A stretch of 64,000 bases of DNA from Flaccisagitta enflata (lineage: Eukaryota): positions 25,978,001-26,042,000 of the forward strand of contig OZ231126.1 of NCBI GenBank assembly GCA_965153355.1, in the 5' to 3' direction. The notes below the pieces were generated by a model. The model saw nothing but the letters and a program-made list of their open reading frames with translations, searched no databases and had not been told where the DNA came from. The number at the start of each line of letters is the position of its first letter. Positions within the stretch are counted from its first letter, which is position 1. Shown piece by piece: positions 1 to 64,000 of the stretch. Made by a program: the position numbers and the translations under genes.

Positions 1-106
1 ATTTTATTTCTTTGACCTCACTGCTCCTCCTGGTGACCTCAAATATGGCCCCTGCCGGAATAGCCGTGTATCCGGTGTTTACTTTACATTCATCAACTCA
101 TCTCTG

Positions 107-287
<181 letters not shown>

Positions 288-418
288 GGGAGGTAGCGGC
301 CCAAAGGAGTTGATGCCTTGCAGTGCACAAAGGCGTATTGATATGTATCCACCCATCTAAAAATCCCTCAATCAACTACCCACAAGGTTGGAAATTTGGT
401 CCTTGGCTTGCAACTGGG

Positions 419-1166
419 CAGCTGAGTCTCCTACATTTCTAAGAAACGTAGGAATCTGGGTTAGAAAGCTTAGGATCCTAGATTTCCTAACCAACTTTAC
501 AATGGGAAATTAAGTTTTTCTCATTTTAATTCAGAAAGCGCCACTTCAATTTTCCCAATTTTTTGGGTGATTACTAACAACGGGACGACATCCTGATGCC
601 ATAGAATAATAGCGTCGCCACTCAACTCTAAGTTGGTGGAAAAACTGAAAGAAAAATTTCTACCTAGGTTTCTTACGTTTCTAGGTTTTCTAAGAAGATT
701 TTGCGTAGGTTTCTTAGAATTCTAGGTTTTCCAAGGTTTACAATGTCAGTGAAAATAGAAATCTTTTCTAACTAAAGAGCGAGTCAACCAATAAAAGGAG
801 CAAGAAATGTACGAGGAAAAAAAAATTCCATTCTTGCTGGTATTGTAAATCCTCAGAAACCTAGAATTCTAAGAAACATAAGCAACATTTTCCTAGAAAA
901 CCTAGAAACATAAGAAACGTGGGTAGGATTTTTTCATTCACATTTTTAATATATTTACAGCAGAGTGGCGATGCTATTCTTTTATGGCATTAGGATGTCG
1001 TCCCACCGTTAGTGATCACCCAAGAAATCAGATAAAATGAAGCAGCGCTTTTTAGGATAAATTGAAAAAACTCATTTTCCTTTTGTGAAATTGGTTAGGA
1101 AACCTAGAAACGTAGGCTTCCTAACCCAGATTCCTACGTTTCTTAGAATCGTAGGAAACCCAGCTG
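419..1166. mobile_element. Palindromic MITE, CAGCTG termini, 5-bp TSD (CTGGG)
   Basis: Long imperfect TIRs; CTGGG at 414-418 and 1167-1171; absent from the right arm (single copy, CTAGG on the minus strand, ~35052-35056). Confidence 0.85.
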
Positions 1167-1975
1167 CTGGGGTTTAGACTTTCAGTTTTAGGAAAAGAAG
1201 ATATGTGTATGTTTTGGCAAAAATTGTGAGGAATATGATTTTGACTAATTCATGGAAATCTCACTAACAATATTTACCACAAAAACACAAATTTACTCAT
1301 GAAAATTTGACAATGACGCTGGGCGTTACAAAAACCTACTTTTACCCAACTACCATCGCTTATCTTCTTATCAATATGAAGATACCGCTGACCAAATGCG
1401 ATCTTTGGTTTTCTAGTTTCCCTGTTTTTGCCTCCGTCTCCCGTTTTCCCCCATATTTCCCTTGAATGTATATATGGAGATGGCGTTTGAGTCCCTCCAT
1501 TGCGTGTCTCAGTCGTTGATTTGGGGAAAAGAGGAAAATAGAATAGAGAAAAGGAAAAAAAGGAAGAAAAAAAAGATATAGAACGAAGGAAAAAACAGAA
1601 GAAGTAGAAAGGACATTCTCTACTTTCTTTCTTTTTCCCCCTTTTCTCTTGCTTTGTCTTTCTTTTCTTTTTTCCTTCATCGTCGAATTCATTGGGGTGG
1701 AACGGATGACGGGAGGGCCCACAAAAAAAAGTCGCTGAATCAAGTCCATTACTGCGATGGTTTTATAATTTGAGACCTCCCTCCAAGAACAGGTTTCATG
1801 ATAATTGGGCTCTTTTAAAGAGGAGAAAGGGTCGACTGTTTGTTTAAACGCCCTCCGCCATCGATGTCGCCGTCCAAGTCGTTGTTCTGCGTGGGTTCCA
1901 AGTCTATTGACGACATTTGATCAGTGATATCAAAATACGTTTGGGTTGAAATTGGAGAACTGTTTTTGATCTTTA

Positions 1976-2782
1976 CCCTGTTTGCAAAAGCAACTGCAAC
2001 CAGCAAAACCTTTATTGTGCCCAAAGCAAAGTATTCACATTTGGAAATTCGGATTGACCTAGTAGTTCATTGACCTACCATTTATTCATGCAAAATTTCA
2101 TAGTAGTGGCTCCAGTAGTTTGGCGTCCACATACTTTTGAGTAAAAATGTTGTAAGCCCCATGAGAGGCTCCTCAAAAATATGGTTGGATGACCCACATT
2201 ACTTTAACATAATGTCGTTTCTCTATCAAATGAAAATAGCCAGATTGCTCTTAAAACATGGATAATGATCTTTTTTTATGTATCTAAAAAAAAAAAAAAA
2301 GACAATCAAAATTGTTATATTTATGTTATATCATGTGGCAAATTTGATTTTTCCTCTGATTTTTCAAAGTCTTAAAAAGGATTTAATCCCATTAAATGTT
2401 ATAAAAGGCCTCAATTCTTTTTTTTTAGGAAATCATGAAAAATCAAAACTGATGCAAAAGAGGGGTCAATTACTATCCATTTATGACCAACAAGGTCATT
2501 TCAGCTCAATTTTTTACAAAAATAACAACAGTTAATTTATGCGAATTTCTGTAAAGATGCCACTTTTTAGTAAAAATTCATCAAATTTTACCATTTTTCA
2601 AAATCATGTGGAAACTAAACTACTGCAGCCACTGCTATAAAATTTTGCATGAATAAATTGTAAGTTATTTGCTTTTAGACAAAACGGACAAAACCAACAA
2701 AACCGATAAAACGAATGTCCAAATAAGATTACTTTAGGCGCAATAAAGGTTTTGCTGGTTGCAGTCACTTTTGAAAACAGGG
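1976..2782. mobile_element. TA-flanked MITE (CCCTGTTT termini), predates the duplication
   Basis: TIR CCCTGTTTGCAAAAGCAACTGCAACCAGCAAAACCTTTATTG matches its complement at the other end; mirror copy at 31347-33544. Confidence 0.75.
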
Positions 2783-3154
2783 TATTTCCTGCTTGCACAT
2801 GTGATAAGAATGTGATTAAGATATTGATCAATAATTTTAGTATCTAGTGTATCTGCTAGCTGTGCAAGATGAACTTTGCCAAAAAGTAACAACTGAGTTC
2901 GTCTGTAGTCCCTGAATGCTTTTGAGCTTATATCCCAAAAGATTGAGGATGGTGTTTGGCAACCCCCTTTTTCGCTCAAAGCTTTTATTATGTAGAACAC
3001 AGTAAAAGTCTAGTTTTTTGTGTCCATGGACTAGATTGAAATCATTGCCCATATTGGCGCCACCCTCATGGTTTATAACACCTGTCAACTAATCATTGTC
3101 ACGGTAGTTCTACAACTGTAGTGTAGATGCCTCGCTACTGCTGGTCAGGGGTGC

Positions 3155-3352
3155 TTTTTAGTCGCGGACATTCAACCGTCAAACCTACCATGTTGGTTCG
3201 TCGGTCTGTTGGTCCGTCCATCAGTCTGTCTGTCAGTCCCTAAACAAAACAAATTAGCATTGTTTTTTTTTTTTAATTTTTTTTTTTTTTGCTTTTTCAC
3301 TGCTGTCCACCCATCAGCGACTGGGGGAAAGTGTATAGTATATAGCCTTGTT
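3155..3352 (+). mobile_element. Older Helentron-like family A copy (mirror at ~30783-30973)
   Basis: TTTTTAGTCGCGG...GCGACT...CCTTGTT, present in both arms. Confidence 0.65.
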
Positions 3353-3610
3353 CTTCTTTCCCTCCGAGTAGCATATCTTTTCCCTAGAGAACTTTCAACT
3401 TGTCAAATAGTCAGAGTTCGCTTAAAGTTTAACTATTATCAGGGGCGTGTTACTTCCTCCCACATTCCAATCGTGATGTCAAAAGCTAATCTGCATATTG
3501 CAGCAACAACGTTTCTTTCTGCATTTAGAACAATCTGATGTCATTGTGAATCTAGTAAATACAATTCAATTTAACGCTGCATCTCTGATTGACTTAATGA
3601 CAATCTTTGA

Positions 3611-3847
3611 TTTTTAGTCGCGTGCTACGCGACTCTATAATCCACTTTTCAGTCCGTCCGTCCGTCGGTCCGTCGGTCACAAAGTCGTTTTAAAGGCTTT
3701 TTTCGTCTCTAAGTAGTGGAGAAGAAGCTTGGAGTAACAAATAGCTGTTTCAAATGTTTTTTTGAAAAAAATTGTTTGTTTGTCTGTCCGTCTGACTTTT
3801 TTTGAAAGTGCTGACGCACGCGACTTAGGTCTAATGACCTTGTTTTT
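3611..3847 (+). mobile_element. Helentron-like family A copy (left-arm specific)
   Basis: Same 5' end and sub-TIR; empty poly-T site at ~30501-30509. Confidence 0.75.
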
Positions 3848-4374
3848 TTATTGTTTTAATTCCGTGACGTTGATGAATGTTGATGAAGATTCCTCCAAAT
3901 CTCATCCTCAAAGTTAAGAATTTAAAAAAAATCCAATGCATATCAAGAGTCGATTAAGAAAAAATAGAAGACAAAAAAGTAAAACCCTCCAGATTACCTT
4001 CTGGGGGTATTTTTGAACGGCGGGGGACCTACCCAGCCTAGAAACTATTTGCACTGCACAAAGACTGAAGGAAATGGTGAGGAGCAATGTTGAGTATAGA
4101 TCACTGATATTAAATATCAGATGAGTATTTCACATCGTTTTCCTTATTCCGTTCCCATTTGGTTGCTTGTTTTTAACTTACCGTATTTCCTCTCATTTGC
4201 GTCCGGGGCGCTTACGGGACAGAAAAAAAAAGTGCCTATTTACCTCCTAGTTAGCGCCCCACGGACTGAGCAAAAGCGTTAGATGGTCCCGTTGCCCCTA
4301 TATGAGTGTATGTTGATACGTGATGGTAAGAGGGGTAGCAGCCTCAAAGGAGCCATTGACCAATGCTTAGTTAG

Positions 4375-5022
4375 TAGCCTGTACCTAAATGACAAAAAAC
4401 AATAAAATTAACTTTCTCCGAGCAGATCATGTTGTGGGACTGTCTGAGGCTTCTATTGAATTCAATATTGGCTTTGAAATTCTACTTTTAGGTGGCCGCA
4501 CCTTACCTTCTATTAACGCTACCCCTATAGGAAATCCAAAATTTCAAAGTATTTAAATTCCAATTTTGACTGCAGATTTGAAATCTGCAGAAAAAACTGA
4601 CAATTGAAAGTGTTTTCTTTTTTTTTTTGATATTCCAATTAGAAAGTGGTCAAAAGTGATGTCAAATATCGCGAAATATACCTTTCCTTTTAATTTCTTT
4701 GTAAAATCATTGAACTTACCTTTTTTAAAAATCTTTAGCATGGATTTTGATAATGATCCCGAAGGAATTTTGAAAAAAGAAAAACACTTTCAACAGACAG
4801 TTTTTCATGAAGATTTCAAATCTGCAGTCAAAATTATGATTTGACCAATTTGAAATTTTTGTTTTTCTATTGACCTATAGGAAGTTCAAGGTAAGGCGCG
4901 GCCACCAAGATCTAAACTTAAAAAGCTGAAAATGATGACAATAGAAGCCCAAGACAGCTCCACAACATGAGCTGCACGGAGAATTTCGATTTTTTTGTTT
5001 TTTGTCATTTCAGTACAGGCTA
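4375..5022. mobile_element. Palindromic MITE, TAGCCTG...CAGGCTA termini, 5-bp TSD (GTTAG)
   Basis: TSD at 4370-4374 and 5023-5027; empty site near 29970 in the right arm. Confidence 0.85.
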
Positions 5023-5356
5023 GTTAGTTTAAAGCCTTGAAGCTGGGATTTGAGCCTTGAAGCAGGGATTTGAGCCTTGAAGCTGGGATTTGAGCCTTGA
5101 AGCTAGGATTTAAGCCTTGAGACTGGAATTTGAGCCTCAAAACTGGGATTTGAGCCTCAAGACTGGTATTTGAGCCTCGTGGCTAGAGTTTGAGCCTCAA
5201 AGCTGGGTTCTGAGCCTCGTTGCTAGGATTTAAGCCTCAAAGCTGGGATTTGAGCCTCTAGATTAGGATTTTAGCCTTACTACTGGGATTTGAGCCTTGA
5301 GACCGGGATTTGAACCTAAAGGCTGGGGTTTGAGCCTCAAAGGTGGGGGGAGGGGG

Positions 5357-5910
5357 TGTGAAGAACCGTAGAAAATACTGTCTCGTACCGTCATTAGGAT
5401 CTTGCCGTCCACGCAACTTCCGACTGAAGACGCCACTTCCGGTTTGAATACGCCATCGCAACGCCAATCACGCCGATAACGTCACTTCCGGTGGCGCTGG
5501 TTCCAACGTCAGTCTGTGGATGCTATCTCTAATCACTAGGTAAGAAAGTGTATTTAAACTATTATATACAGGAAGAGAAAGAGAGAGAAACAGAAGAGAG
5601 AGGGGGGAGGGATTGGTTAATGCCTACCTACTAACTAGCTAGTGTGTACCATTAGTAACTACCTCAATCAATTCAAATCAATTGTCAACATATGTAGCCA
5701 AGTACACTCACCACAGGTTCCACTGTAATCCCCAAAGTGCTTCCAGGTTGAATTGCTTGCTAAAATACACTGATTAACTGAAAGAAAGAATGCATCCAGA
5801 GAATCAAGTATATCACCACAAGCAAATGAACAGTAACGCCAACGAGAGGACAATGAAATAAATCGCAGTACAAAGGCGGCAAATGCCAAAAATATCAACG
5901 ATATTCCACA
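5357..5910 (-). repeat. 3' LTR of the BEL/Pao element (554 bp)
   Basis: Direct repeat of 18841-19393. Confidence 0.96.
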
Positions 5911-6324
5911 GTCTCTAAGTTGGAACTCATTCCAAACTCAGCCTGCCACCCGCCTTCCCGCCTCAAAAAAACGAGGAGAGACCAAGGACTAAGTCACCTG
6001 AATGAGCGGACGAATGACGGCGAGAGAGCGGCAAGGCGAGACGCGCCTAGCGACGCGGGCGCGCCCGCGCCACGCTGTCCTTGTGGCTGCGGAGCGCGCT
6101 GCGCGTCAGGATCGGCGGCAGGGGGCTGCTGATGCCGCTGCTGCTGATACCCTGGACGCTGACCACCGCGTCCGTGGTGTCGAGGACGAGATGCAGACGC
6201 GACGGTGGCAACAGGCGCCATCGCTTCTGTCTCCGCAGTTCGCCCGAGGAGACAAACCCCGCGAAAAAGTCTCAAAACTCGACGGGGGTAGAGAACGACG
6301 CGCTGGGGAGGAAGGGGCCGCTCC

Positions 6325-7896
6325 CTATAGCGTCGCGATGTCTTCATCATCAAGAGTCTGATTGCCGATATCTGTGGTCGCGGCGCCAGCCTCGGCCGCG
6401 GCCACACATGGCCAGATCCACGGCCACTTGCTGATGATGTCTCTGAGGGTTAGGGATGGCGCCGGTGGGGGGATGGATGAATCTGCCGCCGAAGCGGCAG
6501 CCATCGCCTTCCCCCCCTCCGATTGCTTCCCCTGCTTCTTTGAAGAGGATGAAGAAGATGACTTGGGTGGATCAGCCGGCGGAACGCCTCCGGCCGCACC
6601 TTCCTCCTCCTGCCTCTTCTTCTTCTTGGAGGGCTTCTCCCTCTCCTTCCTTTCCTTCGCCTTATCCTTCATCTCCTTCTCCAACTCCTCCATTTCCCGC
6701 TGCATCCCTTCCAACTTCTTCTTCTTCTCCCGCTCAACCTCCGCCTTCACCTCTTCCATCTGCTTCCTCTTCTCCTCAATCTGCTCCTTCAACCCATCCC
6801 TCTCCTCCTTATACTCCAGATGCCTCTTCCTCCTATTCTCCCTAAACTTTATATTCTTCCTCTTCTGCCTCTCCTGCTTCTTCGTCATTCCTCCCCGCTC
6901 CCCTTCTTCCTCATCCTCCGCTCCTCCTCCCTCCCCCTGCCTACGCACCACCACGTCCTCCGCTTCCAAGTCCCTCGGCTCCGGCCCCACATTCGCCACC
7001 GCCCCCGCACCACGCCACTCAGGAAGGAGAGGGCACCCCCACAATTGATTGGGCATCCTCACTGCCCTTTCCGGCCCTGCGTCACCCTTCGAATTCCACA
7101 CCATCTCCCTCTTCCTCCACTTATCCATCTCCGCCGTCAACAACCCGTCCAACTCCGCGATCCTCAGCTTCCCCTTCCTCCTCTTTGCGTCTTCCGTCGC
7201 CACCGCCTCCTTAAACCGCACCACCACCTCCGTCTCCTCCATCGCCGAGTCGCCGCGCAAACACGGCCACCGCGGCGGCTCCCTCGTCTCCGGCTCCCAC
7301 AGCCCATACGCCGTACACACCCCCGGCTTCTTCGCAAACCTCCGCATCGCCATCTTCACCTGCCCCTGACTACACCATAACAGCACCGACAGGTGACGCA
7401 GGCGTGAGCCCATCGCATGGCCGATTTTGTAGATGTCGAAGCCATCCTCGACCAGGATCCAGTCCATTTCGCCATCGACCTTAATCAGCTGGGCCACGTA
7501 CACATTGGGGTAGCGCTTCTGACCGATATGGAAGAACACCAAGACCGCCAAATTGGTGGCCATGATGTCTCTCTGCGCTTCGGTCGAGAACTGCCACTCA
7601 TCAAATTCTTCCGTCAATGCGTTGGAACCTCTACACATCCGAAAGGATCCCACCATGTCGCCTACTTCCGTCCTACTCTTCTTCTTCCTCTCCCCATCCT
7701 TCTCCACCGCCACCGCCACCTGCGGACCTCCTGGCAACAACAACTCGCTATTTTGATATTCCACCGGCACCTCCTCCGACTCCACCCTTCTCGGCTCCAT
7801 CGCCTCATCCTCCATCTGCACCAGATCAAACTCGTATCCTCCTCCCAGCGCCTCCTCACACTCCTCCCCCGTCACACTAACATGGTGGGATGACAT
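6325..7896 (-). CDS. Extra ORF of the BEL element (~523 aa from MSSHH), unknown function; acidic N-terminus, globular-looking core, K/E/R-rich coiled coil
   Basis: Uninterrupted frame (open from 8121) between the integrase stop and the 3' LTR, same strand as gag/pol, GC-rich; no signal peptide or TM anchor from the MSSHH start. Confidence 0.7.
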   Translation of the reverse strand: MSSHHVSVTGEECEEALGGGYEFDLVQMEDEAMEPRRVESEEVPVEYQNSELLLPGGPQVAVAVEKDGERKKKSRTEVGDMVGSFRMCRGSNALTEEFDEWQFSTEAQRDIMATNLAVLVFFHIGQKRYPNVYVAQLIKVDGEMDWILVEDGFDIYKIGHAMGSRLRHLSVLLWCSQGQVKMAMRRFAKKPGVCTAYGLWEPETREPPRWPCLRGDSAMEETEVVVRFKEAVATEDAKRRKGKLRIAELDGLLTAEMDKWRKREMVWNSKGDAGPERAVRMPNQLWGCPLLPEWRGAGAVANVGPEPRDLEAEDVVVRRQGEGGGAEDEEEGERGGMTKKQERQKRKNIKFRENRRKRHLEYKEERDGLKEQIEEKRKQMEEVKAEVEREKKKKLEGMQREMEELEKEMKDKAKERKEREKPSKKKKRQEEEGAAGGVPPADPPKSSSSSSSKKQGKQSEGGKAMAAASAADSSIPPPAPSLTLRDIISKWPWIWPCVAAAEAGAATTDIGNQTLDDEDIATL

Positions 7897-8086
7897 TCTC
7901 TTCGGATGCGGCGTCCACAACGATTGACAATAAGTAAAGTGATTGTTTTTATGCGTGTTGACAATTGTTAGAGAATTTACCTTCAAATCCTTCAAGCAAA
8001 GGGGGAAAAACACAAATACAAAAACAACATGGCATGGCAAAAACATGGGGACTGGGGCGGGTTGGGGGGGCACGAGGGAAACACAC

Positions 8087-11000
8087 CTAAGGAAAAAAGG
8101 GCAAAGATAACAAAATATCATAGACCGAATGAAGCAATATACTCGGCATAGTCACGCCGACAAACGCCGGGTCAAGTTCCAGTCGGACCACTTTGCTCCT
8201 ATCACGTGTGAATTTCTTCCCATTCGCCGTCACCACCACAGTCCGCACGACGTCGCCTCCATCGACTTCCGTGATGACGCCGGTGCGCCAATCTCCCCGT
8301 CGACACTGGTCATCCACCATGAGAACGACGTCGTCAATTTCCAAATCTTTCTCCACCCGGCGCCATTTGGGTCGCGCCTGCAAGGCCGAGACATAGTCTC
8401 TTTTCCACCTTCTCCAAAACGCATCAGCAATTGCGCGTGATTGGCGCCAAGTATATCGAAGCGCTTCTGCATCTGGAGGCGAGGGGGGCACAAGGTCGCA
8501 ACCGGAAGACGCGTATACTCCAGGGCAAAGAAAGTCTATTGGCCGCAAAGCCTGGATCCCCGGCTCATCACCCACATAGGTAATCGGCCGTGAATTCATG
8601 GCCAGCTCTGCCTGAGCCAATACTGTCGCAAAAGTTTTTATGTGGAGATTGTCTTGGTTCAGTACGAACGCCAAATGTCTTTTTGCAGATTGAACCAAGC
8701 GCTCCCATACTCCACCTCGATGTGGTGCAACAGGTGGGTTAAATGTCCATTGTATGCCCGTCAGCCTTAACTCGGGTTTCGCGGACAAATTCCATGCTTC
8801 CATTTCCGCGCGCAGTTCTTTGTCGGACGCGGTGAAGTTGGTGCCATTGTCCGAATACAAATGGCGAATCGCAGGGCGGCGAGCTTGAAACCGCAAGAGG
8901 GCGTCGATGAAGCAAGAGGCGCTCATGGATCTCAATATCTCGGCGCACCGCGTGGCACGCAAGGCAGGTAAAGAGCGCGACGTACACTTTGTGAGATGCT
9001 CTCCCGGCGATTTTGCAAGAAGCAGGTCCAAAAATATCCACCCCCGCGTTCTCGAAGGGCAGACACTTTTTAGTCCTCACTTCCGGTAGTGGTGCCATCA
9101 GCTGACTTTCAGGGCGTTTAAATTGTTTTTGACACTCCACACACGCGCGCACGACGCGCGTCACAGACCGGCGTCCTTTCGTGATCCAAAAGCGGCGTCG
9201 CGATTCACCCAGTACTTGTTCCACGCCGGCGTGCAGTTGACGGAAGTGGATAGACCGGATCAAACACGCGACGGCCTCGCCATCGTGTGGAGTATTATCG
9301 GATTTTTGGCGTCAAAGTCCAATTCCTCGTCACGCTGGAGTCGTCCTCTGCATCGTAGCAAACCGGCGTCGTCAACGAAGGGGCATAACGCCGCCAATGG
9401 CGATTTTGCGGCGACTTTTTTGGCTCCAACCGGATCACATTGTTGCAACGACTTAATTCCGCGTGGAAGGCTTGGGATTGAATGGCGCTGACGATCAATT
9501 TTCGGCGTCGGCCAATTCGACGCCGGTGGGCGCTCCAACTTTGTCGGCGTCGTGTACAACGCCTGGCGTCGATGGCGGACAATGCACATCATGATCGTGC
9601 GTTTTAGCAGTGCGATGCGCCTCACCTTTCCGTCCACGTCGCCACCTTCTCGCTGACGCGAATCACCCACGATTGAGGCGGCGTTCTTTCCGGCGTCGCC
9701 GTCGTCGCAAGGATGTGAGCGGGAAATGGGCGTGTCACGATCTGCTTTTTCGGCCATTCGTCTTCGCCTCGCCAAAGATAATCAGGGCCGTTGTGGAATT
9801 TGCCCCAATTTGGATCTTGAGCGAGCATCCCTTTGGACGAGTAGTTTGCTGGGTTGAGGTGGGCTGGTACCCACCTCCACTCCTTGACCTTCGTAAGCGC
9901 CTGAATTTCAGAGAGACGATTTGCAAAGTAAAACTTGAACCTTGTTTCAGTGTCATTTAATTGCTTAATTACACATTCAGAATCGGTCCAATTTACATAA
10001 CCATCATAACTCCCTTTTTCTTCACTAATGGTGGCGCGCATTCTGGCCGCGAGGCGTGCTGCTTGAAGCTCCAAGCGTGGCGTCGACTGCATGTGACCCG
10101 CCTCCACATCCTTCAGAGGGACGACGTGCGACTTGGAGCATACGATGGACACATGGATTTCGCCGACTGACCTCAGCGGATTTAGTACATGCTCCATACG
10201 CCTGGGCCCACTCGCATCCGGTCACCGTGAGGACCTGCTGCCCCAGTGCTTCAAGTGTCGCTGCCCCATCCTCGTGTGATGAAGGACTCCAAGAATTTTG
10301 GTCATTTCTTTGCCATTCCACAAACTCGTTGAGGGACACGGTTGGAATGTCTTTGTTATCCCAACTTTCGACGACGCGTAACACTTTTTGCAGAATTAGC
10401 CTTTCCCAAATCACGAATGGCTCCAAAAAACCCAGCGGGTCAAATATAGACGCTATTAATTTGAGCATTTGTCTGGTCTGCACATTCACCCGGCCTTTGA
10501 TTTATCTGGCAAAAAGGAAAAAGCATCGGCAGAAAAAGAATATCTAAGGCCTAACAGTTTCGTCGTGTCATCAGTGGCGCCGGATACATCCATGGGCGTC
10601 ACGCGCTGATCCGTCAGATCGCCTTCAAGGACTTCCGGGTGGCTTGATCTCCATTTGCACAGATTCATGCCGGCGTCCTGGAGGGCGGCCGTGATGCCCA
10701 CGCGAAAGTCTTTGCCACTTTGGTACTGAGCAGTGACTTTATCAGATCATCAATGTACATGTTCCTCATCACTGCCTGAACCACGAGGGGGCCTTATATT
10801 CAGCCGAGATGTTGCACCACAGTGTTGTAGAGTGAAGATCGCGCACACTTGATGATTTTGCACTAAAGACGTAAATAGAAACTCGCTCAGGTTTATTTCC
10901 ATTTTTTCATATCGCGAACCAATAATAGCGGAAAAGTCCTGCGTCTTCTTTCGTGACATAGATTCGTAGCAATTCACGTCCGCGCCCACGGCGACGGGGC

Positions 11001-11959
11001 CTTCGCACCGGAAGCGCATCAACACGCCTCTGATGTCGTTGGCAAGTTGCGGTCCGTCCAAGAGCTGGTCGTTAAGGCTTGATCCACCCACTGCTGCATG
11101 GCAATCGTGGCAGATGAAGACCTGACCCGGCTTGCCTGGTTTGTCCGCCACATGGATAGGGATAGCCCATCTAGGTCGATCTGGTGGCATGTTGGCGTGC
11201 ACATTTGGATCTACTTTCCTCACGCGCCCTTTTTCCCAGAATTTTGCCATAGTTTCGAATGTTATTCGGCGCCTTTCCGGGTCCCGCATTAATTGTTTTT
11301 TCAGCCGAAATAAGCGGTCTAGGGCCATAATTTCAGAATCCAAATTGATTAGTGCATCGGCAGTTGCTTGCCTTCCACCTTTATGAAGGACTGGAGTAAG
11401 GTAGTGTTCAGATTTCGGATCCAACATCATGCCCTCCTTCATTTGGCGGATGGCAAACTTATCACTGAGAGACATATCTCGCTTATTTTTGTCCACTTTT
11501 TCGAATTCACCGGCATTTATTCTTTTTATGGTTTTTGCCAAATCTGAATCAATGCTGTGAAACGAAGCAAAGTTGCAAACAAAATATCGCGAGTCAGTGT
11601 TGTTTCTAGGGCCGATCAGACCGGCGCCGAGCGGCGTGGAAATTCCCATGGGCAGCCCCTCGGCGCTTTTATATGTCTCTCCGCCGATCCAGATTCGAGC
11701 GTGCTCCGCGGCTGACATTACGCCGATAGAGCATCCGTCGCCGCCATCCGGAAACGCAGGAAATTCCAGGTCGACGAGATGCTCCATCCCGGCGGTATCC
11801 TCAGCGCGTGGTGGTCTGTCGTCTTTCGATGCGATTATTTCCCCAAAAATGGCGTTGTTGAGAGTGATCCCGTAGCCGTTGGTACCTTCAATCACCACAT
11901 CTGCCACCTCCCTCTCTCCTTCCACCATCTTCTCATGGGTGGTTATCGTCATCGTCGTT
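8087..11959 (-). pseudogene. pol: pol copy B (mid-PR through complete integrase); heavily frameshifted
   Basis: 8792-11959 repeats 12653-15867. TPRLELQAA, WRWVPAHLNPAN, HHCC (HFRQLH...CVEC), YSDNGTNF, GGVWERLV and the BEL integrase tail FWRRWKRDYVSALQARPKW. Confidence 0.9.
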
Positions 11960-12652
11960 GAACGGCCACTGTGATCATTATCTCGGCATTTTTAATAGAA
12001 TTCCGGATTTCATAGGCAAACTAAAAAAAAATTTTATCTTTTGAGAAAATCAACCTTTATTTCTGAAAAATATAAATAGATTTTATTTTTTTCATGTAAG
12101 AAATCAAAACAATTTTTCTTTAAAAATGGCCCAAGCTGAATTTCATTTTGTTCTTAAAATTTTGACAAATCTCAGGCTCATGTCTCTTATAAACTGGTCT
12201 CTTATATAAAAAAAAAGTGTATCGAAATGTGTTTCAACTCCCGCTGTACTTAAATTATTTTGACTGGGTGTGTCTATGTTTGTTTCGCTGTCGTTTTCAG
12301 GTTTTCATGTTTATGCTCTCATCAAATTGATTCATGTTCAAAGAAATACAGATGAAATGCATCCATTATGAATAATAATTTTGTATCAATTAATAAATGC
12401 TCGGCGGAAGCCCTAAATACTGTTGCAGGCTGTGGGCTATTAGCGATTGGTCTCCTTAGCTAGTTAAGGTAACGTTTGAAAGGTTCCCGAGCATCAAGAA
12501 CAGAGAGAAATTTGAACTATTTGACCATTCTATTTATCGGTAGAAGTTCAGTCGATTCCATCCAGGACACGGTATGCGTAGTTTAGTATCTAAGCGAGTT
12601 TTTTCATTGTTGACAAACCATCTCGGGAATTTACTAGCAATTGTTCCCGATG

Positions 12653-15600
12653 CCATGCTTCCATTTCCGCGCGCAGTTCTTTGTCGGACGCGGTGAAGTT
12701 GGTGCCATTGTCCGAATACAAATGGCGAATCGCAGGGCGGCGAGCTTGAAACCGCAAGAGGGCGTCGATGAAGCAAGAGGCGCTCATGGATCTCAATATC
12801 TCGAAGTGCACCGCGCGGCACGCAAGGCAGGTAAAGAGCGCGACGTACACTTTGTGAGATGCTCTCCCGGCGATTTTGCAAGAAGCAGGTCCAAAAATAT
12901 CCACCCCCGCGTTCTCGAAGGGCAAACACTTTTTAGTCCTCACTTCCGGTAGTGGTGCCATCAGCTGACTTTCAGGGCGTTTAAATTGTTTTTGACACTC
13001 CACACACGCGCGCACGACGCGCGTCACAGACCGGCGTCCTTTCGTGATCCAAAAGCGGCGTCGCGATTCACCCAGCACTTGTTCCACGCCGCGTGCAGTT
13101 GACGGAAGTGGATAGACCGGATCAAACACGCGACGGCCTCGCCATCGTGTGGGCAAGCAGCAGGTCCAAAAATATCCACCCCCGCGTTCTCGAAGGGCAG
13201 ACACCCGTCACGCTGGAGTCGTCCTCTGCATCGTAGCAAACCGGCGTCGTCAACGAAGGGGCATAACGCCGCCAATGGCGATTTTGCGGCGACTTTTTTG
13301 GCTCCAACCGGATCACATTGTTGCAACGACTTAATCTCCGCGTGAAAGGCTTGGGATTGAATGGCGTTGACGATCAGATTTTTGGCGTCGGCCAATTCGG
13401 CGCCGGTAGGCGCCCCAACTTTGTCGGCGTTGTTGTACAACGCCCGGCGTCGATTTTGGACAACGCATATCATGATCGTGCGTTTTAGCAGTGCGACGCG
13501 CCTCAACTTTCCCGTCCACGTCGCCACTTTCTCGCTCACGCAAATCACCCAAGATTGAGGCGGCGTTCTTTCCAGCGTCGCCGTCGTTGCGAGGATATGA
13601 GCGGGAAACGGGCGTGTCACGATCTGCTTTTTCGGCCATTCGTCTTCGCCTCGCCAAAGATAATCAGGGCCGTTGTGGAATTTGCCCCAATTTGGATCTT
13701 GGGCGAGCATCCCTTTTGACGAGTAGTCGGCTTGAGGTGGGTTGGTACCCACCTCCACTCCTCAACCTTCGTAAGCGCCTGAATTTCAGAGACGATTTGC
13801 AAAGTAAACCTTGAACCTTGTTTCAGTGTCATTTAATTGCTTAATTACACATTCAGAATCGGTCCAAAGACTTACATAACCATCATAACCCTTGCTCTTC
13901 AATAATGGTGGCGCAGATTCTGGTCGCGAGGCGGTGCTGCTTCTTGAAGCCCAAGGTGGCGGCTCGACTCCATGTGACCCGCCTCCACATCCTTCAGAGG
14001 GACGACGTGCGATTTGGAGCATACAATGGACACATGGATTTCGCCATTCGGACCCTCGTAGCGGACGTAGTACACGGCTCCATACGCCCGTCCACTCGCA
14101 TCCGAATACCCGTGGAGGACCTTTTTTCCGTCTTGCGTTTCCGGCGTCGCCGTCCATCTCGTGATGCGGAAGGACTCCAAGAATTTGAAGCTCGCCTGCC
14201 ATTCCACAAACTCGTTGAGGGACACGGTTGGAATGTCTTTGCTATCCCAACTTTCGACGACGCGTAACACTTTTTGCAGAATTAGCCTTGCCCAAATCAC
14301 GAATGGCTCCAAAAACCCAGCGGGTCAAATATAGACGCTATTAATTTGAGCATTTGTCTTTTGGTCTGCACATTCAATTCGGCCTTTGATTTATCTGGCA
14401 AAAAGGAAAAAGCATCGGCAGAAAACGAATATCTAAGGCCTAACAATTTCGTCGTGTCATCAGTGGCGCCGGATACATCTATTGGAGCCGCCGGCGCCGG
14501 ATCCGTCGTATCGCCTTCAAGAACTTCCGGATGACTTGATCTCCACTTGCATAGATTCATGCCGGCGTCCTCGAGGGCGGCCGTGATGCCCACGCGAAAG
14601 TCTTTAGCCACTTTGGTATTGCGCAGTGATTTTATCAGATCATCAATGTACATGTTCCTCATCACTGCTTGAACCACGAGAGGGCCATATTCAGCCGAGT
14701 GCTGTTCCACGTGGTGTTGCAGAGTGAAGATCGCTACACAATTTGATGATGATTTTGCACTAAAGACGGGGTCGGTGAAACTCGTTCAGGTCGATTTCTC
14801 CTTTTTTTCATCGCGAAACCAATAATAGCGGAAAAGTCCTGCGTCTTCTTCGGTGACATAGATCTCGTGGAAGTAATCCTTAATGTCCGCGCCCACGGCG
14901 ACGGGACCTTCACACCGGAAGCGCATCAACACGCCTCTGATGTCGTTGGCAAGTTGCGGTCCGTCCAAGAGCTGGTCGTTAAGGCTTGATCCACCCACTG
15001 CTGCTTTACAATCGTGGCAGATGCGGACTTGCCCGGGCTTACCGGGCTTGTCCGCCACATGGATCGGAATCTGTCCATCTAGGTCGATCTGGTGGCATGT
15101 TGGCGTGCACATTTGGATCTACTTTCCTCACGCGCCCCTTTTCCCAGAATTTTGCCATAGTTTCGAATGTTATTCGGCGCCTTTCCGGGTCCCGCATTAA
15201 TTGTTTTTTCAGCCGAAATAAGCGGTCTAGGGCCATCGTTGGAGAATCCAAATTGTTTAGTGCATCGCAAGTTGCTTGCCTTCCACCTTTATGAAGGACA
15301 GGGGTCCGGTAGTGTTCCGTTTTTGGATCCCACCTAATGCCCTCCTTCATTTGGCGGATGGCAAACTTATCACTGAGAGACATATCTCGCTTATTTTTGT
15401 CCACTTTTTCGGATCCACCGGCATTTATTCTCTTTATGGTTTTTGCTAAATCTGAATCAATGCTGTGAAACGAAGCAAAATTGCAAACAAAATATCGCGA
15501 GTCAGTGTTGTTTCTAGGGCCGATCAGACCGGCGCCGAGCGGCGTGGAAATTCCCATGGGCAGCCCCTCGGCGCCTTTATATGTCTCTCCGCCGATCCAG

Positions 15601-16048
15601 ATTCGAGCATGCTCCGCGCCGATTATTACGCCGATAGAGCATCCATCGTCGCCATCCGGAAACGCAGGAAATTCCAGGTCGACGAGATGCTCCATCCCGG
15701 CGGCATCCTCAGCGCGTGGTGGTCTGTCGTCCTTCGATGCGATTATCTCCCCGAAGATGGCGTTATTGAGAGTGATCCTGTAGCCGTTGGTACCTTCAAC
15801 TACCACGTCCGCCACCTCCCTCTCTCCCTCCACCATCTTCTCAAGGGTGGTTATCGTCATCGTCGTTTTCCTCCCACTTAGTTTCAATTTTACATAAGTC
15901 CTTCGACACGACGGTCGGTTGGGCCGCCGTCCATCAAAGCAAAAGTCTTGACTTTTCTTTCACCCGTTATGTACAGCGGCAAGATCAACCTCCACGCTCC
16001 GTCGTCGCCGCCAACTTTGAAGACGGAGTTGGTCGAAGGCGCCTCATG
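12653..16048 (-). pseudogene. pol: pol copy A (PR, RT, RNase H, N-terminal integrase); frameshifted and truncated inside integrase
   Basis: PR motif FALMDGG in frame after the gag stop; RT ADIKDYFHEI and MYIDD; RNase H LHGYSDASGRAYGA and WTDSECV; IN GVDIFGP and YSDNGTNF; breaks at ...MEAW (12653). Confidence 0.9.
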
Positions 16049-18745
16049 TCACGCAGGCCCAGATCCTTTTTCGCCGGCGTCTTTGTTTTCAACAGTTTGT
16101 TTTCCCGCCGGGTTAGGTTCCGGGTGCGCTAGAGGGTGATGGAAGCCGCTGCACTTGTCGCAAGTGATCGTCGACGGACATGCCTTGAGATGGCCTCCTT
16201 CGAGGCATCTGAAGCAGATGCCCAAGTTTTTGTTGAATTTCCGGCGGTCCAACGCGTTCATCTCGCTGTAAGTGGGGCAATCCGCTAGACCGTGTTTTCC
16301 GTCGCAACGAGGACAGAGGCCCGGCGTCGCTTTTTGAAGCCGCGTCGGCATCGCGTCCTTCTTTGCGGCGGCGTTGGCGGTCGTCGCGGAAATTTTGGCC
16401 GATGCAGCGAGCTTGTTTTGATTGTTGTTGCGATGGTATCCTGACAACATTTCAGATATGGTTTGCTCTTCATCAATGAAATCAAGAAAATCAGCAAATT
16501 TCAAATCTGAACCATTTTTCTTCCTATACCTCACAACTTTCTTTGCCCACTTATCTTTTAGGAAGGGAAGCTTCTTCTCGACGATCGTCTTGACCACCAA
16601 CTTGTTCTCGAAGTCGTCCGCCTTTTTCGTCTCGGTTGCGAACGAGTGGACGCTCATCAACCGCGCGTAGAAATCGAGCATTCCGTTGTGATCTTTTTCG
16701 TCGATCGCTTTTCCCTGCAGCACTTCGTCAAGCATCTCCAACGCGGTCTCTTGGCGCATCCCGAACTTTTTCGTCAACTTTTCCAACGCCTCGTCGACGG
16801 CCGACTCCGACTTCTTCAGCGTCTCCGCCTCGATCAGCTTGAAGGCCGATCCCTCAAACCAATGCTGCAACTCGTTCAGCATTTGCTTCTTAGATACGCC
16901 CGGGATCTCCATCGCCTCGTTGAAGATTTTCATGTGCTTTTCGAAGTCCATTCTCTTGGTCGTATTTCCGGAGAACTTTTTGGCGGGTCTTGCTTCTTTC
17001 AGCTGGTGGATAGCCGTCTGCTTTAGCGCCGCCTCCAACTGTTGCCGCTGCAGTCGCAAGATGCTCGTCATTAGCGTGTCTGAGACGTTTGAAGCATGGC
17101 TGCTCGCACTGCTAGAAGCTATCGACGGCGCCTTCGAACGTGTTGACGATGATCTTGACGCGATTGACGAGCGGCTGGGGCTTTTCACTTTCTGAGGATG
17201 TACCGTCGCCGGTGCATCTGTCTTTGCCCCTGGCTTTTCGTCTTTCGTCTTGATCCCTCTCTTTGTTCTCTCTTGTTCTCCTGACTCCATTTTCTTTGGC
17301 TTCACGTCACCCAATTTACGGTAAGGCATTGTCGGTGGTTTTTTGACCTCCGTCTTTGCCTCTTTTTCCTTTTTTGGGTCTTCGGCGTAAAGCTTCTTTT
17401 TTGACTTTCGCAGTGGATCCGGTAGCGATCTCTCTGTGATTGACGGCGTTTTCACCTCCTTCTTAGCCGTCGACGTCGGTCTCGACGTCACTCCGTTCAC
17501 CCACGCGCTCGTCAATGCATCCGGAGTTTCGCCACCGAATGCTGCACCTGCGGCGGTCATCTCCAATCCGGCGCCAGCGTCCCTCGACTTTTCTCCCTCC
17601 TCGACGGCGCCGCTTGCCGTTGACTGTTCGTCTTCATTCGCCGCTATCAAGTCCTGCAGCTCCGCCGCATTTTTGTCAATGTTATCCATTTCTTTCTCGT
17701 GGAGGGTTTTGTCGAGGTCCTTTTGCCTTTGTATGTCTTGGATAATGCTTTGATGATACGCAATATCCGCGTCCGCTTGCGCGTCGTTGGATTTTATCCG
17801 TTCCTTCTCGGCTTCCCTTTTTCTCTGTCTGTCTTTCTCCACCTGTCGTGACATCACCGTCGACGTTTTGCTCCTTTGGGATCCCTTTTCTGACGACCTC
17901 GTCGAACGTATCGTCGACCTGGCATTTTCTGCGTCGTCGTCGCGTTCGGGATCAGCACGTGGAGTAACAGAGGTGGTCACGCTTTGAGGTTTTTCGGCCT
18001 CTTTGTCTTTTTTGTTGGCCTCTGCCGCTGTCCGCAGTTCATTTTCGGCCAATTGGAAGCCGGATGGAAGTGGCCGAGCTTTCGGCCGAATGGAGTCATC
18101 TATGGTGAGTTCTGCTGCCGCCGCGGGGGGTGTCGCTGGAGGAGGAGGAGGAGGCGGATGTGACGGGTTTTGGCGTCTTTCCGGCGTCTGACCGCCGACT
18201 ACGTTTTCGAGTACCTTTCTTCCGGCAGTCACTGTCAACGATACCCTCTTTTTCAATGAGTTCAGCATCGACGCTGGAGGCGCCGTCTCTTTCGTCACTT
18301 CCGGTCTCCTCCTTCCTTCCTCTTCGCCTTCACCTCTTCCGCTCGTCCTGCTTTCGTGCAGCAGCGGTAATCCCCCCAACGCCCCGACGTCCTCCGCCGG
18401 GTCGTCAACAGTCTCGTTGACGTCCCCTGCCGATTGCGTCTTGAAGTGGGATTCGAGCGTTATTTTGTAACGAACCATGTCTTGCATCAATTGTCCGGCC
18501 ATTTCCCTGGCGTTGGGCTCGTTCTCAATTTTGCAGGCATTATATTCGTCTAAACGCTTCTCGTAGAGGTCGCAGAATGCGTCGCTTTTTAAGTTCAATT
18601 CGGTTTGCGCCTCCTCCGACGGTGTTTTTGTCGCGTGGTCGAGGGCTACCGTCATTGAGTTAAAGCTTTTCTCCAATTCTCGCCTCACGTGTGCAACGAT
18701 GCGCAGGTCCCATACCGTGGCTTCGATCGGTCTGATGTTCGCCAT
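16049..18745 (-). CDS. gag: BEL/Pao Gag, 898 aa
   Basis: Open ORF just downstream of the 5' LTR. C-terminal BEL-type triple zinc knuckle (CPRCDGKHGLADC, CFRCLEGGHLKAC, CDKCSGFHHPLAH) after a capsid-like helical region (KFSGN...FEKH); long low-complexity N-terminal half. Confidence 0.9.
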   Translation of the reverse strand: MANIRPIEATVWDLRIVAHVRRELEKSFNSMTVALDHATKTPSEEAQTELNLKSDAFCDLYEKRLDEYNACKIENEPNAREMAGQLMQDMVRYKITLESHFKTQSAGDVNETVDDPAEDVGALGGLPLLHESRTSGRGEGEEEGRRRPEVTKETAPPASMLNSLKKRVSLTVTAGRKVLENVVGGQTPERRQNPSHPPPPPPPATPPAAAAELTIDDSIRPKARPLPSGFQLAENELRTAAEANKKDKEAEKPQSVTTSVTPRADPERDDDAENARSTIRSTRSSEKGSQRSKTSTVMSRQVEKDRQRKREAEKERIKSNDAQADADIAYHQSIIQDIQRQKDLDKTLHEKEMDNIDKNAAELQDLIAANEDEQSTASGAVEEGEKSRDAGAGLEMTAAGAAFGGETPDALTSAWVNGVTSRPTSTAKKEVKTPSITERSLPDPLRKSKKKLYAEDPKKEKEAKTEVKKPPTMPYRKLGDVKPKKMESGEQERTKRGIKTKDEKPGAKTDAPATVHPQKVKSPSRSSIASRSSSTRSKAPSIASSSASSHASNVSDTLMTSILRLQRQQLEAALKQTAIHQLKEARPAKKFSGNTTKRMDFEKHMKIFNEAMEIPGVSKKQMLNELQHWFEGSAFKLIEAETLKKSESAVDEALEKLTKKFGMRQETALEMLDEVLQGKAIDEKDHNGMLDFYARLMSVHSFATETKKADDFENKLVVKTIVEKKLPFLKDKWAKKVVRYRKKNGSDLKFADFLDFIDEEQTISEMLSGYHRNNNQNKLAASAKISATTANAAAKKDAMPTRLQKATPGLCPRCDGKHGLADCPTYSEMNALDRRKFNKNLGICFRCLEGGHLKACPSTITCDKCSGFHHPLAHPEPNPAGKQTVENKDAGEKGSGPA

Positions 18746-18840
18746 AGTATCTGATGTTACCTGCGTGTTGTGCTCGTGTATAGTAGGGGGTTATAATATA
18801 GGGTTAGCAACTTTCACCAGCGGCTTTGGTGTTTAAATAC

Positions 18841-19393
18841 TGTGAAGAACCGTAGAAAATACTGTCTCGTACCGTCATTAGGATCTTGCCGTCCACGCAA
18901 CTTCCGACTGAAGACGCCACTTCCGGTTTGAATACGCCATCGCAACGCCAATCACGCCGATAACGTCACTTCCGGTGGCGCTGGTTCCAACGTCAGTCTG
19001 TGGATGCTATCTCTAATCACTAGGTAAGAAAGTGTATTTAAACTATTATATACAGGAAGAGAAAGAGAGAGAAACAGAAGAGAGAGGGGGGAGGGATTGG
19101 TTAATGCCTACCTACTAACTAGCTAGTGTGTACCATTAGTAACTACCTCAATCAATTCAAATCAATTGTCAACATATGTAGCCAAGTACACTCACCACAG
19201 GTTCCACTGTAATCCCCAAAGTGCTTCCAGGTTGAATTGCTTGTTAAAATACACTGATTAACTGAAAGAAAGAATGCATCCAGAGAATCAAGTATATCAT
19301 CACAAGCAAATGAACAGTAACGCCAACGAGAGGACAATGAAATAAATCGCAGTACAAAGGCGGCAAATGCCAAAATATCAACGATATTCCACA
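18841..19393 (-). repeat. 5' LTR of the BEL/Pao element (553 bp)
   Basis: TGTGAAGAACC...ATTCCACA on the plus strand; differs from the other LTR by about 2 substitutions and one 1-bp indel by eye. Confidence 0.96.
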
Positions 19394-19843
19394 GGGGGCA
19401 TACAGAAGAGGAGGAGGAAAAGAAGATTAAGAAAAAATATCCCCTTTGTTACATGGTGTGTGTGAAAGCATAAGTCATCGGTTCCTTTGGGCCCGCTGCC
19501 CAAAAAGCAGGGTGAAACAGAAGATCTTGAATAAAAAAAACACCGCTACCTAGCAACACCCAGTACTATTTTTCCATAACTTAAGTTTGAATTTTGAAAA
19601 CATTCACCTTCACAAAATCAAATCCATGGGCAAACTATAGAACTTTTTATAAGCCTTTTAGACATTAAATCTGCATCTGAATATCTTTCTAGATTTGGTT
19701 GATTAGTTCTTTATGAAAATTATAGCAATTATGCAGTGATTTGCATGGGGAATATTTTTACTGTTTTAGATCATAATTGATTTTGAGGCAGTCCAGGTGT
19801 ATGTCATGAGCGAAATAAAGACATTTTTCAAGATTTAACTAGT

Positions 19844-21002
19844 AACAAGGCCGGATACACGGCTACCCCAGTCGCGTGCGGGTGAGCAGGGGCCATAATT
19901 AAGGTTACCAGATCATTTGGGCAGGAGCAGTGATGCCAAAAACCCCAAAAACCCCAAAAAAGTAAAGTGTGACCGACGGACGGACCGACAAAGCGGGGTG
20001 TAACTATGGCAAAAAAAAAAACCGAACAGTTACTTCTTTTGCTCATAAATCCTTTGAAAATTCACCCAGTATGCTGAAATTTTTACTGAAGTTACTTTTT
20101 AGTATCATTAAGCATCACTGAAAAAATCAATGACCTGCTCTAAATAGTTTGAGAATTATAGATTTTTTAAAAGTGCTTGTCAGAAGATCAGAAATTCAAT
20201 GTACACACATAAGAATTTACTAAGAATCAATAAACAAACTTAAAAAAACCATACTAAATCTAGTCCGATTTTGATGAAATTTTAAGTGGAAGTAAACCAC
20301 AGTGTTAGCAGGCTGTGATAAAAATTTCATTACAAAACTCCAATTATTTTAGCAGAAACAGCAAGTTTTCTAAAACTTTTTTTGTGGTTTTTAGAATGAA
20401 GTAAATAAAGATGAAATCTGAAATATAAATCGATGCTAAGGCCAGAGTTTTTTACCAATTATCATGATTTTTTAACTGGTAACTTTTGTACATATGATTC
20501 ATCTCCAGTAAAATTTTTGTGAAGATTGAAGCATTTTTAGTCCCCCAAATTGCAAAAATATCCTAACAGGTAGCAGAATATTTCTTATCCTGAGCAAGCT
20601 TACAATCAACCAATATCTACCCCACTAGACTTTATCTGAGTAGATGCGAATTTTGCCTAGTGTTAGTAAATATTACCATCAGACTACAGTTCAAAAATCA
20701 TGACAAAACTCCCAATACTTTTTGCACAATGCCAATTTTACTAAAAATGGTAATATTTTGATTTAGGATAAATGTCATCTCTGGCAGTCCAAAAAAGAGG
20801 TGACTTCAGTAAAAATGTGATAACGGCTAAAGTTTTCAACGGATTTTGATGAAATTTTAACCAGACATAGTCCATATCATAGTTATCATTCACTGTAAAT
20901 TTTATGCAAATTGGTCAACATCTTCATACTTTTTTGCTCTCTCAAAAGTTGTTCGGTTTTTTTTTTTGCCATAGTTAGAGTCGCGTAGCACGCGACTAAA
21001 AA
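19844..21002 (-). mobile_element. Helentron-like family A copy split by MITE 20003-20975
   Basis: AACAAGGCCGGATACACGGC...CACGCGACTAAAAA. Confidence 0.8.
20003..20975. mobile_element. MITE with TA TSD (ACTATGGC...GCCATAGT), nested in a Helentron-like element
   Basis: TIR ACTATGGCAAAAAAAAAAACCGAACA; interrupts GGTG-TA-GAGTCGCG, which is intact in the sister copy near 29015. Confidence 0.85.
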
Positions 21003-22199
21003 TATCTGCATGTGGCTAGATATCTCCTGTTCGATTTGAGTCTTTTAATGTACGGACTATGATGGGCAGACAGATGTTATATCTCCGCGTTTATTTCATC
21101 GACTTTCCTCCCCATATAGTATTGATATAGTGATTTGGGGTTCATAAGAATGAATATATGTAGTGGTAAATTACTACTAGTAATAGAATATCACCTTTTA
21201 TTATTACCTGGATTTATTATACAGGGTCTTCAATTGTGACTGACTTATCCTAAATTGACGGTGTGCCTCTCATAGTCATTACTATGATTTCCTCTTATTT
21301 CCCTCCTGTAGCATATTGTTTGACGTTTTTTGTATCAAAATTTCAAGGGTTTTTGTCAAATATTTTGTCTGTTATTATGCTTTTAAGTAGGGCAGGTACC
21401 CATGGTTGTGACATGAAAAAATCGTTTTTGTTTGATTTTTTTTTCATATTGCTCTCATTTGATTAGCTAGAGCTAAAGATGACTCATTGGTCTCAAATCA
21501 AACATAATTTAATCTACTTTTAAGAGGTAAAAAATCAGATTTAGATTGCTAGAATTATCATATACTAACTATAAAGAAAATTGTTTGTTTGGAAAACATT
21601 TTGTCAGAAATCGATTTCAAGGTCATCACATGGAATCAAGATATCAACACAAATGTTGTTCCATCTCAAGTAGTTTGGACAAGGCATTTCCTTCCCTCAC
21701 TTTGCTTTTCTCGGTTTTCCTGTCGGGGGAGAGGAATACGGAATGATGTACACCCCTGCCTGACTGAAAATGATTTAAATTGTTGGTGGGACTTAAAAGT
21801 CTGTTACTTTTTGGTCTAATTTTCGTTGTGAGCATAAATATCATTTTCTCAGCAGTAAGGACACCCACACAACCGGCAGTCAACAGCACTTCCTAGGCCG
21901 TGAGTACACCCACACAGCCAAGAGTGTCTTCTTCCCAACCGTGACGAGGTTTTAGTTTCTTCTGCGTCAAAATTCAGAAAAAATATGGAATAATTTATGA
22001 GAAATCAAATTTTTTGAAGTCCGCCCGCGTTTTTCCTCCTATTTTCCTTCTGTACTCGTTTTTCCTCCTTATTTTCACTCTTTTTTTTTTCGTTTCCTTT
22101 TTTTTTCTTTCCTCAGTTTAATTCACTTTGTTTACTACCTTCTCTCTTCGCGATAATCATTATCCAATCTTATTTAGTCACGTAACTGCCAAAATACTT

Positions 22200-23358
<1,159 letters not shown>

Positions 23359-23408
23359 AGTAAGACAGTAAGACAGCAGGCAGACAGTCGGACGAACTGA
23401 CACACATA

Positions 23409-23954
23409 CAGTAGATCTCGTCTAGACTTGAGATAACGGGGGCAAGCATTGTGGAAAGACGAATGAAAGTAGGGGAGCAATATTTGGATTATAGACTAAT
23501 AAAAGGATGCATTCCCCATGATAGCTGGTTCATGGAAACACACATGCATTCGCTAAATATCAATATTTTGAGAGATTTTCAGAACATCGCTAAAATCAAA
23601 TTTGCTACAACTTTCCCACAGTATGTTCTGTAAGAATGTCGCTCGTTTGGCCGTTGCTAGGGAGCGTATCCATGTGTGACAACCCTTAGCAACCGCTAAA
23701 CAAGGGACATTCTTACAGAACATGCTGTGGGAAAGTTGTAGCAAATTCAATTTTAAAAAATGTTCCCTCAAAAAACTTCTCAAAATATTGATATTTTAGC
23801 GGAAATACATAGAAATGCGTTTCCATAGCAACCAGCTATCATGGGCAATAAAGCATCCCTTTATTAGTCTATGTTTTAAATATCACTCCCTAGGCTTCAT
23901 TTTTTTTTCTCCAGTGCTTGCCCCCGTTATCTCAAGTCTAGACGAGATCTACTG
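23409..23954. mobile_element. Tc1/mariner(pogo)-type MITE, CAGTAGATC termini, TA TSD
   Basis: Perfect ~40-bp TIR CAGTAGATCTCGTCTAGACTTGAGATAACGGGGGCAAGCA; empty site near 27404. Confidence 0.9.
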
Positions 23955-24989
23955 TACAGTCAAAGAGACAGATAGAAAATGACAGAGATAAATAGACATG
24001 GAGGTTGATAGCCAGACAGAGAAATGGGTGCTCGCGGTGTGGGAGCGTGCACATGCGTGCATTCGGGACAGTCGAGTAAGGGAACGTGCACGCGCGTGCA
24101 TTCGGGACAGTCGAGTGAAGCCAACAAACGCTGACAATGATATATGGAACCCTTTTATGATGACAACAAATCTACTTCCCGGAAAAAAAAAGCGGCGCTT
24201 TATCGAAGTCGAAAGCGAACAAAGTCACTTCCTACCAATGCCCGAAGAGGAAGGAAGGGGAGGTGAGGGGGGAGGGGGGAGGGGGAGAGGGAGACGCGGA
24301 GGGGGAGGGGGGAGGCCGTTGGGGAAGGAAGAGGATAAGGAGGTACAGGAGGTGAAGGAAAAGGGCGAACAGGAAATGAGAAACAAACCTGCCAGCGTGA
24401 GAAGGGAAATGGGTAAATATTGAAGTCATTCAAACAAACACAGACAGACAGACACACGGACAGGCGGGGTGACTAAGCCAGAGGGACAGAGTGGCAGATA
24501 TAAAGATGTAAAAATATGATAACTGATTAAGATACTATTGAACTCGCTCCAACAACCTACAAATACGCACTCCTTGCTAACAAAACTTTAGATCTAGATT
24601 TCAATTACTTCATTCACTTCATTCAATTCATTCACTTCATTCACTTCATTCACTTCATATAATGAAATTCCACCAACCACTGAATCCAGTTAGAGCAGGA
24701 TTCAAATAAGAAAATTCTGTAAATTTGCTTCATACAAAACACAAATGAGCAGTTATTTTAGATACCAGAAGTATACTATGTCATACTAGATTTACACCCG
24801 ACTATAACAGATCCAAGAATAACAGAAACTTGCCCATGACGAATATGAAAATTTGGTCCCTTCATTTCTATTACTTAAAAATTTTATATTGTCAATGGAT
24901 GAAGCTTGTTGGTCCCTTGACAACCGTTATTGCGGGGTTCAAATGTATGACTGCAAACTAGAGCATTTGGACAGGGGCAGTGAGGACAA

Positions 24990-25520
24990 CTAGTCATCCA
25001 AGGATCGCACATGGTCAGCGGTACCCGATGCCCTGCTAAGAGTGATCAACTGAAGAAGTGGACTGAGAGCAGGGCAGCGGCCCCAAAGGGCCGATGTCCT
25101 GTAGGACACAGGGGTGAATTTCCAGACATCCTGAGAAGGCACATTAAAGGGCTGACCTGCTTGATTTTGAGTCTGACAAGGCTGATTTAGGGTATTAGAG
25201 AGCTAATTTTGGAGCCGGAGAGGGCTGATTTTGGGCTTGAGAGGGCTGATTTTGGGCTTGAGAGGGCTAATTTGGAGCTAATTTTGAGCTGAAAGAGCTG
25301 ATTTTGGGCCTGAGAGGGCTGATTTTGAGTCTGAGAGGGCTGATTTTGGGCCTGAGAGGGCTGATTTTGGGCTTGAGAGGGCTGATTTTGGGCTTGACAG
25401 GGCTGATTTTGGGTCTGAGAGGGCCTCGGGACGTACGTACAGACGTACGGACGACGGACACGGACGTCTGGAAATTCACCCTGTGTCCTACAGGACATCG
25501 GCCCTTTGGGGCCGCTGCCC
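24990..25520 (-). mobile_element. Family B element at the inner breakpoint of the inverted duplication
   Basis: Sub-TIRs at ~25071 and ~25520; 21-bp GAGAGGGCTGATTTTGGGCCT array. Confidence 0.7.
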
Positions 25521-27537
25521 TTGTCGTAGCAAAAGAGAAAAGTTTTTTGGAAAAGGAAAAAAAAAAACCGCCGAAATTTTCATTTGAAATTGAAATTCGA
25601 TGATAAATCACTGCGGCTGTCACGGAAGAGTCCGTGAAACAAAGAAGAAACACACTTCCAACATGTGGAGATTGAATGCGTGTGAGGGAGGGGGAAGAAC
25701 GAATGAGAGAGGAGTGGGTTTCTGGGTGAGCTGAGGGAGGTTAAGGTAGACAAGCTAAACGGAAATTGCAAGTACAGAGCTACAAATGCAGCGTCTTTCT
25801 GAGCAGTCATAGGAAGTTTTATTTCACTTTAGGCCATCATATAACTGACGCAACTGCTATGCATAGATCGCCACTGATGACCACCTTAACGATTCAAGGA
25901 AGTGCAAGAGCGGGTAAAAGCTTAGTAATACGCATACGATCGTGATGATTGGCTCGTGAATTTTTTTCCAAACTAAAAATCATGAGTTGGCAGCATGAGT
26001 TACCAATCTCACTGACTTTGACTTTAAAAGATCTTTCACGAGTAGGATAATAAATTCATGTCGTTGGTTGAATAATTGGAATTCGTTTGCATAATTCAAG
26101 CAAAGAAACATCATGAGACATGTTTCCACTAACAACATAAGAGAGCTTCCATGGTAGAGCACTTCAATATGCAAAATGACGCCCACTTCATCAAGCTCAG
26201 TCAACATCTCGTTGTCAAAGAAAAGTCAAAATGTACGAAAGAGAAAACAATATTAGTCGTGTACTACGCGAATCTACACTCGCTTTGTCCGTCGGTTGGC
26301 TGGTCGGTCGGTCGGTCGGTCACATTTTACTTTTTTGTCCTCACTGCCCATGTCCAAATGCTCTAGTTTGCAGTCATACATTTGAACCCCGCAATAACGG
26401 TTGTCAAGGGACCAACAAGCTTCATCCATTATGCGTGCATTTCCGTCATTGACAACATAACAATTTCAAGTAATAGAAATGAAGGGACCAAATTTTCATA
26501 TTTGTCATGGGCAAGTTTCTGTCATTCTTGGTCCAAGAATCTTGGATCTGTTATAGTCGGGTGTAAATCTAGTATGACATAGTATACTTATGGTATCTAA
26601 AACAACTGCTCATTTGTGTTTTGTATGCAGCAAATTTACAGAATTTTCTGATCTATTCTTTTTTGAATCCTGCTCTAACTGCAACTGGATTCAGTGGTTG
26701 GTGGAATTTAATTATATGAAGTGAATGAAGTGAATGAAGTAATCAAAATCTAGATCTAAAGTATTGTTAGCAAGGCGTGCGTATTTGTAGGTTGTTAGAG
26801 CGAGTTCAGTAGTATCCTAATCAGTTATCATATTTTTACATCTTTATATCTGCCACTCTGTCCCTCTGGCTTAGTCACCCCGCTTGTCCGTGTGTCTGTC
26901 TGGGTTTGTTTGAATGACTTCAATATTTACCCATTTCCCTTCTCACGCAGGTTTGTTTCTCATTTCCTGTTCGCCCTTTTCATTCACCTCATGTACCTCC
27001 TTATCCCCTTCCCTCATCCCCGGCCTCCCTCCCCCCCTTCACGTATCCCTCTCCCCCCCTCCACGTCTCCCTCTCCCCCTCCCCCCTCCCCCCTCACCTC
27101 CCCTTCCTTCCTCTTCGGGCATTGGTAGGAAGTGACTTTGTTCGCTTTCGACTTCGATAAAGCGCCGCTTTTTTTTTCCGGGAAGTAGATTTGTTGTCAT
27201 CATAAAAGGGTTCCATATATCATTGTCAGCGTTTGTTGGCTTCACTCGACTGTCCCGAATGCACGCGCGTGCACGCTCCCTCACTCGACTGTCCCGAATG
27301 CACGCATGTGCACGCTCCCACACCGCGAGCACCCATTTCTCTGTCTGTCTATCAACCTCCATGTCTATTTATCTCTGTCATTTTCTATCTGTCTCTTTGA
27401 CTGTATTTGTGTCAGTTCGTCCGACTGTCTGCCTGCTGTCTTACTGTCTTACTCTTCTTCTTCTTCTTCTTCTTCTTCTTCTTCTTCTTCTTCTTCTTCT
27501 TCTTCTTCTTCTTCTTCTTCTTCTTCTTCTTCTTCGT

Positions 27538-27568
<31 letters not shown>

Positions 27569-27978
27569 TTCTTATTCTTCTTCTTCTTCCCCCTTTTCTC
27601 ACACACCTAATATTCGAAAGCCGAAAGACAGAATGACAAACAGAGGTTGGAAAACAGTCATGGATAGACAATAAAAACAAAAGGGAGATGCGGGATGAAG
27701 AAAAACAAAAACAAAAAACATTCGTTACCTAGCTGAGGAAATCTCCTGAGAGTCATGAGTCGAATGTCAACATCGAATTTGTCCTGATGACTTCGACCCC
27801 AAATGTTACCGAGGAAAAACGGAAGGAGAAGAAACACATAGGACAACAACGACAACAACGACAACGATAACATCAACAACAACAGTGGCAACAACAACAA
27901 AAACAACAACATCATCCACATCCACAACAACAGAAGAAACACAAGAAAAAACATAACAAACAACATCAACAACAACAG

Positions 27979-28081
<103 letters not shown>

Positions 28082-28089
28082 AACATCAA

Positions 28090-28137
<48 letters not shown>

Positions 28138-28148
28138 ACAATAACAAT

Positions 28149-28209
<61 letters not shown>

Positions 28210-28587
28210 GCAACAGCAACAACCAACAACAACAACGACATGCATGATAGACAGACATTCTAAAAAATGACTAAGCTTTTTGGTGCACAAATATAAAAAG
28301 TTAATTCTTTAAGTGAAACTTATTTTAAATATTTCAAGATATCACGTATCCTGCTCCCCAAAGGCTATTCCGCACACAATACTAAAGAGTAGACTTAGAC
28401 ACATCCTTTGAAAAAATCCTATTCTAACGAATTGAAACTTCCTCATCTCCAGGGACACTACAAATAAACATTGCATCTTTTTGAATGCTTCCCGCTACTA
28501 AGTTCAAAAATACGTAAGTGGCTGTAGTTGCCGTTGTTTACGCGAATGTTGTTGTTGTTGTTGTTGATTTTTTTGTTGTTGTTGTTT

Positions 28588-28694
<107 letters not shown>

Positions 28695-28845
28695 GATGAT
28701 GATGTTGTTGTTGTTGTTTTGGATGTCGTTGTCGTTGTTGTTGTCGTCAAGTATTTTGGCAGTTACTTGACTAAATAAAATTGGATGATGATTATCGCGA
28801 AGAGAGAAGGTGGTAAACAAAGTGAATTAAACTGAGGAAAGAAAA

Positions 28846-29044
28846 AACAAGGCCGGATACACGGCTACCCTAGTCGCGTGCGGGTGGGCAGGAGCAGGGC
28901 TGGAGAAGGTCACCAGAGCATTTGGGCAGGAGCAGTAGGCTCAAAAAGCTCAAAACCCCGAAAAAGTAAAAAGGGGACCGACCAACCGACGGACCGACGG
29001 ACCGACATAGCGGGGTGTAGAGTCGCGTAGCACGCGACTAAAAA
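28846..29044 (-). mobile_element. Helentron/DINE-1-like non-autonomous element, family A (reference copy)
   Basis: 5' TTTTTAGTCGCGTGCTACGCGACT, GTCN microsatellite, sub-TIR CACGCGACT, 3' hairpin GCCGTGTATCCGGC then CTTGTT; inserted in a T-run with no TSD (empty site ~22098-22106). Confidence 0.8.
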
Positions 29045-29687
29045 GGAAACGAAAAAAAAAAGAGTGAAAATAAGGAGGAAACACGAGTACAGAAGGAAAA
29101 TAGAAGGAAAAACGCGGGCGGACTTCAAAAATTTTGATTTCTCATAAATTATTCCATATTTTTTTTTTTTTTTTTTTTTTGAATTTTGACGCAGAAGAAA
29201 CTAAAACCTCGTCACGGTTGGGAAGAAGACACTCTTGGCTGTGTGGGTGTGCTCACGGCCTAGGAAGTGCTGTTGACTGCCGGTTGTGTGGGTGTCCTTA
29301 TTGCTGAGAAAATGATATTTATGCTCACAACCAAAATTAGACCAAAAAGTAACAGACTTTTAAGTCCCACCAACATTCTAAATTATTTTCAGTCAGGGGT
29401 GTATATCATTCCGTTTTCCTCTCCCCCGACAGGAAAATAGAGAAAAGCAAAGTGAGGGAAGGAAATCAAAAAACAATCTATAATAAATCCAGGTAATATT
29501 AAAAGGTGATATTCTACTACTACTACCCATATTCATTCTTATGAACCCCAAATCACTATATCAATACTATATGGGGAGGAAAGTCGATGAAATAAACGCG
29601 GAGATATAACATCTGTCTGCTCATCATAGTACTAGGTGTTGCTAGGTAGCGGTGTTTTTTTTATAAAAATCTTCTGTTTCACCCTGC

Positions 29688-30075
29688 TTTTTGGGCAGCG
29701 GGCTCAAAGAGACCGATGACCTATGCTTTCACACACACCATGTAACATAGGGGATATTTTATCTTATTATTCTTTTCCTCCTCCTCTTCTGTATGCCCCC
29801 TCCCCCCCCCCGGCCTTTGAGGCTCAAATCCCAGCCTTTAGGCTCAAATCCCAGTCTGAAGGCTCAAATCCCAGTAGTAAGGCTAAGATCCTAATCAAGA
29901 GGCTGAAATCCCAGCTTTGAGGCTCAAATCCTAGTCACGAGGCTCAGAACCCAGCTTTGAGGCTTTAAACTTACTAAGCATTGGTCAATGGCTCCTTTGG
30001 GGTTGCTGCCCCTTTCACCATCACGTATCAACATACACTCATATAGGGGCAACGGGACCATCTAACGCTTTTGCT
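29688..30075 (+). mobile_element. Family B element; its left-arm mirror (~4270-19506) is split by a MITE and the BEL element
   Basis: Uninterrupted mirror of 4270-5356 plus 19399-19506. Confidence 0.7.
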
Positions 30076-31366
30076 CAGTCCGTTGGGCGCTAATTAGGAG
30101 GTAAAATAGGCACTATTTTTTTTTCTGTCTCGTAAGCGCCCTGGACGCAAATGAGAGGAAATACGGTAAGTTAAAAACGAGCAACCAAATGGGAAGGGAA
30201 TAAGGAAAACGATGTGAAATACTCATCTGATATTCAATATCAGTGATCAACACTCAATATTACCCCTCGCCATTTCCTTGAGTCTTTATGCAGTGCAAAT
30301 AGTTTTTAGGCGGGATAGGTCCCCCGCCGTTCAAAAATGCCCCCAGAAGGTAATCCGGAGGGTTATACTTTTTTGTCTTTCATTTTTTTAAAATCGACTC
30401 ACCAAATGCATTGGATTTGGTTTTATTAATTCTTAACTTTGAGCATGAGATTTGGAAGAATCTTCATCAACGTTTATCAACGCGACGGAATTAAAACAAT
30501 AAAAAAAAATCAAATATTGTCATTCAGTCAATCAGAGATGCAGCGTTAAATTGAGATGTATTTACTAGATTCACAACGACATCATATTGTTCTAAATGCA
30601 GAAAGAAACGTTGTTGCTGCAATATGCAAATTAGCTTTTGACATCACGATTGGAATGTGGGAGGAAGTAACACGCCCCTGATAATAGTTAAACTTTAAGA
30701 GAACTCTGACTATTTGATAAGAACATGATAGACAAGTTGAAAGTTCTCTAGGGAAAAGATATGCTACTCGGAGGGAAAGAAGAACAAGGCTGTATACAAT
30801 ACACTTTCCCCCCCCCCCCGTCACTGATGAGTGGACAGCAGTGAAAAAGCAAAAAAAAAAGAAAAGAAAAAAAACAACGCTAATTTGTTTTGGTTAGGGA
30901 CTGACAGACAGACTGATGGACGGACCGACGGACCGACATTGTAGGTTTGATGGTTGAATGTCCGCGACTAAAAAGCACCCCTGACCAGCAGAAGCGAGGC
31001 ATCTACACTACAGTTGTAGCACTACCGTGACAATGATTAGTTGACAGGTGTTATAAACCATGAGGGTGGCGCCATTATGGGCAATGATTTCAATCTAGTC
31101 CATGGACACAAAAACCTAGACTTTGACTGCGTTCTACATAATAAAAGCTTTGAGCGAAAAAGGGGGTTGCCAAACACCATCCTTAATCTTTTGGGAAATA
31201 AGCTCAAAAGCATTCAGGGACTACAGACAAACTCAGTTGTTACTTTTTGGCAAAGTTCATCTTGCACAGCTAGCAGATACACTAGATACTGAAATTATTG
31301 ATCAATATCTTAAATACATTCTAATCATATGTGCAGGCAGGAAATACCCTGTTTTCAAAAGCGACT

Positions 31367-32746
31367 CACCCATCCCTAGATACCCTCCTAAAGAAAATCA
31401 AAATACCCATTTTTTCTGACTGTATGTTTTCACTCAAGTAACATGTGGGCTACTCGAAAAAATAAAAAACAAAAAAATCCGCTTGAAATTTTTGGATTTT
31501 TTGCTATTTTTAGGCAAAAAAACACTATTTTTTGCATTTTTTTCTCTCTAAATCAGTAGAAAATGTTAGTTATGCCCCTGTGAGCCATGGAATTGGTAGG
31601 CATAGATGAAACACACTAGCTGACATGCATTGTAACTAGTTTGAAGCATTTTTGGTTCATTAACATCTTAAAAATCACAAAAAAAGAGCAAAAAAAGCTA
31701 TTTTTTTGCATTTTTTTTTAAACTTTTAACCAAAACAAAATGTTAGTTGTGCCACTGTGAGACATGGAATTGGTAGGCATAGGTGAAACGCACTAGTTGG
31801 TATGCAAAGCAACTAGTTTGAAGCATTTTTTGTTCGTTATTAGTTAAAAAGTCACCTAAAAACAAAAATAACCATTTTTTTACTTTTAATCTTGAGAAAA
31901 CTTTAAAAATGCTCTTGTAAGTCATAGAATGGGTAAAATAGAATCCAGGGTAAGCATAACAGCATGTGCAATGAGTTTTTGATCAAGTAACTGCTCCAAA
32001 ATCAGCTTGAAAAGAGCAGAAAGGACCCCACTGCCTTCTCATACCAAGATCAGATAAAAAGCAACATTGCATTAGGGTTTTTTTTATATTTTTGTATAGG
32101 ATATGAGCTCTATTTACTGGAACTAATAAAAATGAAACCTTATCAAGAGGGCTCTTTGATATTTTCACAAAAATTGATAGCATTTTTAAAGTTTTTTCAA
32201 AGTTAAAAGTTAAAAAAATGCAAAAAAATAGTTATTTTTGTGACTTTATTGTGACTTTCCAGCTAATAATGAATCAAAAATGCTTCAAACTAGTTGCTTT
32301 GCATACCAGCTAGTGTGTTCCACTTATGCCTATCAATTCCATGTCTCACAGTGGCACAACTAACAATTCTTATTAGTTAAAAGTGAAAAATGTCGTAACA
32401 ATGCAAAAAAATAGTTTTTTTTGCTCTTTTTTTGTGATTTTTTAGATGTTATTTAACCAAAAATGCTTCAAACTAGTTACTATGCATGTCAGCTAATGTG
32501 TTTCATCTATGCCTACCGATTCCATAGCTCACAGGGGCATAACTAACATTATCTAGGGATTTAGAGAGAAAAAAATGCAAAATATGGTGTTTTTTTGCCT
32601 AAAAATGGCAAAAAATCCAAAAATTCTCAAGCGAATTTTTTTGTTTTTTATTTTTCTGAGTAGCCCACATGTTACTTGAGTGAAAACACATAGTCAGAAA
32701 AAATGGGTATTTCGATTTTCTTTAGGAGGGTATCTAGGGATGGGTG
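31367..32746. mobile_element. Chapaev/CMC-like non-autonomous element, CAC...GTG termini, 4-bp TSD (GACT)
   Basis: TSD at 31363-31366 and 32747-32750; TIRs of several hundred bp with internal subrepeats; empty site at ~2763 in the left arm. Confidence 0.8.
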
Positions 32747-34140
32747 GACTGCAACCAGCAAAACCTTTATTGTGCCTAAAGTAATCATATTTGGACATCC
32801 GTTTTGTCGGTTTTGTCGGTTTTGTCCATTTTGTCTAAAAGCAAATAACTTACCATTTATTCATGCAAAATTTCATAGCAGTGGCTGCAGTAGTTTAGCT
32901 TTCACATAGTTTTGAAAAATGGTGAAATTTGATGAATTTTTACTAAAAAGTGGCATCTTTACAGAAATTCGCATTAATAAACTGTTGTTATTTTTGTGAA
33001 AAATTGAGCTGAAATGACCATGTTGGTCATAAATGGATAGTAATTGACCCCTCTTTTGCATCAGTTTTAATTTTTCAAGATTTCCTAAAAAAAGAATTGA
33101 GGCCTTTTATGACATTTGATGGGATTAATTCCTTTTTAAGACTATGAAAAATCAGAGGAAAAAATCAAATTTGCCACATGATATAACATAAATATTACAA
33201 TTTGGATTTTTTTTTTAGATACATAAAAAAAGATCATTATCCATGTTTTAAAAGCAATCTGGCTATTTTCATTTGATAGAGAAACGACATTATTTTAAAG
33301 TAATGGGGTCATTCAATCATATTTTTGAGAAGCCTCTCATGGGGCTTACTACATTTTTACTCAAAGTATGTGGAGGCCAAACTACTGGAGCCACTACTAT
33401 GAAATTTTGCATGAATAAATGGTAGGTCAATGACCTACTAGGTCATGTGCTTCTAGACAAAACCAATCTGAATTTCCAAATGTAAATACTTTGCTTTGGG
33501 CACAATAAAGGTTTTGCTGGTTGCAGTTGCTTTTGAAAACAGGGTAAAGATCAAAAACAGTTCTTCAATTTCAACCCAAACCTATTTTGATATCACTGAG
33601 CAAATGTCGTCAATAGACTTGGAACCCACGCAGAACAACGACTTGGACGGCGACATCGATGGCGGAGGGCGTTTAAACAAACAGTCGACCCTTTCTCCTC
33701 TTTAAAAGAGCCCAATTATCATGAAACCTGTTCTTGGAGGGAGGTCTCAAATTATAAAACCATCGCAGTAATGGACTTGATTCAGCGACTTTTTTTGGTG
33801 GGCCCTCCCGTCATCCGTTCCACCCCAATGAATTCGACGATGAAGGAAAAAAAAAAGAAAGACAAAGCAAGAGAAAAGGGGGAAAAAGAAAGAAAGTAGA
33901 CAGTGTCCTTTCTACTTCTTCTGTTTTTTCCTTCGTCCTATATTTTTTTCCCTTTTTTTTCCTTTTCTCTATTCTATTTTCCTCTTTTCCCCAAATCAAC
34001 GACTGAGACACGCAAAGGAGGGACTCAAACGCCATCTCCATATATACATTCAAGGGAAATATGGGGGAAAACGGGAGACGGAGGCAAAAACAGGGAAACT
34101 AGAAAACCAAAGATCGCATTTGGTCAGCGGTATCTTCATA

Positions 34141-34739
34141 CTACCTAGAGCATAAATATATCGCCAAGCTTTTTAAGCCATAACTCCATCAAAAATGAAA
34201 AAATCATATAAAAATCAGTGAGATTCTTAAACTACATTGAATTTCTGACCAAATGCCACCAATCGCATTTTTCTAGCTCAAGTCGTTTAGAAATGGCAAG
34301 CAAAACAAAAGTGATACCCCTTTTGAAAAATGGTCAAAATATTTCATCTAGTTTTCTGTCAATCTCTGCTTGTAAAAATAAAGTCATTTGTCTGATAGAT
34401 GTGAGTATTTTTAATCTTATTTCTGGACCTCAGGACAATGTTGAAGACTCGTTTTCATTTTCTTGGCTTAATGACACATATTGGTTAGAAATGACAGCAC
34501 AAGGGAACCCACCATATTGACTATGAAATAGTCTAAAATTGCTTTCAAGATGGGGAGAGCTATCATGTATTCATACTTAAAATTTGTCTAAAAATGTACA
34601 GAAAACCCACAATCAGGTAGTGGTTGAGGTCTATGGGAGCAACACTATTAGTTTGGCATAATATGAATATTTTTTGATGAATTCTATATTGATAACACAA
34701 CTAATTCTTATTTTGGCGATATATTTATGCTCTAGATAG
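34141..34739. mobile_element. MITE with TA TSD (CTACCTAGAGCATAAATATATCGCCAA TIR)
   Basis: 27-bp TIR with one mismatch; empty site near 1375. Confidence 0.85.
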
Positions 34740-34909
34740 TAATGATAGGAAGATAAGCGATGGTAGTTGGGTAAAAGTACGATTTTGTAACGCCAGTCAT
34801 TGTCAAATTTTCATGAGTCAATTAGTGTGTTTTGGTAGTACATATTGTCATAGTGAGATTTCCATGAATTAGTCAAAATCATATTCCTCGCAATTTTTGC
34901 CTAAACTTC

Positions 34910-35005
34910 AATCAATTCAATTCAATTTCAAAATGATCTATTTACCCAGACAAATCACACGTAACAAAAAAGCAAAATGAGATAGTCTATAAGGGTACAT
35001 AAAAT
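34910..35005 (-). mobile_element. 96-bp 5'-truncated non-LTR (LINE) 3' end with (TTGAA)n tail, 10-bp TSD
   Basis: CCTAAACTTC at 34900-34909 and 35006-35015; AATCAATTCAATTCAA tail; absent from the left arm (~1205-1220). Confidence 0.65.
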
Positions 35006-35128
35006 CCTAAACTTCGACATATCTTCTTTTCCCAAAACTGAAAGTCTAAACCCTAGTTGAAAGCCAAGGACCAAATTTCCAACCTTGTGGGTAGTGGATT
35101 GAGGGATTTTTAGATGGATGGATACATA

Positions 35129-35891
35129 CAGTACGATGGGAGCAAAGACGACCTAGACTGGAGGATAGATTATAGGTATCTTAGTTTCATTTGATGTATA
35201 AAAAGATTAGGATCTATGCTAATTAAAAGTTGCTTTATTGCTTGAATATATTAGCTTCTCTCATTCTTCAATTTGTGACTTGACATCATCAGGACTTCAT
35301 TTTTCAACGCTTTAACCTAGCCTATCAGATTGGGCTAAAATTTATATATGATTTTGAAAAAAAAAATCAGCTCAATTAGACTATTTTTATAGGTTTCACA
35401 GCTATTTTTCAAATAGAATAATTATGTAAATCTATATCTGGGCAAAACTTAAATCAGGGATAAAACCTCTAAAAATAGTCCAATTGAGCTGATTTTAAGG
35501 TGCGACAAAGCATCTTTATAACTGGCTGTGTCCGTTAGTTTGTTGGTTGGTCGGTTGGTTGGTTGGTTGGTTGGTCGGTTGGTCAGTCGGTTGGTTGGTC
35601 AGTAACATATTCGTTCGACAATCCAAACGTCGCACATATTGGCCTACTTGGCCTTGTTTTTTTCTAAATTTTTTGAAATTTTCTGCCTAATATGATGAGC
35701 TACGTTAGAACATTGAAAAATGAAGTCCTGATGATGTCAAGTCACAAGTTGAAGAATAAGCAAAGTAAATATATTCAAGCAATAAAACAACTTTTAATTA
35801 ACATAGTTCTCAAATTTTTAATAGATCAAATAGAATTAAGATACCTAAAATCTATCCTCCAGTCTAGGTCGTCTTAGATCCCATCGTACTG
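35129..35891. mobile_element. Tc1/mariner-type MITE (CAGTACGATGGG termini, TA TSD) with a nested Helentron-like insert at ~35493-35662
   Basis: Long TIRs; empty site at ~342 in the left arm. Confidence 0.85.
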
Positions 35892-35948
35892 TATCAATAC
35901 GCCTTTGTGCACTGCAAGGCATCAACTCCTTTGGGCCGCTACCTCCCC

Positions 35949-36001
<53 letters not shown>

Positions 36002-37379
36002 AGGAGATGAGCGAAAATGATGAATGTAAAGACAAATAAAAAAAGTTCTAGAGAATGAATGGTCCACGTCTTCATCGTTATTTGGAAAAACACGTCCGGT
36101 TTGTATTGTAAATAGACAGCCAGTAAGACAGTCGGAGACAGAGAGATAGCCAGACAGACAGACAGACGGACAGACAGACACGGGCTCAAATATCCCTCGA
36201 GGAAGTCAAAGTTGGAAGTCATCCTGTCTTTTTCAATTCTAGCAGCAGTCAGTGTCCATGACAATAAAGGGGCATCCTATGAATTATCATTTGATTGTAT
36301 ATAAATATTGATTTGCTTGGATATATAATATCTTTTATTCGTCACAAGCGACAGAGCACACAACACCATATTCTACAAGACTACGAGCTATTTCAAGTGA
36401 AAAAAAAAGACAAGTTGGTATAAAAACACAGTTACTTTGAGTCGGAAACACGTTGAGTGTACAACTTCTGTAAACATTCAAGAGTCGAGTTGCCCAGTGT
36501 TGAAAGTTGCTTCAAAAACTTTCGTGAAGGATTTTCAAAAATTTCGTCATTTTCTATGCCACCAATATAAAAAAAAAAACAACGGTGCGGTGACCTAGAA
36601 TATGACAAAATTGTTTTCATAAAACTATATAGTGCGACCTATCAAATGATTTGAAATATTACCAGAATTATAAATCACGTACATATCCTAAAGATCTAAG
36701 TGAAATATAAAAAAAAGAAACTTTTTAGAGTGTTTCTTTACAAAAAAATTAGAAAAAAACTTTTTTCAAGGGTCAATAGCAATCCTCGTTTATCAAATAT
36801 ATCTTTTTAAACAAGTCTCCACCATTTCGGATTTTCTAAACTCATTTTAGATTAAGGCCCACTGTGCCATGTTAGGCTTGAAAGTTTAAGAGGGAATCCA
36901 CCTGGGCATAGGTATTTTTTCCAAAGAACATCAAAGAAAATAAAGAAAATATTTTTAACAAGGGTTAATCGTTTTTGGGCAGCGGTCTCGAAGGGGCCAA
37001 TGCTTTCACATAGGGAAATTTCTCCTCCTTCTCCTTCTTCTCCTTCGTCTCTGTCCACCCCCTTCGAAGCTGATATCCTAGGCTATGAGTGCTAACGGCC
37101 AATTTTTGAATTAATCATCGTTTGTCAGTTGATTTTGATCGTTAATCATCGTTAATCGTTAATTTTTAGCTTATTTTACAATAATGAAAGCTGACATATA
37201 ATTATTGCCTTCAGTACCAATAATGGAAAGAAAAACAAAAGAAAGATGAAGAAAGGGGTTTTGACGCAATTTTCAAATATCTCATGATGATATGTTTCTT
37301 TGTTGTATTCATTCAGATCCGCTACCCTAAAGAAGAGGTGACACCCTCGTAATATAGGGGTGAAATTCTAATGCTTTCC

Positions 37380-38045
37380 TTTTTGGGCAGCGGCCCCGAA
37401 GGGGACGAAGTCCTGTAGAACACAGGGGGACTTTCGTTCGTTCGTTCGTTCGTGCGTGCGTCCCCCCCTCCCTCAGACCCCTCAGGCCTCAAATCTGGCC
37501 TCTCAGGCCTCAAATCTGGCCTCTCAGGCCTCAAACTAGACCTCTCAGGCCTACAATCTTGCCTCTCAGGCCTCAAATCTAGCCTCTTAGGCCTCAAATT
37601 TGGCCTCTTAGGCCTCAAATTTGGCCTCTCAGGCCTTTTATCTGGCCTCTCAGGCCTCAAATCTGGCCTCTCTAGCCTCAAATCTGGCCTCTTAGGCCTC
37701 AAATCCAACCTCTTCCCTCACATTAGGCCTCTCAAGCCTCAAATCAGCTATCTGATCCTCAAGTCAGTTCTCTATGGCCTTCCAAGCCTTAATCCAGCTC
37801 TTTCAAGCCTCAAGTCAGCCCATTCAAGCCCCCAACTGGCTTTCTGGCCTTACATCAACCCTCTTAGACCTGAATTCAGCCCAAACGGACGGACGAACGA
37901 ACGGACGAACGAAAGTCCCCCTGTGTTCTACAGGACTTCGTCCCCTTCGGGGCCGCTGCCCTGCCTCCCCTCACTCAAATTTACAATCATGCACAGCAGG
38001 GCAACGGGTATCGCTGACCACATATTGCCCTTGGGCGACCTGTTA
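37380..38045 (+). mobile_element. Family B element with a 21-bp minisatellite (CAGGCCTCAAATCTGGCCTCT)
   Basis: Sub-TIR GGGCAGCGGCCCCGAAGGGGACGAAGTCCTGTAGAACACAGGGGGAC; 3' GCCCTTGGGC hairpin. Confidence 0.72.
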
Positions 38046-38222
38046 GGCAGTGGCTCCGGAGGGGCCGATGACCAATAATTCCACATGGGGCAATTTTCTC
38101 CGGTTTCCGTCCGTACATATGTCCCCCCCCCGAGCCTCAAAACAAGCCTCCCAGACTGCATATGAAGCCCTTTTGAACTCAAATCAGGCCTCTCAGACAC
38201 CAAATCAGGCCTCTCAGATCCC

Positions 38223-38838
38223 AAATAGTCGCAAAAGCGTTAGATGGTCAGCGGTACCCGTTGCCCCTAATTGAAGTGTATGAAGGTGTGAGGTGGTGAG
38301 AGGGGCAGCGGCCCCAAAGGAGCCGATGACCTATGCTGTTTTTATTTGAGCCTGGAGGCTGGAATTGGGGCCTTGAAGCGGGGATTTGAGCTCAAAGGCG
38401 GGGATTTGAGCCTCATGGCTGAGATTTGAACCTCGAGACTGAGATTTGAGCCTCAAGATTGGGATTTGAGCCTCAAGGCTGGGATTTGGGCCTTGAGGCT
38501 GGGATTTGGGCATTGAGGCTAGGATTTGGGCCTTGAGGCTGGGATTTGGGCTTTGAGGCTGGGATTTGGGCCCCGAGGCTGAGATTTGGCAAATGAGGCT
38601 GAGATTTGGGCCTCGAGGTTAAGACTTGGGCCTCAAGGCTGGGATTTGGGCCTCAAGGCTTGGATTTGGGCCTTGAGGCTTAGATTTGGGTTTTGAGGCT
38701 AAGATTTAGGCCTCCAGGCTGGAATTTGGGTCTCAAGTCTGAAAGGGGGGGGTACGAAGAAGGAGAAGGAGGAGAAGGAGAAATTTCTCCTGTGTGAAAG
38801 CATAGGTCATCGGCCCCTTCGGGGCCGCTGCCCAAAAA
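38223..38838 (-). mobile_element. Family B element nested in another family B copy (38044-39365)
   Basis: Same architecture; interrupts the host's 21-bp AATCAGGCCTCTCAGACCCCA array. Confidence 0.72.
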
Positions 38839-39802
38839 GACTTTTCTGACCCCAAATCAGGCCTCTCAGACCCCCAAAAAAGTCTTCCAAACCCTAAATT
38901 AGGCCTCTTAGATCCTAAATCAGGCCTCTCAGACCCCAAATCAGGCCTCTCAGACCCCAAATTAAGCATTTCAGACCCCAAATCAAGCAACTCAGACCCT
39001 AAATCAGGCCCTTTCAGACCCCAAATCAGACCGCTGAAACCCCAAATCAGGCCTCTCAGAACCAAATTAGGCCTCCCAGACCCCAAACAAGGCCCTTTCA
39101 GACCCCAAATTAGGCCCCTAAGCCCCCAAATCAGTCCTTTTCAGACCCCAAATCATGCCTCTCAGGCCCTAAATCAGACCTTTCAGACCCAAAATCAGGC
39201 CTCTCAGCCCCCCCAAACCAGAGAAAATTGTCCTATGTGGAATCATAGGTCATCGGCCATTCCAGGGCCGCTGCCCCTCTCATAAACTCATAATCTCATT
39301 CCCACATACACTAACTTAGGGGCATCGGGTACCGCTGACCACGTAACGCTTTTGCAACGATAGATTTTTTTTTAGATGATAAAAGGATGGATACACAGCT
39401 TCTTAAGACCTGTGCAGATGGGCACGGGCAGAGATGCAAAAACAGCTCTACGAACAAAAAACAAAAAAGGCATTGTTTCAGACTGACTGATAGACAGACC
39501 AATAGACCAGCCTTCTCCATCATTTGCACGCCGCTGAAGAAATTTAGAAAAAAAAAGAAAATCCATACTATGATTGCAGTGTTAACATGGATGTATAATT
39601 TAGCTAAAAACAAGCTGGGTTTGTCTGTCAGTCCTATGTTGAAAGAAAGAAAGGAAGCAAGAAAAAAAGAAGGCAGGAAGAACTACCTTTAAGAACTAAC
39701 TACAAGACTATAAGAAAGACAGAACTCAGACAGAAAGATCGAAGAAGTAAAAAAGAAATAAGAAACAAAGAAAAAAAAAAGAGACAAAGACAGGAAGAAA
39801 TA

Positions 39803-39805
39803 TGA

Positions 39806-39897
<92 letters not shown>

Positions 39898-40692
39898 AGG
39901 AAAGAAAGAAAGAAAGAAAGAAAGGAAGGAAGGAAGGAAAGAAGGAAAGGAGGAAAAAAGGAAGAGAGCTAGAAAGGAAGGGAGAAATTTGAAAAGGCAA
40001 TGGCAAAAAACAATGAGAATTTTGCATCAACGCCCATTTGTTTTGCTAAAGATGAAAACGAAAGTCATATTTCAACTCTCAATTAGGACCATAATTAACG
40101 ATTAAATTCTTTTAACTTGTTTGATAACTAATTTGCTAATTGATCGTTAATTATTCGTTAATTAATGACGATTAAACATCCCTAGGATCTTGAGGCCCAA
40201 ATCCTAGTCTCAAGGCTCAAATTGCAGCTTCCAGGCTCAAATTGCTCACATCCCAGCCTTGAGCCTTACATCCCAGCCTCAAGCCTCAAATCCCAGCCTC
40301 GAGGCTCATTTTATAGCATCTTGGCTCATATCACAGTCTCGAGGCGCAAATCACAGTCTCCAGGCTCAAATCACAGCCTCAAGGCTCAAAGCACAGCCTC
40401 GAGGCTTAAATCACAGCCTCGAGGCTCAAATTACAGCCTCGAGGCTCAAATTACAGCCTCGAGGCTCAAATCACAGCCTCGAGGCTCAGATTACAGCCTC
40501 AAGGCTCAAATCCTATTATTGATGGTCAAATTCAAGCCTCGAGCCTGAAATCTTTCTAAGCATAGGCCTTAGGCCCGTTTGGGGCCGCTGCCCCTCTCAC
40601 CATCACACATCCACATATACTCACATAGTCATTAAAGCAACGGTACCGCTGACCCTCTAACGCTTTTGCGACTATTGCTGTTGTCGTTGTCG

Positions 40693-40739
<47 letters not shown>

Positions 40740-40741
40740 GC

Positions 40742-40828
<87 letters not shown>

Positions 40829-40846
40829 GTTGTTGTTGTTGTTGTT
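39803..40846. repeat. (GAAA)n at 39803-39920 and (GTT)n at 40678-40846
   Basis: Direct. Confidence 0.95.
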
Positions 40847-41239
40847 GAATGATAATGCGCGGGACACGTTGGATTCAGTTTGATATCATTGATTATCAGC
40901 TTGTGATTTCAGATAGTGACATTCCCAATGAAATCCGGCTGCATGAACTGACATCTCAAAACCCAAACATCTAGAAGCAGTTAAGCCATGTCTTACATGG
41001 CCCAAAGGTGGTTTATTGTTAACCATGGGAGTTTTCCTTGACTGAACCCTGTTCAGGTTTCCCTAACTTAATGCTTGTCTCCTGGCCCCTGACAAATGGA
41101 AATTCATTTTTATTTACCTTTTTAACATGGGTCACCCCCTTGGGCGACGCATACCATGTTTATCCTCGGATGTCTGCTACTCGACTCAATAAAAAGCCGC
41201 ACTTTTAAATGGCAAATTAACATATTAAATTTCCAAATA

Positions 41240-41814
41240 ACGAGTGGTCAAAAAAAAAAAGTGATTTTTTTTGTTTTCTGATATCTTTTGTACAAAAATG
41301 TTTATTGTAAAATTTTTTTTTAGCTAACAAGGCCGGATACACGGCTACCCCAGTCGCGTGTGGGTGGGCAGGGGCTGTATTTGAGGTCACTCAATCATTT
41401 GGGCAGGTGCAGTGAAGCCAAAGACCGCAAAAACCCCCCAAAAAAGTAAAGTGTTATGAACGGACCAACGGACGGACCAACGGACGGATGGATGGACCGA
41501 CGGACCGACAAAGCGGGTTGTAGAGTCGCATAGCACGCAACTAAAAAGATAAGATGCAGGAGAATTTTTTTCATTATTGTGATTTTTGTGCTTTTTTTAT
41601 TTGTTTCAAATAATATTCAATAAACTTAATTTGATTTTGGACCGCTTTAATTTTTTGTAATATTTTTGGAAATTTTTAAAAATCTTTAGGAAATTCAAAA
41701 AATCATTCTTTTTTATATACTTTACTTTATTTTCAAAATATCAACTGATAAAAAGAATTTCAAACATGTTGGAGAAAAGGCTAGCTTAGTCACATTTTTT
41801 TTTTGACCACACGT
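41240..41814. mobile_element. TA-flanked MITE (ACGAGTGGTCAAAAAAAAAA TIR) containing a Helentron-like copy
   Basis: Inverted ends at 41240 and 41814, TA on both sides. Confidence 0.7.
41326..41547 (-). mobile_element. Helentron-like family A copy
   Basis: Same termini and GACN repeat as 28846-29044. Confidence 0.78.
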
Positions 41815-42322
41815 TAACTAGATAAAATCTTAGATCGTTAGAAAGCTCTTGAAAAGATCTTTTATTTGGCTCCAATCTGGCAATTCTAACTTTATTCTTT
41901 TAGAAATGGCATAAGAAATAGTAGAAACATTGTCATTATAAGTTTGCAATCCCATTGGAAAATGAGTATTTATACAAAGTAGTAGATAACTTTGACAAGA
42001 TCTAGCTCCTAAACCGTTTGAGATAGAGATCTAGGATTGGTCTAGAATGAAAGAAAATTTTAAAATCTTTAAAACTACTTCAACAAAAAATCTTTTTATA
42101 AGATTTCTCTATCTTTTTCATCAACTCAAAATGGGGTGTGGCTTTTTTTAGTCGAGTAGTGTTTTACATCAAATGTATCATATGGTTAACTGACTGTAGC
42201 AGACTCGATCTCTAAATAGATCGTTAACTTGAACAATAACAATATCTTTCTGCAAGATTGATTCAAAGCAATCAAAATCCATTGCACCATAACATGCCAT
42301 TTTCGGATCAAGAATCTTTAAT

Positions 42323-42509
42323 AACAAGGCCGGATACACGACCAATACCAGTCGCGGACGAATGGGCAGGGGTGGAAATGCGCGTTTTCACACTTTCAAA
42401 CTCGATCACCACGGACCGACGGACCGACGGACCGACGGACCGACGGACCGACGGACCGACGGACGGACGGACAAAGCCTCTTATAGAGTCGCTTGTCTGC
42501 GACTAAAAA
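42323..42509 (-). mobile_element. Helentron-like family A copy
   Basis: AACAAGGCCGGATACACG...(GGACCGAC)n...GCGACTAAAAA. Confidence 0.78.
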
Positions 42510-42665
42510 GCCGAATTAGTCTGGTGTACATATTGACATATTGACTCTCAGTATAGATCCCCATTGACTAGATATTGCAAACGCCACCAATGTTTTGATC
42601 TAAAACAAGCAATAAAAGAAAGAAAAATAGCACAAACCATCATCATACTTTTGTTAGTCAAAGAC

Positions 42666-45600
42666 TGGCGTGTTCAGGATTTCCCAAAAATGCAAAAAAC
42701 ACCTGTGCAGAAAGTTTGGGCACGTTATGAGGTTAGCATGACACAAAAAAATCATCAGCCGGGATTTTCTCTGAGTCCTCGGACCTCACCACTTCTTTAA
42801 AGTTGGCCTGTCAGGGCCCAAAAAGGGTGTTTTTGATGTACAACCCTCAAAATTGAAATACTGCGAAAATGGTCAAAATTTTGGCAAAAATCTTCATTCT
42901 TGGGCTTGTCGGGTAGGAATGACATCAAGGAAGGTGGTGGGGGGGGGGGTGGGGGGGGGGGGTGCCCCATGGGGTGGGGGCAAGGGGGTCAAATTGGCCA
43001 AAATTGAGGTCCTGATGGAGGTGGTTGTAAAAAATGACAAAAATTCAAAATGTTGATTTTTTTGGTCAAAATATGTTGTAACTTGATGATCTTAGCCAAA
43101 AAATCAAATGTAAATCGGAATCATGGGTCAAAAATGCCAAATAACAGCCCTTGTGGTTTTTATTGATTTCAGGGTATCTACCAATCAACTTTGAAGGCTG
43201 ATATCTCTTAAATGGTTAGGAGAAAACATTTTTGGTTAATCTCATTCCAAAGAGCACTCAAAAAACTTTCAGAAGCTTGTGAATTTTGTCCATGCTCATT
43301 CAAAAATGGCGCCTCAGTAGTCTCTCAAAGTACCGCAAAAAATTACTTTTTTGACTGTTTGACCTATACCACTGGGGTGTTTCATGGAGGGCTCATGGTT
43401 GAATTTGGGGCTGGCTGTGAAATCATAGTTGGGGTATAGTTAGATGAAGTCCTCAAGCACTTTTGTTGGCTTCCTGGAGGCTTCCACGAGTTACTCGGCC
43501 TCTGTACAGGTGGCCAAAAAGGCCAAAAAAGGCCAATAATGACAAAAAAAAACTTCAAAATTTAAATTTTTGGGTTAATTTGATTAGAAAATGTCTTTCT
43601 AGTTTACTCAGTTATATCTTATGGAATTGGGCTATGCTGAAAAACGACCAGCGAAAGCCGTGGGGGTCTCTAAGGACCCCAAAAATGGCCAAAAAAAGGG
43701 CAAAAAATGACTCATTTTAGGGAATATCAAAAAATAATGAAAAATAATGAAATTTTCTTATCAAATCATCAATTCATGCAAAAATATAGTCTCAGTGAAG
43801 TACAAGAGACTAGAAAAAGCAAAAAAAATCGACCCTCATGACTGTATCAGGCCAAAAACAGGTCAAATATAGCCATAGGCTTAAAATGACAAAAAAGCTT
43901 CAAAATTCAAATTTTTTTGTCAATTCGATTAGTAAAACCAAAACGTCTTTGTAATTTACTCAGTAAAAAACTTATGGAACTATGCTATGCTGAAGAACAA
44001 CCAGCGAAGCCCTGGGGGGCTCTAAGGACCCCAAATGGCAAAAAAAGGCCCAAAAATGACTCAGTTTAGGGATTATCAAAAAACAAGGCCGGATACACGG
44101 CAGGACAGTCGTGGACGGTTTGGCGGGAGCAGTGATGCAAAAACCGCTCGCAATTTAGAAATGTGACCGACCGACGGACGGACGGACGGAGGGACGGACG
44201 GACCAACCAACCAACCGTCACAGCAAGGTGTAGAGTCGCGTGTCTGCTACTAAAAATCTTTCCGCCGGGTCGTTAACCGGCATCACTAACGATTTCTTTG
44301 AAGCTTTTTTGTCATTTTAAGCCAACTTTGGCTATATTTGACCTGTTTTTGGCCTGATACAGCAATGAGGGTCGAATTTTTTTTCTATTTCTAGTCTCTT
44401 GTACTTCACTGTACTTCACTATATTTTTGCAAGAATCGATGATTTGATAAAAAAATTTCAATATTTTTCATTATTTTTTAATAAACCCTAATATGAGTCA
44501 TTTTTGGCCCTTATTTTGGCCATTTTGGGGTCCTTAGAGCCCCCCTAGGGCTTTCACTGGTTGTTCTTCAGCATAGCACAGTTCCATAAGGTTTAACTGA
44601 GTAAACTACAAGGACGTTTTGGTTTTTCTTTAACCAAAAAATTTGAATTTTGAAGCTTTTTTGTCATTTAAAGCCTACTTTGGCTATGTTAGACCTGTTT
44701 TTGGCCTGATACAGCCATGAGGGTCAAATTTTGTTGCTATTTCTAGTCTCTTGTACTTCCCAGAGACTATATTTTTTGCATGAATCAATGATTTGATGAA
44801 AAAATTTCATTATTTTTCATTATTTTTTGATATTCCCTAAAATGAGTCATTTTTTGCCCTTTTTTTGGCTATTCTGGGGTCCTTTGAGACCCCAATGGCT
44901 TTTGCTGGTCGTTTTTCAGCATAGTCCAATTCCATAAGATATAACTGAGTAAACTAGAAAGACATTTTGGTTCTTCTAATCAAATTAACCAAAAAATATG
45001 AATTTTGAAGCTTTTTTGTCATTTTTGGCCTTGTTTGGCCTTTATGGCCACCTGTACAGAGGCCGAGTGACTCGTGGAAGCCTCCAGAAAGCCAACGAAA
45101 GAGCTTGGGGACTTCATCTAACTATACCCCAACTATGATTTCACAGCCAGCCCCAAATTCAACCATGAGTACTCCATGAAACACCCCAGTGGTATAGGTC
45201 AAACAGTCAAAAAAGTAGTTTTTTGCTGTACTTTGCGAGACTACTGAGGCGCCATTTTTGAATGAAAATGGACAAAATTCACAAGCTTCTGAAAGTATTT
45301 TGAGTGCTCTTTTGAATGAGATTAACCAAAAATATTTTCTCCTAACCGTTTAAGAGATATCAGCCTTCAAAGTTGAATGGTAGATACCCTGAAATCAGTA
45401 AAAACCACAAGGGCTGTTATCTGGCATTTTTGACCCATGATTCCGATTTACATTTGGTTTTTTGGCTAAAATCATCAAGTTACAACATATTTTGACCAAA
45501 AAAATCAACATTTTGAATTTTTGTCATTTTTTACAACCACCTCCATCAGGACCTCAATTTTGGCCAATTTGACCCTCTTGCCCCCACCCCATGGGGCACC

Positions 45601-45893
45601 CCCCCCTGACCACCCACCCCACCACCTTCCTTGATGTCTTTCCTACCCAACAAGCCCAAGAATGAAGATTTTTGGCAAAATTTTGACCATTTTTGCAGTA
45701 TTTCAATTTTCAGGGTTGTACATCAAAAACACCCTTTTTGGGCCCTGACAGGCCAACTTTAAAGAAGTGGTGAGGTCCGAGGACTCAGAAAAAATCCCGG
45801 CTGATGATTTTTTTGTGTCATGCTAATCTCATAACATGCCCAAACTTTCTGCACAGGTGTTTTTTGCATTTTTGGGAAATCCTGAACACGCCA
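42666..45893. mobile_element. Foldback element, 3.2 kb, ~1.4-kb TIRs, up to 9-bp TSD (GTCAAAGAC), non-coding
   Basis: TSD at 42657-42665 and 45894-45902; 42666-~44080 mirrors ~44460-45893; ~340-bp internal subrepeats. Confidence 0.88.
44082..44256 (-). mobile_element. Helentron-like family A copy at the centre of the foldback element
   Basis: Same 3' hairpin and (GGAC)n tract. Confidence 0.75.
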
Positions 45894-46590
45894 GTCAAAG
45901 ACACCCACCTCTTCAAATCTGTTTTCGTTGACGTCCATTTCCGAAATCTGATATATTGCCATAGCAATCGTCCGATAGACACATATCTTTTTCTTGAAGG
46001 TACTCTAGACTTTTCGGTCACCTACACAGTGTAGCTCCCCATCCTCATTCATTTCTACTCTCTCTTTCTTTTTCCAGTTTTTCCTTTCTCTATTTTTCCT
46101 TTTCTTTTTTCTTTCTCCTTTTCTCTTTTTTCCCCTTGGAGGAGTCTGGTTTCATGTTCTGGAATCAGCAATTTTGATGCTTTCGTGGCCGAGGGACGAC
46201 CGGCGAGAAGATAATCAGCTTTCCTTTTTTTCATCATTCTTTTTTCATGTTTCCCCTTCTTTCCCTTTTTCTCTCCTTCTAAGTCTTGTAACCTGATCAG
46301 ACCTTTGTTTGTATTGCCTGTCTGACCATCCTTACTTCTCATACATTTTACTTTTATATCATTTTCATGGGCGAGTACTGAAGAGCAGGGGAAAAGTTAA
46401 AGAGAGGGTAGACAAAAAATTGACAGACAGCAGGACAAAATGCGGAAGATATTCGGGAAGCAAGCATCGGCCATAATATTCTATTTACTATATAACGTTC
46501 GTTTGTATACTAGAGGCTGTAAGCACTTAGCTGTCATCGGCGGGAATGGAGCAAGCTCATGCTGAATTGCAGTAAATTGGAATCAACGGG

Positions 46591-47239
46591 AATAGTCGCA
46601 AAAGCGTTAGATGGTCAGCGGTACCCGTTGCCCCTATATGAGTGTATGTGGGTATGAGGTGGTTAGTGGGGCAGCGGCCCCGAAGGGGCCGATGACCTAT
46701 GCTGATTTTATTTGAGCCTGGAGGCTGGGATTTGAGCCTGGAGGCTTGGATTTGAGCCTGGAGGCTGGGATTTGAGCTTCATGGCTGGGATTTGAGCCTC
46801 GAGGCTGGGATTTGAGCCTCGAGGCTGGGATTTGAGCCTCGAGGCTGGGATTTGAGCCTAGAGCCTGGGATTTGAGCCTAGAGCCTGGGATTTGAGCCTC
46901 GAGGCTGGGATTTGAGCCTCGAGGCTGGGATTTGAGCCTTGAGGCTGGGATTTGAGCCTTGAGCCTGGGATTTGAGCCTCGAGCCTGGGATTTGAGCCTT
47001 GAGCCTGGGATTTGAGCCTCAAACCTGGGATTTGAGCCTTGAGGCTGGGATCTGAACCTTGAGGCTGGGATCTGAGCCTCGAGGCTGGGATTTGGGCCTC
47101 GAGGCTAGGAGTTGGGCCTCGATGCTGGAATATGGTCTCCAAGGGGGGGGGGGACGAAGAAGATGGAGGAGAAGAAGGAGAAATTTCTGCATATGTGAAA
47201 GCATAGGTCATCGGCCCCTTCGGGGCCGCTGCCCAAAAA
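46591..47239 (-). mobile_element. Helentron-like family B element with an internal 20-bp minisatellite (reference copy)
   Basis: Sub-TIR GGGCAGCGGCCCCGAAGGGGCCGATGACCTATGC at the 5' end and ~80 bp from the 3' end; 3' tail ...AACGCTTTTGCGACTATT; ~19 units of GAGGCTGGGATTTGAGCCTC. Confidence 0.72.
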
Positions 47240-47929
47240 GGAGCGAAATCGCTTGAATTAGAGGCATGGCCATGTAAGCTAACGTACCCACCCAAGTTTA
47301 ATCTTAGCAAAAATTAGATGAGGATGATACTTGATAAAAGTTTTTTTTAGCGGGAAAAGGCGTATCATAAGCAATGATGAAAGAGGTACCTTCTGCTTTC
47401 TAAATCATGTGTCAACCTACATATCCATATGTGCATCGGCCCATCTATGAAATTGTCTGGCAGACTGTTAGTTCTTTTCTCTGTCAGTTTATGACTGTTC
47501 GTCTTTCTGCGCAACATCTTTCCTGGCGATCTGTCTTTCGGGTGGCGTGTCAGTCAGTCTGTATTCCTTGGACATCGGTATGAGTCTGCCCATCTGTCTA
47601 TCTATTATTTTGTTTGTACGTGTAACTATCAGAGTCAGACTGTCTGTCTTCCTTTCCTTCTCCCTCCCGATTCGCCCTGTCGCGTCCCGACCTTGAGGAT
47701 GATGAATAATTTATTTTTGTCCTCTGCGCTTTTCGCCTATTCCAGATCCAGAACGGGATTGCAAGAGAGAGAGAGAGAAAGAGAGACAGAAAGAGAGACA
47801 GAAAGAGAGACAGAAAGAGAGACAGAAAGAGGGACAGAAAAAAAGACGTGTTAAACTTTATTCATGTGTAAAAATATCCTTTCACTTATAACAGCACTAT
47901 CAATGAGGTATTAAGGTAGCCTCTATCGA

Positions 47930-48081
47930 GTTTTTAGTTGCGGACACGCAACTCTATAAGAGGCTTTGTCCGTCCGTCCGTCCGTCCGTCCGTCCGTCGG
48001 TCGGTTGAAAAGTGGGAAAACGCGTATTTCCGCCCCTGCCCACCCGTCCGCAACTGATGGCCGTGTATCCGGCCTTGTTTT
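47930..48081 (+). mobile_element. Helentron-like family A copy
   Basis: TTTTTAGTTGCGG...(GTCC)n...CCGCAACT...GGCCGTGTATCCGGCCTTGTT. Confidence 0.78.
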
Positions 48082-49704
48082 CTCTTTCTTAGCTTTCGTT
48101 ATTATTTGTTGAACACTGGTATGAAATAATACCCACTTGGCTGTATCGTATTCCTAAACCTATGAAATGAATTAAAACAGTTACCAGTAATTATAACTTT
48201 AGTAAAATAATGATGCCACTTTCAGAAATGCAATGTCGTATGTGTACCGTAGATTCATTGCGTCTTTACCTCTGGGAAACCATTCATCTTTTCAATTGAT
48301 ATTCCTGTTCATCCCATCCACTCATTTCATTCATTCATTCATTCATTCATTCATTCATTCATTCATTCATTCATTCATTCATTCATTCATTCATTCATTC
48401 ATTGATTCATTCATTCATCCCTCTAAAGAAAGTCAAGATTTTCCCACCTATCGGGCTGCAACGTGCAGTTTCGTGTTCGAGACCTGGATTCTTTTACCTG
48501 GGTTTCCATCTCCGTCAAAACCTCTTTTTTTCTTTCCTCCGTTCTCCGTAACTTTTTTCTTTGCCCTGACACTGACAGGCATAACTCACGAACGAGGGAA
48601 AACTTTTTCCAACCTCAGGTTTTCTCTTCATTTTTTTGACCCAGATGTTGCAGATAATATACAACTTTACAGCAGTTTATTACTCTCAACTAGCAATTCC
48701 TAGAACTAACTTTTTTTCTAGTTTCCTTTATTCAGTAAATAGGACTTTCCGAAACACGTCTGTTTTCCGGAGCTGCCTTCTTGTATTAATTTGAACTTAA
48801 AACATGGCTAAAACATAATTCATATTTATCTAAAGCCGGAAACACGGCCACCCAAGTCGCGTGCAGGGGGGGCAGGGACTGTGGTGAAAAAGGCTTACCA
48901 TGCATTTGGGCAGGAGCAGTAATGCTATGATCGTCCGTATACGCTTAGAAAGTAAAACAAGTCATCCAAGGATTGCACAAGGTCAGCGGTACCCGATGCC
49001 CTGCTTGGAGTGATCAGCTGAAGAAGTAGAGTGAGAGCAGGGCAGCGGCCCCAAAGGGCTCTTCTTGTCATATTACATTTATGGTTTTCCTCATATGTGA
49101 TGTTCATTTCGCCTTTTTTGAATCTAATTGCCCATACAAAAGATGCCGTCGTTGAAGAATTTTGAAGAAAGGTATTTACTCTAAACATAGGTAATAGAAG
49201 ATATCTGCCTGAAATATAAAAAGTCAATCATTCCATTATGAGCCAGAGTTGCTGATTGAGCGCTTTGAAAGAAAATGCATAAACATCTATTTTGCATTTG
49301 GATGGCTCTTATTTTGTGTGAATCTTGGTATATTGTCAAAACACTTGTACAGAGAGAGGGTTTTCGCAAGAGAGCATTTTTGCAATTGTGTGTTTTTTGC
49401 CTCGAAATGTATGAGATATTCATGTGTTTTCTAATGAGTAGTATAAGAGATTGGATACGAGATTCATTCCAGGCTAGTAACAGTGACGAGTGAAAATTCG
49501 ATACACAACTCAATTTCTCGGTATCAACTTTTTCTTGATTTAAATCAAATTTCAAGGTCAAACCATGAACCTTTTGAAGCTATTTCAAGAATGCTTCAAC
49601 TACTAACTTTAGACATTAAAAAAGTCTCTAGATTAACAAAAATTCAATGTATAGTAAAACTAGCTTTGTATTAGATTTTCTGTTAATTGATATGTATTGC
49701 TTCA

Positions 49705-52044
49705 CTATGGGGCATTGCGTAGTACATCCGCATTGATATGTTTTTCTTCACTATGGATTTTGACATGTTTTGTTAAATCACAGGTACGAGAGAAGGTCGA
49801 TGGACAAGACTCACATTTAAATGGCTTCTCTTTAGTGTGCACTTTTTTGTGCCTCTTCAAGGCACTGCTGCGAGAAAAGGAAGACGGACAAGAATTGCAT
49901 TTGTAAGGTTTTTCCCCAGTGTGTTTTCTGGAATGGAGCGTTAACTGAGAACGACGAGGGAAAACAGAAGGACACGATTCACACTTAAATGGTCTTTCCC
50001 CTGAATGAGTTCTCTTATGAATTGTTAAGGAACCACGAGCACGGAAAGAAGATGGACACACATCACACTTATAAGGTTTTTCCCCGGTGTGAGTTCTGAC
50101 ATGGGCTGTTAGATTTCCCTTTACAGAGAAGGCATATGGACAGAACTCACATTTGTATGGCTTTTCGTTTGTGTGACTTTTTAGGTGTACTCTTAATGCA
50201 CTACTCGAAGAAAAGGAGGCTGGGCAGGTACCGCATTTGTATGGTTTTTCACCAGTGTGAGTTCTGACATGTGCTGTCAATCTCCAGCGAGTAGAGGTAG
50301 CAAATGGACAGAATTCACATATGTATGGCGTTTGCTCAGTCGAAAATCTGGCAGGTTTTTCCAAGCAAGTTGATTGAGAAATCATAGAGGGACGTATCTC
50401 ACACATGTTTGGCGTTTCTTTTGTGTCAGATTTATTTGACTTTTGTTTGGTGTGACTTCTAACATGTCTCCTTAAAGCGCCACTTTCAGAAGAAGCATAT
50501 GGACATTCATCACACTTATATGGTTTTTCTCCGGTATGTATCCTCACATGCGTTTTCAAATGAATCTTTTGAGAAAAAGCAGATGGACAAAATTCACATT
50601 TGAAAGGTTTTTCCCCAGTGTGTGTTCTAACATGGGCAATCAAAGAACTTCCACCTGCAGAGGCATATGGACATATGTCACACTTGTATGGTTTTTCTCC
50701 AGTATGCGTTCTCGCATGCCTTCTCAAATAACTTCTTTGAGAGAAAGCTGATGGACAATGTTGACATTTGAATGGTTTTTCCCCAGTGTGTGTTCTGATA
50801 TGTTTTCTTAAAGAAGCACTGTCAAAAGAAGCATATGAACAAGTATCGCAATTGTACAGTTTTTCTTTTCGATTTTCTGCAATGTGAGTTCTTCCATGGA
50901 TTCTCAGATTTCTGCTGTTGGATGTGGTAAATGGGCATGAATCACATTTGTAAGATTTTTCTCCGGTGTGAATCTTGCTATGTTTGTGCAAAAGATGTTG
51001 TTGAGAAAAAGAAAGTAGGCATAACTCACATTTGAATGGCTCCTCTTCACCAGTTCTTTCAGGTTGCGTGAAATCATCACTTTCATAGAGGTAGGATGAG
51101 CAGTTTTTTGATATGTTTGGCTTTTTTCCGGAGTGAGTCATTTTGTGCCTCCTAAAAGCGCTGCTACTAGAGAAAGAGGATGAACATTTTGTGCAATTGA
51201 AAGATCTTACCCCAGTGTGATTTCTGACATGCTGTCTTAACGCACTACTTCCAGAGCATGTATACGAACAAATATCACATCTGAACGGTTTCTCCCCTGT
51301 GTGAGTTCTGATATGCATTGTTAAGCTGCTACTTTGAGTACAAGCGTATGGACATAAATCACACTTGTACGGTTTTTCTCCAGTATGTCTTCTCACATGA
51401 GATTGCAAATAAGCCTTTTGAGAGAAAGCAGATGGACAAAAATCACATTTGAATGGTTTTTCCCTATTGTGTGTTTTGACATGGTTTGCCAAAGCACTGC
51501 GATCAGAGAAAGCAGATGGACAAAATTTACATTTGTATGGTTTTCCTCCAGTATGAGTTCTTATATGCATTGTTAAATGACTCCTTTGAGAAAATGAAGA
51601 TGGGCACAATTTACATTTGTATGCCTTTCCTCCAGCATGAACCTTTGCATGGTTTTTCAAATGGGCTCGTTGTGAGAAGGCAGAAGGACATAACTCACAC
51701 TTGAAAGGTTTTTCTTTGGTGTGAGTTCTGATGTGCGTGGTAAAATGAACTTTTTGCGAGAAAGAGGACGGACATTGTTCGCATTTGAAAGGTTTTTCTC
51801 CAGTGTGAGTTCTGATATGTGTTGTCAGATGTGACCGTTGGGAAAAAGTAGCAGGACATAATTCACATTGGAATATTTTTTCCGAGGTTTGCATTTTCAA
51901 GTGAGTCCTGATGTGTGATTTGAGTTGGTTTTTTTGAGAAAATGAAAAAAGACAGACATTACATTTATGTGTTTTTGTGTCGTCTGGAGATTCAGTTTGT
52001 CCCTTGTCTTTTGGATCGAATCTTATTGAATGGTCATCTTCCAT
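49705..52044 (-). CDS. Tandem C2H2 (Kruppel-type) zinc-finger protein, 779 aa, 24 intact plus 2 degenerate fingers
   Basis: Repeated CX2C-X12-HX3H with TGEKPY/F linkers in one uninterrupted ORF; a pyrimidine tract and AG ~40 nt upstream of the ATG may indicate an upstream exon. Confidence 0.93.
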   Translation of the reverse strand: MEDDHSIRFDPKDKGQTESPDDTKTHKCNVCLFSFSQKNQLKSHIRTHLKMQTSEKIFQCELCPATFSQRSHLTTHIRTHTGEKPFKCEQCPSSFSQKVHFTTHIRTHTKEKPFKCELCPSAFSQRAHLKNHAKVHAGGKAYKCKLCPSSFSQRSHLTMHIRTHTGGKPYKCKFCPSAFSDRSALANHVKTHNREKPFKCDFCPSAFSQKAYLQSHVRRHTGEKPYKCDLCPYACTQSSSLTMHIRTHTGEKPFRCDICSYTCSGSSALRQHVRNHTGVRSFNCTKCSSSFSSSSAFRRHKMTHSGKKPNISKNCSSYLYESDDFTQPERTGEEEPFKCELCLLSFSQQHLLHKHSKIHTGEKSYKCDSCPFTTSNSRNLRIHGRTHIAENRKEKLYNCDTCSYASFDSASLRKHIRTHTGEKPFKCQHCPSAFSQRSYLRRHARTHTGEKPYKCDICPYASAGGSSLIAHVRTHTGEKPFKCEFCPSAFSQKIHLKTHVRIHTGEKPYKCDECPYASSESGALRRHVRSHTKQKSNKSDTKETPNMCEIRPSMISQSTCLEKPARFSTEQTPYICEFCPFATSTRWRLTAHVRTHTGEKPYKCGTCPASFSSSSALRVHLKSHTNEKPYKCEFCPYAFSVKGNLTAHVRTHTGEKPYKCDVCPSSFRARGSLTIHKRTHSGERPFKCESCPSVFPRRSQLTLHSRKHTGEKPYKCNSCPSSFSRSSALKRHKKVHTKEKPFKCESCPSTFSRTCDLTKHVKIHSEEKHINADVLRNAP

Positions 52045-52172
52045 TCTTAGACGTCTGATGGGCTCGTAGGAGAAACTATTTTGATACTATTCAGAAGTAC
52101 GTTGGGAGGCAAAGCACGAGAGAAAGGTAGAAGTGAAAATGCGTTTGAGCTTCCAGTCCCCTTTTCTCTTAT

Positions 52173-56487
<4,315 letters not shown>

Positions 56488-57204
56488 AGGGATGGAAATT
56501 GAAAGAGATTGAATGTGATGCATCGATTTGAGGGCGGAGTCACGACGGAAATCGTGGATATACACAACAACCAAAGGTGGAGACAAGAATAGAGGAAAGA
56601 TGAGGAGGAAGGGGAGGAGGAAGAAAGAGGAAAGAGGAGGAAGAAGAGAGAGGAAAAGAAGAGAAAAGAAAGGAAGGGCAAAGAAGGAGGAAAATAGGAA
56701 GGAAAGGAAGGCTGAAGGGGTTAGTCGAAGGAAACCGATCCATCTTCCTCATATTCACCCTGACCGACAACCGGAGGTTGACTGTGACGTTGTAGGAGAC
56801 GTAGATGACGACGATGAAGACGATGATGACGACGATGACGACGTTGAAGACGATGAAGGCCAGAATTCAAGTCGATTGTATGGGTCCAAGTTGACTCCAT
56901 GACCGAGAGGGAGAGAGAAAGAGTCGGGAAGCTGCCATTAACTGCATCTTGCGTGCATGTCATGAATACATTCATGGTGTCACTGCCGTGTCACTCCCGT
57001 CACTGGCATCTATAACGTCGTTGGTAGATACAATGTACGGCCGTTTCCTATTCTCCCGTACATTTCCGTCGACTCTATCGTCGTCGTCGTCGTCATTGCC
57101 GTCATTGTCATCCTTGTATTGGTCAGCGTCATGTCAACCGTGCGCGTGATTTTGTGATCTGTCAAAGTTTTTGGCCATAGCAGTGAAACACTGTAGCGCG
57201 GGGA

Positions 57205-57255
<51 letters not shown>

Positions 57256-57490
57256 TTCAGGAATAAAAACACAGTGGAAATGTAAAAGAGAGGAAGGAAG
57301 AGGTTTGGCAAGGAAATTGATCGGTGACAATTGTCACATGGAATGGTCCAAGCTTCGGGGTATCTCCTATTTATACGGAGAGCAACATTGCACGTGACAT
57401 ACGTAAATGACGGAGACGACAATGACGATAACGACGATCACGACGATAACGGTTAAGAGAATGACGATGTCGAAGTTTTTACTTGGTCAG

Positions 57491-57540
57491 TGGTCACGTG
57501 GTGTGACCGGAAACGATATGGAGGAACGAACTTCCGTTTA
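57491..57540. promoter_or_regulatory. Possible promoter-like motif cluster (E-box GGTCACGTGG, Ets-type CCGGAA and ACTTCCG)
   Basis: Motif match only, in unique CpG-containing sequence ~5.5 kb upstream of the zinc-finger ORF. Confidence 0.25.
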
Positions 57541-58187
57541 AGACAGGAAGAATTAGTTGTTTCGTTTGCATAGTTAGAAACGACTGCCATAAACCGAAGG
57601 GTTGATTCGTTCAATGCTGTTCAGTTTCAAGCACGGAGAATTCTGAAATATAAACTGAAAGGCGACTCTAGAATCTCCGAATTATAACAAACTGTCAAAA
57701 ACTCACTAATTCTGTTCATGTCAAACCATCTGGATAGATATATTGGCAAGATGTTCGTAATACAGCTTATCGCTTTTCAATGACTATCCATCCGATTAAC
57801 CAAATAAGTTGAGCCTTGCCACCCTGTCTCTATCCTCAACATTTCTGATTCTTCATCTTTTACTGTATCCATAATCAGCCCCGCCCACACTTACTATCTA
57901 CGCTGAGATTTTCAAATCTTATATCCACTGAGCTCTTTTCACTCTCCCTCGTGTACATGTTATCTCGGTGTAAGCATGTAATTCTCAATTTCAATCACCA
58001 AGAGAGTCCTTTCTAGTTTGCAAACCCAAATCTCCTCATCACTCTCCATCTCTCTCCCATCTCCTTGGAGCTGACTGCTGCCCCTCTCGGTAGTCTATTT
58101 CTTCACTTATCGGAGAGACTGCTTGACTGAGGACTCCTCGAGTTCTTCATTTGAATTTCTAATCATTTGATCGCCAAAAGTCTACTC

Positions 58188-58650
58188 GCCTTTGCGTTTA
58201 CGTTCACTTGGTCTTGCCTATGCTTTTACTTGGCTTTGCCTTTGCCTTTGCCTTCGCCTTTACTTGGTTTCTCCTTCGCCCTTACTGGGCTTTGGCTTGG
58301 CCTTTTCATGGCTTTACTTTCCCCTTTACTTAGCTTTGCCTTCAACTTTACTTGGCTTTGCCTTTGCCTTTACTGGGCTTTGACTTGATCTTTAATTGGC
58401 TTTTCCTTCCCCTTGAATTGGCTTTACTTTCCCCTTTACTTAGCTTTGCCTTCGCCTTTACTTGGCTTTGCCTTCTCCTATTTTTGGATTTGCCTTTTCT
58501 TGGCTTTGCCTTTGCCTAATCTTAAATTTGCCTTTTCTCGGATTTCGCCTTTATTGGGCTTTGCCTTCGCCTTCATTGGATTCGCCCTTTATTGGATTTG
58601 CCTTTACTCGGCTTTGCCTTTGCATTTACTTGACTTTGCCTTCTTCTTGA
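58188..58650. repeat. Degenerate ~22-bp minisatellite (TTGGCTTTGCCTTCGCCTTTAC)
   Basis: Many diverged units visible directly. Confidence 0.8.
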
Positions 58651-58765
58651 AAAATCTTTACCTCAGCCTTCACATGATTTTAGCGCTATAGCTTTCGTCT
58701 CCATCGGTGCACTGCTTCAACCCGATTCTATTCTCACTGAGATTCTCACGGTGCTCCAAAACATA

Positions 58766-59274
58766 CAGTAGATGTCGTCTAGACTTGGAAATAGGGGGGA
58801 GCTCATAACCTCAGCATCAGTAAAGTGAGGGGACTGATATTTTGCTAGTGTAATGTATAGACCCTAAGGGGTTGACGATGGGGTATGGCATCCCCCTACG
58901 GCTTACCTTACAAAAAAAACTTTTAGTATAAAATATTACGATCAATCACTTTTATAGCAGAATTTCAGCTTCATCTATTTGCTTTAATTGCAAAACCAGC
59001 TTGGGATTCGAACCTGGAACTTTTAAAGAAATAACTTGATTAAGATAAATTTGAGGTCAAATGAGTTAACCACTAAACCAATTCTAGCAGCTGTTTAAGC
59101 AGAGCAAATTTGATTTAGTATATTCAAAAGAATTTTCTATCCACAGAGCTGCCATACCCCATCGTCAACCCTATGGGACAAAAGCATTATACAGACATAA
59201 TTTCATTTCATTGGCACAAATGGTAGTTAGGATATGAGGGCCCCCATATTTCCAAGTCTAGACGACATCTACTG
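58766..59274. mobile_element. Tc1/mariner(pogo)-type MITE related to 23409-23954, TA TSD
   Basis: TIR CAGTAGATGTCGTCTAGACTTGGAAATA. Confidence 0.85.
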
Positions 59275-60004
59275 TACTAAACCCGAAGCTTATTCCATGT
59301 ATTTATCAATAAACGCTTTCACAAGAATGCAAGAATTAAAAAACAAAATAATCACATGACAATAATCTATTGAACAAATGCCTTAGGAGCCAAATTTTTA
59401 CTTAGGTATCGTGGGCATAAAAACTGCGGATGAACAAATAAACTGACTGACCAACAGATTGATCAACAAAGCCTTTTCCAACTTTAGGAGACAAAACGCG
59501 ACACCAAGAGATCAATTGACTTGTTGATTGATTGATTGAATAATTGATTGAGATTGTAGCATGGACAGGAAATTTACAATCAGTGAAAGTACATCAGAAT
59601 ACTCTTCTTTAAAGAATAAACTCAAGTCGTGTCAGTGATGACTTTGTTTTGCCATTTGCAAGCGATCTTTGTAACAAAGCCACCAAGATATGGCAGGACC
59701 AATCAACAGATCCTGCCGTTTGTTACACCTCTTGACTGAGTAACTGTCTGACCAACTAACCAAATAAATAATAGACCGACTGACCGTAGAATTGGCAGCG
59801 AGCAAAAGAAATAAATATCAACATTGACCCTCAAAATTTTATTGACAGTGATATTCTTTACTTCTTATAGATTCTAAGTGGATCACTGTGTCATGCTTTA
59901 ATGTGAGCCAAGAACATGTTTTATGTAACCTTCAAATATATACAGAAGTTTTCTTTTTTCACTCTCTCTCTTTCTCTCTGTCCCTGTCTTTGTCTCTGTC
60001 TCTG

Positions 60005-61994
<1,990 letters not shown>

Positions 61995-63624
61995 AGGTGT
62001 GGCAATGTATCATTTTCCGAGGCAAGTGTCCCGCCCAATTCTCCGGTTTCATTCTCTCATTCCTCTATGTTTTGTGTGTGTGTGTGTATTTGTCTGAATC
62101 TGAATCTGAATCTATGCTCTGACCACCCTCGTGTCTTCCCAACAATATCGCTGTCAATCTGACAGTCGAGGGGAGGAGCAGCAGGAGCCAGGAGGAGGAG
62201 GAAGACCAGCGTGGGTCGCCGATCCATCTTCCCCGCAAAGTCCCACTGACTGACATCTGACAAGAGTGACAGAAAAATCTCAAACTTGGAGAAGATTTTC
62301 TCAATCTCTCTCCTCTTCTTCCTCTTCCTCCACCTCCTCCTCATCCTCTCTCTTCATCCTCATTTCTTTTTCTTTGTTATTTCTTGTTTAATTTTCTGAA
62401 AGGTGTCCTTCTCACCACCACGAAAGGGACAACCACCTAACAAACAGCACTTTTGAAATTTCAATGCCACTTTACAGACCTAAAAATGTCCAGCTCTACC
62501 GGGTCATTAGCCTGAGATGCCGGATAATGATAAGCTTTTTCTCAGAGATGCCATGGAACTTGGATTTCTGATTGATTGTCACTTAAAGAGTATAGATTGA
62601 CGTTCTTTGTGTCAAAATTTCATGAACCTGGGTCCAGTGGTTTGGATTCTACATAACTTTTAACATAACACTTCCTATCTGCCACAGGCCACATTTTCTT
62701 TGGTAATGAAGGAACTGGGCATTTTCACTTAGCTCTTATTTTGCAACATTTTGATGCAGAGACAAAAAGTTGGTCTTGAATGAAAGATGAATTGACCAAC
62801 TTATGAACCGCCATCAAATAATCTTTCACTCTGGACTGATTTTGTGTTTCCAGCTCAAAGTAATGAAGAAAGATACTAATTTGAAAATGTGCTCTCTGAC
62901 AATTTTTATCCAAAATTCTGATATTGAGGGTGTAGGGATGGTGATCCCATCCATATCGTCCTTTTGGTCCTTCCAATAAATCTGTTTCTTCTTCTGAGAG
63001 ATGATTAGGTTTTACTTCAAAAGCTTATAAAATCCAAACCACTTGACCTAAGATGATGAAATTTTGATATAGGAAACATCAATGTATACTCTTTAAAAGG
63101 AAACCAAGTAAAAATTCGAGATCCATGGCATCTCTGAGTAAAAGCTTAAAAGAATCCGACATCTCAGGCTGATAACCCGGTAATTTCAATTGCCAACACA
63201 TCTCCAAATTCATCACCACCACTTCCCACCACCTCTGCATCACCACCGCCACCTGTTTTAGTAGTAATACAACGACCACCACCATCGTCTTTACTACCAA
63301 CATATCCCCTACCAAAAACAGAACCTCCACCACCACTCATCATTCAGTTTGCCCTACTTCGAAGTTTTCTTCTCTTTTTCTTCACGGTATGAAATCTAGA
63401 CTTGAAACATCCGTTTTGGCCTCCGGGTTTAATTAGGCTTTCGGGACTCTGATTATCGACCTAAATTACGAGGATAAGGTAACCGCCATCGTTTTGTTCT
63501 CAAAAAAGACGTTATTATTTCCCTTTTCTGACCTTCGGGCATGATTTGAGGGGAAAGGTGAAACATTGCTTGTTCGGGAGATTTTGATGGAATTGAGATG
63601 AAAAAAAGAAAAAGAAAGCAGACA

Positions 63625-63731
63625 AAAACAAAACAAAACAAAACAAAACAAAACAAAACAAAACAAAACAAAACAAAACAAAACAAAACAAAACAAAACA
63701 AAACAAAACAAAACAAAACAAAACAAAACAA
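63625..63731. repeat. (AAAAC)n microsatellite
   Basis: Direct. Confidence 0.97.
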
Positions 63732-63931
63732 AAGAAAAATCATGTGGGGGATCAAGAAGTAGGCTTCCCCCCCCCAAAAAAAAAGGAACATCAGAAATAA
63801 TCGATGCCAAACCTGAAATTGTCCGGAGGAGAAAATCACCCTTTTTCACAGTTACTTAACTACCAGACCTTATTCTCTCCCCTTCTCCCCATTCATCGCA
63901 CACATTCGCAGTGCCACTTCTTTTCTGTCAC

Positions 63932-64000
63932 TTTTTAGTCGCGTGCTACGCGACTCTACACCCCGCTTTGTCCGTCGGTTGTTTGGTCGGTCGGTTGCTT
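63932..64000 (+). mobile_element. Helentron-like family A 5' end (runs off the window); partial copies also at 1-80, 26252-26365, 48830-48950, 54966-55085
   Basis: TTTTTAGTCGCGTGCTACGCGACTCTACACCCCGC. Confidence 0.75.

What the first reader, a model, noticed from the sequence alone, without database searches (positions are those of the whole stretch)
18805..19051. Candidate tRNA-independent self-priming in a BEL/Pao retrotransposon
Seen: the element strand has no TGG-starting tRNA PBS next to the 5' LTR. The 10 nt abutting the LTR end (GTATTTAAAC, 18840-18831) are the exact complement of GTTTAAATAC inside the LTR (19043-19034), 203 nt from its end. If transcription starts at ~19043, the RNA 5' end pairs with the PBS position with its 3' end pointing into U5. 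The next 6 nt (ACTTTC) also complement GAAAGT in the leader (18815-18810). Known: this is the geometry of self-priming in S. pombe Tf1 and related Tf1/sushi Gypsy elements. I do not know of it in BEL/Pao, which are described as tRNA-primed. Inference: an independently evolved self-priming BEL lineage. Caveats: the 10-mer is AT-rich with a palindromic TTTAAA core, and a TATATAA box lies only 2 nt upstream of the proposed start.
Basis: partly seen in the sequence, partly recalled or inferred. Interest (0 to 1): 0.8.

Follow-up and report, generated by a model that had tools for sequence, protein, structure and literature searches.

The report
Possible self-primed BEL/Pao retrotransposon
A young BEL/Pao retrotransposon lacks the usual tRNA primer site and instead carries, right next to its repeat, ten bases that pair with a site inside the repeat where its RNA seems to begin, so it may prime its own copying as yeast Tf1 does.

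Summary
A 14.0-kb BEL/Pao element lies on the minus strand, with LTRs at 19393-18841 and 5910-5357 and a CCCCC target duplication. The 10 nt abutting the 5' LTR (18840-18831) are the exact complement of 19043-19034 inside the LTR. The chance of this is 0.0005-0.003 against shuffled LTRs and 0.02 against random window positions. The nearest TGG lies 21 nt downstream. It matches none of about 190 metazoan tRNA 3' ends that I compared by eye.

New evidence bears on the RNA ends. The one contig laid from one RNA run spans 19044-18775 and ends 1 nt upstream of the proposed start. A contig from a second RNA run covers the upstream LTR and stops at 19019. Together they fit a short R of about 26 nt, with the "TATA box" acting as a poly(A) signal. 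This is only a weak hint, because DNA contigs also break at 19045.

The extra 6-nt pairing is private to this copy. DNA of related elements could not be fetched, so conservation and covariation remain untested.

Verdict: Tf1-like self-priming is the best explanation (about 0.55). It would be the first case in BEL/Pao, after Ty3/gypsy and Ty1/copia. It is unproven.

The parts
18841..19393 (-). 5' LTR, 553 nt (TGTGG...TTCACA)
   Evidence: Identity with 5357-5910 and the CCCCC duplication.
5357..5910 (-). 3' LTR, 554 nt. It is 99.46% identical to the 5' LTR and carries the same 10-mer at 5559-5550.
19394..19398 (.). Target-site duplication CCCCC. The other copy is at 5352-5356.
19034..19043 (-). 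Putative self-primer GTTTAAATAC, proposed to be the first 10 nt of the RNA (or nt 2-11 if the start is A19044).
   Evidence: Exact complement of 18840-18831. The RNA contig of X16 ends at 19044.
18831..18840 (-). Primer-binding site GTATTTAAAC, abutting the LTR at offset 0.
   Evidence: The expressed copy (X16 contig) lists no difference here.
19019..19044 (-). Inferred R region, about 26 nt.
   Evidence: The X16 RNA contig starts at 19044 and the X17 RNA contig (LTR start to 19019) stops at 19019. This is an inference from contig ends only.
18841..19018 (-). Inferred U5, about 178 nt. It folds into a long imperfect hairpin closed by the 10-bp duplex, and holds two CCGGAAGT motifs (18975-18968 and 18926-18919).
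19046..19052 (-). TATATAA. It is either a TATA box (predicting a start near 19021) or, in the favoured model, part of the poly(A) signal region just upstream of or within R.
   Evidence: Sequence. The distance to the X17 contig end at 19019 comes.
18808..18819 (-). TGGTGAAAGTTG, the only TGG-starting 12-mer downstream of the LTR, at +21. It is not a plausible tRNA site.
   Evidence: Its 8-mers are absent from the supplements of PMC13524379. By eye it has 4 or more mismatches to the nearest-looking 3' 12-mers listed there.
16049..18745 (-). gag ORF, 898 aa. It has a long low-complexity N-terminal part, a weak DUF1759 match and three cysteine/histidine-rich zinc-knuckle-like motifs.
8087..15959 (-). 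pol, fragmented by frame breaks and carrying a partial internal duplication (8789-11466 resembles 12650-15374). Domains are Peptidase_A17, Integrase_H2C2, rve and DUF5641.
6325..8121 (-). Third ORF of 598 aa between integrase and the 3' LTR, of unknown family.

Best explanation
This element probably primes its own reverse transcription in the manner of Tf1.

Proposed mechanism (inferred unless marked as shown):
- Transcription starts at A19044 or G19043 in the 5' LTR.
- The first 10-11 nt of the RNA fold back across a structured U5 of about 178 nt.
- These nucleotides pair with the 10 nt that directly follow the LTR (18840-18831). This complementarity is shown.
- The element's RNase H would cut after C19034.
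- The freed 3' end, paired with G18840, is extended into U5, starting with A18841. The DNA end therefore falls exactly at the LTR's terminal CA.
- R is short, about 26 nt (19044-19019).
- The AT-rich TATATAA/TTTAAA stretch would then serve as the poly(A) signal for the 3' LTR, not as a TATA box.

Shown here: the complementarity, its exact position, the lack of a canonical tRNA site, and the BEL/Pao identity. Inferred: the RNA start, the cut, and the priming itself.
For: 1. The 10-nt complement is exact and sits at offset 0 from a precisely defined LTR end. It arose in 9 of 20000 shuffles at offset 0 and in 61 of 20000 at offsets 0-3.

2. No TGG lies within 20 nt downstream of the LTR. The only one, at +21, is too far to define the observed CA end (an inference from how LTR ends form). 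Its complement is not among the roughly 190 metazoan tRNA 3' 12-mers of PMC13524379, supplement 1, sheet 2 (compared by eye). No Rfam tRNA match with E up to 10 was found in 18600-19400.

3. In RNA run X16, the 1 contig laid (270 nt, depth 5.9) covers exactly 18775-19044 with no loose end, while DNA of X1 continues upstream. In RNA run X17, a 382-nt contig covers 19394-19019 and stops there. Both ends fit R = 19044-19019. That is shorter than 31 letters, which as I recall is the word length behind these contigs, so the two pieces would not be joined.

4. T19045/A19044 is a pyrimidine-purine step, as is usual at a start site (sequence).

5. Among the 40 best-supported variant rows shown (of 129), none lies in 18825-18907 or 18985-19049. 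These two blocks hold the PBS and the 10-mer.

6. RNA 19044-18800 folds to -75.6 kcal/mol, z = -2.38, with 3 of 200 shuffles folding as well. The 10-bp duplex is present in both the MFE and the centroid structure. Its pair probability is 0.61-0.99 for RNAs starting at 19043 or 19044 and ending at 18826-18746.

7. The LTRs are 99.46% identical. The family is very abundant, with 1216 contigs laid from X1. Whole pol proteins of 1290-1339 aa exist among the relatives. The PBS region was therefore in use recently.

8. Self-priming has arisen or been predicted in two other superfamilies (passages).
Against: - TATATAA starts 8 nt upstream of A19044. If it is a TATA box, the start would lie near 19021, where another TAGT is found.
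- The 10-mer is AT-rich (duplex only -7.6 kcal/mol) and has a palindromic TTTAAA core. Random window positions give an anchored complement of 10 nt or more at 2.2%.
- Contigs cannot show RNA ends. A DNA contig of X1 ends at 19045, and X1 shows an insertion variant right there. The X16 end may therefore be an assembly break.
- Each RNA run shows only one of the two expected pieces.
- The X16 contig has 3 differences, of which only 2 are located. The third may lie near an end, possibly inside the 10-mer.
- 89 of the 129 variant rows were not shown, so full conservation of the two 10-mers is not established.
- Pair probability falls to 0.03-0.06 when the RNA is extended to 18600.
- After the primer is removed, only about 15 nt of R would remain for the first strand transfer.
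- The extra 6-nt pairing is not conserved.
- No relative could be examined.
Confidence: 0.55

Rival explanations
1. The complementarity is a chance match. The element would then be primed by a host RNA that could not be identified here, such as an internal part or half of a tRNA (as in copia and some plant Ty1/copia lineages) or another small RNA.
For: The 10-mer is AT-rich with a palindromic core. Anchored complements of 10 nt or more occur at 2.2% of random window positions. TATATAA at 19052-19046 predicts a start near 19021, which would leave the 10-mer outside the RNA. Half-tRNA sites are known in about 2% of plant elements. The host genome and its tRNAs were not available. DNA contigs also break at 19045.
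Against: The shuffle probability is 0.0005-0.003. The RNA contig of X16 includes 19044-19020, so at least some RNA holds the 10-mer. The site would need an AU-rich 10-mer at the primer's 3' end, which is unusual for cytoplasmic tRNA stems (general knowledge, not tested). No tRNA-like match was found in the leader.
Confidence: 0.28
2. The pairing between the 5' end and the PBS is real and selected, but it serves RNA folding, such as packaging, dimerisation, or masking of the PBS. Priming would be done by another molecule.
For: The duplex closes a stable R-U5 fold. Both 10-mers lie in stretches without well-supported variants. Long-range 5' pairings are known in other retroelement RNAs (general knowledge).
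Against: The duplex ends exactly at the LTR border, which is what priming needs and folding does not. No alternative primer site is visible.
Confidence: 0.1
3. This copy is a dead, rearranged element whose original tRNA site has decayed, so the region has no function at all.
For: pol is broken by frame shifts and a partial internal duplication.
Against: The LTRs are 99.46% identical. An expressed copy lists no difference in the PBS, and the 40 shown variant rows have none from any run in 18825-18907. The region therefore represents the family, not private decay of this copy.
Confidence: 0.05

Closest known systems
Tf1 of Schizosaccharomyces pombe and Tj1 of S. japonicus (Ty3/gypsy, Tf1/sushi group): self-priming
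   Same: The PBS abuts the LTR and is complementary to a short stretch in the 5' LTR taken to be the 5' end of the mRNA. There is no tRNA site. The fold brings the 5' end and the PBS together across U5. (Passages of PMC4600332; PMC5445492.)
   Different: The pol here is BEL/Pao, not a chromovirus, and the host is a marine animal. The duplex is 10 bp. The RNA start, the RNase H cut and the priming are not shown here, whereas for Tf1 they are experimental.
Plant Ty1/copia TAR lineage (Houba, Osr-1) and Tcn1-clade chromoviruses: predicted self-priming
   Same: Self-priming is inferred from sequence alone, in lineages outside Tf1. This shows that the trait recurs (passages of PMC6317226).
   Different: These belong to other superfamilies, in plants and fungi. 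I did not see their sequences.
Canonical BEL/Pao (Belpaoviridae, for example Tas and Achilles)
   Same: The pol domains, the TG...CA LTRs, the 5-bp duplication and the optional third ORF are shared (passages of PMC8742986).
   Different: The family is described as tRNA-primed. The ICTV profile gives an 18-nt site for tRNA-Arg or tRNA-Gly, and Achilles uses tRNA-Tyr. Here no TGG site lies next to the LTR. At 14.0 kb, the element also exceeds the stated 4.2-10 kb because of the internal duplication.
Half-tRNA priming (copia; plant Osser, Bryco and Bianca lineages)
   Same: The site is non-canonical and does not start with TGG.
   Different: That mechanism needs a match to an internal tRNA stretch. 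None could be tested without host tRNAs, and the 10-mer is AU-rich.
Fungal GalEa Conserved Hairpin Site and bivalve TRIMs without a PBS
   Same: These are LTR elements that lack a tRNA site and have local complementarity near the LTR (passages of PMC5445492; PMC6934838).
   Different: There, the inverted repeats both lie in the internal domain, 12-41 bp apart, and no complement in the LTR was found. Here the partner lies in the LTR, 193 nt upstream.

Membership tests
BEL/Pao (Belpaoviridae) | Pao-type pol (Pfam Peptidase_A17) with an integrase that carries the DUF5641 tail | tested here: met
   Peptidase_A17 E = 9.5e-21, DUF5641 E = 2e-19, Integrase_H2C2, and rve below its cutoff. Relatives of 1290-1339 aa carry PF05380, PF17921 and PF18701.
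BEL/Pao (Belpaoviridae) | gag of the DUF1759 type with zinc knuckles | tested here: inconclusive
   DUF1759 scores 18.5 bits, below the 25.4 cutoff. Three cysteine/histidine-rich knuckle-like motifs are visible in the translation.
BEL/Pao (Belpaoviridae) | LTRs ending TG...CA with a short target duplication | tested here: met
   TGTGG...TTCACA with a 5-bp CCCCC duplication.
BEL/Pao (Belpaoviridae) | PBS complementary to the 3' end of a host tRNA (ICTV: tRNA-Arg or tRNA-Gly) | tested here: not met
   No TGG lies within 20 nt of the LTR. The +21 candidate matches none of about 190 metazoan tRNA 3' 12-mers (by eye). Host tRNAs were not available.
Self-primed LTR retrotransposons (mechanism as in Tf1) | The PBS at the LTR border is complementary to a stretch within the 5' LTR | tested here: met
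   The 10-nt match is exact and at offset 0.
Self-primed LTR retrotransposons (mechanism as in Tf1) | The complementary stretch is the 5' end of the element's mRNA | tested here: inconclusive
   The 1 RNA contig laid from X16 ends at 19044, 1 nt upstream. DNA contigs break at 19045 too, and contigs cannot map RNA ends.
Self-primed LTR retrotransposons (mechanism as in Tf1) | Complementarity is kept or covaries in related elements | not testable with these tools
   No DNA of relatives was obtained. Within the family, the 40 of 129 variant rows shown have none in either 10-mer.
Self-primed LTR retrotransposons (mechanism as in Tf1) | RNase H cuts after the primer, and the cDNA carries the element's own RNA at its 5' end | not testable with these tools
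   This needs an experiment.
Self-primed LTR retrotransposons (mechanism as in Tf1) | An RNA fold brings the 5' end to the PBS | tested here: inconclusive
   The duplex is in the MFE and centroid structures, z = -2.38. Its probability depends on the 3' limit chosen. This is a prediction only.
Tf1/sushi lineage (Ty3/gypsy chromoviruses) | Ty3/gypsy-type pol | tested here: not met
   The pol domains found are BEL/Pao-specific.

The most novel reading that the evidence does not exclude
A whole clade of BEL/Pao elements, hugely amplified in a marine planktonic animal, has given up tRNA priming. Its RNA starts at 19043/19044, folds its first 10-11 nt onto the PBS and is cut to prime cDNA synthesis. 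It would work with an R of only about 26 nt and a poly(A) signal at the U3/R border. That would be a third, independent origin of self-priming among LTR retroelements, and the first in Belpaoviridae.
Probability: 0.5. Interest if true: 0.65.

Novelty: new variant of a known kind. Interest (0 to 1): 0.55.

Why it matters
BEL/Pao replication is called poorly understood and is assumed to be tRNA-primed (ICTV profile). A self-primed BEL/Pao lineage would show that this mechanism has arisen in all three LTR-retrotransposon superfamilies. It would free these elements from dependence on host tRNA, and possibly from tRNA-fragment-based silencing. It would also explain why annotation pipelines that look for tRNA sites miss or misjudge such elements. 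The family's very high copy number in a marine animal makes it a practical model, because RNA and cDNA intermediates should be easy to detect.

Tried and rejected
- Whole-genome search: no genome is held for this window.
- tRNA genes in the window: 0.
- Other LTR elements in the window: none. blastn of the LTR plus leader found only the two LTRs and one 31-nt match. Pfam on 25 further ORFs found only a C2H2 zinc-finger gene and weak hits.
- DNA of relatives:
  - Viral contigs gave 0 confirmed with gag, the pol ORF, pol alignment A2, the long-pol alignment A3 and an LTR 21-mer. Alignment A1 was not usable.
  - Genome contigs gave 0 with A2 and 0 with the LTR 21-mer.
  - Metagenome contigs, searched with a pattern anchored on both sides of the PBS, gave 6 stretches. 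None of the 6 resembled the element by blastn.
- Relatives' proteins exist on assembly contigs of up to 9804 nt, but the tool that fetches such contigs is closed.
- All four runs laid were contigs, not raw reads, so no start or end could be mapped. Parts without cover in X16 and X17 say nothing.
- Rfam gave only three sub-threshold snoRNA-like matches.
- The TGG at +21 was considered as a displaced tRNA site and rejected, both on distance and on lack of a match.
- ORF3: no Pfam family apart from a weak coiled-coil-type hit, and no usable Atlas hit.
- Literature: the BEL/Pao survey PMC3118150 has 0 occurrences of PBS, tRNA or primer. A search for self-priming + Pao + LTR gave 11 papers, none of which reports self-priming in BEL/Pao by title or start of abstract.

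Full report
**What is there.** Reading the minus strand and comparing the two repeats defines one LTR retrotransposon of 14,037 nt.
- The 5' LTR is 19393-18841 (553 nt) and the 3' LTR is 5910-5357 (554 nt).
- Both LTRs read TGTGG...TTCACA. They differ by 2 mismatches and 1 indel (99.46% identity).
- The 5-bp duplication CCCCC flanks both ends, so the LTR end at 18841 is exact.

The internal part encodes:
- an 898-aa gag (18745-16049; weak DUF1759 match and three cysteine/histidine-rich knuckle-like motifs);
- a pol with Peptidase_A17 (the Pao family), Integrase_H2C2, rve and DUF5641.

This is BEL/Pao. pol is broken by frame shifts and carries a partial internal duplication (8789-11466 resembles 12650-15374 at 89-100% identity). 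Relatives with whole pol proteins of 1290-1339 aa and the same domains exist in public assemblies.

**The observation.** GTTTAAATAC occurs three times in the window (0.13 expected). It is once in each LTR (19043-19034 and 5559-5550, minus strand). The third site, 18831-18840 on the plus strand, means the element strand reads its complement GTATTTAAAC at 18840-18831, directly after the LTR's terminal CA.
- The pairing cannot be extended on either side: A19044 faces A18830 and A19033 faces A18841. It is a crisp 10-bp duplex that ends exactly at the LTR border.
- TATATAA lies at 19052-19046.
- The nearest TGG downstream of the LTR is at +21.

Chance was estimated as follows:
- With the LTR dinucleotide-shuffled, an anchored complement of 10 nt or more arose in 9 of 20000 shuffles at offset 0, and in 61 of 20000 at offsets 0-3.
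- Taking 200000 random positions of the window as mock borders gives 2.2%, a figure inflated by simple repeats.

The match is therefore unlikely, but not impossible, by chance.

**No canonical primer site.** All of the roughly 190 metazoan tRNA 3' 12-mers listed in sheet 2 of supplement 1 of PMC13524379 end in CCA, so a canonical site starts with TGG.
- The single candidate, TGGTGAAAGTTG at +21, has 4 or more mismatches to the nearest-looking entries (compared by eye). Its 8-mers occur nowhere in that paper's supplements.
- A site 21 nt from the LTR would also not produce the observed CA end. This follows from how LTR ends form and is an inference.
- Rfam finds nothing tRNA-like in 18600-19400.
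- Host tRNAs could not be examined.

**RNA and family evidence.** The stretch is held by DNA runs of one named organism (coded A) and by many marine metagenomes. Four RNA runs hold small shares. I laid contigs of 2 DNA and 2 RNA runs on 18000-19450.
- The family is extremely abundant. From X1, 1216 contigs were laid: 376 at 99% likeness or more, 363 at 95-99%, 342 at 90-95% and 135 below 90%.
- In RNA run X16, the 1 contig laid is 270 nt long and covers exactly 18775-19044 with no loose end. Its upstream end is 1 nt before the proposed start.
- In RNA run X17, a 382-nt contig covers 19394-19019 plus 7 letters beyond the LTR start, and stops at 19019.
- Read together, these fit a transcript with R = 19044-19019, about 26 nt. 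That is shorter than 31 letters, which as I recall is the word length behind these contigs, so the 5' and 3' pieces would stay apart.
- The AT-rich TATATAA/TTTAAA stretch would then be the poly(A) signal, 16-33 nt before the end, and not a TATA box.
- T19045/A19044 is a pyrimidine-purine step, as expected at a start.

**Limits of that evidence.**
- Contigs cannot show RNA ends.
- A DNA contig of X1 ends at 19045, and X1 shows an insertion variant exactly there. The X16 end may therefore be an assembly break that falls 1 nt away.
- Each RNA run shows only one of the two pieces.
- The X16 contig has 3 differences, of which only 2 are located (18811 and 18824). The third may lie near an end.
- Of 129 variant rows, only 40 were shown. 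None of the 40 lies in 18825-18907 or 18985-19049, the blocks that hold the PBS and the 10-mer, but the other 89 rows are unseen.
- At 18811, all laid depth of X1 (11 contigs), X3 (3 contigs) and the X16 contig reads the other letter.

**Structure.** RNA 19044-18800 folds to -75.6 kcal/mol (z = -2.38; 3 of 200 shuffles fold as well). The 10-bp duplex closes a long imperfect U5 hairpin in both the MFE and the centroid structure.
- The duplex probability is 0.61-0.99 for RNAs that start at 19043 or 19044 and end at 18826-18746.
- It falls to 0.03-0.06 when the RNA is extended to 18600, and is generally lower, though context-dependent, for RNAs starting upstream.
- The duplex alone is worth -7.6 kcal/mol.

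**Mechanism proposed.** The RNA starts at 19043/19044, and its first 10-11 nt pair with the PBS. RNase H cuts after C19034, and the 3' end primes cDNA from A18841 through U5 and the rest of R. Strand transfer then uses the remaining R, about 15 nt. Plus-strand synthesis copies the primer and so renews the PBS, which would keep the two 10-mers matched at every cycle. Only the complementarity, its position and the absence of a tRNA site are shown. Every other step is inferred.

**Rivals.**
- A chance match with an unidentified host primer, such as a tRNA half (0.28).
- A folding role for the pairing, with another primer (0.10).
- Decay in a dead copy (0.05). This is contradicted by the near-identical LTRs and by the absence of listed differences in the PBS block in other copies and in the expressed copy.

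**What is known.** I saw passages only, not whole papers.
- The ICTV profile states that Belpaoviridae replicate by tRNA-primed reverse transcription, with an 18-nt site for tRNA-Arg or tRNA-Gly, and calls replication poorly understood (PMC8742986).
- Achilles, a BEL/Pao element, has a tRNA-Tyr site (PMC4580426).
- Self-priming is experimental for Tf1, is proposed for Tj1 and for elements from fungi to vertebrates (PMC4600332), and is predicted for the Tcn1 clade and the plant Ty1/copia TAR lineage (PMC6317226).
- The BEL/Pao survey PMC3118150 never mentions PBS, tRNA or primer.
- A search for self-priming + Pao + LTR returned 11 papers, none of which reports it in BEL/Pao by title or start of abstract. 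Subscription-journal papers are not covered by these searches.

**What could not be done.** No DNA of relatives could be obtained, so the comparative test is open.

**Verdict.** If true, it is a new variant of a known mechanism in a third superfamily. Interest 0.55.

Noticed in passing
window 8789-11466 and 12650-15374: A partial internal duplication of the pol region, with a start-to-start spacing of about 3.9 kb and segments 89-100% identical. It makes the element 14.0 kb long. It could come from recombination between two family members, from a tandem rearrangement, or from an assembly artefact.
   Followed up: partly
window 6325-8121 (-): A third ORF of 598 aa lies between the integrase and the 3' LTR. 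It has no Pfam family (only a weak coiled-coil-type hit) and no usable Atlas hit. It might be an env-like or accessory gene of this BEL/Pao clade.
   Followed up: partly
window 18975-18968 and 18926-18919 (and 5491-5484, 5442-5435 in the 3' LTR): Two CCGGAAGT motifs, which resemble ETS-factor sites, lie in each LTR downstream of both candidate starts. The motif occurs 9 times in the window against 1.4 expected, and all 9 sites are inside this element.
   Followed up: no
window 19050-19100 (-): A CT-rich, microsatellite-like stretch lies just upstream of TATATAA. It varies in length between copies (indels at 19073-19078) and is where many contigs break. Unrelated RNA contigs match it.
   Followed up: no
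window 18000-19450, runs X1 and X3: The family is extremely abundant in the DNA of one named organism, and it is present in marine metagenomes of several studies. Subfamilies exist whose leader diverges just after 18825 while the PBS block still aligns.
   Followed up: partly
window 4968-5407 and 38264-38803: Arrays of a 20-nt tandem repeat. One of them directly adjoins the 3' LTR's flank.
   Followed up: no
window 22109-23055 and 27775-28821: Two blocks of repeats with a 9-15-nt period, about 5.5 kb apart, overlapping long open frames. They may be repetitive coding sequence of a duplicated host gene.
   Followed up: no
window 49705-52086 (-): An open frame of 793 aa made of many C2H2 zinc fingers (zf-H2C2_2 E = 1e-167). 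It is a host gene and fits an animal genome.
   Followed up: no
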